Source: Cyanidioschyzon merolae (taxonomy: Eukaryota). Taken from it: a DNA stretch of 64,000 nt. A program made the translations under genes and the position numbers. The notes beneath the pieces were generated by a model. That model was not told where the DNA came from, searched no databases, and saw nothing but the letters and a program-made list of their open reading frames with translations. Below, piece by piece: positions 1 through 64,000 of this stretch (within the stretch, counting starts at the first letter, position 1; every line of letters starts with the position of its first letter). The stretch lies in the NCBI GenBank assembly GCA_000091205.1, contig AP006496.2; one strand, 5' to 3'.

Positions 1-994
1 TGCGAACAGAATCGACATCATCCCTTTCCGCTTCCAATAAAGAATCCCCATCATCAAAAATCCAGCACCGAGGACCAGCGAGACGGCAACGACGACAAAC
101 CACGGCCAGGAGGGAGCCGTTTCCTCATAGGCTGGAATCGCAATGTTCATTCCGAAAAAATCCGCCGGAATCAGCATTATCAGGATCGTACAGAACCACA
201 GATGACAGCTGATGTTCACTGTCCATAGCCGAGTCTGTTTCGCTGCGAGCGCAATCACTGTCAGTTCTTCAATGTTGTGCAGCTGCTTCCGCAAGGCAGC
301 TGCAGACATTTCATGATCATGGCACTGCCATAGCGCCCATTCAATCAGCGTGTAGACGCTCTCTTGAGTCGAGGCAAATGATGCCCGCATCCCAGCGTCA
401 TCGCCGGGGATGCACTCTCCGACCCAGGCTGCGACGGTTTCCGCAATACCGTCGTCGAGGCTCTCCTCCAGGCAGACACGGAGGTTCCGGGCTCGCAGCG
501 CTACGAGTGCCACTTGTCGTGCTGCGCCTTGTAAAAGCCGCGGAGCCGCGGACTTTTCCACGGTATTGATGTGCAGTTGGCCGTGCTGCAGCTGCTGTTT
601 GATCCACTGCAGCTTGCGCTCATTCGACTGAACGCAGGTATGGAGCATCGCTGCAAGGGCACGAAATCCAAACGCCTCTCCTGGATCTGTTTCTGGCCCC
701 GTGAGCCGACCAGACACCATTCGATGCAGGATGCGAGCATGCTCGCAGTCGAAATCCTGTATCAGCAGGCGTTCGGGTTCCAGAACAGCGCAGAGATGAC
801 GATGAAGCGCTGCGATGATCATACGGGGTCGAACTCGAATGGTCGGCTGCATCTGGTACACCGGCATGAAAAGTCGACGATCCACCGAATGGATGAAGAT
901 GTTTCGAATCTCTGCGCCTGATGCGCTCGAGTTTGAGTGGGGTATCCGCGTCGTCGTCCTCTTCGTCTTTGCCGTCGCTGAAGCTATACAGCAT
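1..994 (-). CDS. CorA/MRS2-family Mg2+ transporter. It is 3'-partial because its C-terminus runs off the window start. The reading frame appears to shift near 905-935, moving from the frame of ORF 620..994 into the -strand frame that is open down to position 1
   Basis: Minus-strand translation of 1..867 gives ...ELTVIALAAKQTRLWTVNISCHLWFCTILIMLIPADFFGMNIAIPAYEETAPSWPWFVVVAVSLVLGAGFLMMGILYWKRKGMM. This is two C-terminal TM helices with the CorA signature GMN loop and a basic tail. Upstream, HSVDRRLFMPVYQMQPTIRVRPRMIIAALHRHLCAVLEPERLLIQD matches the MRS2 ARDLRxLDP...ILxREkAIVvNLE..kAIiT.eeVLLlD block. The N-terminus MLYSFSDGKDEEDDD lies in the other frame (ORF 620..994), which implies an indel or frameshift. 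This frame is absent from the ORF track because it has no stop inside the window. Confidence 0.7.
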
Positions 995-1704
995 TCGTCA
1001 TTGCGACATGGATCTTTTGAGCTGTACGCTGAGCACGAAAGCGTTTCGTAATGTTCGCGCGCGCCTTGCTTGCTTTCGACTCGACCGGCTCGAGGAACGC
1101 GATGCTCCGCGAACATACACAGACCGGCGCACGGCTGCGTCTCGCAGTAACATGTTCGCGACCAGATGACCTGTCCCTGATAGCCCGACGCTCTGTATTC
1201 GTGAAATCGATAGTTGAGCACGAGCAGTGCCTCCTGGCCGACGGCAGAGAGCCCCGAAACTCCGCCAGGGAAAGCGCCGGCACTCGCGAGCGTCTCGACG
1301 GAGCTGGCGAGTCGACTCGCTGGATTCTGCGCTATGCTCCGCAGAGGCCCAGACTCGAGACCATCGAAGATCGTTTTCCGCGGCTTGTTCTCTGACGCTG
1401 CAGTGAACCGCCGCTGAGGCATACTGTGGCGAAAGTCTTCAGCGAGCCTGCTTTCTACGGCGACTCACACTTGCAGTCCTTGACTCGTGCAACAACTGGT
1501 GCGTATCAAAGTGCCAAAATGATGAGTCAAAGAAAAAGACCTTCAAACACCAGGAAACGCCTTATTGGTAAACAGAAAAGTCTTTTACCAAGAAAGGAAC
1601 GAGTGTCGAGTGGATGGACGGATTGCAGCCCCACATTGTTGCCCGAGCATGCGCCGGTGCTGCAGGCGACAGCGCCGTACCTCGGGTCGCCTCTCAGGTT
1701 CTTA

Positions 1705-2100
1705 GAGTCTTTCATTTGAATCGTGTTTCAATCCTCAAGTAAGTGTAATCAAGTGATTTTTCAGGGTTTGTAGCTGGAGCATTCAGAGTGTGTTCTTTTT
1801 AAAAAATAAACTTACGGGAATGGAAGTGAAGGATCCTGGAGGCCGTCATCGCCGGATGCCAGAGAAAAAGGACGAAAATTTCGATCTTCTCGCCGACCAT
1901 CGAGGGAGAAGTGCAAGTGACGAAGAAGAAGAAGAACAGGGTAGGTAGATGACAAAAGATGTTTGTCCGACAGGATGATGACGAGACTGTAGTCGAATAG
2001 AGGCCACGAGTTCTGGCAATCCTTGCGATGGTGAGTTCAACCAGAGGCAATGCACGCATGGAGATCGTGAACTTTGACTTTAACGCCACCATCAATACCA
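1705..2100 (+). mobile_element. 5' fragment (copy 4) of the multi-copy repeat family also found at 21.6-24.4 kb, 44.6-47.4 kb and 51.3-54.1 kb. It is truncated after about 400 bp
   Basis: It shares the conserved 5' box tcaatcgtgtttca..cctcaagtaagt..a.tcaagtgattttc, then ATGGAAGTGAAGGATCC (MEVKDPGG, compare MEVEDPGG in copy 1). Similarity is lost after about 2100. Confidence 0.5.
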
Positions 2101-2833
2101 GACGATGTGTGGTGCTGAAGACGACTGCTGACGATATGAGGCCATCTATGTTTGTTGGGAAACCTCTCAGATGCGAAGTGTGCTAGGAGAAACTGAAAAC
2201 GGCTGCAGGCGGCCAGTCAAAAAAGGCCGGGAGGCGTCTGAGAGGGAGTATATTTCTTTACACTCTATGGATCTACAGTTTTTTCGTTTCATTGAACACA
2301 AGGGTGCTTTTCCTTTTGATGGACAGAACGCTCAACATGACCAGGGACGCTGTATTGCGGTATGGATTCGGGTAACCGGTAATGCATCTGTCGGTCCATA
2401 CCCTTGGTTCAAGTTCTGGAAGCCACTCTTCGTACTTCCCCACGACGATACTGGTCATTCCGTACGTTCCATCGTGCGACGTTTCTCCTATGAGTTTTCG
2501 CAATAGTGCTTTTACAGTGCTGTTGCCAGCGCTGAATGTCCTCTGGCTGCCGGGGTGCTCGGATCACCGTCCAGGGTGTTGTCGGTCGCACCGCGATGCC
2601 ACTTGGGGAGCCACTCGGCATGCGCTTGGCGCGCTTCTGTTGTCCCTGCTTCTAAGGTCTTCGGTGACCTCGGCATCCAACGAGCGCCTTGACTACACCA
2701 CGCTCTAGTCGTCGGGATGTAACCTGAAGCAGCATCGTACGCGGAAGAGGTGAGGTTTACGTCCAGTGAACCGCGAGCATTTGCATATGCCCAGGGTGGG
2801 TGCCTCGACGCATCGACCCAGCGCCATCGACAC

Positions 2834-2857
2834 GTGTGTGCTGTGTGTGTGTGTGTA
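2834..2857. repeat. (TG)n microsatellite
   Basis: gtgtgtgctgtgtgtgtgtgtgtg read directly. Confidence 0.9.
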
Positions 2858-3490
2858 GCACACGAGGATCTAAAGCGTTAAACGAATGCCGCAGTTCTTC
2901 GCTGAAGAAGCACCACATACGCGACGTATTAAGCATGAGGCTCCCATCGACACGGGTGCTTTTGCGTTACGGTGGCACCCAGCCCGGCATAGCGTTAGCG
3001 CAACGACACTGTCGCTCCGTTTCGAAAATACGTATGGTTTGTGGCAGTGGGTGGGCCCTGAAGATATGGTGCGGGAACCGCGGACGCTCTCCCGAAGGTC
3101 GATGACAACTGCGCAGTCGGGGATCCGCGGACTCGGGCAAACCTTCCGTCCATGAAGAGAAACAGGCGCAACGCCCAATCGGGCCGCATCGTGTCTCAAC
3201 CGCAAGCTTCTGGTGCACTTCAGCTGCGCCCAGTTCGCATTTGCTGGGACTCGATAGGTGTTGGTATTCGACGGGTCGTACTGAGCAACGACATCGAGTC
3301 GCCATACAGGGCACTGCCAGCGTTTTCGTAGTTGCTGTCCCATTCAGGAGTTTATACGCGGCAAAACGCGCGCTTCGGACTCGGCACCGGCAAGTCGTCG
3401 CTACCACCGGGCGTCTTGCCGAGAAACTGGGCTTGGCATCGATTTCGCTGCAGTGAGTGGCCTTTATAAAAGTATTCTTACATAGTACTG

Positions 3491-3955
3491 GTGCACATGT
3501 GGCGAACTGTACTGGTGCGTGGAAGCACAGGCGCGCTGGTGTGGCGCGCCGTCACCCCGTCGTTGCCCGGGCTCGTGCCGAGCACCCCGCACTTGACCAC
3601 GCCTTTGCCGCTGTTGGGGCGAAGCTTTGCAACCGACGCCCTCGCACTCAAAGACGGGTTGATTCGGTATCGAATGCACTATCCCGACGGACAGGTACCG
3701 CCCAAGGTTGACCGGAACCTTGTGAGGTCCAAGTGGCACTCCGACGCCATGGAGCTCATCGAGCAGGTTCCGCCGCTTGTCGTCGAACGCGAGGTCATCG
3801 CATGCAACGGTGGACCCAACGTTGCCATGGGTCATCCCATCGAATACATTCGTGTGGATGCTGCGGATCCAGCACCCAGCGTGTGCAAGTACTGCGGTTT
3901 GCGCTACATCCATCGGCACGCTGCCACCGCAGAGGCTGGATCCGAGCATCCCTAA
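3491..3955 (+). CDS. NDUFS6: NADH dehydrogenase (ubiquinone) Fe-S protein 6 (complex I 13-kDa zinc-finger subunit), with an N-terminal presequence
   Basis: C-terminal LIEQVPPLVVEREVIACNGGPNVAMGHPIEYIRVDAADPAPSVCKYCGLRYIHRH matches the NDUFS6 zf-CHCC block (VIACDGGGGALGHP.V.INLDK....CGYCGL.F...HH). The N-terminus is Arg-rich. Confidence 0.75.
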   Translation: MHMWRTVLVRGSTGALVWRAVTPSLPGLVPSTPHLTTPLPLLGRSFATDALALKDGLIRYRMHYPDGQVPPKVDRNLVRSKWHSDAMELIEQVPPLVVEREVIACNGGPNVAMGHPIEYIRVDAADPAPSVCKYCGLRYIHRHAATAEAGSEHP

Positions 3956-4179
3956 AGTCTGCTTCCGGTAGCGGGAAAGCAGACCGGGAATCCTGTACTG
4001 GCTGGCACCGGTTTTTCACATACGATGGGTGCGTACTGCTCATGAACCTGCGTGGAAGCTCCAACTCGGACGGTTCACTCGGCAACGCCTATCGCAAACG
4101 CTCGACTGGAAAATTCGGCACGCTCTTGTCCGTTGCTGCGGTTGCTCCCTGAAACACACAGGCATCTCAATGATAGCTT

Positions 4180-4881
4180 TTACGTTTGTCTGGGCTCGCT
4201 CGCTACAGTCTCTGAATCCGGAGCGGATGAGGAGTGCATGCGAACAGTGAACACCGCACTCGGTGGTGCCGGCTCGCAGACGCCCTGCACCGTACACGGG
4301 TGTCCAAGCTGGGCGAGAAAGCCCCGAATAAGGCCGGCTGGAAACACACAGTACCAGGATGGTGCTCCTACGCTCTCGGGAAGTTCCTGCACATGGCGAA
4401 GCCAGCGAAAGCTCGCATCGAAAATCACGTAAACGCCACGGTGGTTTGTTTTCAGGCTGTCCACTTGTTTGCCGAAAACAGTTCGCCACAGGTCACGACA
4501 AAGTACTTTCAAGGCATCGAGCTCTGAGACGGGGTTTCCAGCGAGGGCCCCGACCCTTGGCACTCGGGGGCCAAGTCGCTCGCCGACGTAGAAGCCGGCC
4601 TCCTCGACTCGAGCGAGCGCCAGGGTCTCGGTTGTGAGTGCTTCAGTGCCCTGGTCGTTCTCGCTTGTCGTGTGGAGGTGCTGAGGTTTTCGTGGTCGCT
4701 GCCACAGCGGTGCTGGTACCGACCCGTGGCGCACTGGTGCGTCCGGTTTTCCAAAACCCGCTGCTGAAGCAGGCAACAGCGATGCGGTATTTTCGGCAAC
4801 CAGTTCCATAAGAAGAAAGTCTAGCACGGCCGAGTCGAGCAGCACTACTGGTGCGCCCTCACTCGTGGCCTGAGCGTTCAT
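4180..4881 (-). CDS. TRAPP complex subunit of the Bet3 family, closest to TRAPPC6/Trs33
   Basis: VLCRDLWRTVFGKQVDSLKTNHRGVYVIFDASFRWL...AGLIRGFLAQLGHPCTV matches the TRAPPC6 motif F(I/L)CKDFWTTVFKKQIDNLRTNHQGIYVLQDNKFRLL...CGLIRGGLSNLGI. An N-terminal VVLLDSAVLDFLLMELVA helix is present. Confidence 0.65.
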   Translation of the reverse strand: MNAQATSEGAPVVLLDSAVLDFLLMELVAENTASLLPASAAGFGKPDAPVRHGSVPAPLWQRPRKPQHLHTTSENDQGTEALTTETLALARVEEAGFYVGERLGPRVPRVGALAGNPVSELDALKVLCRDLWRTVFGKQVDSLKTNHRGVYVIFDASFRWLRHVQELPESVGAPSWYCVFPAGLIRGFLAQLGHPCTVQGVCEPAPPSAVFTVRMHSSSAPDSETVASEPRQT

Positions 4882-7103
4882 CCTCGCTCTTGTCGAAGAA
4901 CGCAGCAGACGCGCTGGTACACACCGGGTGCCCCTGAGAGCACCTACGCCTTCAAGCGGTTACACGAAGTAAGCCAGGAGTGTGTTCGTCGGGAAAAACG
5001 CACAGACATCTGCACTGCACCCAGGTTGTCTGAGAGGTACCTGGTTGCTGCGTAGCGCCCTTTCCACAGTCACAAGAGCGGCTTGCCGCCTGCCGTCGCG
5101 ACCAGCCATAGCGGGATAGGTGGCTGCTCAGATGCATCGGTGCCGTTTCCCTGCTCGAAACAGGATCGATAACCAGAGAAGCGACTAGCGTTCGTTCGTG
5201 ATCCCTTTCGCATTCCAATAGCTCCAGACCGGTTTTAGGCCTTGCGATAGAGCTTTGATCGATCCGGCGACTTTTTCTTGTTGCCAGTCTTCTGAGGATG
5301 CTCGTGGCGGTGCTGGATGTATCGTTGCCCAAGTTGCTGTAGAGAGCGCGCACGCGCGGGTACGTGGTACCTCTAGGGGCATCGATTCGAGATGCGCTGG
5401 TGATGCCCTCGATCAGCTGTGTTTCCCTCTTGGGAAGTGCATTTGTAAAGTTGGCCGGATTCCAACGCGTTCCACGGGCTCCTGCGTCGCGATCAAAGTG
5501 CCGTAGATACGTTGAACCTCAGCAGTAGCAATGATAACAACACGCTGCATTCGAAGAGGTGAGCAACGCACCCAGGTTTTGGATGCGCAGCACAAGTGCT
5601 CGTTCCGATTCCATGGTATCGGGGCTTTGACGAAAGCTATCCCTTGGAACAAAGAGTCTTGACCCGGCGATGCCGAGATACATCCTCATTTGTCTGTGAC
5701 GCAGTCCTGAAACCTTACTGGTATTCGCTGCCACCGGTTACCTACAGGCAGCGTTTGGCACTAGCAGACGCAGCCGCGGATGCACCCACCCTGCAAATAT
5801 GATCTTTTTTTGACTGGCAGAACGTTTATAGGAACTGGGTGTCCGATTGTGCGATGTGGATCGGCAGCACAGATGCAAACATCGTAGAGAGCGGCGACTT
5901 GGACGAGGCGCACTCTTCGACGAACGGTGAACAGGTGCGTGCAACAGCCATCTCACTACACTGTAAGAAAGAAACGCACCAGGTGGAGTAACTTGGATGT
6001 AAAGAATAATGTATGGGTCTCTTTCCAAAGTCGTGAACAGCAGCCTGTTCGGAATTTTCGTGCGACTGTTTCGCTTTCCGGTCTGCGATATCCGATTTTT
6101 ACTACGGGGTCTCTCCTTTCCTTCCAGCTCTGTTGCTCGCAGTCAAAGAATACTGATTTCAGCGTTAGGGTCCCGACTTCACTGCTTCGAGGTGTGGTCG
6201 ACGCATATTGTCCCCAGTCGGAAGCTTCAATCTAAGCTTCAGCTGCCGTTTCGGTCCTCTGCCGTAGACAGCGACGGTGCGCTCTTCGCATCGATAACCC
6301 TTGACTGTGCTTAGGGGTTGTTGTTCGTGCACCGCAACCACTCTTTCGACGGGGTCACCCTGGAGAATCCCGTGATCGTGGAATACTGTACCATGTGCGA
6401 AACGAAGCATGGCATCGAGACGAGCCTTGTGTACCCATCAACCGCATGCACCGAGCGATGCAGCAAGCGTTCAGGCGTCATAGACCGGACCTCGGACGCC
6501 GAGAAGCGGTGAACATACCCGACAATCTGACCATAGTCAAGTGTCACCGAGGCAAAATGCGCACCGATCAGTCTACAAATAAGATAAGAATGGCAAGCGA
6601 AGCGCACATTCCAACGACCACCTATGCATACCCTGTGTTGACAACAGCCAGAATTAGGGAAATCGCGACTTTCATGCTATCATCAGCATCTTTTTCTGCG
6701 TATAACAATGCTGGGGCCAAGGAGAAACCTGCGAAATGAAAGCCGGAGTTAAGACAAAGGACAAGGGAGCATTCGCAGAACTTGCCCACAAATGCTTGTG
6801 CTGGTTACACGTAGAAAAGACCCAAACTTTAGTGTATACCCCGAGTTAGCCAGGCATCCCTGTTTCGGTCTTGTCTGACATGGATGTAGTATTCTGGAGT
6901 ATCTACGCTCTGAATCCGAGCAGAGCGTTGCAAACTGTCAAACGAAAAAAATGTCGCCGTGTCAGAGCGCAACCCCTGCCGGGGCGCGTGTCTCGCAGAG
7001 AGGGCGGCGCGAGCGCACTGCTTCCATTGGCGTGGCGTTTTCTCTACCACGTGTCTGAGCGCTTGCACGCACTGCATCCACCCTGCACTTTGCTGCACTT
7101 GTA

Positions 7104-7910
7104 GTGCTCGTTTTTCTTCGAATTGCAATGCGCTTTCTTTGTCCAAATAAGCTCTCGTTGCAAATGCGCGATTGGACGGTACTATTACTGGTGTCGGTGA
7201 CGCTCACACTGCTCCACTACGGTGCCGTCGCGCCGGCTACCGCAGCTGCAGTTGACCTCCGCTTTCTGCCCGCTGGAGACTTGGAAATAGCTGCGGCAAA
7301 GGAGCTCCTTTTTCCAGTGGATCGCGTTTCTCTAAACATAACGAGTTTCGACTCTGCCTTGCTACAAGAGGTCAATAAAACCTGGGTGAACACCACGCGG
7401 CACTTGAGCGAGAGCGGGGGAGCGAACGCCAGCCACCCCATCGACCACGTTGCGCAGGGGTTGTGTTTCACGCGTATTCTTCAAGAGGCCGCCGATCGTG
7501 TCGTATTGGCCGTGGAAGCGCAGTGCACACCGGTAGACGTTCAGGACGGAAACTGCAGCGATGTGGTGCAGGGAGCTGCTGATCGAGCTCTCCTTGATCG
7601 CGGCTGGACAAGTCCGGCTATCGAAGTGCTGTCTGAGGCGTCGCAGCTCCCGTTCCATTTGGACTCTCTGAACTCGACTGGATCCGGTGGGGTTGGTCCT
7701 GGCGACTACGACATTCTGATTGGCATCGCCAAGCTAGTTGCTGAGCGCATCAAACCAGAAGTAGAGCGCGCGGCCGCGCTGTTTCATAGCGATGGCCTGG
7801 CAGGCATCAGCAGCGCGCTGCAGCCAGTTGCAGGGAACTCTTCCGCAACGAACCTTTACATAATCATATTCTTTGGGAAGGATAGCACCCAGCACTGCCT
7901 TGGAACCTAA
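7104..7910 (+). CDS. hypothetical secreted or N-glycosylated protein (268 aa) with a signal-anchor-like hydrophobic segment
   Basis: It is a long ORF with a WTVLLLVSVTLTLL hydrophobic stretch near the N-terminus and at least seven N-x-S/T sequons. No family was recognised. Confidence 0.35.
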   Translation: MLVFLRIAMRFLCPNKLSLQMRDWTVLLLVSVTLTLLHYGAVAPATAAAVDLRFLPAGDLEIAAAKELLFPVDRVSLNITSFDSALLQEVNKTWVNTTRHLSESGGANASHPIDHVAQGLCFTRILQEAADRVVLAVEAQCTPVDVQDGNCSDVVQGAADRALLDRGWTSPAIEVLSEASQLPFHLDSLNSTGSGGVGPGDYDILIGIAKLVAERIKPEVERAAALFHSDGLAGISSALQPVAGNSSATNLYIIIFFGKDSTQHCLGT

Positions 7911-8382
7911 TCTGCGGCGCGTTCAGGTCTTGGAACAGGACGACGACTGCACACGGCGTGCGCCTGCAGAGCGAAAGCTGTCAGGCTGCAGGCAGCAAGG
8001 GCCATGCGGCTGCATGAATCGTGGCGCCAGCGGGGACCAGGTTACGATGTTCCGCGACACCGAGGCGCAGCAGCGAAGCATAATCGTGTGACAGGCGGTG
8101 ATGCATACATGACGCTGCTCGAGCATTGCTTTCAGCGATAGCATGAAGGTGGCCCCATCGTGACTGGATATGCGCGCGCTCGCCGATGCGTACACAGTGG
8201 GCAAATAGGCAATGTAAAGGTGAACCGGAAAGACTCTTCTTGAAGTTAGCCAACAAGGAACGCGCCGATTTCCCATCGAGCATCCGCCACGTGCTGGCCT
8301 ACGCGCTCCAGGAAAGTTCAAAAGGCATCCCTGGTGCCGATCGCATCATCGATCCCAAGGAGGCTCCGGTTGCGAGCGTTTC

Positions 8383-8901
8383 TCATGAGTGTTCTTCCTC
8401 GGGGGGCAGGTGGACAGTCGTGAAAGCCTCACCGTCAAAGTCCTCGCGGGTCGTGGCGGTGGCGGTGCGTTCCACGTGTTTCAGCTCGACGGGATACGGC
8501 ACGATCGACGGGATTCCTCGGGTCACCTCCGCATCGGGACGCGGAATATGGACCGGTATACCAATATCCGCGTCACACTCTTGAATATAGACGCGAACCA
8601 GCCCGATGCCGCTAGAGCAACGCAGATGGATCGGCAGATGCGTCTCTGTCTCGGTATCTGCGGGAACACTGGGGAACTGCGCGTCCGCCACGGGGTCGTA
8701 GGGCGGAAGCCCCCGGATTTCTCGGAACCAGTTACCTTGTTCTGTCGCTGGTACGATGACTGGACCAGGGCCCAGCGGTCCCGATAAGCGAACTCGAACG
8801 GTGAGCTCTCTCACGATCCCCCGAGGTTCGTGGCGCAGGATCAAGTCTATCGTTCGCTTGCCTGGAGCCAGGAGCAGCCGGGGCAACCTCAGCATAAGCA
8901 C
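8383..8901 (-). CDS. hypothetical protein (172 aa), family not recognised
   Basis: The ORF has non-repetitive, mixed composition (IDLILRHEPRGIVRELTVRVRLSGPLGPGPVIVPATEQGNWFREIRGLPPYDP...). Calling it a gene rests only on ORF length and composition. Confidence 0.3.
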   Translation of the reverse strand: MLMLRLPRLLLAPGKRTIDLILRHEPRGIVRELTVRVRLSGPLGPGPVIVPATEQGNWFREIRGLPPYDPVADAQFPSVPADTETETHLPIHLRCSSGIGLVRVYIQECDADIGIPVHIPRPDAEVTRGIPSIVPYPVELKHVERTATATTREDFDGEAFTTVHLPPEEEHS

Positions 8902-9437
8902 TTGTGCAATCGGTTGCGTCGCTCAGTCTACGCCCCTTATGCGTAGCTGAAGAACGGGTAGCGCAGACAGCCCAGCGTCTGTACGTAGCCGGATACTGGA
9001 GCGTGCACGAGGCAGCGGCAACGACCTCGCCGGGTCACCGGTTGAGGTTACGGCCTTGCGTGGACCGCTGACTCAGTGCAGGCAACTCTAAGAGAGCCGT
9101 GAATAGAGTTCCCCGAAGCAAACTATAGTCCAAGGCAAGTCAACGTCAATGCGAACACAAGAGCGGGACACTTGACGCGCGTTCACGGGATAACGCTTTC
9201 AGCACAGAGAGCAGTGCAAGTTCTGTCGCGGAAGCGCCGTGCGTCGAGTAGCTCGCACCAGCCGCACTGGAAACGTCGCTCGAGTGTACTGTATCCAGTC
9301 GCTGCCGCTTCTTCGAGTTGTCCTATTCAGATGCGCCTTTTCCAAATGTCTAAAGTCTGGGATGCGTAGGTACCAATGGCTGTGAGCGCTTCAGCACACG
9401 GGACAAGTGCAGTGCCATTCACTGATCTCAGACCGGA

Positions 9438-9838
9438 GAAGAATATCTTATCATCCAGGATCGAGCATTGAGTGCACTTTTGATTACACAAGGAGCAATC
9501 GTGTAGCATTCACGGATTACATACCGCAATGCGTCTCCTTGCATATATCGTTCATCGGTAGAAGAATATCTTATCATCCAGGATCGATCATTGAGTGCAC
9601 TTTTGATTACACAAGGAGCAATCGTGTAGCATTCACGGATCACATATCGCAATGCGTCTCCTTGCATACATCGTTCATCGGTAGAAGAATATCTTATGAT
9701 CCAGGATCGATCATTGAGTGCACTTTTGATTACACAAGGAGCAATCGTGTAGCATTCACGGATCACATACCGCAATGCGTCTCCTTGCATACATCGTTCA
9801 TCGGTAGAAGAATATCTTATCATCCAGGATCGAGCATT
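9438..9838. repeat. minisatellite of about 3.25 tandem copies of a 123-bp unit, in the intergenic region upstream of the aminotransferase gene
   Basis: The unit gaagaatatcttatcatccaggatcga(t/g)cattgagtgcacttttgattacacaaggagcaatcgtgtagcattcacggat.acata.cgcaatgcgtctccttgcata.atcgttcatcggta recurs at 9438, 9561, 9684 and 9807. It produces the repetitive pseudo-ORFs 9407..9961(+) and 9428..9823(-). Confidence 0.9.
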
Positions 9839-9985
9839 CCGTACTCAAGCGCCGTGTTCCCATGCCGCAGCGCGAAATGGCGTCGCTGCAGCGATCCGTC
9901 GGCGGGGCGCCCTTATAGCTGGATGAGCGCGCGCGGCCCGTCGTCGCGGACGTCTTGGTAATGCGGAGCGTTTCTCAGCGTTCTG

Positions 9986-11446
9986 TTGTGGAACAAGCAG
10001 GCACCTGTATCGGAACTTGTCATGTACGTAAACTCCTTATGTGGAAGCGGTTGGCTCCAGAAAGCATCGTTCTTAGGTAATAGGTCTCAAGATGCTGGAG
10101 CGAGCTTCCACCAAGTGGGTGTGTGCCGGGTAGCGCGACACGCCAACTGCCGCGCTTCGTCGCCGCTGCGGCGTTTCCTCGCCATGCATACCCGGGTGCC
10201 GCGCAACGAAAACTTTTCGAAGCTCCAGGGTGGGTACCTGTTTCCACAAATAGCTCAAAGACGACGAGAGTACCTGGAGAAGCACCCAGATGCAGCGCTT
10301 ATCTCGTTAGGTATTGGCGATACGACGCAGCCTATACCTCCGCATATCTGCGCGGGATTGACGCAAGGCGCTAAGAAACTTGCCACGAAAGAAGGCTATA
10401 GCGGTTACGGCGATGGCGAGGGTCTGTATGCGCTCCGAAAAAGCATCGCTTCACGTCTCTATGGCGATCGCATCAGGCCGGAGGAGGTGTTTGTTTCCGA
10501 CGGTGCCAAGTGCGACATCGCCCGTCTCCAGATGGTCTTCGGTAGCGAGGTCACTGTGGCGGTGCAGGACCCCAGTTATCCTGTGTACGTGGACACTGCG
10601 GTTATGACGGGCCAGACTGGTCGTATCAATGCCGATACCCGCCAGTATGCCGGCATCGTGTACATGCGCTGCGACGCTGCCAATGACTTTTTCCCGGACT
10701 TGTCTAAGACACCGCGCACGGATCTCATTTTCTTTTGTTCGCCGAACAATCCAACTGGAGCTGCCGCAACGAGAGAGCAACTGGCAGAGTTGGTGGCCTT
10801 CGCGCGACACAACGGCAGCATCATTGTGTACGATGCAGCATATGCGCCGTTTATTCGTGATCCCGCCGTCCCGCGCTCTATTCTGGAAATCGATGGAGCA
10901 CTTGAATGCGCTATTGAAGTGAACTCATTCAGCAAGTACGCGGGTTTCACGGGTGTACGCCTCGGCTGGACAGTTGTGCCTTCAGCGCTTCGTTTTGCTG
11001 ACGGAACACCAGTCGCGAAGGACTTTGGGCGAGTCATGAACACGGCTTTTAACGGTGCGAGTAATATCGCACAGCAAGGAGGCATGGCGTGCCTAGATGA
11101 TGAAGGTCTCGCGGAGATCGAGCAACTCATATCCTACTACCTGGAGAACACCCGCATCCTGCGAGAGGGTATGGAATCGCTTGGGTTCTCGGTCTACGGC
11201 GGCCGCAATGCACCCTATATTTGGGTCCGCTTTCCCGGTCGCTCGAGCTGGGACGTGTTCACCGAGTTTTTGGAAAAGTGCCAGGTCGTTACGGTCCCTG
11301 GGGCAGGATTTGGCCCAGCAGGCGTCGAGTATGTGCGTCTGTCGGCGTTTGCGCCGCGCGAGGCCTGCCAAGAGGCTGTGCGTCGCATCCAGACAGCGTT
11401 CGGGGGCCGCCCTGCCGACCCGATTGCCGCCTCATCATTCCAGTGA
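9986..11446 (+). CDS. dapL: LL-diaminopimelate aminotransferase (DapL/AGD2-type, plant-chlamydial lysine pathway). An N-terminal extension of roughly 60 aa is a possible transit peptide. The true start may be the internal Met in MHTRVPRNENFSKLQ
   Basis: It is collinear with and highly similar to plant LL-DAP-AT across NFSKLQGGYLFPQIAQRRREYLEKHPDAALISLGIGDTTQPIP...VFVSDGAKCDIARLQMVFGS.VTVAVQDPSYPVYVDTAVMTGQTG...FFCSPNNPTGAAATREQL...NSFSKYAGFTGVRLGWTVVP...AFNGASNIAQQGG...NAPYIWVRFPG.SSWDVF.E.LEK..VVTVPGAGFGP.G.EYVRLSAF. Confidence 0.9.
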   Translation: MWNKQAPVSELVMYVNSLCGSGWLQKASFLGNRSQDAGASFHQVGVCRVARHANCRASSPLRRFLAMHTRVPRNENFSKLQGGYLFPQIAQRRREYLEKHPDAALISLGIGDTTQPIPPHICAGLTQGAKKLATKEGYSGYGDGEGLYALRKSIASRLYGDRIRPEEVFVSDGAKCDIARLQMVFGSEVTVAVQDPSYPVYVDTAVMTGQTGRINADTRQYAGIVYMRCDAANDFFPDLSKTPRTDLIFFCSPNNPTGAAATREQLAELVAFARHNGSIIVYDAAYAPFIRDPAVPRSILEIDGALECAIEVNSFSKYAGFTGVRLGWTVVPSALRFADGTPVAKDFGRVMNTAFNGASNIAQQGGMACLDDEGLAEIEQLISYYLENTRILREGMESLGFSVYGGRNAPYIWVRFPGRSSWDVFTEFLEKCQVVTVPGAGFGPAGVEYVRLSAFAPREACQEAVRRIQTAFGGRPADPIAASSFQ

Positions 11447-12825
11447 CTGGTCATCGGGGTTGGACTCCGTGCGCGCCGTCGTCGAGGCGCTTCAGCGACT
11501 AGCAGGGGAGAGAAAGATCATGGACTGTACACACTTGGTGGAATCGTACGACACACCGGCCGGCTGTTTTACAGATTCGGGGGCCCGCAAACCTGTGCCT
11601 CACTGTCAAAAGCTTGAATCCTTCTTGTGGCTCGTCGTGCAGTTCCTCGATCTCATCCGAAATTTCTTCCTCTGATCTCTGTATATCGCCATGCCGAGGT
11701 GCTTGGGGGCCAGAACTGCGGCGCTGCCTCTCTTCTTGGCGCAGTCCGTTGGCGCTCCGGAGCCGTAACCCACGCGCTCACACAGCTTTCGTGGAGTGGT
11801 CCGTTTCCCATCGAGTTCGGGTGTGATTCACGACCACCTCGAGCCGTAGCCGCTTCGGTATTCGAGGAATTCGACGGCCGCTTGTGCGAGTTTCGAGGCG
11901 CACACGCGACGGTCGAGCGCTTTCGGGGGGTACCCGATTGTAGGCTCCTGGCAATGTTCGCGCGGCGGTGGCGGGATGCTCGCGGCAGTACCGGTTCATT
12001 CCCCGAAATGAATCGACATCAAATTGGCTCCGTAAGACGCATAAAGATGCAGAAGGTCCTCTAAATCGTGCACGCACGATGCTCTTCTCACCGCTCCGGC
12101 CGTGGCTCGTTTCAATTGATCATTCGAGAATATGATACGGTTTTCTGTTCAAAGCTTCAGGAAGTTTGCGTCTTCATCGCAGTCATACGCTGGCTTCGTA
12201 TCGCCCTGCCATTGACATCCAGTAATTCCGAACCAGAGCTCCATCGAAAGGGATGCGATGGCAAGCGCGCCGGCGCACCGCGAGGGATCGAGCGCTCGTG
12301 CACGACCCGCAAATGGGCAGTGAGTCGGGCGTCGTACCCGCGGGCAGCCCGCTGCACAACCGCTCCTGCAATCTCGCCATCGATTCAGCTACGCAAGAGC
12401 GGCTGCGCTAGGTTATCGCGTGCCCTTACCATGGAAATGCGTTCACCGCCTCACACTGCTGTATAGCGAATGCGGACCGCGCTACGAAGAAGCCTACCGC
12501 AAAGGTCCCTGTTCTCGCTAGAGTCTCGTAAATGCAAAAAATGCAGTGCGTCACGAGCGCTTAGATTCACGGAACGTTCCGGGGTTCCCGCTATTCACGA
12601 GAGAGAAAGAGCGCGCGCGCGCTCCAATGGCACCAGCACGACGCGCATAGCGAAGCTGGTCCAGTCGTTCGCGGATCGAAGCTTGCTTGCTTCGATCTAT
12701 CCGTTTCTTGGAAAACGCTACCGCTTTGCTAACGCACATAACACCTACAACAAGTGATACGTCCATGCGCACACGTAAAAGCGAAGCATGCGCTCGCACA
12801 CGACGCCTTCGAAGGCATTCGGATG

Positions 12826-12869
12826 ACATGCACGCATGCACGCATGCACGCATGCACGCACGCATGCTC
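12826..12869. repeat. (GCATGCAC)n-like short tandem repeat
   Basis: catgcacgcatgcacgcatgcacgcatgcacgcacgcatgc. It creates Cys/His/Ala-rich shadow ORFs on both strands. Confidence 0.85.
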
Positions 12870-13263
12870 GTAGCGTGCGTGTCCATGCGCGCCACTGCAT
12901 GACTTCATAGGGTGCATATCCGCGGTGCGTATTCGCGAAGCGCGCAACGATACCACTCGCGCAGCAGATCGCCTCCTTCAGGCGTACGGCCAGGGGTGCC
13001 GCACCATCCGTAAGCGACACACACGCTAGGTAGCACGCTCAGCGTCAGAACGAACGTCTGCGGTACGCGCATTATCCGTTCATTCACTGGATCAGATATG
13101 TCTGTGATCGATGAGCGAACACCGTACTGGATACTGTGGAGCGTGGTAGCGTCCGCGGTAACCCATGAGGAAAATCCTTGGCAAAGGGCACCGCTCGCGC
13201 AGCGTCCCGATGCGTCTGTTGGCATCGACCCATCGCATACAAATGAAAAACAAGTACCCACGT

Positions 13264-14391
13264 CTATTTCGTGACTACACAGAGGACATCCTCATCGGCA
13301 AGCTGATGAGATAGACCTACTCGTTGAGGGTCGTGTTTCGTGCTGCGTCCCCAGACCAGTGCGTAGCGGAACTGTGTCGGGTCGGCTAGGGATCGATGGA
13401 TCTTGCGACAGGCGTCCGCTACCCGCGCCTGGCTGGAGCGCAGAATCAGAGGTCGCTCAAAGTCTGGCGGTTCTCCGCGTTTCTTGGTGTAGACTCGGAC
13501 GATCTTCAGCGCTCGCCATATTTTCTCCAAGACCTCATCCATATTCAAGCGAAGTGCGCAACTGAGCACCACGCCGTGGTACGGATCCGACCGCGCCAGG
13601 CGGTCCAGCTCCTCTATGGTGATCAAGTCAATCTTATTATAGACGTGGATGCACGGAACATACACTCTGTTCCCCTCAATGACGTCAATAAACTCATCCA
13701 CGTTTACATCTTCACGAACCAGGATGTCGGCGTTATAAATTCGATACTCTTGAAGGATAGCGTACACCAGCTTTTCATCCAAATGGCTGAGCGGGCAGGT
13801 AGCGTTAAAGGTGATGCCCCCGCCCGCTTTCTTCAGCTGGAACATGACGTTCGGCGGGCGCCTGTTCAAGCGAATACCGGCCAATTCAACTTCCCTTTCG
13901 ATGAACCGCCGTTGCGCGTCCACGTCCTTACCGACGTCGAGCATCATAAGTACCAGGTCCGCAGAGCGTGCCAGCGCAATAACCTGTCGTCCACGGCCGC
14001 GCCCCTGTGCAGCGCCTTCGATGATCCCGGGCAGGTCGAGCAGCTGGATGCGAGCTCCGCGCAAGTGCAGCTCACCGGGGATGCAGTCCACAGTCGTGAA
14101 CTCGTACGCAGCCACGGCACTGTCGATACCGGTTACCTGCGATACAAACGTCGACTTGCCTATGGATGGTGCACCGAGCATGATTACCCGGGCGTCACCT
14201 TGTTTGGGGACCTCGAAGCCCTCGGCGCTGCCGGCGCCCTGCTTCCGTGCCTTCTCCTCGTCCAGAAGCAGCTGTGTTCGCAGGCGCGCCAGGCGCGACT
14301 TTAGCCTGCAAATATGGCCCATGGTAGCCTTATTTACCTGAGTCCGCTTGAGCTCCAGCTCTATGTCACGAATTCGATCCAGGATGCCCAT
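13264..14391 (-). CDS. DRG: developmentally regulated GTP-binding protein (DRG1/2, Obg-family GTPase with TGS domain), 375 aa, single exon
   Basis: Full-length collinearity with DRG proteins: MGILDRI..IE.E..RTQ.NKAT..H...LK.RLA.LR..L, G1 GAPSIGKST, DLPGIIEGAA.G.GRGRQVIA..R..DL.LMMLD, and a C-terminal TGS domain. Confidence 0.9.
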   Translation of the reverse strand: MGILDRIRDIELELKRTQVNKATMGHICRLKSRLARLRTQLLLDEEKARKQGAGSAEGFEVPKQGDARVIMLGAPSIGKSTFVSQVTGIDSAVAAYEFTTVDCIPGELHLRGARIQLLDLPGIIEGAAQGRGRGRQVIALARSADLVLMMLDVGKDVDAQRRFIEREVELAGIRLNRRPPNVMFQLKKAGGGITFNATCPLSHLDEKLVYAILQEYRIYNADILVREDVNVDEFIDVIEGNRVYVPCIHVYNKIDLITIEELDRLARSDPYHGVVLSCALRLNMDEVLEKIWRALKIVRVYTKKRGEPPDFERPLILRSSQARVADACRKIHRSLADPTQFRYALVWGRSTKHDPQRVGLSHQLADEDVLCVVTK

Positions 14392-14518
14392 GGTTTGTTA
14401 CGCTTCAACAAAACTCGAGGGAGGGATTGATGCTCACGCGGAGCCTGCATGCATTGTTGCGCCATGGTGGCTGCGGCTCTAGCTATTCGCCAGCTGCAGG
14501 CAGCGCAGCGAAGCGAAG

Positions 14519-17158
14519 TTGAAGCTTTCCCGGACCTCGTTAGCTGCGTTAAACGAGCATCCGTTTATGAGAGGCCGGCTTGCAAGCCTGGTGCACACTG
14601 TAGGACGAACAACCTGGAGTGCGCACTTGCAGCGGTTTGGGTTGGCGGAGTCTGCAGACTGCGTTCACCGGTGCGGAGTTGCGGGGCATTTGTCCTCGGT
14701 ACGTGCGCTACACGTGCAGTCGTTCATGAGTGGTCGGCTTGCAAGCCTGGTGCACGCGATAGGACGAACTCCTAGGAATGTGCACCGGCAGCGGTTACGA
14801 TTTGCGGAGTACGGGCCTAGAAATGCACGGCTTGAGGACTCTGCTGAGCGCCAGCTACAGGCAAGCGCTGCTCTTCGGCTCCGAGCATGCGCGAGCGCAC
14901 CGCTGCACAGCGAACTGTCCAGAGCGCTGCAACAGGACTACCGGACGCAGGTAGCGTCAGGGTGGACTCGGTTTGAGCAGGGATTGAAAGGGCGCTTCAA
15001 CGCTTCGCGAGCGCACGAGGCACGCGTTCGCCGCCAGAATCTGTCGACCAGCCGCAGCACCAGCGAGGCGACACCAACGGGACGAGCGGCAGAAGGTCCG
15101 CAGCACAGCACCAACGCCTCGACGAATGGTGCGAGCGAACTCGAATTCCGCTTCAAGCTACCAGACGCAGTGTCCATTCGACGCTTACTGCGCCTAGCAC
15201 AGCCGCATAGCCGGCTTCTAGCGGGAGCAGTAGCGACGCAGGTCGCCTCGGCGCTCTCCACCATGGCGTTTCCACTCGCTGTTGGACGCATGATTGATGC
15301 TCTCACTGCAGCAGACGGCCTCGAGCAGCTCCGACAAGTCGCTGTGATCATGGCGGTGGTATTCGTGCTGGGCGCCTTCGCCGTCGGTGCCCGGGTGCTG
15401 CTCCTGAACATCACCGGCGAGCGAGTCGCGCGAGCGCTCCGCAAGGACCTCTTCAGTGCGATGCTTCGGCAGGATACTTCGTTTTTCGATGCGCGTTCTA
15501 CGGGTGAGCTTGTTAACCGCCTCTCGGCGGATGCCTCTGCTGTGGCGCGAACCCTAACGGACAATCTCGCACGCAGCATTCGCGCCTCTATTACGACTGT
15601 ATCAGCGATAGGTTTCCTGGTGTATTTGTCGCCGCAACTCACCACAGTTTCACTGTGCATGGTCCCGGCCTTTGCCGCAGGCGTTGCTCTTTTCGGCCGA
15701 TACGCTCGGCGGTTGAGTCGCCAACTACTAGACGCGCTGGCAGCAGCGAATCAAGTGGCGGCGGAACGCATCGCAGCTATTCGAACTGTTCGATTGTTTG
15801 CAGCAGAGCAATTGGAACAGGCCCGATACGACCGTCGTATCGATGACACCTATGATATTGCCCGACGGGTAGCCGTCATTGAAGGAATCTACATGGGGGC
15901 GGGCTTCCTGACTGCGCAGACATCGCTGCTTGGGGTCCTCTGGTACGGAGGCACAATGGTCTACCACGGCTCCCTGACGGTTGGCGCACTCACCTCTTTT
16001 GCGATGTATGCTGTGAACCTGGGAGTTGGCGTCACATCGCTGAGCTCGGCTATTGGGCAGCTTGTGCGAGCCCAGGGCGCGGCAGCGCGCATCTTTGAAG
16101 TCCTCGATCGTGACTCCTGTGATGCAGGCTCGACAACCACGAGCGCGAAACCAGACAGCGACACGGGAACGCCCGCTCCAGAGCGTCCTCTGCCGTCCGG
16201 GAAAGTCGCTGCTGTTGAGCGTTCGTTGAGCGCGCGTCCAGAGCATCCCAACGATCGCAGCGGTAGCGCCGGATGCCGTACAGGAGGCATCGTGCTGCCG
16301 GTGGGGTACGCCCCACCGGCCATTGAATACGACAAGGTGCATTTTCGGTATCCGACTCGCCCCGATACACCCATACTGCGCGGTTTTCAATTAGCCATTG
16401 AACCTGGTGAGCTGTGCGCCCTCGTGGGTGGCTCTGGATCCGGCAAGTCGACATTGCACATGCTCCTGGCCCGGTTGTACGACCCGGATCACGGGACAAT
16501 ACGCTTTGCTGGCCATGATCTGCGCGTTTTGGATACTGCGTGGCTTCGGCGACAACTTGGAATAGTGCAGCAGGAGCCGGTGCTTTTCGCTGGTACAATA
16601 GCTGCGAACATCAGCTACGGACGAGATGCACAACGTTTTCCCGCGGCGCCCGACGCAGCTGCAGACAGGGTTTCTGCGCTGGATGCTGACGCCCTGCGTC
16701 GCGCTGCTGAGGCGGCTGCTGCCCACGAGTTCATCTCTGAGCTCCCGGGCGGCTATCAAACTCGGATTGGTGAGCGAGGCGCGGGCCTTTCTGGTGGCCA
16801 GATTCAACGTATTGCGATCGCAAGGGCGTTATTTCACGAACCCACTGCTCTGACGCTTGACGAGTGCACCTCGGCGCTTGATCTGGAGACCGAGCTCCGA
16901 GTACTCGAGAACCTCGTGCGCGTGATTCGAGAGCGTCGACTGACGACGCTGGTGATAACCCACCGGGTCCCGATCATGAAAGTTGCCGACCGCGTGGTGG
17001 TGCTCGCAGGCGGCGTCTGCGCTGAGCAGGGCTCGTTCGCGACCCTGATCCAGAACCCGCACGGCGTCCTGCCGCGAATGCTGCTCTCGGCTCAGGAGTC
17101 GCTTCTGGCTGGACGAACGGGAGCCTCGAAAGCTTCGATTGCGAGCGCCACTGCCTGA
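14519..17158 (+). CDS. ABC transporter, ABCB-type half transporter (TMD-NBD), probably mitochondrial Atm1/ABCB-like. The annotated N-terminal 220 aa are doubtful because they overlap a tandem duplication. The real start is probably downstream
   Basis: Six TM helices run from about 15180. Walker A is GGSGSGKST, the ABC signature is LSGGQIQRIAIARAL, Walker B is LTLDECTSALD and the H-loop is ITHR. A Ser/Pro/Ala-rich insertion of about 80 aa sits between the TMD and the NBD. Confidence 0.85.
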   Translation: MKLSRTSLAALNEHPFMRGRLASLVHTVGRTTWSAHLQRFGLAESADCVHRCGVAGHLSSVRALHVQSFMSGRLASLVHAIGRTPRNVHRQRLRFAEYGPRNARLEDSAERQLQASAALRLRACASAPLHSELSRALQQDYRTQVASGWTRFEQGLKGRFNASRAHEARVRRQNLSTSRSTSEATPTGRAAEGPQHSTNASTNGASELEFRFKLPDAVSIRRLLRLAQPHSRLLAGAVATQVASALSTMAFPLAVGRMIDALTAADGLEQLRQVAVIMAVVFVLGAFAVGARVLLLNITGERVARALRKDLFSAMLRQDTSFFDARSTGELVNRLSADASAVARTLTDNLARSIRASITTVSAIGFLVYLSPQLTTVSLCMVPAFAAGVALFGRYARRLSRQLLDALAAANQVAAERIAAIRTVRLFAAEQLEQARYDRRIDDTYDIARRVAVIEGIYMGAGFLTAQTSLLGVLWYGGTMVYHGSLTVGALTSFAMYAVNLGVGVTSLSSAIGQLVRAQGAAARIFEVLDRDSCDAGSTTTSAKPDSDTGTPAPERPLPSGKVAAVERSLSARPEHPNDRSGSAGCRTGGIVLPVGYAPPAIEYDKVHFRYPTRPDTPILRGFQLAIEPGELCALVGGSGSGKSTLHMLLARLYDPDHGTIRFAGHDLRVLDTAWLRRQLGIVQQEPVLFAGTIAANISYGRDAQRFPAAPDAAADRVSALDADALRRAAEAAAAHEFISELPGGYQTRIGERGAGLSGGQIQRIAIARALFHEPTALTLDECTSALDLETELRVLENLVRVIRERRLTTLVITHRVPIMKVADRVVVLAGGVCAEQGSFATLIQNPHGVLPRMLLSAQESLLAGRTGASKASIASATA
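14571..14820 (+). repeat. tandem duplication (about 1.5 copies of a 160-bp unit) in the 5' region shared by the divergent DRG and ABC genes
   Basis: Unit 14573-14732 and partial unit 14733-14820 match (ggccggcttgcaagcctggtgcaca.tgtaggacgaac..cctgg.gtgcgcac..gcagcggtt...). The duplication is reflected in the repeated peptide RGRLASLVHTVGRT / SGRLASLVHAIGRT. Confidence 0.8.
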
Positions 17159-17220
17159 TAGGTCAGCGGGGTCATGGAAGCGGCGCTGAAGGCAGTTGCG
17201 TACTGCGCAGACGCCATTGC

Positions 17221-18033
17221 TTATGGCTGGCGTCTGAGACTGGACGCCAGCTGCTGAGGCGGTAGCGCTCTTCTGCCGCTTCGAAACTGGACTTTCCTCA
17301 CTGTTTGCGGGGCGTGGGTTTGTAGTGCATCTGGTCGAGATATCAGCGCACCTTGGGTACCAGCTGGACGCAGTGTGCATTCCAACGGATACCGTCCCGA
17401 AGATAGCAGTAGCGGTGATTGGCTGCGCAACGTCGCGGAGACAACTGGCGATAGGCAGGAGATGGTGTGACCGGCGTTGCTGGCGTGCCACTGCGCCAGC
17501 TGCGGCATGGTCTTGGACGCCGGCTGAGCGCCGCTTCCTGCTGCTTGCATAGGTTGCATTCGTGGGTAGCGTTGCCGCCGCTGCCTCCAACGCCTTGCAT
17601 ACCATCTCCGAGGGCATCCTGTACCGATTCCAGATATGTTGTTCGGGCGACGAGCTTTACGCAAGTCAAAGTTGGCAATGGTTTGTACATAGATGAGGCG
17701 CTCTTTGTCAGAGCGCTCGATTTCGTGGACGCTGTTCTCTTCAGAGCGATACGGACTCGAGAAGCTGCCACGGAGCTCCAAGTCGACAAATGGTCCACTC
17801 AAATCTTGCAATCGCTGAAAGGCCGTGGATGGTGCGGCGGTTATCGCAGACGAGTGCTCGCCGATGGTGCCCCAGCGCTCTTTCAGCACGTCGTGTTCGG
17901 TCATGGATTTGCTGTATAGATCGTCGGCGTTGATCAAGATGCTGTGGATGGCGAAGCGGCTGCGGTACCAGCAGCGGCAGACAATCGTTCTGCCGCCCAC
18001 GACATCCCGCAGGTTTCCGATCCGGACGTGCAC
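17221..18033 (-). CDS. hypothetical ORF. Only the N-terminal 130 aa look protein-like and the remainder is Arg/Pro/Gln-rich
   Basis: There is no recognisable domain. It sits opposite an equally long shadow ORF. This is a weak call. Confidence 0.15.
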   Translation of the reverse strand: MHVRIGNLRDVVGGRTIVCRCWYRSRFAIHSILINADDLYSKSMTEHDVLKERWGTIGEHSSAITAAPSTAFQRLQDLSGPFVDLELRGSFSSPYRSEENSVHEIERSDKERLIYVQTIANFDLRKARRPNNISGIGTGCPRRWYARRWRQRRQRYPRMQPMQAAGSGAQPASKTMPQLAQWHASNAGHTISCLSPVVSATLRSQSPLLLSSGRYPLECTLRPAGTQGALISRPDALQTHAPQTVRKVQFRSGRRALPPQQLASSLRRQP

Positions 18034-18487
18034 CTATCAAGCGCTACCCCGCGTCGACAACGGAAGCGTGATGAATGAAGTATCCATGCAACCATGCGAC
18101 GCTCGGGGGCGCTTTCATTCCGGTCTACACGTTTGAATTCGTGTCGGCATGTGTCGGATTCAACTGCAGCAGCAACGCCAACTATTCGTAATGCCTTGAT
18201 GAATTCACCAGCACGCAACGGTAGCCAGCAGGCCGCTTGTATTCGTCGCGTCTGTTGCTCGTTGCCTGCACTGGTGGCGGCGCTCAAGGGCACTGCACGC
18301 CCGCGCAAGCCCTTGGCAAACTGTTTTAGCGAGGCCGCGCTTCAGCAGCCGGACAGAAAAGGAAAAGGCGCTCGAACGCAGGTTGTCACTGAGAAGACCA
18401 TCCCGGTGGAGTGTTTCATGAGCTTCGTTCCGCGTCGGAATCGCGGCATAAGAAGCGCTGCGCCCCGCAGCTTCAATACCAGCAGCA

Positions 18488-20962
18488 TCAGCAAAACCCT
18501 AACGTAGAGACGCAAGGAGGCTCCAACAGCGTCTGCACGCCGTGGCGTTGCTTCTCGAAAGCCATGAGCTGGCGCCAGAATCCAAGATTCGGTCGACTGA
18601 TGGAGCGTCGCTCACGCATCAATTCCCATGCTGCAGATAGTGTCCAGCCGCTGTAAACTAGGTAGGCAAGCACTGCGCTGACACTGCGGCTGATTCCAGC
18701 GTAGCAATGGACCAGTATAGTGCTGTCCGGGTCGCGACGGCTCTCATCGATAAAGGCGAATATCGCTGGATACAAGCTGTCGAGCGCTTCATCACTCGAG
18801 TCGAGAGCAGGCAGCTGTTTGTAGGTGAGCGCTCCAGGAAAGTGCGGCCGCAGCTCGCTGCCCACAACGAGAATATGTGTGATACCAGCGAACTGCAGGA
18901 AACTCCAATCCGATGCATCGCGCTCGCTACCAACATAGAGATAGGGCAGTATACGACTTGCAGGCTGCGCCCGCTCGTGTAAAAACTGATGTAGCAGCCG
19001 CTCGAACAGCGGTCCAACACGAGTGCGCATCGCTGCACAGAGGTTCATACCGATATCATCGTCGCAGACGCGGATGATATGTTGATGGTGTGCGCGAGAC
19101 ATCGCAGTGAATCCTCCTCTAAGCAGACATACGCGACGCACTTGCAGGTTGCGGAGCGCAAACTCTGCGTTCAGCAGACAGACAAGTTTTGCAGCGATCG
19201 ACAGCGGTTTGTCCATCGACTCTGTACAGTGGTCGTAGAGGACCACCAAGTCCAGCGGACCGCTTTCCTGCCGAACGCGCTTACAGACATGTCTCACAAA
19301 GGCCAGCTCCCGTTTCTCGTCGCTCGAGTAGCGGTCAGGTTCGACCCAGAGGTGCTCCGCGTGGCGGATATGCTCGAACACGAACGACATCCGGGGCCGT
19401 ACATCGAGCACCAAGAGCTGCTTCGCGGTACGCTGCTGTTCGTGCGTACCTCCGTGTACGACGCCTTGCGAGGCGGCACCTTTCGTAGCCTCTTCCGGTG
19501 AAGACGCTGCACTTGCGCACTGCTCCTGCTGCAGTGCAGCTTCGCGTGGTGATTCGATCGGGGCACCTGTTTCTGAAAGCGCGGTCAGTCGCCGCTGTTC
19601 CTTGTCAGCTTGCTCAGTCATGCGATCCAGATAACTGGCTAGTTCGCACGGCTCCAATAGTGCTGATGATGCCGGACTCCTCGGCTGTTTCAGTTGCTGC
19701 TCCGCAGCACAGCAATAGCCGGAAACGCCGTTCGAGTCGGACCAATTCAGCTGCCCGCTGCTAATGACTCTTGAATCGTCTTCAGGTGATCCCAGCCGAT
19801 GATTCCAGCGTGCTCCCGGTTTCGACGGTACCGTTGTTGTTGTTGTTGTTGTTGTTGTTGTCGATTCCTCTGTCGAATCTCCATCCTGGGCTTTCTGCTC
19901 TTCACAGAAAGCGCCTGGCGGCCGCATCATGCGCAGCGTCCGAGCCCCCAGCCCTGCGTCCGAATCCGCACGCCTGTCACCCGTGTCAGCTTGCGCCGCT
20001 AAGCGCGGGAAAAGCATCTCAGGACACGTTGCTTCTTCCGCGTGCATCGAACGTGCACACGCACGCGAGCACGCAGTCCAGGGCTGGTGGCGTTTCTCCA
20101 GTGCCGATGCATGCGACGCGCTGTCTGCTTTTTTGACGCATCCCTCAATAGGAGGCACCTGCTCAGATTCGAGAAAGCTGTCCTCAATGAAGCTTGTGGC
20201 GATGTTTCGCGTCTCCGTGTCAAGCTGAACATCGAGCTTCAGCGGTGGCTGTTCATCAACTGGGCTCGTCGCGAGCTCAAGACTGCACGCAGGGGGTTCG
20301 CCCCAGCGCCCAGCACCACATCCCTCGGGCACGTCACATGCCGCCTGGATGGTAACGAACTCTGGGTTCTGTGTTGAATGCTGGTCGCTCAGCAAACTCA
20401 GACGTGCCGTATTATGGAAAAGTCCTGGAGACCAAGCCGCACGTCCCAGAGGGTGTGCAGCCGCTGGTGTGCTGGCTGTGTGCTCGCTGGTTTCCGCCTG
20501 AGGTGCTAGAAAGCTAACAGAACCGGCCGCCTCCGCCAGCGTTGTCACGGACCAATGTTCCAGTTCGGGAGCCGTCAAAACGGCACGGCTGCCCGGTTGC
20601 TCCCGGACGGCTCCGTGCCAAGTGCATGCCGCCGCATTACCTGCGCTGGAAGTGCAGCTCACGAAACGGTACCCGTGCGGAGCGTGTCCCCAATTCAGGC
20701 ATAGCGACTTACCGGTAGAGGTTGACTCGAACCCTAGACAGCGCTCCGCGGCAGATAAATGTTTCAGACACCAGCGGCTCGACGAGTGTTGGCGCGGGGA
20801 CGTCAGCGGCGCACACAGACTTGTCGATAGGCGCCCTGCGCCTGCCTCCGTTTCGGACTCTGTTGCTCCCTTCCAGTCTAGGGGCGCACCGCACGTCGCT
20901 AGCTGAAGCCTCGGGGCAGCCTCGCTCTTCTGAGTGTCAGAAGCAGCTTCAGCGGCGCGCAT
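18488..20962 (-). CDS. dual-specificity protein phosphatase with an upstream rhodanese (CDC25-like) domain (MKP-like). It has a long low-complexity N-terminal region that includes a poly-Thr run. The N-terminal extent is uncertain
   Basis: C-terminal catalytic motif VHCYAGISRSVSAVLAYLV (HCxxGxxRS) with an AYLM-like helix. The rhodanese-like block is LLVLDVRPRMSFVFEHIRHAEHL. The T9 run is encoded by (GTT)9 at 19833-19860. Confidence 0.75.
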   Translation of the reverse strand: MRAAEAASDTQKSEAAPRLQLATCGAPLDWKGATESETEAGAGRLSTSLCAPLTSPRQHSSSRWCLKHLSAAERCLGFESTSTGKSLCLNWGHAPHGYRFVSCTSSAGNAAACTWHGAVREQPGSRAVLTAPELEHWSVTTLAEAAGSVSFLAPQAETSEHTASTPAAAHPLGRAAWSPGLFHNTARLSLLSDQHSTQNPEFVTIQAACDVPEGCGAGRWGEPPACSLELATSPVDEQPPLKLDVQLDTETRNIATSFIEDSFLESEQVPPIEGCVKKADSASHASALEKRHQPWTACSRACARSMHAEEATCPEMLFPRLAAQADTGDRRADSDAGLGARTLRMMRPPGAFCEEQKAQDGDSTEESTTTTTTTTTTVPSKPGARWNHRLGSPEDDSRVISSGQLNWSDSNGVSGYCCAAEQQLKQPRSPASSALLEPCELASYLDRMTEQADKEQRRLTALSETGAPIESPREAALQQEQCASAASSPEEATKGAASQGVVHGGTHEQQRTAKQLLVLDVRPRMSFVFEHIRHAEHLWVEPDRYSSDEKRELAFVRHVCKRVRQESGPLDLVVLYDHCTESMDKPLSIAAKLVCLLNAEFALRNLQVRRVCLLRGGFTAMSRAHHQHIIRVCDDDIGMNLCAAMRTRVGPLFERLLHQFLHERAQPASRILPYLYVGSERDASDWSFLQFAGITHILVVGSELRPHFPGALTYKQLPALDSSDEALDSLYPAIFAFIDESRRDPDSTILVHCYAGISRSVSAVLAYLVYSGWTLSAAWELMRERRSISRPNLGFWRQLMAFEKQRHGVQTLLEPPCVSTLGFC
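19833..19860. repeat. (GTT)9 / (AAC)9 trinucleotide repeat inside the phosphatase CDS (poly-Thr)
   Basis: gttgttgttgttgttgttgttgttgtt. Confidence 0.9.
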
Positions 20963-21599
20963 TCTTCCTGCCGGCCAAAGTGTGTGTGTGCGCTAGTGCC
21001 TGCAACGCTCCTGGTACGCCTCGGGGGAGTATAACGGAGAATTGCTCGCGGGCTGGTGACCCGGGCGACGCGATCTCCGGGAGGGGCTTGAGGCGGCGCG
21101 CGCCATTGCGCAGCGTCACGCTTTCGTCTGTTGACTGGTGTTAACGAGAAACGTCCAATAATTGTATTTAAATGTATTAAATGATACAAAAATGAAATAG
21201 AAGCGTCAGCCTCATCTGGATGTGCTCGGAGCACGGAGACGGCTGCGACGATTTTTACGGTTTGACAGATCGCTCACATTGACCATGGATCGCAGAATGC
21301 GGAGTTGATGGATATTGGCTTTCAGGAAAGCGTCCATCATGCCGCTGCACCCTATCTTCAGTTTCCATTATTCACGCTTCCTTTCGGCTGTACTGCTCGT
21401 CTAGTACGTTCTATCGTGCGCTGAGTTCCTGCTTTGAGCAGCCGCCGTAGCGCCTGTACCACTTGAGCGAATGCATCACGGAGACAGAACGGCTTTTTCC
21501 GTACCACTGAGGGCGTTGGCTCGAGGCGAGCATCATCCGGCACGGGGTCGGTGTATATCATCATTGTGGAAGCCTGCAAACTGCGCAGACAGACCAAGA

Positions 21600-24361
21600 G
21601 CTTGCGGTAATGGGAAGCGATATGCAAGGAGACCATCGCGACCAGAGCGACGCCCAGACGGTGCCTACCCGCTCCTCGTCCCAGCGTAGACTGCATTGGG
21701 GACGAGTCGCTCAGATCTCACTAAAGCACGTGCAAATGGGGCGAGCATCAAGCACGAGCGTGGGAGACTCGTCTCGCGTGCGGGACCTTCCGCACAGGCG
21801 GCAACCTTTCGACAATACGGGAAGATTTTCCCTCTTTTCATGTTTATCGTTGAGGGGGAATGAAATCGTTACATCTTTGCTATTTAATGATTAGTCTCTT
21901 TTCTTTTTTCCGTATTGTGCGGTCGATACGCGCATCTCCATATCTGGCAGGCATGAGACACGACGTGCATCTCGCTGTTGAGGGGAAACGAGATCCTGAC
22001 CTTTAGTGTGCAGCTCTAACCTACAAGTTGTATTATGGTTGAAGTCATAGCAGAGTATGCTCTCTCGATTCAATCGTGTTTCAGCCCTCAAGCAAGTACA
22101 TTCAAGTGATTTTCCACGATTTATAGCGGACGCATTCGAAATAGGATCTTTTTCAAAAATAAAAAAGAAAAGTAATCGAAATGGAAGTAGAGGATCCCGG
22201 AGGCGCGGTGTCACCTGCTGGTGGAAAAAAACGAAAAACAGAGTCAAACGTAGAGGAACAAGACATGACGAAGAAGCAGAAGAAGAAGGCCCGACGCCAA
22301 AGGCTGCGAGAAAGATGACAATACTACGAGATTGTTGTAAAAGCCTGTCTTCTTGGATAAATCAAGGATCTGTACAAGCAAAAGTTACGAGAGGCCATCA
22401 GAAACTGTGTAGATTCGTACTCCATGAGTGGTATAAAGGCTTCGTCAGGGCTAATGCATTTGGTGAAGGAGCTGTATCGGGACCTGATGGAAATCAAAAG
22501 ACGCGTGGTTCCGGAAGGTTTATTCAACAAGACCTTTTTTCGCCACCTGATTGTTGGCACAGGGGCAGCGTCGAGAAGAGATGAGGGAATGCACGCCCTC
22601 TACGAAAAATTCGCCGAATTCCGCTTCGACGGTACTCGATACATGGGTGATGCGGATATTTACGGATGCGGGGCAATGAAGTACCTCACGAATCTGAAGA
22701 ACAATATGCTCAGTATCCTCGAACGTTTCATGTTACGTTCTATCTTTGCGCTGTACCCGGGCCTGTCTCGCAATGGGATATGGGGCATCATCGAAAGTAT
22801 CACGAACAATCGCCAGCATGAAGATAGGATCCAATCCGTCGACGACAAGACATCACGCAGGAGCAGGAATGAAGCTTCTGTATTGCGTACGGCTATACAG
22901 GAGCATCGTGCGGTACGGGGACTGGCGAATCCTGCAGAAAAGGTAACGGAAATGAAAAAAGATGTTATCACCTCATCCTAAGCTATTTCGTGCTTCTGGA
23001 CCGAGAACTCGAACGCAAGGCAGAGATGGAGCTGGGCGTGAGAAAAAATGAAGAGTCGTTGGAACGGAAGGCTTTCCTGATGTGGAAGCGCTTCAACGTG
23101 GTTCCGTTGTGCAACATCAAGTCACATTTTGTGACTATCGACTCCGGAGTCGTTCATGGCATCGTAAGGGAGATCAGTCCGGAGTTCGATGTAAGCAAGA
23201 TAGAGTTCACCGATGAAACGCGGGAGACGTACTGGAAGAATATCTTCGATTTCAAACGTCTCAAAGTGAGCAAGCAAAAGCAGTTCACTGGGATGATCGA
23301 AACCGATGGAGAAGCCATCTGCGTACATCATCGGCGCTTGAAAGCAGATCGTCCAGTTCCGTCCTCGGCTTCGCCCTCGGCGAAGCATGAAGAAAAGAAG
23401 GTGGCGGATCCTGCGACACAGAAAGTGCAGGACAACGACTTTGTCGTTGGCGCGGCCCCCGGGAACTTGAATATCACAACCATTGAAGCACCCAAGTGTG
23501 CGGAACATGGTGACGACGGCAACTGACGTCAGAAGGACATGCGTCTTGTAAAGTTCTCAAGGGCGAGGTATCGCCTAGAATCGTGAATAATGAATGCAAG
23601 GAAGAAATTTGGGACTTGGAATGCAGGAGTGAAGGAGCGCCTGGAAGCTATGAGCGCGGTGACGAACCGCGGAGCGGGCTTTGACTATTTTCGGGAATTC
23701 ATGGAAGTTCGCATTGCTCATTGGGATGCGCTGTGAGGGGAGTACACCAAGTCACGATTAGCTCGTAAGTGTATGAGACTGTACTGTGGGAAGCAGCTTC
23801 GCGTCGCGAACTTCTTCAATGAATTGAGCGCCCTCAAAGAGGATGAAAGGCGGAGGCTTGTAACAGCATACGGAGCAGGACGCTAGGCTTCCAAAAAAGG
23901 AGCATACCTGTTCCATCGACAAGAGTGTACAAGGAGTGCACACATCGTTTTCTCACGATACGGGTAGATGAGTTCTGAGCGTCGTATACACACTTCGAGC
24001 TGGGGTGTATACTCCAGAGGGTCGAGATGGAAAAGTGCCAGCGGAGCTCTAAGGATGTAAAAAAGTACGGAGCGCTGAAAGAACAGGAAATGGAACGGAG
24101 GGCACAGGTTCGAGAACTCCTTGCACTGGTGGGTACAACCAACGGGGGCAAGAAACGCATGGAGTTCGAGAACGGTGACTTGTTCTCGCCGCAATCAATA
24201 GAACGAGATATGCGGTCCCGGAGAAGAGACCCGACGCGCTAACACGATCTAAAATTCGCAGGGCAGCCGTGCAGTGTCGAGGTGTACAACGAGAAACTGA
24301 AACCAGTAGCAGAGGGCCGGTCCAAAAAGACTGGAGGCGTCTGCACGTCAGTTGGAGATGT
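21600..24361 (+). mobile_element. copy 1 of the 2.3-2.8 kb repeat family (putative Fanzor/TnpB-like element), with a decayed ORF
   Basis: The 5' flank 21600-22056, the 80-bp 5' box, the ORF and the 3' terminus ...ctggaggcgtctgcacgtcagttgga are all shared with the minus-strand copies at 44569-47400 and 51339-54090. Confidence 0.6.
22181..24242 (+). pseudogene. decayed ORF of repeat copy 1, with in-frame TGA and TAA stops at positions that are sense in copy 2, plus frameshifts. The RuvC-I-like box is mutated (AAPGN)
   Basis: MEVEDPGGAVSPAGGKKRKTE... RER* ...LLG*IKD... is one frame carrying two stops. Later it gives [19 protein letters not shown] and TRVYKECTHRFLTIRVDEF*ASYTHFELGC. Confidence 0.55.
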
Positions 24362-25675
24362 ATTGTCTATGGCGGTCACTCGCCACTAATGTGCACCGGT
24401 TATGCAGCGTTTGATGATTGAACGGCATGCCTGTGCTGGTGGTGGTGGTGCTGCGATGCGCAGGACGCACAAACTCCGGCCTGCGTCGTTGCATCGCAAG
24501 GAGAAAAGATACGTCAGGGCAGGAGCAGGCGCCTACGAGTATCCCGCCTGTCATGTCTGCGCGGTGCAGGTTCATTTGGTGGCTGTGCATTGGGTGCAGC
24601 GCGATGCACGCTTCTACAATGACTTGGAACTGTGTAACGCAACGATTGGCGGTAGCGGGTTGCATCGCTGTTACTTCATGGTGCAGGTGCAGCCGCTGTA
24701 TGTATCCCGCGAACTGAGGTACCACTCTCATCGATTCATGCACAAGCGCTGCGGCCATGCACTGATGCTGCGTTATGGGCGTCGGTGAATCGGCGAACAG
24801 GCTTCTCGCTCCACGGACTAACCTTCAAAAGCTTCGATCAAAAAGCCTCTGGGAGCGGGTTTTCTCGTTGCGGACCTTAAAAGGCGATACCGTACAATTC
24901 TGTTGGCATCGTATTCGGAAATCGCAGCAGAGGAGCGCCAAGCATTCCGTGGCTGGTTTGCGAGATTCGCTGTCTGCTAGGCGAGGACTATGGACCTGAG
25001 CCACTCCCGACGCAGTGCCAGGCGAGCATGCATGCCACCCCTGGCACATCGCTATGATGCTCATATGTTCAAGGTCCAAGTATGCCCAGCCACGGCCATC
25101 GCTCCAATGCTGACTTGCTGGTGTCAACAGGACAACACCCCGTCTCCGCAAGGCTATTTCTTTATGAACCGGCCATGTCCGGAAACGTAAGCATAGCATG
25201 ACAGAATCCTGTATGATATAGGATAGAGACGATGGTTTTTAATTCTCTAATCAGCAGGAGAGAGAGCGTTGCCAGCGAGCACGCTGCGCGAACAACAGGA
25301 ACGGTTAGTGGTCGCTGCTACCTCTTGTCACGTAGATTATCACTCGATCACCCAGATGCACTTGTGAGCGTAGCGCCCATCATCCCTGAATTCCGAATCC
25401 TAGTGAAATGTTCCCCATGAGTGATAAAACTTGCCTGTGTAGACGATCCCCAAAGCGCCGGTGGTGCTGTAGCCGTCCACCTGCTGCGCCTCCGGCTTGC
25501 GCAGTCCTAACGCAGATGACGCGTACGCTGTCGTGCAGCGCCACAGTGTTACGCCTACCTGTTGCCGTTCGGGTTAGGTAGGTTTTGTTTTCGGGCGCTC
25601 CGTCTTGGTGTAAGCGGTAGTCAGAGGTGCTCGGCGCAGGAGCAGCGACAACCGAGTGTTGCGCGTGCGTTTCCC

Positions 25676-26092
25676 ATGGGCGCCGTTGACGAGGTGGTGG
25701 AGCCTCCTCTGGCCCACGACGTTCGGGCAGACGTGCTCGAGACGTTGAAGGCGAGCGGCGAGTGGTGGAGACTGCGTCGACTTTTTAGAGAGCAGCTTGA
25801 GGACTGTGGCTGGCGTGATGCGGTGAAACGGCGCTTCCGTAGACTTGTGCGTGAAGCCGAACAGCGTGCTGGAGCCACAGCGACGCTCGCCGAAGACTCG
25901 TCCTCGCCTCAAGCCCAGGGTCCCTTTCTCCTGAGTCAACTTGATCTTGACGAACTTATTGATAAGGCTACCTCGCAAATATTCCTCGCAATTCCAGAAT
26001 CTGTCCAGGAAGCACTGCTATGCAGTGTTCGCGAGAGTGTCTGTGCGGCAGTCGGTGAACTCGAGACTAGCTCCGCTCCTCCGAGCGTCTAA
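25676..26092 (+). CDS. ENY2: ENY2/Sus1-like transcription and mRNA export factor (SAGA DUB module, TREX-2 subunit), about 138 aa counted from the internal Met
   Basis: LRRLFREQLEDCGWRDAVKRRFRRLVRE...LSQLDLDELIDKATSQIFLAIPESVQEALLCSVRESV parallels ENY2 [30 protein letters not shown]...[34 protein letters not shown]. The ORF-track start at 25562 adds an Arg/Cys-rich leader that is probably not translated. Confidence 0.6.
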   Translation: MGAVDEVVEPPLAHDVRADVLETLKASGEWWRLRRLFREQLEDCGWRDAVKRRFRRLVREAEQRAGATATLAEDSSSPQAQGPFLLSQLDLDELIDKATSQIFLAIPESVQEALLCSVRESVCAAVGELETSSAPPSV

Positions 26093-28838
26093 CACCGACG
26101 CTCTGCCATGAACCCTGAAATGCAGTGGAGGACGTCTATCGGGCGGTTTTGCTATTCTAGGAGCTTCACACCGCGACACAGAATTTGGCGGCAGAATAAG
26201 TGCTATACGATATGCAGCGTTTTGCGAACGACCTTGCATGTGACTTGCCGTTATCCATCAGAGCAGAGAATCCTGGAGTATCTGCACTAGAACGCTCTGT
26301 TTGTTTTTGTTGTTTTCTTGAAGGAATTCAACGACGGCGTTCATGGTGTTGATTGGAGAAGTGTTGCTGAAAGCGTCGATGTTGTCTGTGCTAGCTGGAA
26401 AATTATCTCGTTATGCATTCAGGTCAGTCGATCAACGGTCAGCTGGACGATGAGCCGCCCTTCTCGACGTGGGTAACCTGCACATCGTGCACCTAAACCA
26501 TGTTTTATCAAAATCTTTCTTTACGATCGTCTCCTCGCCAATTCGTTCCACTCCATTCGTTCTTTATCAAAAAAGACCAAAGCAGCAGGCGTTGAAGTTT
26601 GCGTATCGTTGATACGAACGGAGATGAAGACCAGGATGGGCAAAGAAAATAGCGCGTTTGTATGGGAGACCATCGCGCGTTGAATACGACGCAATCTACT
26701 TTGTGCTGAAACGCGAATGTCTATTACAAGAGCAACGGGTTTTCGCGTCACTCGAAGACATCGCATTCAGCAGAAGAGGTAGACCTTTACATAGGCTATC
26801 AAAGAGAGGAGACCATTGTTCGTCGAGAAGCGCATTGCGTGCATTCCGAAAACGTTGGACTCAGCGGCAATTCAGTCGTCTCGTCGACGACAAGTCGCAA
26901 ACGGACCGAATTTTGTAACACCCAATCCATGTCGAAGCAATTCCTGGCTTCTTTCTTCACATTCTTCCGTCCTGCTCATACACAATTCGGTTTTTCATCA
27001 TTCAAATGCAGCTAAAGAATACGCAGCTCAGATTGGCATAGATCTGCTCTTCGTGCCAGCGATTGCTCTCTGGGTCAATCCAATCGCGGGCGTTTTCTAC
27101 GTTGTCAAACGCCACGTTTGCGCCCACGGATCCATAGACGAGTCGTTGGCATCAGTGATACCGTTCTTCGAGTAAATATGCTTCGGCACGTCGTTCTGAA
27201 TCTTCACCAGTTGGCAACTGGTCCGTTGTTCGTCAGTATGAGTGCGGAAAGGAGCGAAACGACGCGTCCCGGTTCGCGGGCGTCCTCGGGACGGAGGAGG
27301 TGACGGAAAAGTAACTGGCGAATTGAAGATACATATATTGAAAAGGTGCGCAGCCGTTCCACAGTGAACCTAGTGCATATGCGTGCGGTGCGAAAAACGA
27401 ATAAGACGTGTAGCGGTCATAACCATACCAATTCGTCAGGAGGACGATAAGGAATAGAAGGAGCTGGTCTCTGCGAGCAGATATGAAGCTTTCGAACAAC
27501 TTTACGATTAGCGTTGGCGAGACTCATTTGTGGTTTTTCCTACACACTGAGAAAATAAGAAACAAATGGACATGAACGATAGAACCCGATGGAATATCAC
27601 GATTAATGCACGTTTCGAACACCAGGACAGGCTCGAGTAACCACCCCGTATTCTGAACCGTTCGTAATAGAATAAGGGAATTTGTTTGCTGAAAGGCGTC
27701 AAGGCCTTCGCCCTACCGTTAGATCACGAGGGCGGAGCCAAATACCTGAACCGTAACCAGATGACGCCGCTCAGCTCTTCATGGACTTGGTATCATCGAG
27801 AGTCGGGCTTGATGGACCCCAGGAAGCACATCGCCAACTGGAATGACGACGACACGGCCTACCTTGATGCTCTGGGCACCATGCCATGCAGGCGCGGACA
27901 CTTTGAACGCCTCGTCTGGAGAATACGTGAGAGCGCGCCTGGGCCGCCAACAGTTTCGGTTACAAGGATTCGCGACGTTTGCATTCGTCAACGTCTCTAA
28001 TGACTTGGAAAAAGAAATGACCCACTGGTTGTGTCATTTGCTCGTAGCCAATCGCGCTGGACGTGCTGTAGCGCGCAAAGGCTGCACTCCTGGGGCCCCC
28101 GCCAGCACCCGAATCGAGTGCTGGAATCTCTTCTGTACGATTCGCATCGATGCGCTCTAGATGACGTACACGTTTCAAGATTCGAGGAAGACGCTGAAGC
28201 AGGCTGAGCAGGAAAGCTTCAAACAGAGCTGAATGCACGAGATGGTGTCCTTGAAGACGAACAGACGTCAAATGAGGATACAATAGAATAAGACAGGCCT
28301 GCACGGGGGTGTGTGCGAGCACCACCAACGATGCGCGCAAGCATTTTATGCACCAAGTCTTCAGCGCCTCAATCAACATCCGAAAATATCTCGTGCTTCT
28401 GGAGCGTTCACACGCTTTAATTCAAGCAAGCCTTGGACGGAAGCGTTGAGTACTCTGAGTAGACGTTATGCGGAAACGCTGAAAACTTGTTATGAAAAAA
28501 CCAGTCGCCAGTACAGTGGCAGTTGGATGCGCACCCGAAGCAAGGCACTGGTACAGTCCGCTTCGACAAGCCAGAGGCGCTGGACCGCCGCATGCATATA
28601 CCTGGAATTTGATTCCTGGTTCATCGATAGACGATTATGGTGCTCCATGTTTCGATGTGACTTAGAAGCGGACCGGTTCAACGCATGAGTGCCAAAATCG
28701 CAGCAGTATACACCAGAATGCACTAGGATATAGCGGCAAGAAAACAACAAGGATACAGGACCTTGTCAAGAGATGGAGTGAACTATGGTCTTTTACATTT
28801 CGCCGTCGCGCTTTTTCTCGAAGAGTTTGTTTCATGGA

Positions 28839-30023
28839 TCAGGCTTTTTTCACCTTACCGCCTCGCAGCGTCTTCACCTGGGAGTAAATGGCAACTCCAG
28901 CGAGTGCGATGACAGTCCCAATGATGTTCTGTCGTGAAACGGGATTTCGGAAAAAGAGCACGGAGCTCACAATAACCGCGACACGTTTCACGGTGTTTCC
29001 GATCGAATGCGTCACCGGCGAGACGCGCTGCAAGACCACATAGGAGAACTGGTTGTAGAGGTAATGCAGGAGTCCACAGAGCGCAAGCATCCCTAGCAAT
29101 GAAAGACCTCCAATGGACGCATTCGCAGCACTCCACACACCTGCATACTTCGTGTAATCGACGACTATGGCTAATGGGATAGCTGTAATCGCAGCTAAGC
29201 AGGATATCCAGCCGAAAAGGTTGACGTCATCGAACTCCACGCCTTTCATGAATTTTTTGCTTAGGACGTTGCGGGACTGGAAGGACACGTTGCTCGCAAC
29301 TGCAGTAAGAAAACCGGGCCAGTTGAAGCTGACTTCGCTCACGGAGGCGAGAACAACACCGAATACAATTGGAACCAGCGATGCATAGATTGGCCAGGAG
29401 AAGGTAGTACCGGGAAGAAAAATTTTCGCCAGAACCACGGAGAAGAAAGGTTCGCTTGCCTTGATGACATGGGTGAAACTAACCGCCATTTGTCGCAGGG
29501 AGAAGTTCGTGAAGAGGTTTCCAAAGAGATGCGCTAATGCCAGCGGATAGATTTTCCGCAAGTCGGCGGGTGTCGCGCGTTGAAACCGATGCATGCGCGT
29601 GCCCCACAGAAAAAGCGAAATAGTTGCCCCGGCGAGCATTTGTACGGCGGTGACACTCACGAAGAGCGGGAATGACTTCATCAGCGTCTTGTTGACGATG
29701 TTAAAACCAATGTTTGCAGCATACCAACAGGCGATGTATGCTCCTAGGGCCAGACGGCGCCCAAGTGAGGCGCTGAGATCAGTCGGCGCACTCGTGCCGC
29801 TCGCCGCTGGCTCTGATGCCGTCATCTGCAGCGTTGCGGGCGAGCAATGCTGAGTATGACGTTCAATCACGTGGGTCTTGGTCTTTCCAGGAAAAAGACT
29901 ACAGCGCTTGTACTGAATCGACTGCCAGCGCCTCGTGCTCGCTGGTGCCGTGTTCGAGCGAAAGGCTGCACCCGATAGCCGCCAGCACGGCGCAGGCGAC
30001 GTCATCACAAATGCTGGCTCCAT
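28839..30023 (-). CDS. plastidic phosphate translocator of the TPT/PPT/GPT family (DMT superfamily), with an N-terminal transit peptide
   Basis: 394 aa. The mature part carries the pPT family pattern [25 protein letters not shown] (here YIACWYAANIGFNIVNKTLMKSFPLFVSV) and shows collinearity with TPT TM helices. Confidence 0.85.
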   Translation of the reverse strand: MEPAFVMTSPAPCWRLSGAAFRSNTAPASTRRWQSIQYKRCSLFPGKTKTHVIERHTQHCSPATLQMTASEPAASGTSAPTDLSASLGRRLALGAYIACWYAANIGFNIVNKTLMKSFPLFVSVTAVQMLAGATISLFLWGTRMHRFQRATPADLRKIYPLALAHLFGNLFTNFSLRQMAVSFTHVIKASEPFFSVVLAKIFLPGTTFSWPIYASLVPIVFGVVLASVSEVSFNWPGFLTAVASNVSFQSRNVLSKKFMKGVEFDDVNLFGWISCLAAITAIPLAIVVDYTKYAGVWSAANASIGGLSLLGMLALCGLLHYLYNQFSYVVLQRVSPVTHSIGNTVKRVAVIVSSVLFFRNPVSRQNIIGTVIALAGVAIYSQVKTLRGGKVKKA

Positions 30024-30200
30024 TTTTATTTGTTCTCCTAAATTGAGTTGATGATGAACGAGGCTTCAAGATTCTGTGAACTAGTTACGATCTCGCACAA
30101 CGCTTACCCAGTTGCGTGGCCGGCAAGCTGCGCGTCCAGTGGAGGGTTTCGTATCCGTCGAGCTGCGAAGGCGGATAAGAGCAGTGCCTGGAAACGGATC

Positions 30201-30232
30201 GCCGCCGCCGCCGCCGCCGCCGTCGCCGCCGC
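30201..30232. repeat. (GCC)n trinucleotide repeat
   Basis: gccgccgccgccgccgccgccgtcgccgcc. Confidence 0.9.
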
Positions 30233-30933
30233 AGTTGTGCCATCAGCACAGGCCGCGTATATTCGCCGATCGTCGTTGCATTGAAGAGCAGAGGGGCATT
30301 TCGTACAGACTGTACATTTATGTCAGTTTTGAGATCAGACGGACATAGGGATGTTGTGGACGATTCGTGTTGTTCATTGATCGCGAGCTTGGTACCTGGA
30401 GCGTTGCATGATCGAGCTGGGATCCCTAACGATCGGACCAGTCTGAGGCTGGTGGAATGAAACAGGTACAGGATATACTAGATGATCTTTTTCGCGGCTG
30501 CTGGGAGAACTCGCGTATGCGCTGGGATTCCGATGGAGTGCATCGAGCTTCCATCATTAAAGCAGGGGTGACGCATAGTCTATTCCCGGCGGAATTGGTG
30601 CAGATCGGCAACGATCCCTGCACGCCCGATTACAAGCGGCACTTACGCATTTGCAAGAATTTGGGTAGATCCGCCTACCCGGGACGACGTGACAGGCAGC
30701 ATACGACCTTCGTTGGTGCGCACTAAATAATGCACATTTGTATTCCTAGCAAGTATAGTGCACCTGGTAGGCGTTGGCTTTGAGCCCCGATGGTCGTTCT
30801 GCGGAAAACATAAAGTATGTGTACGAAAGTCCTCGTTCACAGCAGAGGATTAGCACCGTCGTAGCCAAAACAAGGCCGGGTGACTGGCAGGTGTTCGGAT
30901 CTCTTGGTCAGCGATCTGGTCTCTCGGACATTG

Positions 30934-32129
30934 CACCCATATCAGACGAAACGGGAAGGCCTACAAACAGATGACTCGAGCGTCCGTTCAAAAGTTCGGG
31001 TCTATTGCCAATGCCATCCAACATGGGCCTCCGCGTGCCTTTGAGCTGCCTGCTGTTTTCGCTCTCTCTTACCTTCGGATTTACATGCGCCTGTCGCTCA
31101 TGAACCTCTCCCAGCTGCGATGTCAGCCGTCGACAGATGTCGACGGGAGCGTTCAAGTCCCGACTGCGCCGTTCCCGGCAGTTGTCGACGCATTTCGTGC
31201 ACGAGCGGAAGTTGCAATGCACAACCCGTCTGCCGTTTTTCATCCTCTCTGTACTCGGACGCAGACTGCCCGTCACCACGATGACATTTGATCGCACTCA
31301 GGTGTTTTCGCAGGTTAAGAACACGTGCCTCTCTGAACGCCGCTCTGTGGCGCGTGAACGCTTGCCTCAGTGCTCGGTAGACGCCCTTGGCGGGTGCAGG
31401 AGGCTCCACTCGATGCACTCTTCCATATCCCCGCCCAGTGCCGTACATCTGAATCACGGGCTTGTTCTGGGCGGTGCCTTTGGTATCTACGTTGTTCGCT
31501 GTATGTGCACGCGCACGGTGCTCGCTCCAATAAAGGACTTGCGGGACGCCTTCTTGCCCATATGAAACAAGTGCCAGAGGGAAGTCCGGCCAGACGAAGA
31601 ATTCGCGGCGGTGCGATTCGCCCACGCGCGCGTCTTGCACAGCGCTGACGCGTTCTCCAGTGGAGGCGCTCGCTGCGATAACTAGGGTCCGAGTCCAGTA
31701 CACGGTGCTGTGTAGGCACAGGAGCCGCGATGCTCTGTGAGCGTACTCCCTGAGAGGCAACATGCTGCTGCTGAATGCCGCTGGGTCGATGGCCACGAAC
31801 CAAAGAGCATCTGCCTTCGGAACCAGGTCAATGATCTCCGGCGACAAGCACAGTGAGCTTTAGGCATCGTGCTGTGAGCAAGATGTCGAAAGCAGACTTT
31901 GAGCGTTTCTCGGCGTCCATAAAGCAGCGCAGGCCTCTGCGCCAACGTGTTGCCTTGAAACAGAAATGCAGGATAGCTGACGCATATGTGATTTGAGCAT
32001 TCTGCACATAAGGAAAGGAGAAGTGTGCAGGCGTGAATGTAGGTATTGGATCATGGTATTGGTTTTGCTACAAACCGCTGTCCCATGATGTCGCGAGTCG
32101 CCTAGAGTCCGGTGAGCCACCGAATACCA
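30934..32129. repeat. left arm of a large inverted repeat. It is 1196 bp and about 98-99% identical to the reverse complement of 35270..36464
   Basis: Read directly. Identity begins at cacccatatcagacgaaacggg (the reverse complement of 36443-36464) and ends at ...ggtgagccaccgaatacca (the reverse complement of 35270-35290). All ORFs in one arm reappear on the opposite strand of the other arm. Confidence 0.95.
31098..31847 (-). CDS. hypothetical 249-codon ORF carried by the left inverted-repeat arm. Its function is unknown and the track ORF begins at a TTG
   Basis: It has mixed amino-acid composition and is intact in both arms with only 3-4 aa differences (for example FSSSMLPLREY versus FNSSMSPVREY). 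In both arms a same-frame ORF lies immediately upstream, separated by one stop codon. The true start is unresolved. Confidence 0.35.
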   Translation of the reverse strand: MSPEIIDLVPKADALWFVAIDPAAFSSSMLPLREYAHRASRLLCLHSTVYWTRTLVIAASASTGERVSAVQDARVGESHRREFFVWPDFPLALVSYGQEGVPQVLYWSEHRARAHTANNVDTKGTAQNKPVIQMYGTGRGYGRVHRVEPPAPAKGVYRALRQAFTRHRAAFREARVLNLRKHLSAIKCHRGDGQSASEYREDEKRQTGCALQLPLVHEMRRQLPGTAQSGLERSRRHLSTADIAAGRGS

Positions 32130-33029
32130 ATTTCAAACAAAAAAAAACACGCGAAGAAGCTACTCCTAAAACACGACCGAGACTCCCGGAATTCTGCATG
32201 CATCTGCAGGCCCTCCATACTGCACTTTAAATACCAATGCGGTGCACCCAAGAAATGTTAAGAAAAAATCGAAAGGCAGGAACAGATCGAGCAGATCAGT
32301 GTTCTATCCATATCTGAAACGGGTGTCGCGCATACGCTGCGTGCGATGGGCTCGGCACCGGCGAAGCGTCTCGTCGCCCGTCTCAGACAACAGCTTTTGA
32401 GACAACATTGTACCAGGGCGCACCGCCAGCTGCTAGAACGCATCCGCATCGATCATCGCCTGCGCCGCGCTCCGCGGGCGCTTCACACCGGGCAGCGTCG
32501 CAGGCCGTCGACACCACCTCTTTTCTGAGACAAAAAGGACACAGATCCATCGACCGGCGATCGCCGCATGGCTTCGCCAGCCGGCATGCCTGCATGGTGG
32601 CGCTCAGCGCGTTTTCCGCAGCCGCACCCGGACGCTGCGCCGTTCAGATTGAGACGATTTGAATCCGGGTCTGCGCGCGCGGCAGTTCGTGCGCGCGCAC
32701 CCTCCTCAGAGCGCGCAAACGTGTTGTTTGGTGTCTTTGACCCAGAGGCTAACCTAACGAGGTTTCCGCAAGGCGTCTACGTACGTACTAGATAGAAACT
32801 TTCAAGGACGACTTTACCGCCTTGATATCTTAGTGGATTCAGCGCATAGAACAAGTGTTTCTCTCTCGAACCGAGGAGTCGCGCCACCGAAACCTGACGA
32901 GTCCGTTATCCGGTTCGCGCCGCCACGTTTTACCCGCTGCTTAGCTCAGGTCGGCAAAACACCAGGGAACTGAAGTGAAGTTCATAGTTTTCACTGTTTC
33001 GTGAGTATTTTAATTGGAAAGGTCATCAA

Positions 33030-33311
33030 ATGGTTGGTAATAATACGGAAGCAGGAATGGCGAAGTTTCTGGAGTTAAAGGCAGCTTTCGAGGACGTGTA
33101 TGAGGACACGACAAAGTTTTTCGAGAAAGGGAACAAGGCCGCAGCCGTTCGTGCTCGTAAGAAGCTTTTAAGGTTGCGAGAAATTGCACAAGAAATGCGT
33201 GTTCTCATTCAGCAGACGAAGGCGCAGCTAGAGCAGGAGCACAAAACCGCTCGAACCAGCGGCGGGGGTGGCGGTTTGGGCGCAGACAACCAAGTGTCCA
33301 TGGGAGAGTGA
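33030..33311 (+). CDS. small basic coiled-coil protein (93 aa) with a KGNKAAAVRARKKLL core resembling the N-terminal domain of bacterial histone-H1-like Hc1 (chlamydial HctA). It lies in the spacer of the inverted repeat
   Basis: MAKFLELKAAFEDVYEDTTKFFEKGNKAAAVRARKKLLRLREIAQEMRVLIQQTKAQLEQ, compared with Chlamydia Hc1 ...LLKAEKGNKAAAQRVRTESIKLEKIAKVYRKE (recalled from memory). It ends in a Gly-rich tail. Confidence 0.35.
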   Translation: MVGNNTEAGMAKFLELKAAFEDVYEDTTKFFEKGNKAAAVRARKKLLRLREIAQEMRVLIQQTKAQLEQEHKTARTSGGGGGLGADNQVSMGE

Positions 33312-35269
33312 GCTTTCCTTCACCGGAGCGCTGCTAAGCCACGATGGCTTTTTCGTGCTGTATTTGTTGAATCGGTAAGCGTTCAGGCTCTTGAGGTCCG
33401 CGCCCTTGAACTATTTGCTCCTGTATGACCGCAACTCGTACTGGTTTTGTTTTCTGGACATCGTCCTGAGCCTTCCCACGGTTCGTCGCCTGTTTCGGCC
33501 GCCACAGCTGATACTTTGCAGGCCACGTGCAGGGTCTCCAGAGGCAGGCCGAAGTTTTCTCCGTACGCGGAGGGTTCGTGGCGGATCGATGAGTCCGTCA
33601 GGTTTCTCTAATTCCGAAACTATGCATAGAATCGACGTTCTCTGTGATGAAAGATAGTTTGAGCCAAAGATATTGCAGCAACGAATTGTGAGCCGCTTGC
33701 ATCGGACTCAACGTGACTAGCAGCCGTACCAGAGGAAGTAAAGATCCCGAATGGTTCCTAAATAGTTCTCTCGTGTCATGGTTGGAACTCCCGGTCAAAT
33801 GAATGGTCAGGGGATTTTCTGGAATGTGTTCCACGACGAATACTGGGGCTCGTTTTGATTGTATTCCATTTTGCGGCCTGAGGGTTTCCGAATGAAGGGT
33901 TTCCAATTCTGATTAATTTATGCTGCGAAGATCGGACACTCTTGCTGATAGAAGCTGCTGACGCCCGTAAGGAATGCCCCACACGAGAGCAAACTTGCCA
34001 ACGGCTCTTCGATACCAGCACGCTCTTCGTTAGAGCGAAGCCGTTCACCCTAGAGCCACAGGTGCGTCGAGAGGACTTAGAGTTCCCGGTTAGTTTTGGA
34101 CGTGCCTGTTACTCGTTGTTTTGGCCGCCAGTCGTGTCGGATAAGGCGACTCGACCTGACACGGAGCGGGCTCTTGACATATAAAAGAAGAGGCGGCGCG
34201 GCAAGGGATCCAACGGGAAGCAGGGAGGGAACGTGTCCGTCTGTTCCATCACGGACCTGATCAGTGATCCTGCAGCTAAGTCTTTCGATTGGGGAGGGTC
34301 TGCACCAATGTATACCTTTGAACAGAGGGATCCAGAGCGATCGAGGCCGTTCGCCTCGCACAAGGCACGAGGCGTCGTTTACAGAGCGACGCCCCTTTCA
34401 TGAGGCGTACCCGGCGTGCTCGCTGCTGCCTTACCGAGCGGAACGTTATCCCTGGCGTCTGATGAGAACACTTTCCCGCTATATTCTACAGAACCGCTTT
34501 CGGCTCCTGGGCTCAAGACAGCTCTTGTCCTCTACATCCAGCGCGTTGCAGCGCATGAATCTACAGTGAGTCTGCTGCATATCCTGCACGTTTGCGAACC
34601 AAGCTGAGCACAGCTCGTGCACTCCTATGCAAAAATGGCTACTCTTTTGATCTTCAGCATGTTGCAGCATTCGAATCGGAACAGCGACCCGTTACCGAAC
34701 ATGTCTCCAGTTTTTGGACGTCGCTGCGGAAAGGAAATGCACCAGCCGATGATGCAGAGTGTACAGATCCGTATCATCCTGATGGTGACGCTGCTGGCTT
34801 GGATTCGTTCAAACTATCGGGACACTGGGTCGGAGCCTCGCTATCACTTTAAATGCAATCCGCGTGAGCCTCGAGTGTACCTGTTGATGGAGGAATTTCG
34901 AATCTTTGGAAACTGGAGCGCTTGGTGCCCACGGCGCTGCATTTACCCCACTCGTCCCGTGGAGAGAAGCTCGCTCTGACTTCTATCCTGGTTGTCCAAC
35001 TGGTGCATTCTATAGCCGGATCGGGCCATGGACGAACGATTGGGCATTCAGCGACCGCCTGAGACACGTCGCATCTACGTACTGTACTTGCGTGCGATGA
35101 AAATGGAACACTGATCTGCTCGCTCTGTTCCTGTCTTTCTATTTTTGCTATACTTTTTTAGACTTGCAACCTCGGCATTTGAAGTGCAGCAATACGCGCA
35201 GACGAAGTCAGACGTCGTTTCAGTATCGTCGGCAGTATTTTTGGAATGCCTCCCTCGGCACTCTGGCGC

Positions 35270-36464
35270 TGGTATTCGGTGGCTCACCGGACTCTAGGCG
35301 ACTCGCGACATCATGGGACAGCGGTTTGTAGCAAAACCAATACCATGATCCAATACCTACATTCACGCCTGCACACTTCTCCTTTCCTTATGTGCAGAAT
35401 GCTCAAATCACATATGCGTCAGCTATCCTGCATTTCTGTTTCAAGGCAACACGTTGGCGCAGAGGCCTGCGCTGCTTTATGGACGCCGAGAAACGCTCAA
35501 AGTCTGCTTTCGACATCTTGCTCACAGCACGATGCCTAAAGCTCACTGTGCTTGTCACCTGAGATCATTGACCTGGTTCCGAAGGCAGATGCTCTTTGGT
35601 TCGTGGCCATCGACCCAGCGGCATTCAACAGCAGCATGTCGCCTGTCAGGGAGTACGCTCACAGAGCATCGCGGCTCCTGTGCCTACACAGCACCGTGTA
35701 CTGGACTCGGACCCTAGTTATCGCAGCGAGCGCCTCCACTGGAGAACGCGTCAGCGCTGTGCAAGACGCGCGCGTGGGCGAATCGCACCGCCGCGAATTC
35801 TTCGTCTGGCCGGACTTCCCTCTGGCACTTGTTTCATATGGGCAAGAAGGCGTCCCGCAAGTCCTTTATTGGAGCGAGCACCGTGCGCGTGCACATACAG
35901 CGAACAACGTAGATACCAAAGGCACCGCCCAGAACAAGCCCGTGATTCAGATGTACGGCACTGGGCGGGGATATGGAAGAGTGCATCGAGTGGAGCCTCC
36001 TGCACCCGCCAAGGGCGTCTACCGAGCACTGAGGCAAGCGTTCACGCGCCACAGAGCGGCGTTCAGAGAGGCACGTGTTCTTAACCTGCGAAAACACCTG
36101 AGTGCGATCAAATGTCATCGTGGTGACGGGCAGTCTGCGTCCGAGTACAGAGAGGATGAAAAACGGCAGACGGGTTGTGCATTGCAACTTCCGCTCGTGC
36201 ACGAAATGCGTCGACAACTGCCGGGAACGGCGCAGTCGGGACTTGAACGCTCCCGTCGACATCTGTCGACGGCTGACATCGCAGCTGGGAGAGGTTCATG
36301 AGCGACAGGCGCATGTAAATCCGAAGGTAAGAGAGAGCGAAAACAGCAGGCAGCTCAAAGGCACGCGGAGGCCCATGTTGGAAGGCATTGGCAATAGACC
36401 CGAACTTTTGAACGGACGCTCGAGTCATCTGTTTGTAGGCCTTCCCGTTTCGTCTGATATGGGT
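35270..36464. repeat. right arm of the large inverted repeat (1195 bp)
   Basis: See the left arm at 30934..32129. The spacer between the arms runs 32130..35269 (3140 bp). Confidence 0.95.
35552..36301 (+). CDS. second copy of the 249-codon hypothetical ORF, in the right inverted-repeat arm
   Basis: It is 98-99% identical to 31098..31847(-). Confidence 0.35.
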   Translation: MSPEIIDLVPKADALWFVAIDPAAFNSSMSPVREYAHRASRLLCLHSTVYWTRTLVIAASASTGERVSAVQDARVGESHRREFFVWPDFPLALVSYGQEGVPQVLYWSEHRARAHTANNVDTKGTAQNKPVIQMYGTGRGYGRVHRVEPPAPAKGVYRALRQAFTRHRAAFREARVLNLRKHLSAIKCHRGDGQSASEYREDEKRQTGCALQLPLVHEMRRQLPGTAQSGLERSRRHLSTADIAAGRGS

Positions 36465-36727
36465 GTAGGTATGCAACGCATCCGCGTGCTTGCGAACGTG
36501 CGTCGATTATGTACATAACTGGACACTACTGGCCACTTGCTCTGATCGTCGCCGCGGGGAGCTGGCGCACGGCCTCGGGGCCTGCCCTCGGCACCGGCCC
36601 CGCAGCCGATGCCGGTACGCGCCGTGGGCCGTGCCAATCCAGAATCGTATCCACGACACTAGTGCTTACGATTCGGTGTGAAGCACAGTTTTCGCAAGCC
36701 ACAGTTGTTCACTTTTGCGCTATCAAC

Positions 36728-38125
36728 ATGGTTAACTCTGTGTATAGAGAGTGCTATGATGACAGTCACTATCGACCGGAGTTTGAGGGGTTCATTGGGA
36801 ACCGTCCTCTGGAAGAAGTAGATCCCGAGGTTGTGACGCTCATCCGGGCCGAGAAACAACGTCAGGCCGGCGGTTTGGAACTGATAGCCTCCGAGAACTT
36901 TACCTCAAGGGCCGTTATGGAAGCACTTGGATCATGTTTCACAAATAAATACTCGGAAGGGTATCCTGGAAAGCGATACTATGGTGGCACGGAGGTTGTT
37001 GATGAATTGGAGCGCCTGGTGCAGCAACGTGCGCTGAGCCTCTTTGGGCTCGACCCACAAGAGTGGGCGGTTAATGTCCAACCGTACTCTGGGTCGCCGG
37101 CCAACTTTGCAGTGTACACCGCGTTACTAAAGCCGCATGATCGAATCATGGGCCTGGGGTTACCCTCGGGTGGGCACTTGACGCACGGCTTTTACACTGC
37201 GAAAGGAAAGCGGATCTCCGCAACCTCGATATACTTCGAGTCCCTTCCGTACCAGGTCCATCCTCAGACAGGTTATGTTGACTACGATCGTCTAGAAGAG
37301 CTGGCACTGCTGTACCGCCCTCGACTCATTATCTGTGGGGCGTCGGCGTACGCACGCGACTGGGACTATGCGCGGATGCGCGAGATCGCCGACAAGGCCG
37401 GCGCGATGCTCATGTGCGACATGGCGCACTACTCGGGTCTCGTCGCTGCAGGGGAGCTCACTTCGCCGTTTCCGTTCTGCGATGTTGTAACGACAACTAC
37501 GCACAAGTCGCTGCGCGGGCCAAGACAGGGCATGATTTTCTGTCGCCGTCAGTACGAAGCGGATATAAATGAGGCGGTCTTCCCGGGGTGTCAGGGAGGC
37601 CCTCACAATGCAACAATGGCAGCGCTTGGTGTTGCTTTGAAAGAAGCGATGACGCCTGAGTTTCGCGCCTATCAGCAGCAGGTTCGCGCAAATGCGAAAG
37701 CACTCGCCGGGGCATTGCAGGCCCGGGGCTATACAATCGTCACCGGTGGTACGGATAACCACCTAGTGCTTTGGGACCTGAGGCCAGAGGGCCTCACGGG
37801 TAACAAAGTTCAGAAGCTCTGCGATCAAATCAACATAACCCTGAATATGAACGCGGTTCCTGGTGATACGAACGCACTCTCTCCTGGCGGCGTGCGTCTA
37901 GGCACGCCTGCGCTCACTAGCCGTGGTTTCAGGGAAAAGGACTTTGAGCAGGTGGCTGAGTTTCTCCACCAGGCCGTCCAACTTTGTCTCAAAATCCAAA
38001 AGGATTCCGGAAAGAAGCTTGCAGATTTCGAGCGTGCCCTTGAAGGTCGTCCTGAGCTCGCAACGCTGCGCGACCAAGTGCGGGCCTTTGCCTTGCGGTT
38101 TCCAATGCCCGGCGGGCCGCGTTAA
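36728..38125 (+). CDS. SHMT: serine hydroxymethyltransferase (glycine hydroxymethyltransferase). It is probably cytosolic because there is no leader after Met-74 of the track ORF
   Basis: [12 protein letters not shown]...[107 protein letters not shown]...A....[13 protein letters not shown]. The PLP-lysine context is [12 protein letters not shown]. The 73 codons before Met-74 lie inside the inverted-repeat arm and are discounted. Confidence 0.9.
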
Positions 38126-39319
38126 TGTGGACTATACCTCGAAGCAGAACATGCTGGTCATGCGCTTATTCCGATGAGACTCTCTCGCTTTCATCTGCAC
38201 AGTGCGCAAATACCATTGGGCGGACAAATGCAATCCCAGTGTACATTTGCTTGGATTCTAAACAAGAGACCTGGTGTTGAGCATCTTCGTGGATTCCGCA
38301 TTGCCATTAGATATGGCCTAATGGAGTCTGCTCGAGCTGCGCGGAAACCTCCGTTTTCTAGACCACTCTCCACAGTGGACAAAGTCCGCGTATTCTGCCT
38401 TTAATCGGCATCCATGGAGCGCTGCCGTGCGACAGATGCCGAGACCCTGGCGTTCTTCATCCATTATCGTACCAATATCAGCGCCGGAGGCACAGTTTAC
38501 ACAAGAGACGATTGCCATCGCAGCCGGTTAGACGAGGCACTCGGAGCGTTGCGTCGTTCTCTCCCAGACACGCCTGGTGCGTCTTCGCTGTGCACGTCAT
38601 TTGCGTCAATGGACACGCATGACGCGTCTACGACACGCATGTGATGGGTATCAGCGACACACGCATGGTGTCGTCGGGTGAAGCGTTCCACACCGTTTCG
38701 CATCCAAGAATGGCGCTAAACAGCGCTTCTTCGGACGCGTCTCGCGAGGCTGTAGTGACTCACTGCTCGCAGAGGTAACCTGTCGCTATCATGAGGCATC
38801 GTCACTTGACCGTGCGCATTTTGGCCGCTATTCCGTCGGAAACGGATCTGGATAGGTAACGTACCTATGTCCAGTGCGCAAATCGGCCTCGCATTCCCAC
38901 CGGCCATCGTGCTTTTTCCGGGAATACCCCATGCGCATGTCAAGCGCACATCACGAGGGCTGTTCGGGCATACCGGCATTGTTCGGATGCCTTGACGAAC
39001 GTCTCGATTAGGGCGCCAGAGGCGTAGCGCGGCAGCACCGAATGGCCCGGTACACTCGTCTTCTATGAGATGTGCAGTCCCGCTCGATGCGCCGTGCTCG
39101 AAACGTACACATCGCACAGCAATGCATCGGGTAACCGCATAAACACGTGAACATACAGCAACAGATTTCCTGATCGCCTACAATATGCTCTTCTCTGAAT
39201 GTCTGTGTTCCATGATATGAATCGCATGCACCAATCTCTTCATGGACACTGTGCTGGCGAGCGAGCAATCCTCCAGTCGCTAGCATACGGTGACAAACTC
39301 CGCGACTCGGCAACCGGCG

Positions 39320-41686
39320 CTATCGCAGCCCCGTGCTCGCGTCATCCTGCACGGCCGCGTATGGTGAACGCGGCACTGGCACGAATACTTTTTCGAGAAA
39401 GCGGCGAAATCGCCGCGCATACGAGCTCGGTTCGATAACACTAATGCTATCGTGAAGACAGAGTAGGTGCGCTTTCCCGAAATGTTCGAGTTTCTTTTCT
39501 GCATTATATCGATCGAGGACGTCGATAATACCGAAAAAGAGCCGCGCCTCCTCCCCGTTCTCCAGCAAACCGACCCAACTGTTTGCATGTCGGGCGTCCC
39601 GTTCGCGCAGACGGCGCCATGATTCTGCTGAAACCGGCAAGTTTGCCGATGTGTCCACGTACTGCAAGCCGAGCAGAAAAGAGTAATCCATGATATGAAC
39701 GCTTTCCAGGAACAGGCAATCCATATCGATTTGGTTGAGCATTCTGCGTCTCAGTCGTCGGTCAATAGCGATAGGACCCACACCGTCTCGAAACAGGTCT
39801 AGGTCCTTTCGGGGTTGTCTTGGATCCAACTCCTGGGACGCTCTGCAGAGAAGGCTTGGTCGAAACCGCTGCTGCGGGGCCGTCTGCTGCTCGTCGTCGT
39901 TTGAGAGAACATGCGACGCCGGAGTCCGTGAAAACCTGCCATGCGTACTGCCTTTGAGATCATAGCGCAAATGAATTGGTGTTCGGGTTGGCAGGAAATT
40001 GCTCATGACGACCATACGGATGCGACGCCGCCGCAATCCAAGACGGTGGGTCGTTACACGATGCAGGCCGAAAAAGCGCGTGATGAGAGATTCCGGATTC
40101 TTCATCATGTGAAAGTAGTACTGGGGAAGAATGCTGAGCAGGACACTGGCTTCCTGCTTGGACAGTGTCTTCAGAATGAAACGGTCATCGCTGCTGTAGT
40201 AGAAGAGCGAGCCGCTCTTTCCGGCAGTGGTCGCCTCCCTGAGGGCCTCCTCGCCGCACAGCGAGCGCAGATACGATGTAGGACTAATCCCATAACGCTG
40301 CCTCAATTGGCGGAATACCATCGGGGCATAGTCTTTGAAAGTGAAGCACTTCTCGATGGGGGGCGTGTCTGATGAGCCCACTGCCGGAAAGCGGATCGTG
40401 TTGCTGGTCCGAAAATCAGCCATGCAGAGGTTCCGCGGCGCCAACGCGTTCTGTCGCTCCACCGTGTAGCGTATTCCAGCTTTGATCTGCATCATCAAAT
40501 GATAAGAGCGATGACCCTTGTAGATGACCTCGCCGTGGCGGATTTGGAAATTGCCGCGCCTGGTGAATGGATGCAGTAGGTTGTAGGTGCCAATGACACC
40601 GGCTGAATGGCACGATCCAGTTGCTGACGCATGGCCAACCGGTTGGAGCGCGCCCCGTGCAGACCCCGGAAGCGGCGACTTGGGCGGCATCGCCGGCAGC
40701 GCATCAATGTACAGGTGCACGGCGGGTTCCACAACGAGCGGCGGCAACGGTGGCGGCAGCACCGTATGGGATCCGCGTCTCACGTCGCGTCGGCGGTGTG
40801 TACTTCGCGCATCGGCATGCACAGCGGCATAGGCGCCATGCTCGAAACTGCCGTCCCCGAGGCCTGCAGCACCTACAATGGTGGCCGGCCTGGATTCGGA
40901 AAAAGGCACCGAGGCGAATCCGTTCACAGAAAGTTGCTGCCCACTGCTAGCACTCGAAGATGATTGTGGTTCAATGGATGAGCTATGCGCGGTACCCATA
41001 GCGTGCTCGGCGCGCATGACGCGCGAGGTAGCGCTTGTCGAGACGCTCAGGGGCGCTACTTCCAGGGTACCCGATTGCTGTGAATACGTGCTATTGGTCG
41101 TTCCGGAGTGTACAGAGTTATTTTCGGCGTTCGTCAACAAGACTAGCCTTGACTTTGTTGGTTCGGCGTTCTCTTCGGTAGCTGCAACAGTGACCTGAAG
41201 CGGTGGCGGTCGTCGAAGTCGTCTACCAAGCGACATTCGCACTTCAGTTCTGCTTTCCGCACGTTTGCGTGCGTCCGAGTCGTCTGTTGCGTCGTCGAGT
41301 GTTGTGCCAGCGCTACCGCTACCACTGCGGTCGCTGCCGCCCTGTTCCATTGTTCCCTGCTTTTCGGGTGTGTCCGAGGCAGGCGCTGCGCAAGCGCTGG
41401 ACACCAAAAGAGAACCAGCAACTGCAGGCGCAACGGCCGCTTTCTGTAAGCTTTCTGCTGCCTCAACGGTAGCTAGATAGCTTCCCGCATCATTAGACAA
41501 CGAGCTGTTGTTTTTGGGGTCGGTGAAATGGACCTCCTCAGTGTTGTTGGCGTCCTCAGCGGCAGCGCCCAGCTCGGTCGTCAGTGTTCGCGCCATAGAC
41601 ACATGCTGCTCCTTCTCTTTGCCAGATGTTCGGGACAATCTAGAGGTTTCAGTATGAGTATCCTCCAGAGAAAGAGCGACGCCCAT
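39320..41686 (-). CDS. PIP5K: phosphatidylinositol-4-phosphate 5-kinase (PIPK family), 788 aa, single exon, with a long Ser/Ala-rich N-terminal region
   Basis: The PIPK catalytic core runs RGNFQIRHGEVIYKGHRSYHLMMQIKAGIRY... GKSGSLFYYSSDDRFILKTLSKQE... LPQYYFHMMKNPESLITRFFGLHRV... RMVVMSNFLP... DLKGSTHGR... MDYSFLLGLQYVD... GIIDVLDRYNAEKKLEHFGKA. Confidence 0.85.
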   Translation of the reverse strand: MGVALSLEDTHTETSRLSRTSGKEKEQHVSMARTLTTELGAAAEDANNTEEVHFTDPKNNSSLSNDAGSYLATVEAAESLQKAAVAPAVAGSLLVSSACAAPASDTPEKQGTMEQGGSDRSGSGSAGTTLDDATDDSDARKRAESRTEVRMSLGRRLRRPPPLQVTVAATEENAEPTKSRLVLLTNAENNSVHSGTTNSTYSQQSGTLEVAPLSVSTSATSRVMRAEHAMGTAHSSSIEPQSSSSASSGQQLSVNGFASVPFSESRPATIVGAAGLGDGSFEHGAYAAVHADARSTHRRRDVRRGSHTVLPPPLPPLVVEPAVHLYIDALPAMPPKSPLPGSARGALQPVGHASATGSCHSAGVIGTYNLLHPFTRRGNFQIRHGEVIYKGHRSYHLMMQIKAGIRYTVERQNALAPRNLCMADFRTSNTIRFPAVGSSDTPPIEKCFTFKDYAPMVFRQLRQRYGISPTSYLRSLCGEEALREATTAGKSGSLFYYSSDDRFILKTLSKQEASVLLSILPQYYFHMMKNPESLITRFFGLHRVTTHRLGLRRRRIRMVVMSNFLPTRTPIHLRYDLKGSTHGRFSRTPASHVLSNDDEQQTAPQQRFRPSLLCRASQELDPRQPRKDLDLFRDGVGPIAIDRRLRRRMLNQIDMDCLFLESVHIMDYSFLLGLQYVDTSANLPVSAESWRRLRERDARHANSWVGLLENGEEARLFFGIIDVLDRYNAEKKLEHFGKAHLLCLHDSISVIEPSSYARRFRRFLEKVFVPVPRSPYAAVQDDASTGLR

Positions 41687-43211
41687 AAAGTTTACAACAA
41701 TCGTCCGGAAATCATGGCACTGCGTCGGAGAAAGCTCAAATCCAGTTGAAAGACAAAACGGTTGTCGACGAATGCCGCTGGCGCCGCTGGCGAACGCTGC
41801 TGGTGCTCTTGTAAATCTGGGGTTTTGTAGCTGCAGTCTATGCTGTGGCGCTTGACTCGGGTGGATCTTTTCTTGTGAAGATGTTGTGTCTGTATTTATA
41901 AGTGAGCAGGTTACAGCAACTCTGGCCTAGAGCAGGTTTTTTTGTATGTTTGATCTCTGCTAGACAGCGTTCTTTCTGTGCAGGTATTTTGTCTGTATGA
42001 CGGAGTGACTGGGCCACTGCACCTTTAAACTTGAACGTACTTTTGTGTGTGATCGCCACATGTAGAAATTTGTTTCTTTTGGTGTCGAGGCCCTGAAGTT
42101 CACTTACTACGAACGATGCTCATAGACTTATCAATCTCGTAAAGCAGACTTTCGGGTCAAAGGTTGAGAACTGAGCAGGCATTGCATACGAATATTCAAT
42201 CTTGTGCTGAAGCCTTCCTGCTGCTTCTGGAAACATATCGCCCCCGCCTGAGTGTTCCGAAAAGGAAGCGAAACTTCTTTGGTCGTCATCGGCTAGAAGA
42301 CTGACAGCGATCAACAGCGTATTTGGTGTGGTATTCGCCCGCAATGCCGCTTTGACGCGCACCTGCACCATACGTTCACAGTGTCGGAGCAGCGCGTGCT
42401 GCGCGCTCAGCAGGCGCATACGAAGCTGCGGGTAGTCGTCTGAGAAGCGATCCCATGACCTGCGGTACTGGAGGCAACTGGCCTAATGCACATCCGGAGG
42501 AACCGCAGCAGGCCAGATGCAGGGGATCGTAGCCGCTTCGAGCGCATCAACACTCCATCTAGCTGCGAGATTAGAGAGCGCATTGTTGACAGATGCGCTC
42601 AGGGTCATTGACGAGCAGAAAACCGCAGTTTAAAAACATTGAATCCCACTTGTGATCCTGGGGTGCACCCAAAACATGATGCTATGGCCATTAACTTGTA
42701 TGCAATACGGCGATCTTCGCCCTCGCGCGTTACTGCAGAGGCGACAGGGAAAGATCGCCTCGCAGGCGTCACCGCCTGCGAGGCGATCGACTGCATCGCA
42801 AATGGCTCGCCATGAACCTGTTTCCGGTATACGGTTGGCGGTACGCAGAGGGTCTCGATCAGATTGAAGCTCGTTCTCCAGGCTGACGACAGCAAACGCA
42901 CATTCAGGGCATTCTCGTTAGGTTCATCGATGTTACATGATCAAACAGTAAACCTGAAGTTCCGGTGGTGGCCAGCTGCCTGTATCCACGCCACGTCTGA
43001 GCTCAGCGTCGCTGGGGCTGTTCAGTCTGCAGACGCATTAGCAGGTATCCCGCTAATCGTTTGCGATTCGTTCCATAAGATCCAGGCGCACCAGATCCTA
43101 TGCTTCGGTACTGGGGGAGGGTAGTGTGCCAACCTGAGAAAGCCCCGTGAGCGCTCGTTGCGGAGGCTGCCGGTCACGTGCGAGCCTGCCGTTTCGCACG
43201 CGGGTGCGGTA

Positions 43212-44498
43212 TCATTGCCGCTTTAGCGAGTGGCGCTTTCCAGCGAACCTTTCAGTTGGAGCAAAGTTCTGCCTGTAAGCGTATAACGCTCCCACCGCCG
43301 CCCACGACCAGAGCAGACAGAAAAGCAGGAGACGCCATCGACGCGGGCGTTGTTGCTGATGCGGTTGTGGCCCCGAAGGCGATTCTGCGGCTTGGTTCTT
43401 TTTCGATGCTTTCGGAGGCTGCCCGATACTGAAGGACGGTTCGTCCATTAAACGGGTATTTTCATCGATTTTTTCGCGTGGAATCGTCATCATCGGCTCC
43501 TGGCTCCATGCTGAAGTAGGCGAGAGGCGCTGTCCAAAACGACTCAAAGCCCTCCATTCCTCTTCGCTCACCAGACCATGGAGTTCGCTATCAAGTGAAG
43601 CGTCGCCTTCGCCATTTGAATTGTTTGCTGGGGCGATCCTCAGTTGCAACCAGGAAGTGTAGAGACGTTCGATGCGCAGGTCGCCTACATTTTTAACATA
43701 TTGAGGCCACGGCGTCACGGGCACACCTGGAGTCAGAGAGAGACTGATTGGCGGCTCTGGTATGGCATCGTCTGGTGCGCTCCTGCAGGGCTCCTCAGGG
43801 CGCTCTCGAACGGCGGTGTTGGATTCAAGTTTCAGGAGCTGCATGGTGCTCCGGCTCCAGCACGCGTCCGCCGCGGTGACCGTCATCGCTTCGGCCTCGG
43901 GAAGGTCCGCCCATTGATAAGCAAGATCGTCGCCCCACAGTACCTCTGAGCTGTCAATAGTCATTTCGCCACGCCAGATATCGGTTGCGGACCACTGCAA
44001 GACGCAGACACTCTCGCAGCACTTTACCACTACGAAGCGTCCAAAAGCTGTATGAACCTTCAAAGCGAAGCGAACACGTACGATCGTATCGTCGAAACTG
44101 TATACAGGTACTTGCGGAGCTGCGTGGGGCTCAGTGTTATCTCCGAGCACGGCAACCAGCCACCGCACGGGTACAGTTCGCTCAAGGCGGCAACTCTGGC
44201 GATCCTGGTAACCATAGCAGTAGGAAAGCCGCCCATGGTGCGGGTAGCCCCAGAGCGTCTCAGCTGTGAGCGCACCCTCTGAGGCGTCAGCTGCTCGCAC
44301 ACAAGTCTGCGGCTGCTCGTCTGGTGAAGCACGCTCACTCCGCTGGAGTAGCACGCTTACGTCCCCACCTTCGCAGCTGGCGACTGGCCGTGGTACCAGA
44401 AATCGCAACCGAACTTGCATGATGCAGCCACTAGCTGCACTAGTTGAGCCGTTTTTCAAGACTCGCTGCTCAAGTCGAAAGTGACACCGGCCACACAC
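43212..44498 (-). CDS. hypothetical protein (428 aa) with a single C-terminal transmembrane helix (tail-anchor-like). Family not recognised
   Basis: The long ORF has balanced composition. A C-terminal RWRLLLFCLLWSWAAVGALYAY hydrophobic helix is followed by a short basic tail. The internal region is Trp/Tyr-rich and beta-like. Confidence 0.4.
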   Translation of the reverse strand: MCGRCHFRLEQRVLKNGSTSAASGCIMQVRLRFLVPRPVASCEGGDVSVLLQRSERASPDEQPQTCVRAADASEGALTAETLWGYPHHGRLSYCYGYQDRQSCRLERTVPVRWLVAVLGDNTEPHAAPQVPVYSFDDTIVRVRFALKVHTAFGRFVVVKCCESVCVLQWSATDIWRGEMTIDSSEVLWGDDLAYQWADLPEAEAMTVTAADACWSRSTMQLLKLESNTAVRERPEEPCRSAPDDAIPEPPISLSLTPGVPVTPWPQYVKNVGDLRIERLYTSWLQLRIAPANNSNGEGDASLDSELHGLVSEEEWRALSRFGQRLSPTSAWSQEPMMTIPREKIDENTRLMDEPSFSIGQPPKASKKNQAAESPSGPQPHQQQRPRRWRLLLFCLLWSWAAVGALYAYRQNFAPTERFAGKRHSLKRQ

Positions 44499-44568
44499 AC
44501 CAACAACGCCGTTCTACGTCGACCGACGTCAGTGTACAGTAGTGGCGAGAAACTCGCCCTGGCCAAGA

Positions 44569-47400
44569 AGTCTGCAACTGACGTGCAGACGCCTCCCTGT
44601 CTTTCTGGGCCGGCCACCGACTACATCTTACATATTCTTCTCATATAGTTCCACTTTGAGAGGTTGTCCAACAAAGTTCGTTCTTGGCGTCTCTGGAGGT
44701 CTCTTCTCCAGCACCGCACATCTCCATATATTTAATGGCGGCATTAAAATCTCGGTTCACGACTTCCATCCGTTTCTTGCCATTGATTGTACTCACTAGT
44801 TTAAGTAGCCCTCACACTTTTGCCCTCCTTTCCATTTGCTCTTCCGTCAGCGGTCCGTACTTTGCTATTTCCTCAGGACTCCGCTGCCACTTTTCCATCT
44901 CCACTCTCTGAAGTGTACTACCCAGGTCATGGTGTGTATACGACGTTCGAAACTCATCTACAGGTATCATAACAAAATGCCGTGCAAACTCCTTGTACGC
45001 CCTCGTCGTTGGAGCTGGCGTGGTCCCATTTTTCGACGCCGAACGCCCTGCCCCATAAGCCGCAACCAGCCTTTGACTTTCATCCTCCTTCAAGTCGCTC
45101 AAATGATTGGAAAAGTTGGCAAATGCCCGCTGCTTCCCACAATACAAATTCATACACAAAACGGGTCCACTGGAGCTTGGTATATTCATTCCACAGCGCA
45201 TCCCAATGAGCAATGCGAACTTCCATGAATTTCCGAAAAGCTTGAAAGTCCGCTCTGCGGCTCGTCACCTCGCCCATAGCTTCCAGGTGATCCATCATTC
45301 CTGCATTCCATGCAGCAATTTTCTTCCTCGCATTCATTATACCGACTTCTCGATAGAATCTTGCTCTTGAGAACCTCAACAGACGCATGGCTTTCTGACG
45401 TAATTTACCATCAGCACCATCTTCCACACGCTTGGGTACCGCAATGGTGATGACATTCGTATTCCCAGGGTCCGCGTCAACGACAGAGTCGCTCTCATGC
45501 ACTTTCTGTTCCGAAAGACCCGCCTCCTTCTCATCTTCTTGCTTCGCCACGGGCGAAGCCGAGGTCGGAAATGGCCGATCTGTCTTCAAACGCCGATAGT
45601 GTACACACATGGCTACTCCATCAGTTTCGCTCATCCCAGTGAATACATTTTGCTTGCTCACTTTGAGACGTTTGAAATCAAAGATATTCTTCCAGCACGT
45701 CTCCCGGTTCTCGCCGGTGAACTCTGTCATCCTTACATTGAACTCCGGACAGGTTTCTCTCATTATGCTGTACAGGACTCTGGAGTCGATTGGCATAAAA
45801 TGCGACTTGATCTCGCACCTCGGAACGACGTTGAAGCACTTCCCCATCCGGGCAGCTATCCGTTCCAACAACGCTTCATTTTCCCCACTCAGCTGCCTTT
45901 CGGCCTTGCGTTCGAGTTCCCGGTCCAAAAACACAAAATAGCGCAGGAAGAACGGATAACATTTTTCTTATCTTTTTTCGTAGCTGATACCTTTTCCGCT
46001 GTATTCGCCAGCCCCAAGACTGCACGGCGCTCTTGAACAGCGGCACAGATCACAGAAGCTTCATTCTTTCTCCTGCGTAATGTCCTCTTGTCGAAGAATT
46101 CGATCTCCCGTTCATGGAAGCGATCGTTCTTGATGCCATTGATGATGGCCCATATCCCTTTGCGAGATAGGCCCGGGCAGAGTGCAATCACGGCGCTTAT
46201 CATGAAACGTTCGAGATTCAAAGTCAAATGTTCGTTCAGGTTCTTGACGCACTTGATCGCCCCCTATGCGCAAATATCCGTGTTATACTTCTAGCGAGTA
46301 CCGTTGAGGCGGTAGTTGGGGTATTTTTCGTGGAGGGCATGCGCTCGATCGTTTCTCCTCGACGTTTCCCCAGTGCCGAACATCAAGTGACGAATAAAGG
46401 ACTTGTTGAAAAACTCTCCCAGAACGCCGACTATTTTGACGTCCTTCATATCGCGATACATCTTCCTCACCAAATGCATCAGTGCTAAAGAAGCGATGTG
46501 AACACTCATGGGGTAAGACTCGACACGGTTTCTCATCGCTTCTCGCAACTTTTGCTGGCAGGGATCCTTGATATGGCCGAGAAGACAGGATTTCACCACC
46601 ATAACGTCGTATGATCGTCTTTCTTGCAACCTGTGACGTAGGGCCTCCTGCCATGGCTTCTCCGCCTTGTCTCGTTCCTCTTTGCTTGGCTCTGTTTTTC
46701 GTTTCTTTCCGCCAGCCAGCGTTACTGGCGCTTCAGGATCCTCCATTTCCATTTCCATAACTTATCTTCTCTTTATTTTTGAAGACGAACGCACATGGAA
46801 GGGTTTTGCTGTAAACCGCGAAAAATCAATTGAATTAACTTACTTGAGGGTTTAAACACGACTGAATTGAAAGACTATAGTTTGCTCTGACTTTTACGCA
46901 TATACAACTGGGCCGTTAGAACAACAAGTCAACGAGTGATCATGATAGCGTCGCTCTTCTCAACGGTAACATGCGCGTCGTGCTCGTGACTGCCAGATCA
47001 CGAGGTGCGCTGACCGACCGCACTATATACCACGATAAACAGAGACCAGCTACTAACTAGCACCGAGATAACAATTTCTTTGCCCTCTACGATAAACGCT
47101 GAACGGAGAAAAGGTTTCCATCTATCGAAAGTTTACCTTCAAGGCAGAGGGTCTTGGGATCAGGGTGTCTGCCGGGCTTGCGCTCCGTGCAACTCTGCAG
47201 TGGCGAGTGGCGTGACGCGACCTGAGCTGCTCGTCCCCAACGTAGTTTATTCTTGTAGAACGGGCAGATAGGCTGCGTCTGGGCGTCACACTGGTCACGC
47301 TGGACTCCTTGTAAATCGCTTCCCGCTGCCGCAGGCAGTACGCCTGTCTGCGCAACTTGCTGGTTCCCAGAGTGCTTATGAATCGCGACCCCGTGTCGAG
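44569..47400 (-). mobile_element. copy 2 of the repeat family (putative Fanzor/TnpB-like element). It is the most intact copy and retains the D-A-D-P-G-N box
   Basis: The 3' terminus (on + coordinates 44569-44800) tctgcaactgacgtgcagacgcctccctgtctttct...ttccactttgagaggttgtccaacaaa matches 51339-51470 and the reverse complement of 24250-24361. The 5' box lies at 46780-46880. The 5' flank to about 47400 matches 53600-54090. Confidence 0.6.
44812..46758 (-). pseudogene. ORF of repeat copy 2, split into four frame-shifted pieces (46291..46758, 45889..46227, 45080..45934, 44812..45213). It is a putative TnpB/Fanzor-like RuvC nuclease with a degenerate zinc finger
   Basis: The N-terminal basic stretch GGKKRKTEPSKEERDK looks like an [25 protein letters not shown] is RuvC-I-like (compare TnpB vGIDlGiknlatlsdG). 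RLLRFSRARFYREVGIMNARKKIAAWNAGMMDHLEAM resembles the TnpB helical bundle (l.r..rkk.ks.nrkKar.kiaklh.kianqRkD). TTRAYKEFARHFVMIPVDEFRTSYTHHDLG aligns with TnpB l.YKAe..G..V..VdP.YTSQ.Cs.CG, but both Cys pairs are lost. Confidence 0.45.
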
Positions 47401-47843
47401 TGCACCACCCCTAGAGCCCACGCTCTCAATGGTATGGCAAAAACGTCCTGTCGCCGCGATGCATCGGCTCCAGTAAGATAGGCGGTATGCTGGGTACTTA
47501 CGATAGACACGCGGCTCACGATAGAACGTACAAAGCGACCACTACATCTGAGTACAGGTGATGGAACTTGAAGATAAGCCCATCATGATGGACGCTTTCT
47601 CAATAGCCATTATCCATACATCCCAAAATCTGGAATGTATGGACCATGTAAACGTTTTGGTTTCGAAAACAAATCGGACACCAGAGCGACGCACGGCATC
47701 GAAGCGCTCACGTCAATTAAATAGCGAGCGCGAGGCGGTATCGGCCCTGGAACTTGTGGTAGCGGCAGCGCCAGCGTCAGAGGAGTTTCGTGGGATAGCT
47801 GCTTTGTGCTGCTTGGCCATGGCAATCCACAACTAACTCAGAT

Positions 47844-50800
47844 ATGTTGAATTGCAGTAGAGAGCTTGGAAGAGCGACTTTAGCGACTGTTTGGCAGAAG
47901 GGGCAAGTTTCGGGCTTGCGGGCGTGGTACGCACAGGTTACAGCTTGTGATGCTGCCGGGGGTTACCGCCTAGGAGGCAAACGTTTGATCACGCAGCTCA
48001 TCTCACCTGCCGATAGTGTGGGATCACGGAAAATGGGGGTACCGACGGCGGTTTCGGTGCAGAGACTGTCCTCGTCATGCGCTGGAGAAACGGGCACTGC
48101 TGCGAGCGAACGCAGCGCGAGCGTGCCGCGCTTCGATCCGTCTGTGCACATCGTGACGCGTCGGACTCGCGTCCGAGAGCAGCTGGACGCAATTTTCAAA
48201 CCACGAGCTGTGGCAGTGATTGGTGCGACGGAAAAGCCCGGCTCCGTCGGTCGCAATATTTTCCAGAACCTGCTCTCGCCTTTCGGCGGTGCCGTGTACC
48301 CTGTGAATCCCAAACGAAGCCACATTTTGGGTATACGCGCATATCCGAATGTGTCGTCAATTCCGGAGCCAATAGATCTCGCTGTTATCACGACACCCGC
48401 GAGAACAGTGCCGTCGATTATGCACGAACTCGCTGACAACCGCGTTCCAGGCTGTGTGATTATTTCGGCGGGTTTCGCCGAGGCGCAGGTTGGTGGCGAG
48501 GGTCGAAAGCTTCTCGATGAGACACTCGCAGAGGCTCGGCGTGGAGGCACGCGTATCATCGGACCAAACTGTTTGGGTATCCTCAATATCTCGACAGGGA
48601 TGAATGCGTCGTTTGGTGCACGGGCAGAGTACGTTAAAGGCGATGTGGCTCTGCTGAGTCAGAGCGGAGCTTTGGTCTGCTCGCTTCTCGACTGGGCACT
48701 GAAGGAACGATTTGGTTTCAGCAAAGTTGCATCGTTAGGAACGATGTGCGACGTCGACTGGGCGGATATGATTCGGTATATCGGTGAGGATACGCATTCG
48801 AGGTCGATTGTTGCCTACGTTGAATCGATTGGGAATGTTCGCGCCTTCATCTCGGCTGCTCGAGAGGTTGCAACCACGAAGCCAATTGTGGTGATTAAAG
48901 CTGGACGCACGCCCGCTGCGGCTGCGGCAGCAGCGTCACACACCGGCAACCTTACTGGGTCGGACGAAGTGATTGGGGAGGTCTTGCGCCGTGCCGGAGT
49001 GCTGCGCGTGGATCGAATCGATGATCTCTTCCTCACTGCAAGAGTGCTGGCGCAGCAACCTCGACCTCGCGGAAAAAATCTTACGATCATAACGAATGCG
49101 GGAGGGCCGGGGATCCTAGCGGCAGATGAGTTGGTTTCGGGTGGTGGTGCGCTCACCGAGCTCTCATCAGAAACCATGGATGCACTGGACAAGGTGCTCC
49201 CGGCAGCCTGGTCGCATGCGAACCCGGTTGATATCATTGGAGATGCGACACCAGAAACGTATGCGAAGGCGCTTGAGATCTGCTCCAAGGATGTGAACAC
49301 GGACGGCACGCTTGTGATTCTGACGCCGCAGGTCATGACCGATGCTACTGCAACCGCAGATATTCTGGTACGCGCGGCAGCCACAGCGCGTGCCGAGGAC
49401 AAACCAGTGCTTGCGAGCTGGATGGGGGGCATTGATGTTTTAGCGGGCCAGGAAATTCTGAAACGCAACGAGATCCCCAACTTCGCGTTCGCGGACGTGG
49501 CTGTTCGCATTTGGAACTATCTTCATCGTTACAATTCGATTCTCGAGAGCCTCTACGAGGTACCAGAGGGCCCCTCAACCCGTGTTGCAGGGATGCGCCA
49601 GATTAAGCGTTCTGCAGAAGAAATGCTCGAGCAAGCACGCCAAGCAGGGCGAATCGTGCTGAACGAGTACGAGAGCAAGAGACTTCTCAGCATGTACGAA
49701 ATTCCAGTTTTGGAGGCGAAGCTAGCGCATTCGGAGGATGAAGCCGTTGAGATCGCGAAACGTATTGGTTTTCCGGTCGTAGCCAAGCTGTTGAGCCACA
49801 CGATCACACACAAGACCGACGTTGGTGGCGTGAAGGTGAATCTCCACACACCGGATCAAGTTGTCGAAGCCTTCCATTCGATTCGCGAGAGCGTCACCAA
49901 GCTCCGCGGCGCAGAACACTTCCAGGGCGTTATTCTGGAACGAATGATCGATCTTCGCCCCGGAGGATACGAGGTCTTGTTGGGGAGTACACTCGACCCG
50001 CAAGCAGGACCTATTGTGGCGTTTGGCACCGGTGGAACCCTTGTGGAAGTCTACAGGGACGTCAGTCTCGGCATACCGCCGCTGAACTCTGCGCTCGCGC
50101 GTCAAATGATGGAACGAACTCGCATTTACAATGCACTGAAGGGCGTGCGGGGCCATGACCCGGCTGATCTTGAGCAGCTGCAAACAGTGGTATCTCGCTT
50201 CTCTCGAATGGTGTGCGAACAACGCCTTATCAAAGAGTGTGATATCAATCCGCTGTTTGTGACTCCACGCGGTATTGTGGCAATTGATGCCCGTGTCGTC
50301 TTGCATGACCCGCACGTGTCACTGGATACTGTACCGCAGCCGGCCATCCGCCCGTACCCCTCGGAGTATGTCAGCCCCTGGAGCGGCGACAGTATGGGGA
50401 ACCTCCCGGTGGTGATTCGGCCCATCCATCCCTCGGATACACCAAAGCTTTTAGAGTTCTGGGACGCTCTGTCAACAACAGGCACTGGTTATTTAGTGCC
50501 ACAAGTCGTTGCCGCAGCGCCCACTCGTGACGTGAACCTACGGGATCGATGGCTGCGCAATCGTTTGCTTCGCATAGCCTTTTGCGACTTTAACTCGGAA
50601 ATGGTGATCATCGCCGAGGCCCGTGATGCCGAAGGGAGCGCTGCAATCCACGCTCTAGCCCAGCTGCGTTTGGAGCCGGAGCCGGACCCCGGTCATTTTG
50701 CGATTAACGTCTTGGACACGGACCGTGGGCACGGCCTCGGGACAGAGATGCTCCGCCGACTCATGGATATTGCGCGTCGCGAGGGCTTGACTCGAATATG

Positions 50801-50924
50801 GAGCGAGATCGCACCGGAGAATCGGGCTATGCAGCGCATTTGTGAGAAACTCGGTTTCCAGCTGGGACCATTACCAGACCAGGAGAATGGCAATATTCTC
50901 GCCGAGTACGTTTTGAGCGCGTGA
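47844..50924 (+). CDS. Pat-like fusion of an NDP-forming acyl-CoA synthetase (CoA-binding, CoA-ligase and ATP-grasp domains) with a C-terminal GNAT acetyltransferase, the architecture of bacterial protein lysine acetyltransferase Pat/YfiQ. The first 100 aa or so may be a leader or not translated
   Basis: IFKPRAVAVIGATEKPGSVGRNIFQNLL.PFGG.VYPVNPK is the CoA-binding Rossmann domain of succinyl-CoA-synthetase type. Next come ...GPNCLGI.N...G.NASF and the ATP-grasp block YESKRLLSMYEIPV...FPVVAKL.S..I.HKTDVGGVKVNL. The C-terminal GNAT has RGHGLGTEMLRRLMDIARREGLTRIWSEIAPENRAMQRICEKLGF. Confidence 0.85.
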   Translation: MLNCSRELGRATLATVWQKGQVSGLRAWYAQVTACDAAGGYRLGGKRLITQLISPADSVGSRKMGVPTAVSVQRLSSSCAGETGTAASERSASVPRFDPSVHIVTRRTRVREQLDAIFKPRAVAVIGATEKPGSVGRNIFQNLLSPFGGAVYPVNPKRSHILGIRAYPNVSSIPEPIDLAVITTPARTVPSIMHELADNRVPGCVIISAGFAEAQVGGEGRKLLDETLAEARRGGTRIIGPNCLGILNISTGMNASFGARAEYVKGDVALLSQSGALVCSLLDWALKERFGFSKVASLGTMCDVDWADMIRYIGEDTHSRSIVAYVESIGNVRAFISAAREVATTKPIVVIKAGRTPAAAAAAASHTGNLTGSDEVIGEVLRRAGVLRVDRIDDLFLTARVLAQQPRPRGKNLTIITNAGGPGILAADELVSGGGALTELSSETMDALDKVLPAAWSHANPVDIIGDATPETYAKALEICSKDVNTDGTLVILTPQVMTDATATADILVRAAATARAEDKPVLASWMGGIDVLAGQEILKRNEIPNFAFADVAVRIWNYLHRYNSILESLYEVPEGPSTRVAGMRQIKRSAEEMLEQARQAGRIVLNEYESKRLLSMYEIPVLEAKLAHSEDEAVEIAKRIGFPVVAKLLSHTITHKTDVGGVKVNLHTPDQVVEAFHSIRESVTKLRGAEHFQGVILERMIDLRPGGYEVLLGSTLDPQAGPIVAFGTGGTLVEVYRDVSLGIPPLNSALARQMMERTRIYNALKGVRGHDPADLEQLQTVVSRFSRMVCEQRLIKECDINPLFVTPRGIVAIDARVVLHDPHVSLDTVPQPAIRPYPSEYVSPWSGDSMGNLPVVIRPIHPSDTPKLLEFWDALSTTGTGYLVPQVVAAAPTRDVNLRDRWLRNRLLRIAFCDFNSEMVIIAEARDAEGSAAIHALAQLRLEPEPDPGHFAINVLDTDRGHGLGTEMLRRLMDIARREGLTRIWSEIAPENRAMQRICEKLGFQLGPLPDQENGNILAEYVLSA

Positions 50925-51338
50925 AGGTTTTGTCGGAGGTGCTTGCTCGTGTCCAGCTTTTTACTGCGAAGCGTGTGCGGAGTATCGGGCTCGAGCGACT
51001 GCCTGAAGGGGGGAGGGGGGTGACGAAGCCGAACGGGGAAAGCGTATAACGTTTGATGCAGTTTTATAGGAAGGACGGTTTAAAGCATGTTTTGCTTCGC
51101 GACGCTTTTACAATACGACTTGATTGCGCGCTTCGAATAGCCTGCCGCGTACTGGAAAGATCGCTGTGGTACGCGTAAATCCATTACAAACTTTTGAGCT
51201 GGTGCTGCCTGAGTATTCAGATTATGCTGGGGAAAGATCTGTCAATGGTCTTGCCTCATCGCTTTTTATCCAACTTCGGTGCGACCTTCGCAGCGGTGTA
51301 CAGTGGTAGCGGTGAACGCGTCCTAGACATGACGTCTC

Positions 51339-54090
51339 CAACTGACGTGCAGACGCCTCCCCGTCTTTCTCGACCGGCCACCTACTACTGACTTCAACTT
51401 TTTTTCATATAGTTCCACTTTGAGAGGTTGTCCAACAAAATTCTAGCCTGTCAACTGTGGAGGTCTTTTCTCCATCACCGCACATCTCCGTATAATGATT
51501 GCGGCGTTAAAGTCTCGGTTCACGAAATCCATACGTTTCTTGCCATCATTCGTTGTACTTACTAATGCAAGTAGTCCACGAACTTTCGCCATCTTTTTCA
51601 TTTGCTCCTCCGTCAGCGGTCCGTACTTTTGTATATCCTCGGGGCTCCGCTGGCGCTATTCCATCTCCACAATCTGAAGTGCGCACCCCAGTTCATGGTG
51701 TGTATGGGACGTTCGGAAGTCATCTACGGGTATTGTAACAAAACGCCTTGCGCACTCCTTGTACGTTCTTGTCGTTGGAGCTGGCGTAGTCCCTTTTTGG
51801 GTCTTCAAGCGCCCCTGTCCGTACGCTACTACGAGCCTCTGACTTTCATCCTCCTTCAAGGCGCTCAACTCATTGAAAAAATTCGCGAATGCACGCTGCT
51901 TCCCACAGTACAAGTTCATTCGCAGACGAGCCCACCGGGGCTTGGTATACTCCTCCCACAGCGCATCCCAATGGACAACACGAACTTCCATGAATTTCCG
52001 GAAAGCTTCAAAGTCCGCTCCACGGATCGTCACCTCGCTCAAAGCTTCCATTTGATCCTTCATTCCTGAATTCCAATTCCCGATTTTCTTCCTTGCATTC
52101 ATGATTCCCGATTCTCGATTGTATCTCGCTCTCGAGAACCTCAAATGACGCAGGTTTTACCTACGTAAGTTTCATTCAGTGCCATCTTCCCGACGCTTGG
52201 GTACAGCGATGGTTATGATATTCGTGTTCCAGGGACTAAGGCCGAAGACAAAGTTGTTTTCGTTGGGATTATACGTCCCATGGCCCGTCTTCTTGTTTTC
52301 GTGCTTCGGCAAGTGAGATAATGAAGACGGGATAGGACGACCTGCCTTCATCCGCTGATAGTGTACACATATGTATACTCCATCGTTATCGATTGTCCCA
52401 GTGAATACCTTTTTTTGCCCGGTTTGGGACGCTTGGAATCGAAGATATTCTGCCAGTAGGTGTCCCGGTCTTCGCTGATGATCTCTTTGTTGGTTACATC
52501 GAGCTCTGGACAGATCTCCTTCATGAAGTTGTAAAGGACGATGGAGTAGATATTCACAAAATGTGACTTGAACTCGCATAACCGAACACCAATGAAGCGC
52601 AACCGTAGAAGCGATTGAATATCATCTCTCCAACTCTTCATTTTTTCCATACTCAGCTCCATTTCGGCCATGCGTCCGAAATTGGTCCAAAAACATGAAG
52701 TAGGGGAGAATAAGGGATAACATCTCTCTTCGTTTTTTCTCATATCTGACAATTCTCCTCTTGGGTTGACAAGCCCCAAGACCGAAGGATGCTTTTGAAT
52801 AGTCGCGCGGATAACAGAAGCCCTATTTTTTCTACAGCATGATGTACCCTTGTCGATGAATTCAATCTCCTGTTCATGCTGGCGATCGTTTTTCATACCA
52901 TCGATGATTGCGCATATCCCTTCACGAAACAGGCCCGGATACAGCGCAAGGACGGCGCGTACCATGAAACAATCGAGGTATACGATCTTATTTTTCCTCA
53001 CATTCGTGAGGCACCTCATTGCCCTGTATTCGTATGTATCTGCGCCACCCTTGTATTTGGCACCGTAAAAGCGCGAGTTTGCGTAATTTTTCGGAGAGCA
53101 TGGACTGTCCCATTTCTCCACGAAGTTTCCCAGGTGCCAAACATCAACTGGCTGACAAAGGTCGTGTTGAAAATTTCTCCCTCTCCAAATGCACCAGTCC
53201 CAAAAGACGCGTTACAAACATAGCTTGAGCACGAATCGCCATCGTTTCTGAAGGCCTCTCGCAACTTTTCCTTGTACGGATCCTTACCATGCCCAAGAAG
53301 ACACGATTTCATCACCATTTCATCGCTCTGTCGTCTTTCTTGCAGCATTTGACGTAGGGCCTCCCTTTTTTGCTTCTTTGCGTTATGCTATTCCTCTACA
53401 CTCGGCACAGTCCTTTGTTCTCTTCCGGCGGCCGGCAATACCGGTCATCCAAAAACCTTCTACCTCCAGTTCCATAAGTTTTCTATTTTATAAAAAACAT
53501 TATGGACGCTTCTAGTTTAAACGGCGGCAAAGCAGTAAAATACTTTAACTTGAATATTGAAACACGATTGAAGTAATACCGACACTTTGCTACCATTTGA
53601 TCGCAAACACAACTGGCCCCGATACAGCCGCAGGTCAAAAAGTAGCCATTATCGCATTTCTCTTCACCGGCGAGACAGGTTGCGTGTTGTGACGGCCACA
53701 TATCGTGGTTCGCGTACGGGCCACACAATACAAAAAAAGAACGGAGTGTGGCCGATTACTAGCAACGAGGTAACGGTTCCTTTCCACATCTGTTGCAGAC
53801 CTTGAAAAGAGGAACCTTTTGCTCATGGTCTAACGATTACCTTAGAGGTGGAGGGTCCCACAAACCGGAAGACGCTACCTGCTTTTGCTCCGCGTGACTC
53901 TTAGTGGTGGAGAATGTGACGCACCTGAGTATCTCGTCCGAATCGCGTATGGTTCTGGGACTAGGAGCGGGTGTGCTGCATTTGGGCGTCACCTTGGTCG
54001 CGGTGGACTCCTAGTATACCGCTTCGCGCAACCGCAGGCTGATGGTCTGCATGTACAGCTTGGGGGCTCCCAGAAATATAAATAGCCCTG
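51339..54090 (-). mobile_element. copy 3 of the repeat family (putative Fanzor/TnpB-like element), decayed
   Basis: Its termini and ORF are homologous to copies 1 and 2. The 5' box is tgaaacacgattga at 53551-53564. The flank 53600-54090 matches 46900-47400. Confidence 0.6.
51656..53477 (-). pseudogene. decayed ORF of repeat copy 3 (pieces 53016..53348, 52348..53121, 52172..52579, 51656..52144). The RuvC-I-like box is mutated (LSPWNTN)
   Basis: The N-terminus MELEVEGFW...RRKRTKD...* carries a stop. [26 protein letters not shown] is the RuvC-I-like box. The C-terminal piece is TTRTYKECARRFVTIPVDDFRTSHTHHELGC. Confidence 0.5.
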
Positions 54091-54827
54091 ATTCCGTTTT
54101 GCGTGAACCAAGCCTCTTCTGACGCGCTCAGTGGTATACCAAGGCTGTTCTGTTTCCGTAGCGCATCCGCACCAGCGCCTTAATCGCGACGGTGGGTGCA
54201 TACGACTGGCACTCGACGCACGAGAGAACGTATGAAACGGCCAGTGCATTCGAGAACTGGTAAAAGCGATGGAACGTACAGATATTGCTCAGCATGATGG
54301 ACGCTTTCCCGAAAGGCAATATCGATCCGGCAAGCTGGGATACATGGTCAGTGGAAATGTTCTGTCGAACTAAAGAAAGCATATCGCGGGAGGGAATTCC
54401 TTAATGGCTCTGGTGTTCGAAGCATCGCCTTGGCAGTGCGTATGCGCTGATATCATCCTGCCGGAGGGAATTCCCTTATACTTCCGCTGGGCCGAGCCCT
54501 TGCGTTCAGCGGCGAAGTTTATCCACGATCGTCGTGATCTCCGAGCGGAACGTTGCGCAGCGCTTAGCGCGAAGTACTTGCGAGGTTACTGGTCGGAAAA
54601 CTGGGAGCTTTACCTAGTTTCTGAAAAGGACATAGACCACTTGTGCTAGTTCCACTCAAAGCTTGAAATTCTACAGGAGGCTTAGGTAAGAATCTGTGCA
54701 ATTGACGGACGATCACTCGTGCAGCTACACAACAGAGGTTTTTGACTGGATACGCACGCTTACGCGAACCTTCCTAGGTGGTGACGCACTCGGCAGCTTT
54801 GCACCGGAGAAAACCTAATCCAAGAAA

Positions 54828-56039
54828 ATGCAAGCCCTTTTCGTTTCTGTCCCGTTGTACCAGGAAAGATACATTGTTCGCGCGCGCGCTGCAACTCGAG
54901 CACCGTTCCCGCTGCGTACGCCTCGTAACGGGTGCTTCGCAGCTGGACATTGTCACCACTGCCAGCATCCGCTTCCTTTGGTGGTGCAGCGTTTGCCTGT
55001 AGCGCGCCGGCACCACGCGCTGCATCTTCGTATGGGCCCGAAACAGTCGCAGATCGCTGTGATCACTGGCGCGTCCTCTGGGGTCGGTCTGTATGCAGCT
55101 CGCGCTCTGGTCAACAAGGGCAACTGGCACATCGTCATGGCATGTCGTGACATTGATCGGGCGGAGCGCGCAGCAGACAGCGTGAACCTCCCAAAGGACG
55201 CCTATACAGTGCTGCATTGTGATCTGGCTGATTTCGCCTCTGTACTAAAGTTTGTGAGAGAGCTGTCAAGTGTGGCGCGCGTCGATCACCTGGATGCCCT
55301 GATCTGCAATGCCGCAATCTGGCATCCGCGGGACAAGAAACCGCGTTTCACGGTGGACGGCATCGAGGAAACCATGCAGGTATGCCATCTGAGCCATTTG
55401 CTTCTATGTCGGGAGCTGTTGCCGAAGCTGAAAATATCGCGCGGGCGCATTGTGTTTCTGACGACTCAGACACACTCGCCGAATTCGTTGCCGGGAAAGA
55501 TCCCCCCGCAGGCTCGTCTCGGTGATTTGTCTGGTCTAGCCGCGGGGCTTGGTCCGCAGACGACGGGCATGGTGGACAGTGGCCCGTTTGAGCCCACAAA
55601 AGCCTACAAAGACGCCAAAGCCGCGAACGTGTTGACAATGAAGGCGCTCAGTGATCGATACGGCCGCGACGGGGTGACCTCTGTGGCAATCTTCCCGGGA
55701 TGTGTCGCCGACAGCAACCTCTTCCGCGAAAAGCGTGGCTGGTTCCGGCACGTATTCTTCCCGATTCTTCAGAAGTATATCACTCGGCAATACGTTCCGA
55801 ATGATGAGGCCGGCCGCCGCGTAGCCGAAGTGGCGACCCAGGGACAGTTCTCTGACTCGGGCTCGTATTATCAGTGGCGTGGCAAATATACTGAAGGTCG
55901 AGAGAAGACGAAACCGCAGGTTATTGAACCAACTTACGAAATCGACAAGGCAGATCAGCTTTACGAACTGAGTCTTGATCTGATCGACCAGGCGTTACGG
56001 AGGCGAGGCCTCAAGTCGACTATCTTGGCCCCTGTCTAA
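54828..56039 (+). CDS. POR: light-dependent NADPH:protochlorophyllide oxidoreductase (SDR family), with an N-terminal plastid transit peptide
   Basis: AVITGASSGVGLYAARALVNKGNWHIVMACRDIDRAERAA matches POR [37 protein letters not shown]. The catalytic YKDAKAANVLTM matches YKDSKVCNMLTM. The region between those two blocks, CNAA.......P.FT.DG.E....NHLGHFLL...LL..L, aligns with POR. The POR-specific loop and the C-terminal YW.W block are both present. Confidence 0.9.
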   Translation: MQALFVSVPLYQERYIVRARAATRAPFPLRTPRNGCFAAGHCHHCQHPLPLVVQRLPVARRHHALHLRMGPKQSQIAVITGASSGVGLYAARALVNKGNWHIVMACRDIDRAERAADSVNLPKDAYTVLHCDLADFASVLKFVRELSSVARVDHLDALICNAAIWHPRDKKPRFTVDGIEETMQVCHLSHLLLCRELLPKLKISRGRIVFLTTQTHSPNSLPGKIPPQARLGDLSGLAAGLGPQTTGMVDSGPFEPTKAYKDAKAANVLTMKALSDRYGRDGVTSVAIFPGCVADSNLFREKRGWFRHVFFPILQKYITRQYVPNDEAGRRVAEVATQGQFSDSGSYYQWRGKYTEGREKTKPQVIEPTYEIDKADQLYELSLDLIDQALRRRGLKSTILAPV

Positions 56040-56376
56040 GGTTTGTTAGTGATGAAAATGAGATGCGGCTTCGGAGCGCAGACCGCTGCTTCAAGAACAG
56101 ATGTAAGAGCAACAGCGTAACGATGAGACGACACCCCACTGTCACAATCGGATAGCGGACGGATGGGTGGGCACTCCTCCTGATGTGGAGAACCAAAATT
56201 GCTTCGCAAGTCATAAAGCGTACTGCAGTAGTGATTAATATAGCTATAGCTATGACCTACTTCGCATCGAATGCGCCAGAGACTGCCAACTGCGGTCGTT
56301 CAAGAGGGCAGAGCGCGTTTATTTGGGTAATTTTGTGCGGTGAAGAATACGGCAATAGAAGCGCACTTGCAGACTT

Positions 56377-57802
56377 TTGAACGCTCTGTGGGTATTCGAT
56401 ATCAAACTGGGTCAACGGGCATGGATTAATGGAAGCTCGGTAGTGAATACTCTAGCAGTATATGGGGCATTGAGCGAGTCAGGCCCGAATAGTGTACCAA
56501 GTACTCGCTATGGATCAGCTTTCTGGGACACTAGTAGGACTGATCCGATCGTATTTGTTGGAAATGGATACATAAACACGAGCGGCAGTGACTTTCTCAA
56601 TGATGTCTTTGCATTAAAGAAAACATTCCCTACTCCAACACCGAAACCTACGCGGACACCCACCCCATTGCTCCAATGAGCTCTGCGGATCTCCAGGACA
56701 GTGCATCAACCAGGACGCATGCGAGCAAGTCGGGTGCTGCTTTAACTCCCAGACAAACGCGTGCATCCTGAAGAGCGTCTCAGCGGCGTGCAGCGCTGTT
56801 GAAGTGACGCAACGCGTCCCCTGCGGCTGGAACTATATCTACCCCGACGAGTGCACTGCGATACCGGGATGCTGCTGGCAGCCAACGGCAAACGGCATCC
56901 TGGCACCCTGGTGCTACTACGACATCAACCATGCACCGCAGGCTTCCGTAGCGCTGCAGGAGATGCAGGCACCGGTTCCCGTCTGCGCATCACCGGGAGC
57001 GCAGCGCCAGCCATGCGGCGACGTGGGTATCAACCAGTTTACCTACTATGCCCAGGGCTCCTGCTACGACTCGCAGGCGCAGAACCAGTGGGTGCAGAAC
57101 GGCAAGCAGCAGAGCGACTTTGCGTCGAACCCGTACTGCTTCCAGCCTGAGAAGACGTGCGCGGTGGGCGAGTTTGAGCGCCAGCCGTGAAATAACGTGG
57201 TGAATCAGAACCAGCAGCGGAGCAACAATAACATCAACAGTAGCCAGTTTGTGCGTCTGCTGAACACGGTCCTTTACGGAGAGCAGCACGGGACGCAGCG
57301 CACGAGCTACGCGTCGCAGCAGTGTCTGGAGGCTGGTTGCTGCCTGGGGATCGGCAACGAGTGCTTCCAGCCGGTTACTGAGTATGTTTGCCAGACCTAT
57401 GGGTATGCGTCGAACTCGCTGAGCGGCACGACCGGCAAAGTGTCGAACTCGACGTATATTCCATGCGGCTCCGAGTGCTGCAACGCCGAGACGCAGAACT
57501 GCACGTAAAACCCGTTCAGTAACAACAATAACCAGCAACTGCAGCAACAGCAGGTGCTGTTGCCGTCATTCTGTGTGTGCAAGGACCCTACAGTTCAGTC
57601 CGGGACGTACCTGATCGCTTCGGATAACCTTGTGCACAAGGTGCGTTGCTGCCGCTCTGGCGAGGAGTGCATCAACAACAAGTGTATGATGATTAGTCCT
57701 ACGCCGTCTCCGAGTGCCGTTATTGCGACTGCAACTGCGTCTGCAAGTGCGTTGGTATTGGTGTCGACCTCGACGCGTGCCTCAGCAAGTACTTCAGTAT
57801 GA
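56377..57802 (+). pseudogene. decayed or truncated paralog of the downstream Kelch gene. It comprises a last Kelch blade plus a Thr/Pro linker (56377-56679), then, after a frame change, a single frame 56618-57802 encoding trefoil(P)-like Cys-rich modules separated by N/Q-rich linkers and interrupted by in-frame TGA (57188) and TAA (57506)
   Basis: SAFWDTSRTDPIVFVGNGYINTSGSDFLNDVFALKKTFPTPTPKPTRTPTP parallels AVLWNTDQNDPVLFGGQGSSGSYNDLFTLYIATSTPMPTATPTPT at 59700-59870. The frame 56618.. encodes LCGSPGQCINQDACEQVGCCFNSQTNAC... and VPCGWNYIYPDECTAIPGCCWQPTANGILAPWCYY (pattern C-x9-C-x5-CC-x12-C). ORFs 56804..57190, 57197..57508 and 57554..57802 are all in the same frame. Confidence 0.5.
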
Positions 57803-58429
57803 ACCACTGCGTAGACGGCAGCTATCTGTACGGCCCCGCGCGCGCGAACCCAGAACTAAATATATGTTTCAGTTATTGATATACTCATTCCATGAGGAAC
57901 GTGGGTGTACAATATAGTTCGCACGTGCATGCAAGCAACCTTTCAGTCCGGGTTGGGGGCCCATAATTTAATGTTGAGGGTATCTGGACACCAAACATAC
58001 CCCTAGACGGGATGTCAACAAATATGCAGATGGCCTGCAGAAAGAGGGAGTTTTTCGTACTGCGTCATAGCGGGTCGGGTCCGAATGTGCGACGGGCATG
58101 CCATTAGCCTTTTTGGATGTTTGGACTCTGCATGGGTATCTGAAATACGACTGCGGCGTAGACTGCTACTTTGTATTGCCATTACGAGAGCGCCTTCATG
58201 AAACTCGGTAGAAGACGCTGCAAAATATCTTTGTCCGTTTATTATAGAAATGTCCTGTTGTGGGAGCGCCGTGCGCAGATCTGCGTCATTCAGACGGCGG
58301 TGCTTGACCCGCTCCCGTACTGCTTACCTCAGAATACTTCGTGGAGGCTCGTAGGGGTACGGACGGAGACAACAGTGACAACAGTACCAGCAGCTGGAGG
58401 CTCCCCTATCCCAATAGATAGTAAGCAAC

Positions 58430-60676
58430 TTGTTTCTCTGGGAGGCGTTTACTTTTCACTGGTGCAGAACCCCTTTCTTATCCTATATGCGAAAAAGGTA
58501 TTTTTCTATTGTGAGACTCCTGGTTATAGTATTGGTTGTGTCGGGAACACACACAGTTCGTGGAGTTTTGTCCGCAGAGAATACTGTATTATGGACCTGG
58601 ATCGGTGGTAGTAGCTCTAACGGCAGTTCAGGTAGCTACGGTGTTCAGGGTGTGCCGAACACCAGCAACGTGCCTCCGGCGCGGTTCGGTGCGGCCTTCT
58701 GGAACGGCGCTGACGGGGTGCTCTGGTTGTTTGGAGGTGGCAGCGACTTGAGAGACGTCTTCGGTGATCTCTGGAACTACAATCTAAGCACGTTCTCTTG
58801 GACCTGGGTTGGAGGCTCTTCATCCCTCAACTCTGGAGGGGTATACGGCTCCCTCGGAGTTCCCAACAAGAGCAACTATCCGCCTTCGAGGACGGAATCC
58901 GCTGCTTGGAGTGACAGCAACGGAAACCTTTGGTTATATGGAGGCTGGAATTTGAACTTGGGCTATAGTGATATGTGGATGTATAATGTATCGTCGGGCG
59001 AATGGACATGGGTGCAGGGATCCAACGAGACCAATGTTCCCCCGACATATGGTCCTCTTGGGAAGTCGTCTTCAAGCAACACGCCTGGCGGTCGTTACCA
59101 ACCCGCGACCTGGGTTGGCCTAGATGGCCAGTTTTATCTCTTTGGTGGATTTTATCCTTTTGGTCATTTTTACGGTGACCTGTGGCAGTACAACACAGTG
59201 ACCAACGAATGGAGCTGGATAGGTGGCACTCAACAGCAGACTCCCTCTGGAAGCTATGGTACGTTTCGCCAGGCATCGCCGAACAATTATCCCGCTGGAC
59301 GTGCCGGAGCCACATCGTGGCGAGACCTTGATGGGAACTTTTGGCTCTTTGGAGGTTTCGGACAGATTGTCGGATCTAGCAATCTTCTCAATGATTTATG
59401 GCTGTACAATGTCAGCTCCAAAGAATGGACTTGGATGTCTGGAAATGACAGTGTTGGTTCGAATGGGTCGGTATACGGCGAGAAAGGAGTGCCGTCATCG
59501 AGCAACACTCCGGGGTACAGATCCGGTTCCTCTGGATTTGTAGACTCGTCAAACACTCTGTATCTCTTCGGTGGTAGTTCACCCGGTGTCTGCAACGACC
59601 TGTGGACGTTCAATATTACGAGTCTTGAATGGACTTGGGTAGACGGTGACGATACAACGAATGGAGCCTATAGCTACGGCGAGGTTAACAAGACAAGCAA
59701 TACAACGCTTCCACCTCCGCGATACGGTGCAGTTCTTTGGAATACCGATCAAAACGACCCGGTCCTATTCGGAGGCCAAGGCAGCTCCGGTAGCTATAAC
59801 GACCTCTTCACATTATACATCGCAACATCGACGCCTATGCCGACCGCAACACCGACTCCGACGGCATCACCGACGCCCTCCGTTACTGCATCACCGTCGG
59901 CAACAACGAATGTGACGCAGACCGCTGTAGGCGAAGGTTCTGCGGTCTGCTTCCCCGCGGATGCCTCGGTGCTGATCGATGGTCTGGGCAACAGTCTGCT
60001 TATAAGCGAGCTTCGATCAGGTATGGCCGTGATCGGCGTCAATGGGCGTGGGCAACTGGTCGAAGACAGTGTACTAGGATGGTTGCATAACGAGCCCGGC
60101 GCTACTGCAGAGATTCTTGCGATCAAGACGCTTTCCGGAAAGCAGCTGCGTCTGACGAGACAGCATCTGGTATATCGAGTGATCGAACACTCTAGAGACT
60201 TTGATAGTATGACGACCGCTTTCTCGTGTATTTCACAGAAGCAGCAGCAGCAGCATCAGAAGCACGTAGGTCAGAGCCTTGAGCTGGGTACCTCCGCCGT
60301 TGTGGCAGTTTTCGCGGAAGATATCCGCGTTGGCGACGCTCTGCTGGACGTTGCTGCGCAGCTGCCGGACCCCGTTGTGGCAATCGAGACTTTAGTAACG
60401 CACAATGGTCTCTATGCGCCGTTGACTCGCTCAGGGCGCCTTGCGGTCGACGGTGTTCTCGTGAGCTGCTACGGGACGTACGCATCGCATGCCGTGGCAC
60501 ATGCAGTGTTGTGGCCTGCGCGGGTCGATGCTCTGCGCAAGGTATGGGGATCAGGGCTCGGCACAGAGGGTATTGTGGGTATCATGCCGTATGCAGAAAG
60601 GCTCTATCACATTTGGACGAGTGCAGCACGTGTTTTAACGGAGGCTCGCGTAAGTGTTGTAGTTGCAGCCTGCTGA
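58430..60676 (+). CDS. secreted Kelch-repeat beta-propeller protein with a C-terminal Hedgehog/intein-type Hint (Hog) autoprocessing domain. The likely start is Met-20 at 58487, with a signal peptide
   Basis: Six Kelch-like blades repeat the pattern YG..G.P..SN.P..R...A.W.D..GNLWLFGG......NDLW.YN....EWTW. A TPMPTATPTPTASPTPS linker follows. The Hint N-terminus EGSAVCFPADASVLIDGLG matches Hedgehog GCFPG.S.V. The C-terminal LAVDGVLVSCYGTYASHAVAHAVLWPAR is Hog-like. Confidence 0.8.
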   Translation: MFLWEAFTFHWCRTPFLSYMRKRYFSIVRLLVIVLVVSGTHTVRGVLSAENTVLWTWIGGSSSNGSSGSYGVQGVPNTSNVPPARFGAAFWNGADGVLWLFGGGSDLRDVFGDLWNYNLSTFSWTWVGGSSSLNSGGVYGSLGVPNKSNYPPSRTESAAWSDSNGNLWLYGGWNLNLGYSDMWMYNVSSGEWTWVQGSNETNVPPTYGPLGKSSSSNTPGGRYQPATWVGLDGQFYLFGGFYPFGHFYGDLWQYNTVTNEWSWIGGTQQQTPSGSYGTFRQASPNNYPAGRAGATSWRDLDGNFWLFGGFGQIVGSSNLLNDLWLYNVSSKEWTWMSGNDSVGSNGSVYGEKGVPSSSNTPGYRSGSSGFVDSSNTLYLFGGSSPGVCNDLWTFNITSLEWTWVDGDDTTNGAYSYGEVNKTSNTTLPPPRYGAVLWNTDQNDPVLFGGQGSSGSYNDLFTLYIATSTPMPTATPTPTASPTPSVTASPSATTNVTQTAVGEGSAVCFPADASVLIDGLGNSLLISELRSGMAVIGVNGRGQLVEDSVLGWLHNEPGATAEILAIKTLSGKQLRLTRQHLVYRVIEHSRDFDSMTTAFSCISQKQQQQHQKHVGQSLELGTSAVVAVFAEDIRVGDALLDVAAQLPDPVVAIETLVTHNGLYAPLTRSGRLAVDGVLVSCYGTYASHAVAHAVLWPARVDALRKVWGSGLGTEGIVGIMPYAERLYHIWTSAARVLTEARVSVVVAAC

Positions 60677-60899
60677 GCTGGCAATCTGCCCTGCAGGACA
60701 GGGGCGAACAGTACCGATGGTACCACTCTAGGTGCTGCTTTTTCTGCCATAGGATAGTGTTTGAGCAATGATGGTAAAACGCGCTCTATCGCGAAAAAGC
60801 ATCCCGCAGCATATTGCCAGGCATTTTTGATATGTGATGGTACCAGATCCACTTATATAAACGAGCGGAGTTGCAAAGAAGTATTCGTGTGTGTGTGTA

Positions 60900-63800
60900 A
60901 TCGAGGCACGCCGCGAAATACAGTTTTATGTACCAAGATGTACTGTAGCGCTAATACTTGCGGAGAGCAATAGCAGCAGCTGCCGGTTACATGAGACTGA
61001 GTGAGCAGAGGTTTGCATGCATCTATGCTTCGAAATAGTATTGTGGCTGGGTAGTTGTGGAACGCTCCGCTCGGACATATATTCAGATATGAAAATTGGC
61101 TCTTAGCACTGGGGCGTGGTTCTTGGAACGGTGCAGTGAGAGCGATAAGGATTTCACAGTTGGGAAGATACGAGAAAAATCTATGAAAATTTTTTCAAGA
61201 AAGAAGAGCTGTATTGAATGCAATATGATCAAGATTCGCGACTGAATGTGGAGAAATAGAATTGGTTATAGTCGTACAATTCTACAGCTCCTGCAGTGGA
61301 AAGCATGAAAACGGAAAGTTATAAGGCCAAGGAGTAAATATCTCACGGTTATTCCGTTGATGCACTGCAGATGAGAAGGACTACCAGGAAAAATATCGGC
61401 AGTGAAATGAACCTGGCTGTCAGTAGACTTCACTAGAAAGAACGTAACCACAGCCTGATCCCCATAGTTATAAGGCAGAGTGTACTGTGCCAGAGGCTCT
61501 GCACACTGCTCCAAACTTTGTGTAAGAAGATGTTTATATTTATGTTCTGGTGCCCTGGAGGGTGCACAGTATGTATATACTTCATAATTAATGTAAAGCA
61601 AGTTCCCGTGCTGATGAGCTCAGTCGTGCCAGTCCTGCTGATCGCACAAGGCAGCCTACTGGTAGCAACAAACCGGTGCTTATGGAACGATCGACCTGAT
61701 TGGGCCTGTCGCCACGACTCCGACCGACGAGGCGTACCGCAGAGCGAATCCTGCATACAGTGGAGCTAGTCAGAAAGTCCATGATGTAAGTCTAGATGAA
61801 GCTCAAGTGGGCGCGCGACATTCAACTGGTACCTTGGAGTTTGCTACAGTCTCGTCCTGACAAGCTCCGAGTCTGCCGCGGTACACGCGTTTGGAGTTGT
61901 TCGAGTTCTGGCTCTAGTGCGTTTATCGGCAAAAACCGCTACATGTCCGGAGTGAGCTACAGGTGAAGCCAGTCTGTGCTTTGTGGATACGGTGCAGCCA
62001 GCATGTGCCAGGAGCTGCATCCGGTAAACTCTGGGTCATAAGGAATGAAGGCGAGACGCCAAGCAGCAAGCTTTGAAAAATAAACAAGAAGCAAGGACGC
62101 TAAGGTCAGAGTTTGGGTGCTCGCGATCTTTGCCTCCAACCAAGCATCCCTGAAGCAGCCGCAAGCAGACCTGTATGGGCGAAAAGCTCATTGTCATATC
62201 GGGGCCAGCTGCTCTTCGATGCCGAGGCGGCGCGGTGGCTGATTCCGCCTTCCAGGAACGGTAGCGCGGAACATTGCTATTGCTACTCTAGAGATGTGTA
62301 GGGGCAATAACTAGATAGATTAGTGAACAGTGGTGCGTGAATTCAGTGTACGCGTACAAGAAAGAGCATAGGGAACAATGTTGTGCGTGAATCCAACGAA
62401 TCAGAATACAGACCAGAAAAAGAGGCCTCGATCATGGTCTGTTTCTAGTGCACATGTAGTTCCCTGCATGCTGCCCTGCGACAATGTGTTCATTCCTGTA
62501 AACAATCTATATTGATGGTAAACAATGTTGGATCTCAGCTTGTATGAAAATATGCCTGGTACCGCAAGCACTGCCAAAGCGATAGACTGAGGTGCATTGC
62601 TAGACCGTATTGATGGGCATGGGGGAGGGTAATCAGCTGTACTGGATCTTCTCAACTTCACTGAAAACGGTATCCGAGTCGGAATGCTGAATACGGGTCG
62701 GCAGCAGAAAAACAGTTATAACGTACGCTTAGCGCCTGTGGATGCTTATGGTAAGGACGCGAAGCTAGACGTACATTCAAATCCTGAATAGACCCAACAA
62801 ATTATATCCATGTACTTTGTCTGAACAACCACGGCACGCGCATCGATACGTAGGGTCGCATTCCCGTATACGGCGATTCCTCCGGAGGCCTGCCCTGTCG
62901 ACGTGCGACGCGCAGCTGCTGTTCGCAGTGGCGCCTATTCCGGTGTGCTGCGTGCTGCATAGCGACCGCGCAAAGTGATTACGAGCGCCTCCTACACAAT
63001 GATCGGTAGGCCGAAAAGGAGATTGGAGCTCCTAATAGAAGTAACGTGCCCACCGCTACTGTATTGCTGCCTGAGACCCAAGGGCCGGGTCGTCTTTTTT
63101 TTCCAACATTGCTCTCGGATCATCCATGAATCGGATCCACACGCAGGCAACAACAGGTCCCGGACCTACAAGCTGTCGACGAAGAAACCGCACCAGAGTC
63201 GCCTGGAAGCTAGCCACTAGCAAATTTGAGCTTAGTTACGGCTAGTGCTAGGAACGCTGACAGGGAAGAGATAGAGTTGCAACTGAGAAGATGTTCCAAA
63301 AAAGATATGTAGCTTTGTGCTTGCAGCTGAGTAGGGTGACTTACAGCAAGTTCATAACAATGAAAGAAATACGAACAATGATGACTACTGTGGATATTCG
63401 GAAAGCTCTGAAACGCGGTGGATATGAATGTATGGACGAAGGGCTTGCAAACAACCATCAAAATCGTGTGAAGAAAAACGATGAGGATAGCAGAGTTACT
63501 AAGCGGAGCAAACAACGCACACAGCCATTGGGCTGGTCTGAAGTCGCAGATAATTGAAAGCTCAACAATACCAAGCCATGTGCAGATAAAAGGCCATTCA
63601 TTAGGTACGATGGGAACACAATTCGACAAGAATATAAGCAGAAATATATCGAAAATAACATGAAAAGAGCACTTTCTTTGTTCAGTTAAGATATTTGTGT
63701 AACAATGGAGACAACCTAGCACCGAAAAAGCAGCATTTAAGTACTGTGAGATGTTGAGAGAAGAAAACGGAGACAAAAAATGTTGAAGAACGACACACAC

Positions 63801-64000
63801 GAAACCAACACAAGCGAGCGCGCGATTCAGACCACGCGCGAAGGCCGGGGCCCAAAACATAGGAAACGACGAGGCGGTCAAGCTAAAATGCATCGATACT
63901 ACTGCGCGTACTGGAGTATCCAGGTGGCCACACACAGTCCAATGATGGAAAAGATTCCCCTCGGATCAATCGCTAGAGACATTAATACTGGAATGGGGGG
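60900..64000. other. AT-richer tail of the window with no confident gene. Its long ORFs are Phe/Leu/Ser-rich compositional artefacts
   Basis: There is a visible drop in GC relative to the 1-60 kb region. ORF 63210..63935(-) is low-complexity (F/L/S/C/I). Confidence 0.4.

Follow-up and report, generated by a model that had tools for sequence, protein, structure and literature searches.

Genomic setting

In Cyanidioschyzon merolae 10D, the sequence analysed here (64,000 nt, referred to below as the window) makes up the terminal 64 kb of a chromosome of 852,727 bp, and by the length of that chromosome this end is probably 14R. Lying 3–9 kb from this end is a block consisting of a gene for NADPH:protochlorophyllide oxidoreductase (POR; gene P), a degenerate sequence that we term the relic and a Kelch+Hint gene (gene H), all on the same strand (Table 1). 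The product of gene H (BAM81404.1, P0281) is annotated as 'similar to hedgehog protein', and the consecutive accession numbers of the P and H products suggest that nothing has been annotated between them. Both genes terminate normally, as a preliminary description of this DNA had stated, with TAA at 56037–39 for POR and TGA at 60674–76 for the Kelch+Hint gene. A POR gene followed by a hedgehog-like gene constitutes the PH element (Nozaki et al., 2007; PMC1955436); PH elements are the commonest homologous blocks adjoining C. merolae telomeres, and have been recorded at 6L, 7R, 8L, 8R, 11L, 14R, 18R and 19R (PMC1955436). The window conforms to this description, with P followed by H beside a telomere repeat (AATGGGGGG), and the relic occupies the P–H spacer of this subtelomeric element.

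Elsewhere in the window we observed three copies of a repeat of ∼3.1 kb, at 21260–24398 (reverse orientation), 44532–47617 and 51294–54370, which share 68–73 % identity with one another and contain only broken ORFs. A Pfam scan of the ORFs of these repeats, which lie upstream of the relic, gave no matches (0), and copies also adjoin the PH block in the metagenome contigs L001, L008 and L009; the repeat probably derives from a mobile or subtelomeric element that has decayed. Additionally, a 1.2-kb inverted repeat is present, with arms at 30934–32129 and 35270–36465 that are 99.5 % identical and ∼3.1 kb apart.

Table 1. Features of the PH element and of the relic within it (positions are those of the window)
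Feature	Position	Strand	Evidence and remarks
Gene P, NADPH:protochlorophyllide oxidoreductase (POR)	54828–56039	+	Exact match to BAM81403.1; Pfam adh_short
Last (sixth) Kelch blade remnant of a Kelch+trefoil gene	56374–56616	+	Frame 1; tblastn, phmmer
Short Thr/Pro-rich linker remnant, KKTFPTPTPKPTRTPTP	56617–56667	+	Translation; aligns to the Thr/Pro/Ala linkers of L002, L001 and L007
Net −2 bp frameshift, junction of linker and trefoil module 1	56665–56670	+	
Trefoil-like module 1	56669–56767	+	Frame 2; intact equivalent scores 20.7 bits against PF00088, borderline
Trefoil (P-type) module 2, best preserved	56789–56920	+	Residues 58–101 are the best PF00088 stretch; intact equivalent 45.9 bits
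Trefoil module 3	56984–57142	+	Intact equivalent 31.9 bits against PF00088; two invariant Cys gone
Cys-rich module 4, with Q/N-rich insert	57158–57367	+	No Pfam match; holds TGA 57188–57190
Cys-rich module 5	57389–57508	+	Holds TAA 57506–57508
Cys-rich module 6	57572–57685	+	One invariant Cys changed to Ser
Ser/Thr/Ala-rich C-terminal tail with original stop, TGA 57800–57802	57692–57802	+	
Gene H, Kelch+Hint	58487–60676	+	100 % identity to BAM81404.1, 728 aa; Pfam Kelch plus Hint
Telomere repeat, one unit	63992–64000	+	Very end of the window; repeat defined in PMC1955436

A single Kelch blade with an abrupt 5′ boundary

The most prevalent duplicated genes of Cyanidiales subtelomeres encode Kelch+trefoil (K+T) or Kelch+Hint (K+H) proteins, in which a linker rich in Thr, Pro and Ala connects one part to the other; the combinations K, T, H, K+T and K+H all occur (Cho et al., 2023; PMC9812998). 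At the 5′ side of the relic, frame 1 contains no stop codon between a TAG at 56356–58 (the open stretch starting at 56359) and a TGA at 56677–79, and the ORF listed within it (56377–56679) possesses neither an ATG nor a signal peptide. An exhaustive phmmer search with its translation against 1.8 billion representatives returned 1924 matches, essentially all of which were multi-blade Kelch proteins; the peptide is a genuine single Kelch blade. Using tblastn, residues 389–473 of the C. merolae 10D protein BAM79243.1 (P0325) were found to align to 56374–56628 with 66 % identity, whilst the same query revealed no Kelch remnant upstream of 56374, which bears out the preliminary description of a blade without an upstream propeller. 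Similarity to the DNA of L007, a metagenome contig with an intact gene of this type, likewise starts abruptly at ∼56374, and fades at ∼57744. Both the breakpoint and the non-Kelch sequence preceding it are common to all six copies of the PH type known to us here (the window, L001, L002, L004, L008 and L009). The propeller is thus missing because of a 5′ truncation at ∼56374. Members of the K+T family have a signal peptide and a six-blade propeller and, with one blade only and no signal peptide, the window copy is a truncated derivative rather than an intact member of the family.

An upstream exon that could restore the missing start was considered, as a signal-peptide-like ORF starts with the ATG at 56183 and a putative 32-nt intron (GT 56327 to AG 56358) would join it in frame to the blade. 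This was ruled out: L002 reads ATG-TAG at that start, and no branch-site-like motif was seen. An origin as a retrocopy also found no support, with no poly(A) visible and no 3′-UTR homology to the L007 locus.

The blade is followed, as in K+T genes, by a Thr/Pro/Ala-rich linker preceding the trefoil part, and in L001, L002 and L009 this linker is in frame with trefoil module 1. Linker length differs widely among copies: the window relic has 17 residues and L005 ∼50, whilst L006 has > 330 residues of TP/TA repeats, a range consistent with the size variation described previously (PMC9812998). The linker is also a frequent break point of metagenome assemblies (L006 1–1000; L005 1–220).

Trefoil and Cys-rich modules in a second frame

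Downstream of the blade, frame 2 runs from 56618 to the TGA at 57800–57802 and is broken only by the TGA at 57188–57190 and the TAA at 57506–57508; the continuous frame following a frame change, and the two stops within it, are therefore present as first described. Two stops in ∼395 codons compare with ∼15–20 estimated for a random frame (hand arithmetic, at ∼1 codon in 21–25), and a number so far below random indicates that frame 2 was coding until recently. A Pfam search with the translation of this frame matched Trefoil (PF00088) with E=2.9e-14 and 53.1 bits, in two stretches and against a gathering cut-off of 21 bits, which places trefoil domains C-terminal to the linker as is characteristic of the K+T family. 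No match to PF00088 was obtained for modules 4–6. Furthermore, Pfam detected no Hint module in any piece of 56377–57799, as opposed to an E-value of 2.2e-30 for the neighbouring gene H. As such, the proposal that trefoil- or P-domain-like Cys-rich modules stand in place of Hint is upheld, and the spacing quoted for them (C-x9-C-x5-CC-x12-C) is that of module 2.

The six-Cys spacing of the vertebrate trefoil factor (TFF) or P-type domain, C-x10-C-x9-C-x5-CC-x12-C, is also found in the algal modules. In contrast to the vertebrate proteins, the domains of this red alga occur in tandem, fused to a Kelch propeller, and only modules 2 and 3 (and 1 marginally) match PF00088. The origin of the algal TFF-like genes has been called unclear, and possibly convergent (PMC13353863).

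Intact relatives and the parentage of the relic

With the Cys-rich translation as query we found eight proteins, and look-ups of clusters then brought out members from C. merolae 10D, BAM79243.1 and BAM79920.1. Of these, BAM79243.1 (901 aa, annotated as 'similar to trefoil factor') has a signal peptide, six Kelch blades, a TP linker, trefoil/Cys-rich modules and an S/T/A tail, and is an intact paralog elsewhere in the genome of the kind that the preliminary description had proposed to search for. The metagenome contig L007 carries an intact ORF of 908 aa that is near-identical to it, again with a signal peptide, six Kelch blades, a TP linker and trefoil/Cys-rich modules, and with Pfam matches to both Kelch and Trefoil. 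The relic resembles BAM79243.1 throughout its length: the last Kelch blade is alike, the Thr/Pro linker leads into 'P-[IV]-C-x-x-E-[IL]-CGSPGQ', the six Cys-rich modules follow in the same order (across 361 aa, the Cys-rich parts are 82 % identical) and an S/T/A-rich tail completes both. Homology of this tail to the intact K+T loci fades at ∼57744. A subtelomeric location is likewise common to the relic and to K+T genes (PMC9812998, PMC13353863). The relic differs from BAM79243.1 in being unannotated, in the absence of blades 1–5 along with the signal peptide, and in the frameshift, two premature stops and missing Cys residues described below.

K+H genes such as BAM81404.1 (also termed 'hedgehog-like' or Hog) share the signal peptide, six Kelch blades and Thr/Pro/Ala linker, and within Cyanidiales K+H genes it is likewise the last blade to which the relic blade aligns best, but their C-terminal half is a Hint module where that of the relic is trefoil. 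It had been suggested that the blade is a near-copy of the last blade of the downstream gene. This could not be sustained, as the two are only 35 % identical at the protein level and show no DNA similarity by blastn; identity to Cyanidiococcus K+H proteins is 45–47 %, and the last blade of BAM79243.1 is closer still. For the same reasons we rejected the adjacent Kelch+Hint gene as parent and prefer a K+T parent. Hence, of the earlier reading of the relic as a decayed paralog, both the decay and membership in the secreted Kelch-X family stand, whilst derivation from the adjacent gene gives way to a closer K+T relative.

A further relative, the 'trefoil factor' CDCA10G3079 of Cyanidium caldarium (395 aa), is an intact gene of the T-only type and non-subtelomeric. 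Its series of Cys-rich modules is like that of the relic (55 % identity), all 35 of 35 Cys are conserved and the 'TPTPIC' junction is common to both; Kelch is absent, the trefoil modules coming straight after a signal peptide and an S/T-rich linker. Nor is the relic an instance of domain shuffling in progress, as had been envisaged for this locus, for the K+T architecture is an established one (PMC9812998) with intact members of ∼900 aa in BAM79243.1 and L007.

Lesions in the reading frame

A nine-way DNA alignment was used to catalogue the lesions that interrupt what is an unbroken reading frame in the K+T family. At the junction of linker and module 1, the window, L008 and L004 read ACCCC--ATTGC (ATTTC in L004), whereas L001, L002 and L009 lack the −2 bp deletion and retain the in-frame junction ACCCCCATCTGC (Thr-Pro-Ile-Cys, TPIC). 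The TGA at 57188–57190 replaces an invariant Cys, encoded by TGC in the six copies without the stop (L002, L004, L005, L006, L007 and L009), and the TAA at 57506–57508 replaces a conserved Tyr, for which relatives have TAC. Across six intact proteins, the Cyanidium protein at 55 % identity included, 35 Cys columns are invariant; four of the 35 are gone from the window copy if the TGA is counted, one having become Tyr (57044–46), two Ser (57059–61 and 57599–57601) and one the stop at 57188.

Splicing does not rescue the frame. There is no GT in 56620–56680 that might serve an intron across the frame change, and around the two stops the GT...AG strings measure only 22 and 15 nt, at sites where relatives have TGC and TAC.

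A reading of the stops and frameshift as sequencing or assembly errors in an otherwise intact gene, which had been raised at the outset, draws on the position of the frameshift beside a few consecutive C residues (ACCCACCCC), where indel errors readily arise. We rejected it as barely credible. Both window stops are also present in L001 and L008, and the −2 bp deletion recurs in L008 and L004; as these contigs are independent sequences, the lesions are real alleles and not errors. Moreover, the genes on either side agree exactly with the finished 10D genome (PMC1955436), and repair of all three sites would still leave a sequence with no ATG, no signal peptide, a single blade and three missing Cys residues.

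The alternative that the gene is expressed by recoding, with the TGA read as selenocysteine or the stops read through and a programmed frameshift in addition, would gain some plausibility from the exact coincidence of the TGA with an invariant Cys, as an in-frame TGA aligned with Cys codons of homologs is the classic Sec/Cys pattern. However, a eukaryotic selenoprotein gene needs a SECIS element in its 3′ UTR and Sec machinery in the organism. An Rfam scan of 56000–58500 (E ≤ 10) yielded no SECIS and no credible RNA family of another kind, and according to the literature C. merolae has no detectable selenoprotein genes; selenocysteine was rejected on these grounds. Furthermore, the second stop is a TAA at a Tyr codon, L008 has an extra TAG six codons upstream of the TGA, other invariant Cys residues are changed to Tyr or Ser, and the neighbouring genes use both TAA and TGA as stops. 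With stops on a conserved Cys and a conserved Tyr, three more Cys gone and no start codon, expression via readthrough, which the preliminary description had also entertained, appears very unlikely, and we would give recoding as a whole hardly any chance of being correct. Having no start codon, the window copy almost certainly makes no functional protein.

Sister copies and relaxed constraint

The arrangement of P, relic and H recurs in five contigs (L001, L002, L004, L008 and L009), and frameshifts, stops and Cys losses are combined differently in each PH-type copy, with 1–7 Cys gone at differing positions. We took these JGI metagenome contigs as independent sequences only and not as a strain phylogeny; the PH element is multi-copy and the contigs could equally represent paralogous chromosome ends, and thus we did not treat them as orthologs from other strains. 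L002 (P0001) is the only sister copy with a long open frame (455 codons), with one Cys gone and no Met.

Lineage-specific nonsynonymous : synonymous changes numbered 16 : 8 on the branch of the window and L001, 7 : 3 on that of L002 and 7 : 8 on that of L004, compared with 3 : 12 and 3 : 5 for the intact copies L005 and L006; the pooled PH-type branches differ from the intact copies with p=0.006 (Fisher). Pairwise dN/dS was 0.08 between the intact L005 and L006 and 0.24–0.32 between the more divergent PH-type copies. Taken together, the common breakpoint, the lesions and the substitution pattern indicate that the truncation preceded the spread of the copies and that constraint has been relaxed since. 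That dN/dS amounts to 0.24–0.32 and not to 1 points either to partly constrained divergence or to gene conversion from functional paralogs. Two further observations could be held against decay: copies like L002 may have become pseudogenes only very recently, or may still be in use, and the high identity of the blade between the window and L002 (98 %, compared with ∼92 % in the surrounding DNA) could represent conservation rather than recent conversion.

Comparison of window 56300–57850 with L001 6212–7758, L004, L008 and L009 revealed a mosaic. The blade frameshift is common to L004 and L009, and a divergent patch of L001 corresponding to 56606–56670 matches a copy of the type of BAM79920.1 (P0288), whilst the relic DNA of the window is 98–99 % identical to that of L001 and L008 with the POR protein at only ∼87–89 %. 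This non-tree-like sharing of lesions suggests gene-conversion tracts between chromosome ends, and is the pattern that subtelomeric copies would be expected to show under ectopic recombination and gene conversion. In L001, the POR copy itself is split over three reading frames (4745–5948), and the P gene thus seems to be decaying too in some PH copies.

These observations bear on the notion that the relic, although untranslated, is kept as something useful, either as a gene-conversion donor and sequence reservoir for the functional K+T/T genes or as a spacer serving gene H, whether transcribed without coding or regulatory. Its retention in all six PH-type copies, the mosaic of lesions with the L001 patch, and a relic identity exceeding that of the POR protein would all fit such a role. 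Mosaicism and patchy identity are nevertheless expected of neutral subtelomeric sequence under ectopic recombination anyway, and we found no evidence of intact K+T genes receiving relic tracts, so that we regard a retained function as unlikely. Likened to the pseudogene donors that feed subtelomeric surface-antigen families in parasites, the relics might more specifically form a silent cassette archive, exchanging tracts with expressed K+T/T genes by gene conversion; such an archive we consider quite improbable, but if real it would be a source of diversity for the trefoil/Cys-rich surface proteins found on the cell-walled diploid stage.

An annotated copy of similar kind

BAM79920.1, encoded on a 739,753-bp chromosome of C. 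merolae 10D, is a protein of 373 aa annotated as 'similar to trefoil factor' that is 86 % identical to the window relic. Its start Met lies inside a frameshifted remnant of the Kelch blade (MFKHACSDFLNDVFAL...), it has no signal peptide and two invariant Cys are missing, as it ends just before the last one and has another changed to Tyr. In contrast to the window copy, it keeps an ATG and an uninterrupted frame of 373 codons, and was presumably annotated as a gene because these happen to remain. To us it looks like a truncated relic of similar kind in another PH-type copy.

Origin and significance of the relic

Given the truncation, the lesions that recur in independent sequences, the relaxation of constraint and the existence of intact paralogs, we conclude with a probability of about 0.9 that 56374–57802 is an unannotated, 5′-truncated and decayed K+T pseudogene in the P–H spacer of a C. 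merolae 10D PH element. In the sequence of events that we envisage, an ancestral K+T gene in the PH element would have lost its signal peptide and first five Kelch blades, and the element, relic included, would then have spread among chromosome ends by duplication. Thereafter, with constraint relaxed, the copies would have drifted and patches would have passed between them by gene conversion, with the window copy acquiring the −2 bp frameshift, the Cys to TGA and Tyr to TAA changes and the three other losses of invariant Cys.

This is ordinary gene decay, and introduces no new domain architecture, coding rule or mechanism. The K+T and K+H families and the PH element were already known; what is new is one dead K+T member, held in the P–H spacer and apparently omitted from the 10D annotation, and the main importance is one of annotation and bookkeeping. 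Fifteen TFF-like genes have been counted in Cz. merolae, most of them expressed mainly in the diploid phase (2026 Plant Cell; PMC13353863), and in view of BAM79920.1 such counts may include pseudogenes. Beyond this, the differently decayed copies provide a small natural record of the birth, spread, gene conversion and death of a subtelomeric gene family in a very compact eukaryotic genome.

What the first reader, a model, noticed from the sequence alone, without database searches (positions are those of the whole stretch)
58430..60676. Kelch beta-propeller fused to a Hedgehog-type Hint (Hog) domain
The protein has a signal peptide, six Kelch-like blades and a Thr/Pro-rich probable O-glycosylated stalk. 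It then has a Hint module opening with the canonical cysteine (AVCFPADASVLIDG), which implies autoproteolytic release of the Kelch domain. Hint domains outside metazoan Hedgehog are sporadic Hog proteins, and a Kelch-Hog combination is uncommon. It suggests a self-cleaving secreted or cell-surface lectin-like protein
Basis: partly seen in the sequence, partly recalled or inferred. Interest (0 to 1): 0.6.

Follow-up and report, generated by a model that had tools for sequence, protein, structure and literature searches.

The report
Known red-algal Kelch–Hog subtelomeric gene

Summary
The ORF is real. From its ATG at 58487, its 729-aa product is identical to BAM81404.1/XP_005537440.1, 'similar to hedgehog protein', of Cyanidioschyzon merolae 10D. 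It has an N-terminal hydrophobic leader, a six-bladed Kelch propeller (AF2 pLDDT 94.6), a 41-residue Thr/Pro/Ser/Ala linker and a Hog domain (Pfam Hint 2e-30). The best fold matches of the Hog domain are Drosophila Hedgehog-C structures (TM 0.89). The catalytic set is present: Cys488, Thr557-x-x-His560 and Ser-Cys661-Tyr. His534 sits where Hedgehog has its Asp general base; His is the more common residue there among the nearest Hog domains. A Hedgehog-length helix-loop-helix tail follows. The gene ends 3.3 kb from a telomere repeat unit, inside the published 'PH' subtelomeric element. Kelch+Hint fusions with this linker, their copy numbers, subtelomeric duplication, H3K27me3 marking and mainly haploid expression have all been published (2007, 2017, 2023, 2026). 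Self-cleavage at Val487|Cys488 is well supported by sequence and fold but has never been shown. Whether a sterol is attached is open. 'Lectin-like' has no support. Novelty: already known. Interest is low.

The parts
58487..60676 (+). Complete single-exon CDS (729 aa plus stop) of the Kelch+Hog precursor. It is identical to C. merolae 10D BAM81404.1 / XP_005537440.1 / UniRef100_M1V9D2.
58487..58564 (+). Predicted signal peptide (res 1-26, MRKRYFSIVRLLVIVLVVSGTHTVRG). It is the only strongly hydrophobic segment of the protein.
   Evidence: Hydropathy scan. No dedicated signal-peptide predictor was available.
58565..59824 (+). Six-bladed Kelch beta-propeller (res 27-446) with 12 N-glycosylation sequons.
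   Evidence: Pfam. Six W[ST]W repeats. AF2 model pLDDT 94.6 / pTM 0.93. Foldseek best matches are six-bladed Kelch domains (LZTR1, KLHDC2/3, ESP), TMt about 0.8.
59825..59947 (+). Thr/Pro/Ser/Ala-rich linker ('stalk', res 447-487) that ends in ...GEGSAV, the predicted new C-terminus after cleavage.
   Evidence: Composition. The same linker class is described by Cho et al. 2023.
59948..60481 (+). Hint module (res 488-665). It includes a Gln-rich insertion (res ~576-599, window 60212-60283) that is modelled with low confidence.
   Evidence: Pfam PF01079. AF2 pLDDT 85.5. Foldseek 6tyy/1at0, TMt 0.89, rmsd 2.0 A.
59948..59950 (+). Cys488 (Hint Cys1), the predicted nucleophile for the N-to-S acyl shift. 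It is preceded by Val487, where Hedgehog has Gly.
   Evidence: Cys is present in 122 of the 122 representatives that cover this column.
60086..60088 (+). His534, at the position of the Hedgehog general base Asp303/D46.
   Evidence: Alignments. Among the 147 nearest Hog representatives this position is His in 82 and Asp in 57.
60155..60166 (+). TxxH motif (Thr557-Arg-Gln-His560).
   Evidence: His is present in 145 of 145.
60464..60472 (+). Ser660-Cys661-Tyr662, the SCY ('motif J') of Hog domains.
60482..60673 (+). SRR/ARR-like C-terminal tail (res 666-729), predicted as helix-loop-helix. Motif K (S-H-x-x-A-H-x4-P-x-R) is conserved. Motif L reads G-I-M-P-Y-A where Hedgehog has G-x-H-W-Y-A.
   Evidence: AF2 helices at model residues 190-213 and 223-250. 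Alignment to Ihh. Column counts.
54828..56039 (+). Short-chain dehydrogenase gene, the 'P' gene (NADPH:protochlorophyllide oxidoreductase) of the published subtelomeric PH element.
   Evidence: Pfam adh_short. Nozaki 2007. Same gene order in metagenome contig L004.
56347..57802 (+). Decayed Kelch+trefoil relic. A last Kelch blade plus TP linker lies in one frame. Trefoil domains lie in another frame, with two in-frame stops.
63992..64000 (+). One AATGGGGGG unit, the C. merolae telomere repeat, exactly at the window's end. The gene's stop codon is 3.3 kb from it.
   Evidence: Repeat sequence from Nozaki 2007.

Best explanation
The gene is the chromosome-end ('PH element') copy of the Cyanidioschyzon merolae Kelch+Hog family. 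The contig length and the published list of PH ends suggest the right end of chromosome 14. The proposed mechanism has five steps. (1) The N-terminal leader takes the precursor into the ER (inferred). (2) The six-bladed Kelch propeller is N-glycosylated at up to 12 sequons, and the Thr/Pro/Ser linker is probably O-glycosylated (inferred). (3) The C-terminal Hog domain folds as a Hedgehog-type Hint module. Cys488 attacks the Val487 carbonyl to form a thioester, helped by Thr557/His560 and by His534 at the general-base position. This step is inferred from conserved residues and fold, and has not been assayed. (4) A nucleophile resolves the thioester. The nucleophile is most plausibly a membrane sterol positioned by the Hedgehog-like helix-loop-helix tail, or otherwise water. 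(5) This releases Kelch+stalk ending at Val487. If an adduct is added, the product is a lipid-anchored, mucin-stalked propeller on the surface of the wall-less haploid cell, analogous in layout to a GPI-anchored protein. The ligand of the propeller is unknown.
For: Exact identity to the annotated C. merolae protein. Kelch and Hint Pfam hits well above cutoffs. Confident AF2 models. The Hog model superposes best on Drosophila Hh-C 1AT0 and its D46H mutant 6TYY (TMt 0.89, rmsd 2.0 A), ahead of inteins and BIL domains. Cys1, TxxH and SCY are conserved in all Cyanidiales copies and in nearly all of the 147 nearest Hog representatives. BLASTP to coelacanth Indian hedgehog gives 28% identity over 220 aa, E 3e-16, and runs through the SRR with the same spacing. 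Motif K is conserved. The D303H swap is known to keep Drosophila Hh-C active (PMC9163320). dN/dS is below 1 in both domains among four close copies, so these are not dead genes. Hog genes are reported as expressed, mostly in haploid cells, with proteome support in Cyanidiococcus (PMC13353863). C. merolae has an oxidosqualene cyclase predicted to make cycloartenol, so sterols should be available (PMC2817430). The telomere-proximal position recurs in three independent loci.
Against: No biochemical test of cleavage exists for any red-algal Hog in the literature I could search. The residue before the Cys is Val, where Hedgehog has Gly. By general intein/Hedgehog knowledge a beta-branched -1 residue may slow thioester formation. 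The HWY motif of the Hedgehog sterol-recognition region reads MPY here, so sterol specificity is uncertain. The sterols of C. merolae had not been characterised in the source read. The subtelomeric copies carry H3K27me3 and are described as moderately repressed (PMC5405695). No evidence bears on what the Kelch propeller binds.
Confidence: 0.7

Rival explanations
1. The Hog domain cleaves but adds nothing. The thioester is hydrolysed, or resolved by a small non-lipid nucleophile. The glycosylated Kelch+stalk is then simply secreted as a soluble protein into the acidic medium or the extracellular matrix.
For: Motif L of the sterol-recognition region is altered (MPY for HWY). Buerglin 2008 calls the tails of non-Hedgehog Hog proteins 'adduct recognition regions' because the adduct is unknown. 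Kelch+trefoil paralogs carry the same Kelch and linker without any Hog, so the propeller can function without a Hog-added anchor.
Against: The tail has Hedgehog length, a conserved motif K and a predicted helix-loop-helix. Keeping about 64 residues beyond the Hint core across Cyanidioschyzon and Cyanidiococcus would be hard to explain if only hydrolysis were needed.
Confidence: 0.22
2. The protein is not processed. Either the Hog domain is a catalytically dead C-terminal module, or this particular subtelomeric copy is a silenced, decaying duplicate of no consequence.
For: H3K27me3 marking and moderate repression of the subtelomeric 'hedgehog' loci. The neighbouring Kelch+trefoil gene in the same element is visibly decayed. 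dN/dS is fairly high at 0.4-0.8.
Against: The ORF is intact. Every catalytic residue is kept in all copies and across genera. dN/dS stays below 1 in the Hog domain. Expression of Hog genes is reported.
Confidence: 0.07
3. The C-terminal module is an intein or a bacterial intein-like (BIL) domain rather than a Hedgehog-type Hog.
For: There is a weak sub-threshold hit to TIGR01445 intein_Nterm (18.6 bits against a cutoff of 24.5). Inteins and BIL domains appear lower in the fold search.
Against: No C-extein follows the domain, because the protein ends after the tail. The C-terminal motif is SCY rather than the intein His-Asn. Hedgehog-C structures are clearly the best fold matches (TMt 0.89 against 0.46-0.81 for inteins and BIL domains). 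PF01079 scores 106 bits.
Confidence: 0.01

Closest known systems
Cyanidiales subtelomeric Kelch+Hint ('K+H' / 'K+Hog') genes (Nozaki et al. 2007; Cho et al. 2023; Plant Cell 2026, PMC13353863)
   Same: This gene is one of them. Its product is identical to an annotated C. merolae 10D protein. It has the same Kelch, Thr/Pro/Ala linker and Hint layout, and the same telomere-proximal position next to the POR and trefoil genes. Paralogs are 85-90% identical in Kelch and 92-96% in Hog.
   Different: Nothing of substance differs. In this copy the trefoil neighbour is decayed.
Metazoan Hedgehog C-terminal autoprocessing domain (HhC = Hint + sterol-recognition region; PDB 1AT0, 6TYY)
   Same: The Hint fold (TMt 0.89), the Cys1-Phe2 start, TxxH, SCY, motif K, and the tail length and helix-loop-helix prediction are shared. 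Identity to Ihh is 28% across Hint and SRR.
   Different: The cargo is a Kelch propeller and not the HhN signalling domain (no PF01085 hit). His replaces the Asp general base, as in the engineered D303H mutant. Val replaces Gly at position -1. MPY replaces HWY in motif L. There is a Gln-rich insertion of about 24-33 residues after the TxxH strand.
Non-Hedgehog Hog proteins of other eukaryotes (choanoflagellate Hoglet, nematode warthog/groundhog/quahog, Glomus GIN1, and Hogs of other red algae and mosses; Buerglin 2008)
   Same: A secreted precursor with a lineage-specific N-terminal cargo and a C-terminal Hog. His at the general-base position is common: 82 of the 147 nearest representatives.
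   Different: None of the 147 nearest representatives carries Kelch. Their cargoes include HH_signal, AIG1 GTPase, trypsin, reprolysin, LDLa and WSC. The other red-algal and moss Hogs described by Buerglin have lost the motif-J cysteine, whereas the Cyanidiales copies keep it.
Bacterial secreted multi-Kelch proteins with a type IX secretion sorting tail (mostly Bacteroidota)
   Same: They have the same long (~70-aa) Kelch repeat with a WTW...GVYG...NxPGxR...LWLFGG...LNDLW consensus, and 35-44% identity over the propeller. They are the best non-Cyanidiales matches.
   Different: They usually have about twelve repeats and a Por_Secre_tail, and they have no Hint domain. Whether the algal propeller came from bacteria by gene transfer was not tested by phylogeny.
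Cyanidiales Kelch+trefoil ('K+T') proteins
   Same: They share the Kelch propeller and the Thr/Pro linker, and they lie in the same subtelomeric blocks. A decayed copy lies 0.6 kb upstream of this gene.
   Different: The C-terminal module is a set of trefoil (P-type) domains and not a self-cleaving Hog. They are reported as mainly expressed in diploid cells, whereas Hog genes are mainly haploid-expressed.

Membership tests
Hog proteins (Hedgehog-type Hint + SRR/ARR) | Significant match to the Hedgehog Hint module profile (PF01079) above the curated cutoff | tested here: met
   106.3 bits against a cutoff of 29.7, E 2.2e-30, profile 10-207 of 213
Hog proteins (Hedgehog-type Hint + SRR/ARR) | Nucleophilic Cys at the first Hint position (Cys-Phe, motif A) | tested here: met
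   Cys488-Phe-Pro. Cys is invariant in the 122 of 122 aligned representatives that cover the column
Hog proteins (Hedgehog-type Hint + SRR/ARR) | TxxH (motif B) | tested here: met
   Thr557-Arg-Gln-His560 aligns with TAAH of SHH and Ihh
Hog proteins (Hedgehog-type Hint + SRR/ARR) | General base at the Drosophila D303 (D46) position | tested here: inconclusive
   The residue is His534, not Asp. His occurs in 82 and Asp in 57 of the 147 nearest representatives. The D303H mutant of Drosophila Hh-C is active (PMC9163320). The function of this His in this protein has not been tested.
Hog proteins (Hedgehog-type Hint + SRR/ARR) | SCY(A) motif J with Cys (Drosophila C400 / C143) | tested here: met
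   Ser660-Cys661-Tyr662-Gly
Hog proteins (Hedgehog-type Hint + SRR/ARR) | C-terminal adduct/sterol recognition region with motifs K and L | tested here: inconclusive
   Motif K is conserved (S-H..A-H....P-R). Motif L is only partly conserved (G-I-M-P-Y-A against G-x-H-W-Y-A). AF2 predicts a helix-loop-helix.
Hog proteins (Hedgehog-type Hint + SRR/ARR) | Hint fold closest to Hedgehog-C | tested here: met
   Foldseek top hits are 6TYY and 1AT0, E 1e-11, TMt 0.89, rmsd 2.0 A
Hog proteins (Hedgehog-type Hint + SRR/ARR) | Autocatalytic cleavage, with or without adduct transfer | not testable with these tools
   This needs biochemistry. I found no published assay for red-algal Hogs.
Bona fide Hedgehog | N-terminal HhN signalling domain (PF01085) | tested here: not met
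   No HH_signal hit. The N-terminal part is Kelch. The database name 'similar to hedgehog protein' therefore applies to the C-terminal half only.
Inteins / BIL domains | A C-terminal splice junction (His-Asn plus a downstream extein nucleophile) and a C-extein | tested here: not met
   The protein ends after the tail, and SCY replaces the intein motif G. intein_Nterm scores below its cutoff. Inteins rank below Hedgehog-C in the fold search.
Six-bladed Kelch beta-propellers | Six Kelch repeats forming a closed propeller | tested here: met
   Six repeats. Kelch Pfam hits. AF2 pLDDT 94.6. Best fold matches are LZTR1, KLHDC2/3, ESP and KLHL2 Kelch domains.
Galactose oxidase / glyoxal oxidase (the name under which the Kelch part was 'identified' in Cho et al. 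2023) | Seven-bladed propeller with a Tyr-Cys cofactor and a Cu site completed by a further domain (from general knowledge of the enzyme) | tested here: not met
   There are six blades, a single Cys (C369) in the propeller, no extra domain, and no galactose oxidase structure among the top 50 fold matches. The Pfam label 'Galactose oxidase, central domain' is only the name of the Kelch_3 and Kelch_4 models.
Cyanidiales subtelomeric K/T/H gene family | Kelch + Thr/Pro/Ala linker + Hint, next to a telomere, in a duplicated block | tested here: met
   Architecture. A telomere unit lies at 63992-64000. The 8.4-kb block 54509-62864 is 92.5% identical to an environmental contig with the same gene order. 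The product matches the annotated C. merolae protein exactly.

The most novel reading that the evidence does not exclude
The Kelch+Hog genes encode sterol- or other lipid-esterified, mucin-stalked surface propellers. They would be a non-animal use of Hedgehog-style lipidation as a membrane anchor. The subtelomeric, H3K27me3-marked, fast-evolving family would then act as a variable surface coat or as a recognition/adhesion set of the wall-less haploid (gamete-like) cell. Variation would concentrate in the propeller loops. The Kelch module itself may have been acquired from bacteria.
Probability: 0.25. Interest if true: 0.6.

Novelty: already known. Interest (0 to 1): 0.15.

Why it matters
For discovery purposes it matters little. 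The gene is annotated, and its family, architecture, linker, copy number, chromosomal position, chromatin state and life-cycle expression are all in print. The biochemistry remains open. No Hog from an alga has been shown to cleave itself or to attach a lipid. This family keeps the full Hedgehog catalytic set plus a Hedgehog-length tail, in an organism that is genetically tractable. That makes it a convenient system for asking whether sterol-type protein lipidation predates animals, and what a naturally occurring His general base does to substrate choice.

Tried and rejected
1. Intein or BIL reading: rejected (no C-extein).
2. Galactose oxidase or NanM-type enzyme reading of the propeller: rejected or unsupported. 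It has six blades, one Cys, no PF24996 hit for this protein and only generic Kelch fold matches.
3. Introns: I considered them because GT...AG-like strings occur near the 3' end. This was dropped, because the continuous ORF from the ATG reproduces the database protein exactly.
4. Second Hog copy in the window: tblastn found none, only a Kelch-blade relic at 56374-56616.
5. The look-up of encoding contigs returned nothing for this protein or for its C. merolae paralog P0001, so I could not read the paralogous chromosome ends directly. Metagenome relatives and Cyanidiococcus were used in their place.
6. The afdb50 fold library was unavailable.
7. Positive selection on the propeller: whole-domain dN/dS is 0.5-0.8 in Kelch and 0.4-0.8 in Hog at very low divergence. 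This is neither evidence for positive selection nor a clear domain difference. Only the raw amino-acid variability is higher in Kelch loops.
8. Literature search for a cleavage assay of a red-algal Hog: none found.
9. Pfam on ORFs of the dispersed repeat and of the telomere-proximal 3 kb: no hits.
Full report
**Observation.** The + strand ORF 58430..60676 exists. The first ATG is at 58487. The 729-aa product from that ATG is found letter for letter in public databases as BAM81404.1 / XP_005537440.1 / UniRef100_M1V9D2, 'similar to hedgehog protein [Cyanidioschyzon merolae strain 10D]', on a contig of 852,727 bp. Pfam finds several Kelch models (best PF24681, 1.2e-36). It also finds the Hedgehog Hint module PF01079 (2.2e-30, 106 bits against a curated cutoff of 29.7, covering profile positions 10-207 of 213).

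**Anatomy.**
- Residues 1-26 (MRKRYFSIVRLLVIVLVVSGTHTVRG) hold the only strongly hydrophobic stretch of the protein. This fits a cleaved signal peptide. There is no transmembrane segment elsewhere.
- Residues 27-446 contain six repeats centred on W[ST]W at a 68-72 residue period, with 12 N-x-S/T sequons.
- An AF2 model of this part, built on 106 homologs, has pLDDT 94.6 and pTM 0.93.
- Its best solved-structure matches are six-bladed Kelch propellers (LZTR1, KLHDC3, KLHDC2, plant specifier proteins, KLHL2), TM about 0.7-0.8 on the target.
- Nothing in these matches points to a lectin or to an enzyme. The Pfam label 'galactose oxidase, central domain' is only the name of the Kelch_3 and Kelch_4 models. 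The propeller has six blades and a single cysteine.
- Residues 447-487 are a 41-residue linker with T12, P7, S6, A6.
- Residues 488-729 are the Hog domain.

**Hog domain tests.** phmmer against PDB sequences hits human Sonic hedgehog (2.5e-11) and Drosophila Hedgehog. BLASTP against coelacanth Indian hedgehog gives 28% identity over 220 residues, E 3e-16. That alignment runs from the Cys through the sterol-recognition region with matching spacing.

- Cys488-Phe-Pro at the start.
- Thr557-Arg-Gln-His560 (TxxH).
- Ser660-Cys661-Tyr662 (SCY, motif J of Buerglin 2008).
- The motif-K pattern S-H-x-x-A-H-x4-P-x-R.

Three positions differ from animal Hedgehog:
- The residue before the Cys is Val (Lys in one Cyanidiococcus copy), where Hedgehog has Gly.
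- The position of the general base Asp303/D46 is His534.
- The HWY of motif L reads MPY.

I aligned the 147 nearest Hog-domain representatives from a 1.84-billion-protein library. That search gave 2,022 hits at E<=0.001 and 209 at E<=1e-10. In those 147:
- The general-base position is His in 82 and Asp in 57.
- Gly at -1 is found in only 62 of about 117 that cover the column.
- His of TxxH is present in 145 of 145.
- Cys of SCY is present in 134 of 147.

So His at this position is a common natural state of Hog domains and not a defect. The engineered D303H mutant of Drosophila Hh-C keeps its structure and activity and accepts more sterols (review PMC9163320).

The AF2 model of residues 479-729, built on 148 sequences, has pLDDT 85.5 and pTM 0.81. 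It has a beta-rich core, a low-confidence Gln-rich loop (protein residues ~576-599) and a C-terminal helix-loop-helix. Foldseek ranks the D46H mutant 6TYY and wild-type 1AT0 first (E 1e-11, TM 0.89 on the target, rmsd 2.0 A). Inteins and BIL domains follow at TM 0.46-0.81. The protein has no C-extein, and the intein N-terminal model scores below its cutoff. It is therefore a Hedgehog-type Hog and not an intein. It has no HhN domain, so it is not a Hedgehog.

**Context.**
- The last nine bases of the window (63992-64000) are AATGGGGGG, the telomere repeat unit reported for C. merolae (Nozaki et al. 2007). The gene's stop is therefore 3.3 kb from the telomere.
- Upstream lies a short-chain dehydrogenase gene (54828-56039). 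This is the 'P' gene (NADPH:protochlorophyllide oxidoreductase) of the published 'PH' subtelomeric element, which is listed for chromosome ends 6L, 7R, 8L, 8R, 11L, 14R, 18R and 19R.
- The contig lengths of this protein and its paralogs (852,727; 536,163; 852,849; 1,253,087 bp) fit that list. The assignment to 14R rests on my memory of chromosome lengths and on orientation. It was not tested with a tool.
- Between P and the K+Hog gene lies a decayed Kelch+trefoil gene. It consists of a last Kelch blade and TP linker in one frame, then trefoil domains (PF00088, 2.9e-14) in another frame with two in-frame stops.
- An environmental contig (L004) is 92.5% identical to window 54509-62864 and has the same P - trefoil - K+Hog order. 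Its trefoil frame is open where the window has stops.
- A 50%-identical K+Hog on metagenome contig L002 is followed about 4 kb downstream by AATGGGGGG repeats.
- The Cyanidiococcus K+Hog P0066 is the last gene, 4.1 kb from the end of an 844-kb contig.

**What is already published.**
- Nozaki et al. 2007 (PMC1955436) mapped 'hedgehog' and 'trefoil factor' genes to the chromosome ends.
- Mikulski et al. 2017 (PMC5405695) showed that the Hog-domain genes are subtelomeric H3K27me3 targets.
- Cho et al. 2023 (PMC9812998) described the Kelch domain fused to a trefoil or a Hint domain through a Thr/Pro/Ala-rich linker. They counted 11 K+H copies in Cyanidioschyzon and three in Cyanidiococcus, and stated that the function cannot be assigned.
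- The 2026 Plant Cell paper (PMC13353863) reclassified them as non-Hedgehog Hog proteins, counted 17 Hog genes in C. merolae, and reported mostly haploid-phase expression.
- Buerglin 2008 (PMC2362128) established Hog proteins in red algae and many protists but did not treat Cyanidioschyzon or Kelch.

**What this check adds.**
1. The residue-level and fold-level check that the catalytic apparatus is intact. This includes the motif-J cysteine, which other red-algal and moss Hogs were reported to have lost.
2. The observation that the tail matches vertebrate Hedgehog in length, motif K and predicted helix-loop-helix, but not in the HWY motif.
3. Kelch was absent as cargo from 147 other Hog representatives. 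Their cargoes were HH_signal (14), AIG1 (9), trypsin, reprolysin, LDLa, WSC and others.
4. The nearest non-Cyanidiales relatives of the propeller are bacterial multi-Kelch proteins. Many of them carry a type IX secretion sorting tail.
5. Among eight close copies, variable columns are more frequent in Kelch (25%) than in Hog (15%). They cluster in the loop after the 'GG' of each blade. Whole-domain dN/dS among four copies with DNA is 0.48-0.77 for Kelch and 0.39-0.83 for Hog at dS 0.03-0.10. This is below 1 but too noisy to claim more.

**Mechanism.** The best-supported reading is a secreted precursor that cleaves itself between Val487 and Cys488 by the Hedgehog route. An N-to-S acyl shift forms a thioester, which a second nucleophile then resolves. 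This releases a heavily glycosylated Kelch propeller on a mucin-like stalk.
- Shown here: the domains, the residues, the fold and the genomic position.
- Inferred: ER entry, glycosylation, cleavage and the nature of the nucleophile.
- In favour of a sterol: the conserved Hedgehog-like tail, and the predicted sterol pathway of C. merolae (PMC2817430).
- Against a sterol: the altered motif L, and the lack of any assay.

My probabilities are about 0.75 for self-cleavage, about 0.4 for a lipid adduct, and overall 0.7 for the model as worded. The rivals are cleavage with hydrolysis only (0.22), no processing or a silent duplicate (0.07), and an intein/BIL domain (0.01).

**Verdict.** Novelty is 'already known' and interest is 0.15. 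The most novel reading still open is a Hedgehog-style lipid anchor on a variable, subtelomerically encoded surface propeller of the haploid cell. I give it a probability of about 0.25 and an interest of about 0.6 if true.

Noticed in passing
window 63992-64000: The window ends exactly on one AATGGGGGG unit, the C. merolae telomere repeat. The window therefore appears to run up to the start of a telomere, and the K+Hog gene is the last recognisable gene, 3.3 kb inside it.
   Followed up: yes
window 56347-57802 (+): A decayed Kelch+trefoil gene lies here. It is a 5'-truncated last Kelch blade plus TP linker, then a frameshift into two trefoil (P-type) domains, with in-frame stops ending at 57190 and at about 57509. 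The same frame is open in the 92.5%-identical environmental contig L004 (gene at L004:5473-6360).
   Followed up: partly
window ~22090-23880 (-), ~44520-47030 (+), ~51810-53380 (+); L004:1-2284: A dispersed repeat family (67-83% identity between copies) coincides with the low-GC, odd-skew blocks of the composition profile. One copy lies about 1 kb proximal to the edge of the subtelomeric PH block (54509). Its ORF fragments have no Pfam hit. One fragment contains a '...VDEFRTSYTHH...' stretch that reminded me of the RuvC motif of TnpB/Fanzor-type transposon proteins. That is an untested recollection.
   Followed up: partly
window 58565-59824; proteins P0004-P0120: The closest non-Cyanidiales relatives of the Kelch propeller (35-44% identity, with the same ~70-aa repeat consensus) are bacterial proteins with about twelve Kelch repeats. 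Many carry a Por_Secre_tail (type IX secretion). This suggests that the algal propeller could be of bacterial origin. No phylogeny was made.
   Followed up: partly
window 47844-50924 (+): A large ORF (1026 aa) fuses CoA-binding, succinyl-CoA-ligase-like and ATP-grasp domains with a C-terminal GNAT acetyltransferase domain. This is the layout of an ADP-forming acyl-CoA synthetase / protein acetyltransferase. It is unrelated to the finding.
   Followed up: no
L002:883-3171 and L002 end (7190-7222); L001:10001-12325: In an environmental relative (K+Hog P0006, 50% identical overall, 74% in Hog) and in Cyanidiococcus (P0066), the K+Hog gene is again the telomere-proximal gene, with its 3' end toward the chromosome end. 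L002 ends in AATGGGGGG repeats about 4 kb after the stop codon. L001 ends 4.1 kb after the stop codon.
   Followed up: yes
window 60665-60673 (last residues ...AAC) and homologs: All full-length Cyanidiales Hog tails end in a conserved ...(A/V)AAC with a C-terminal cysteine. This has no counterpart in the Hedgehog sequences aligned. Its meaning is unknown.
   Followed up: no
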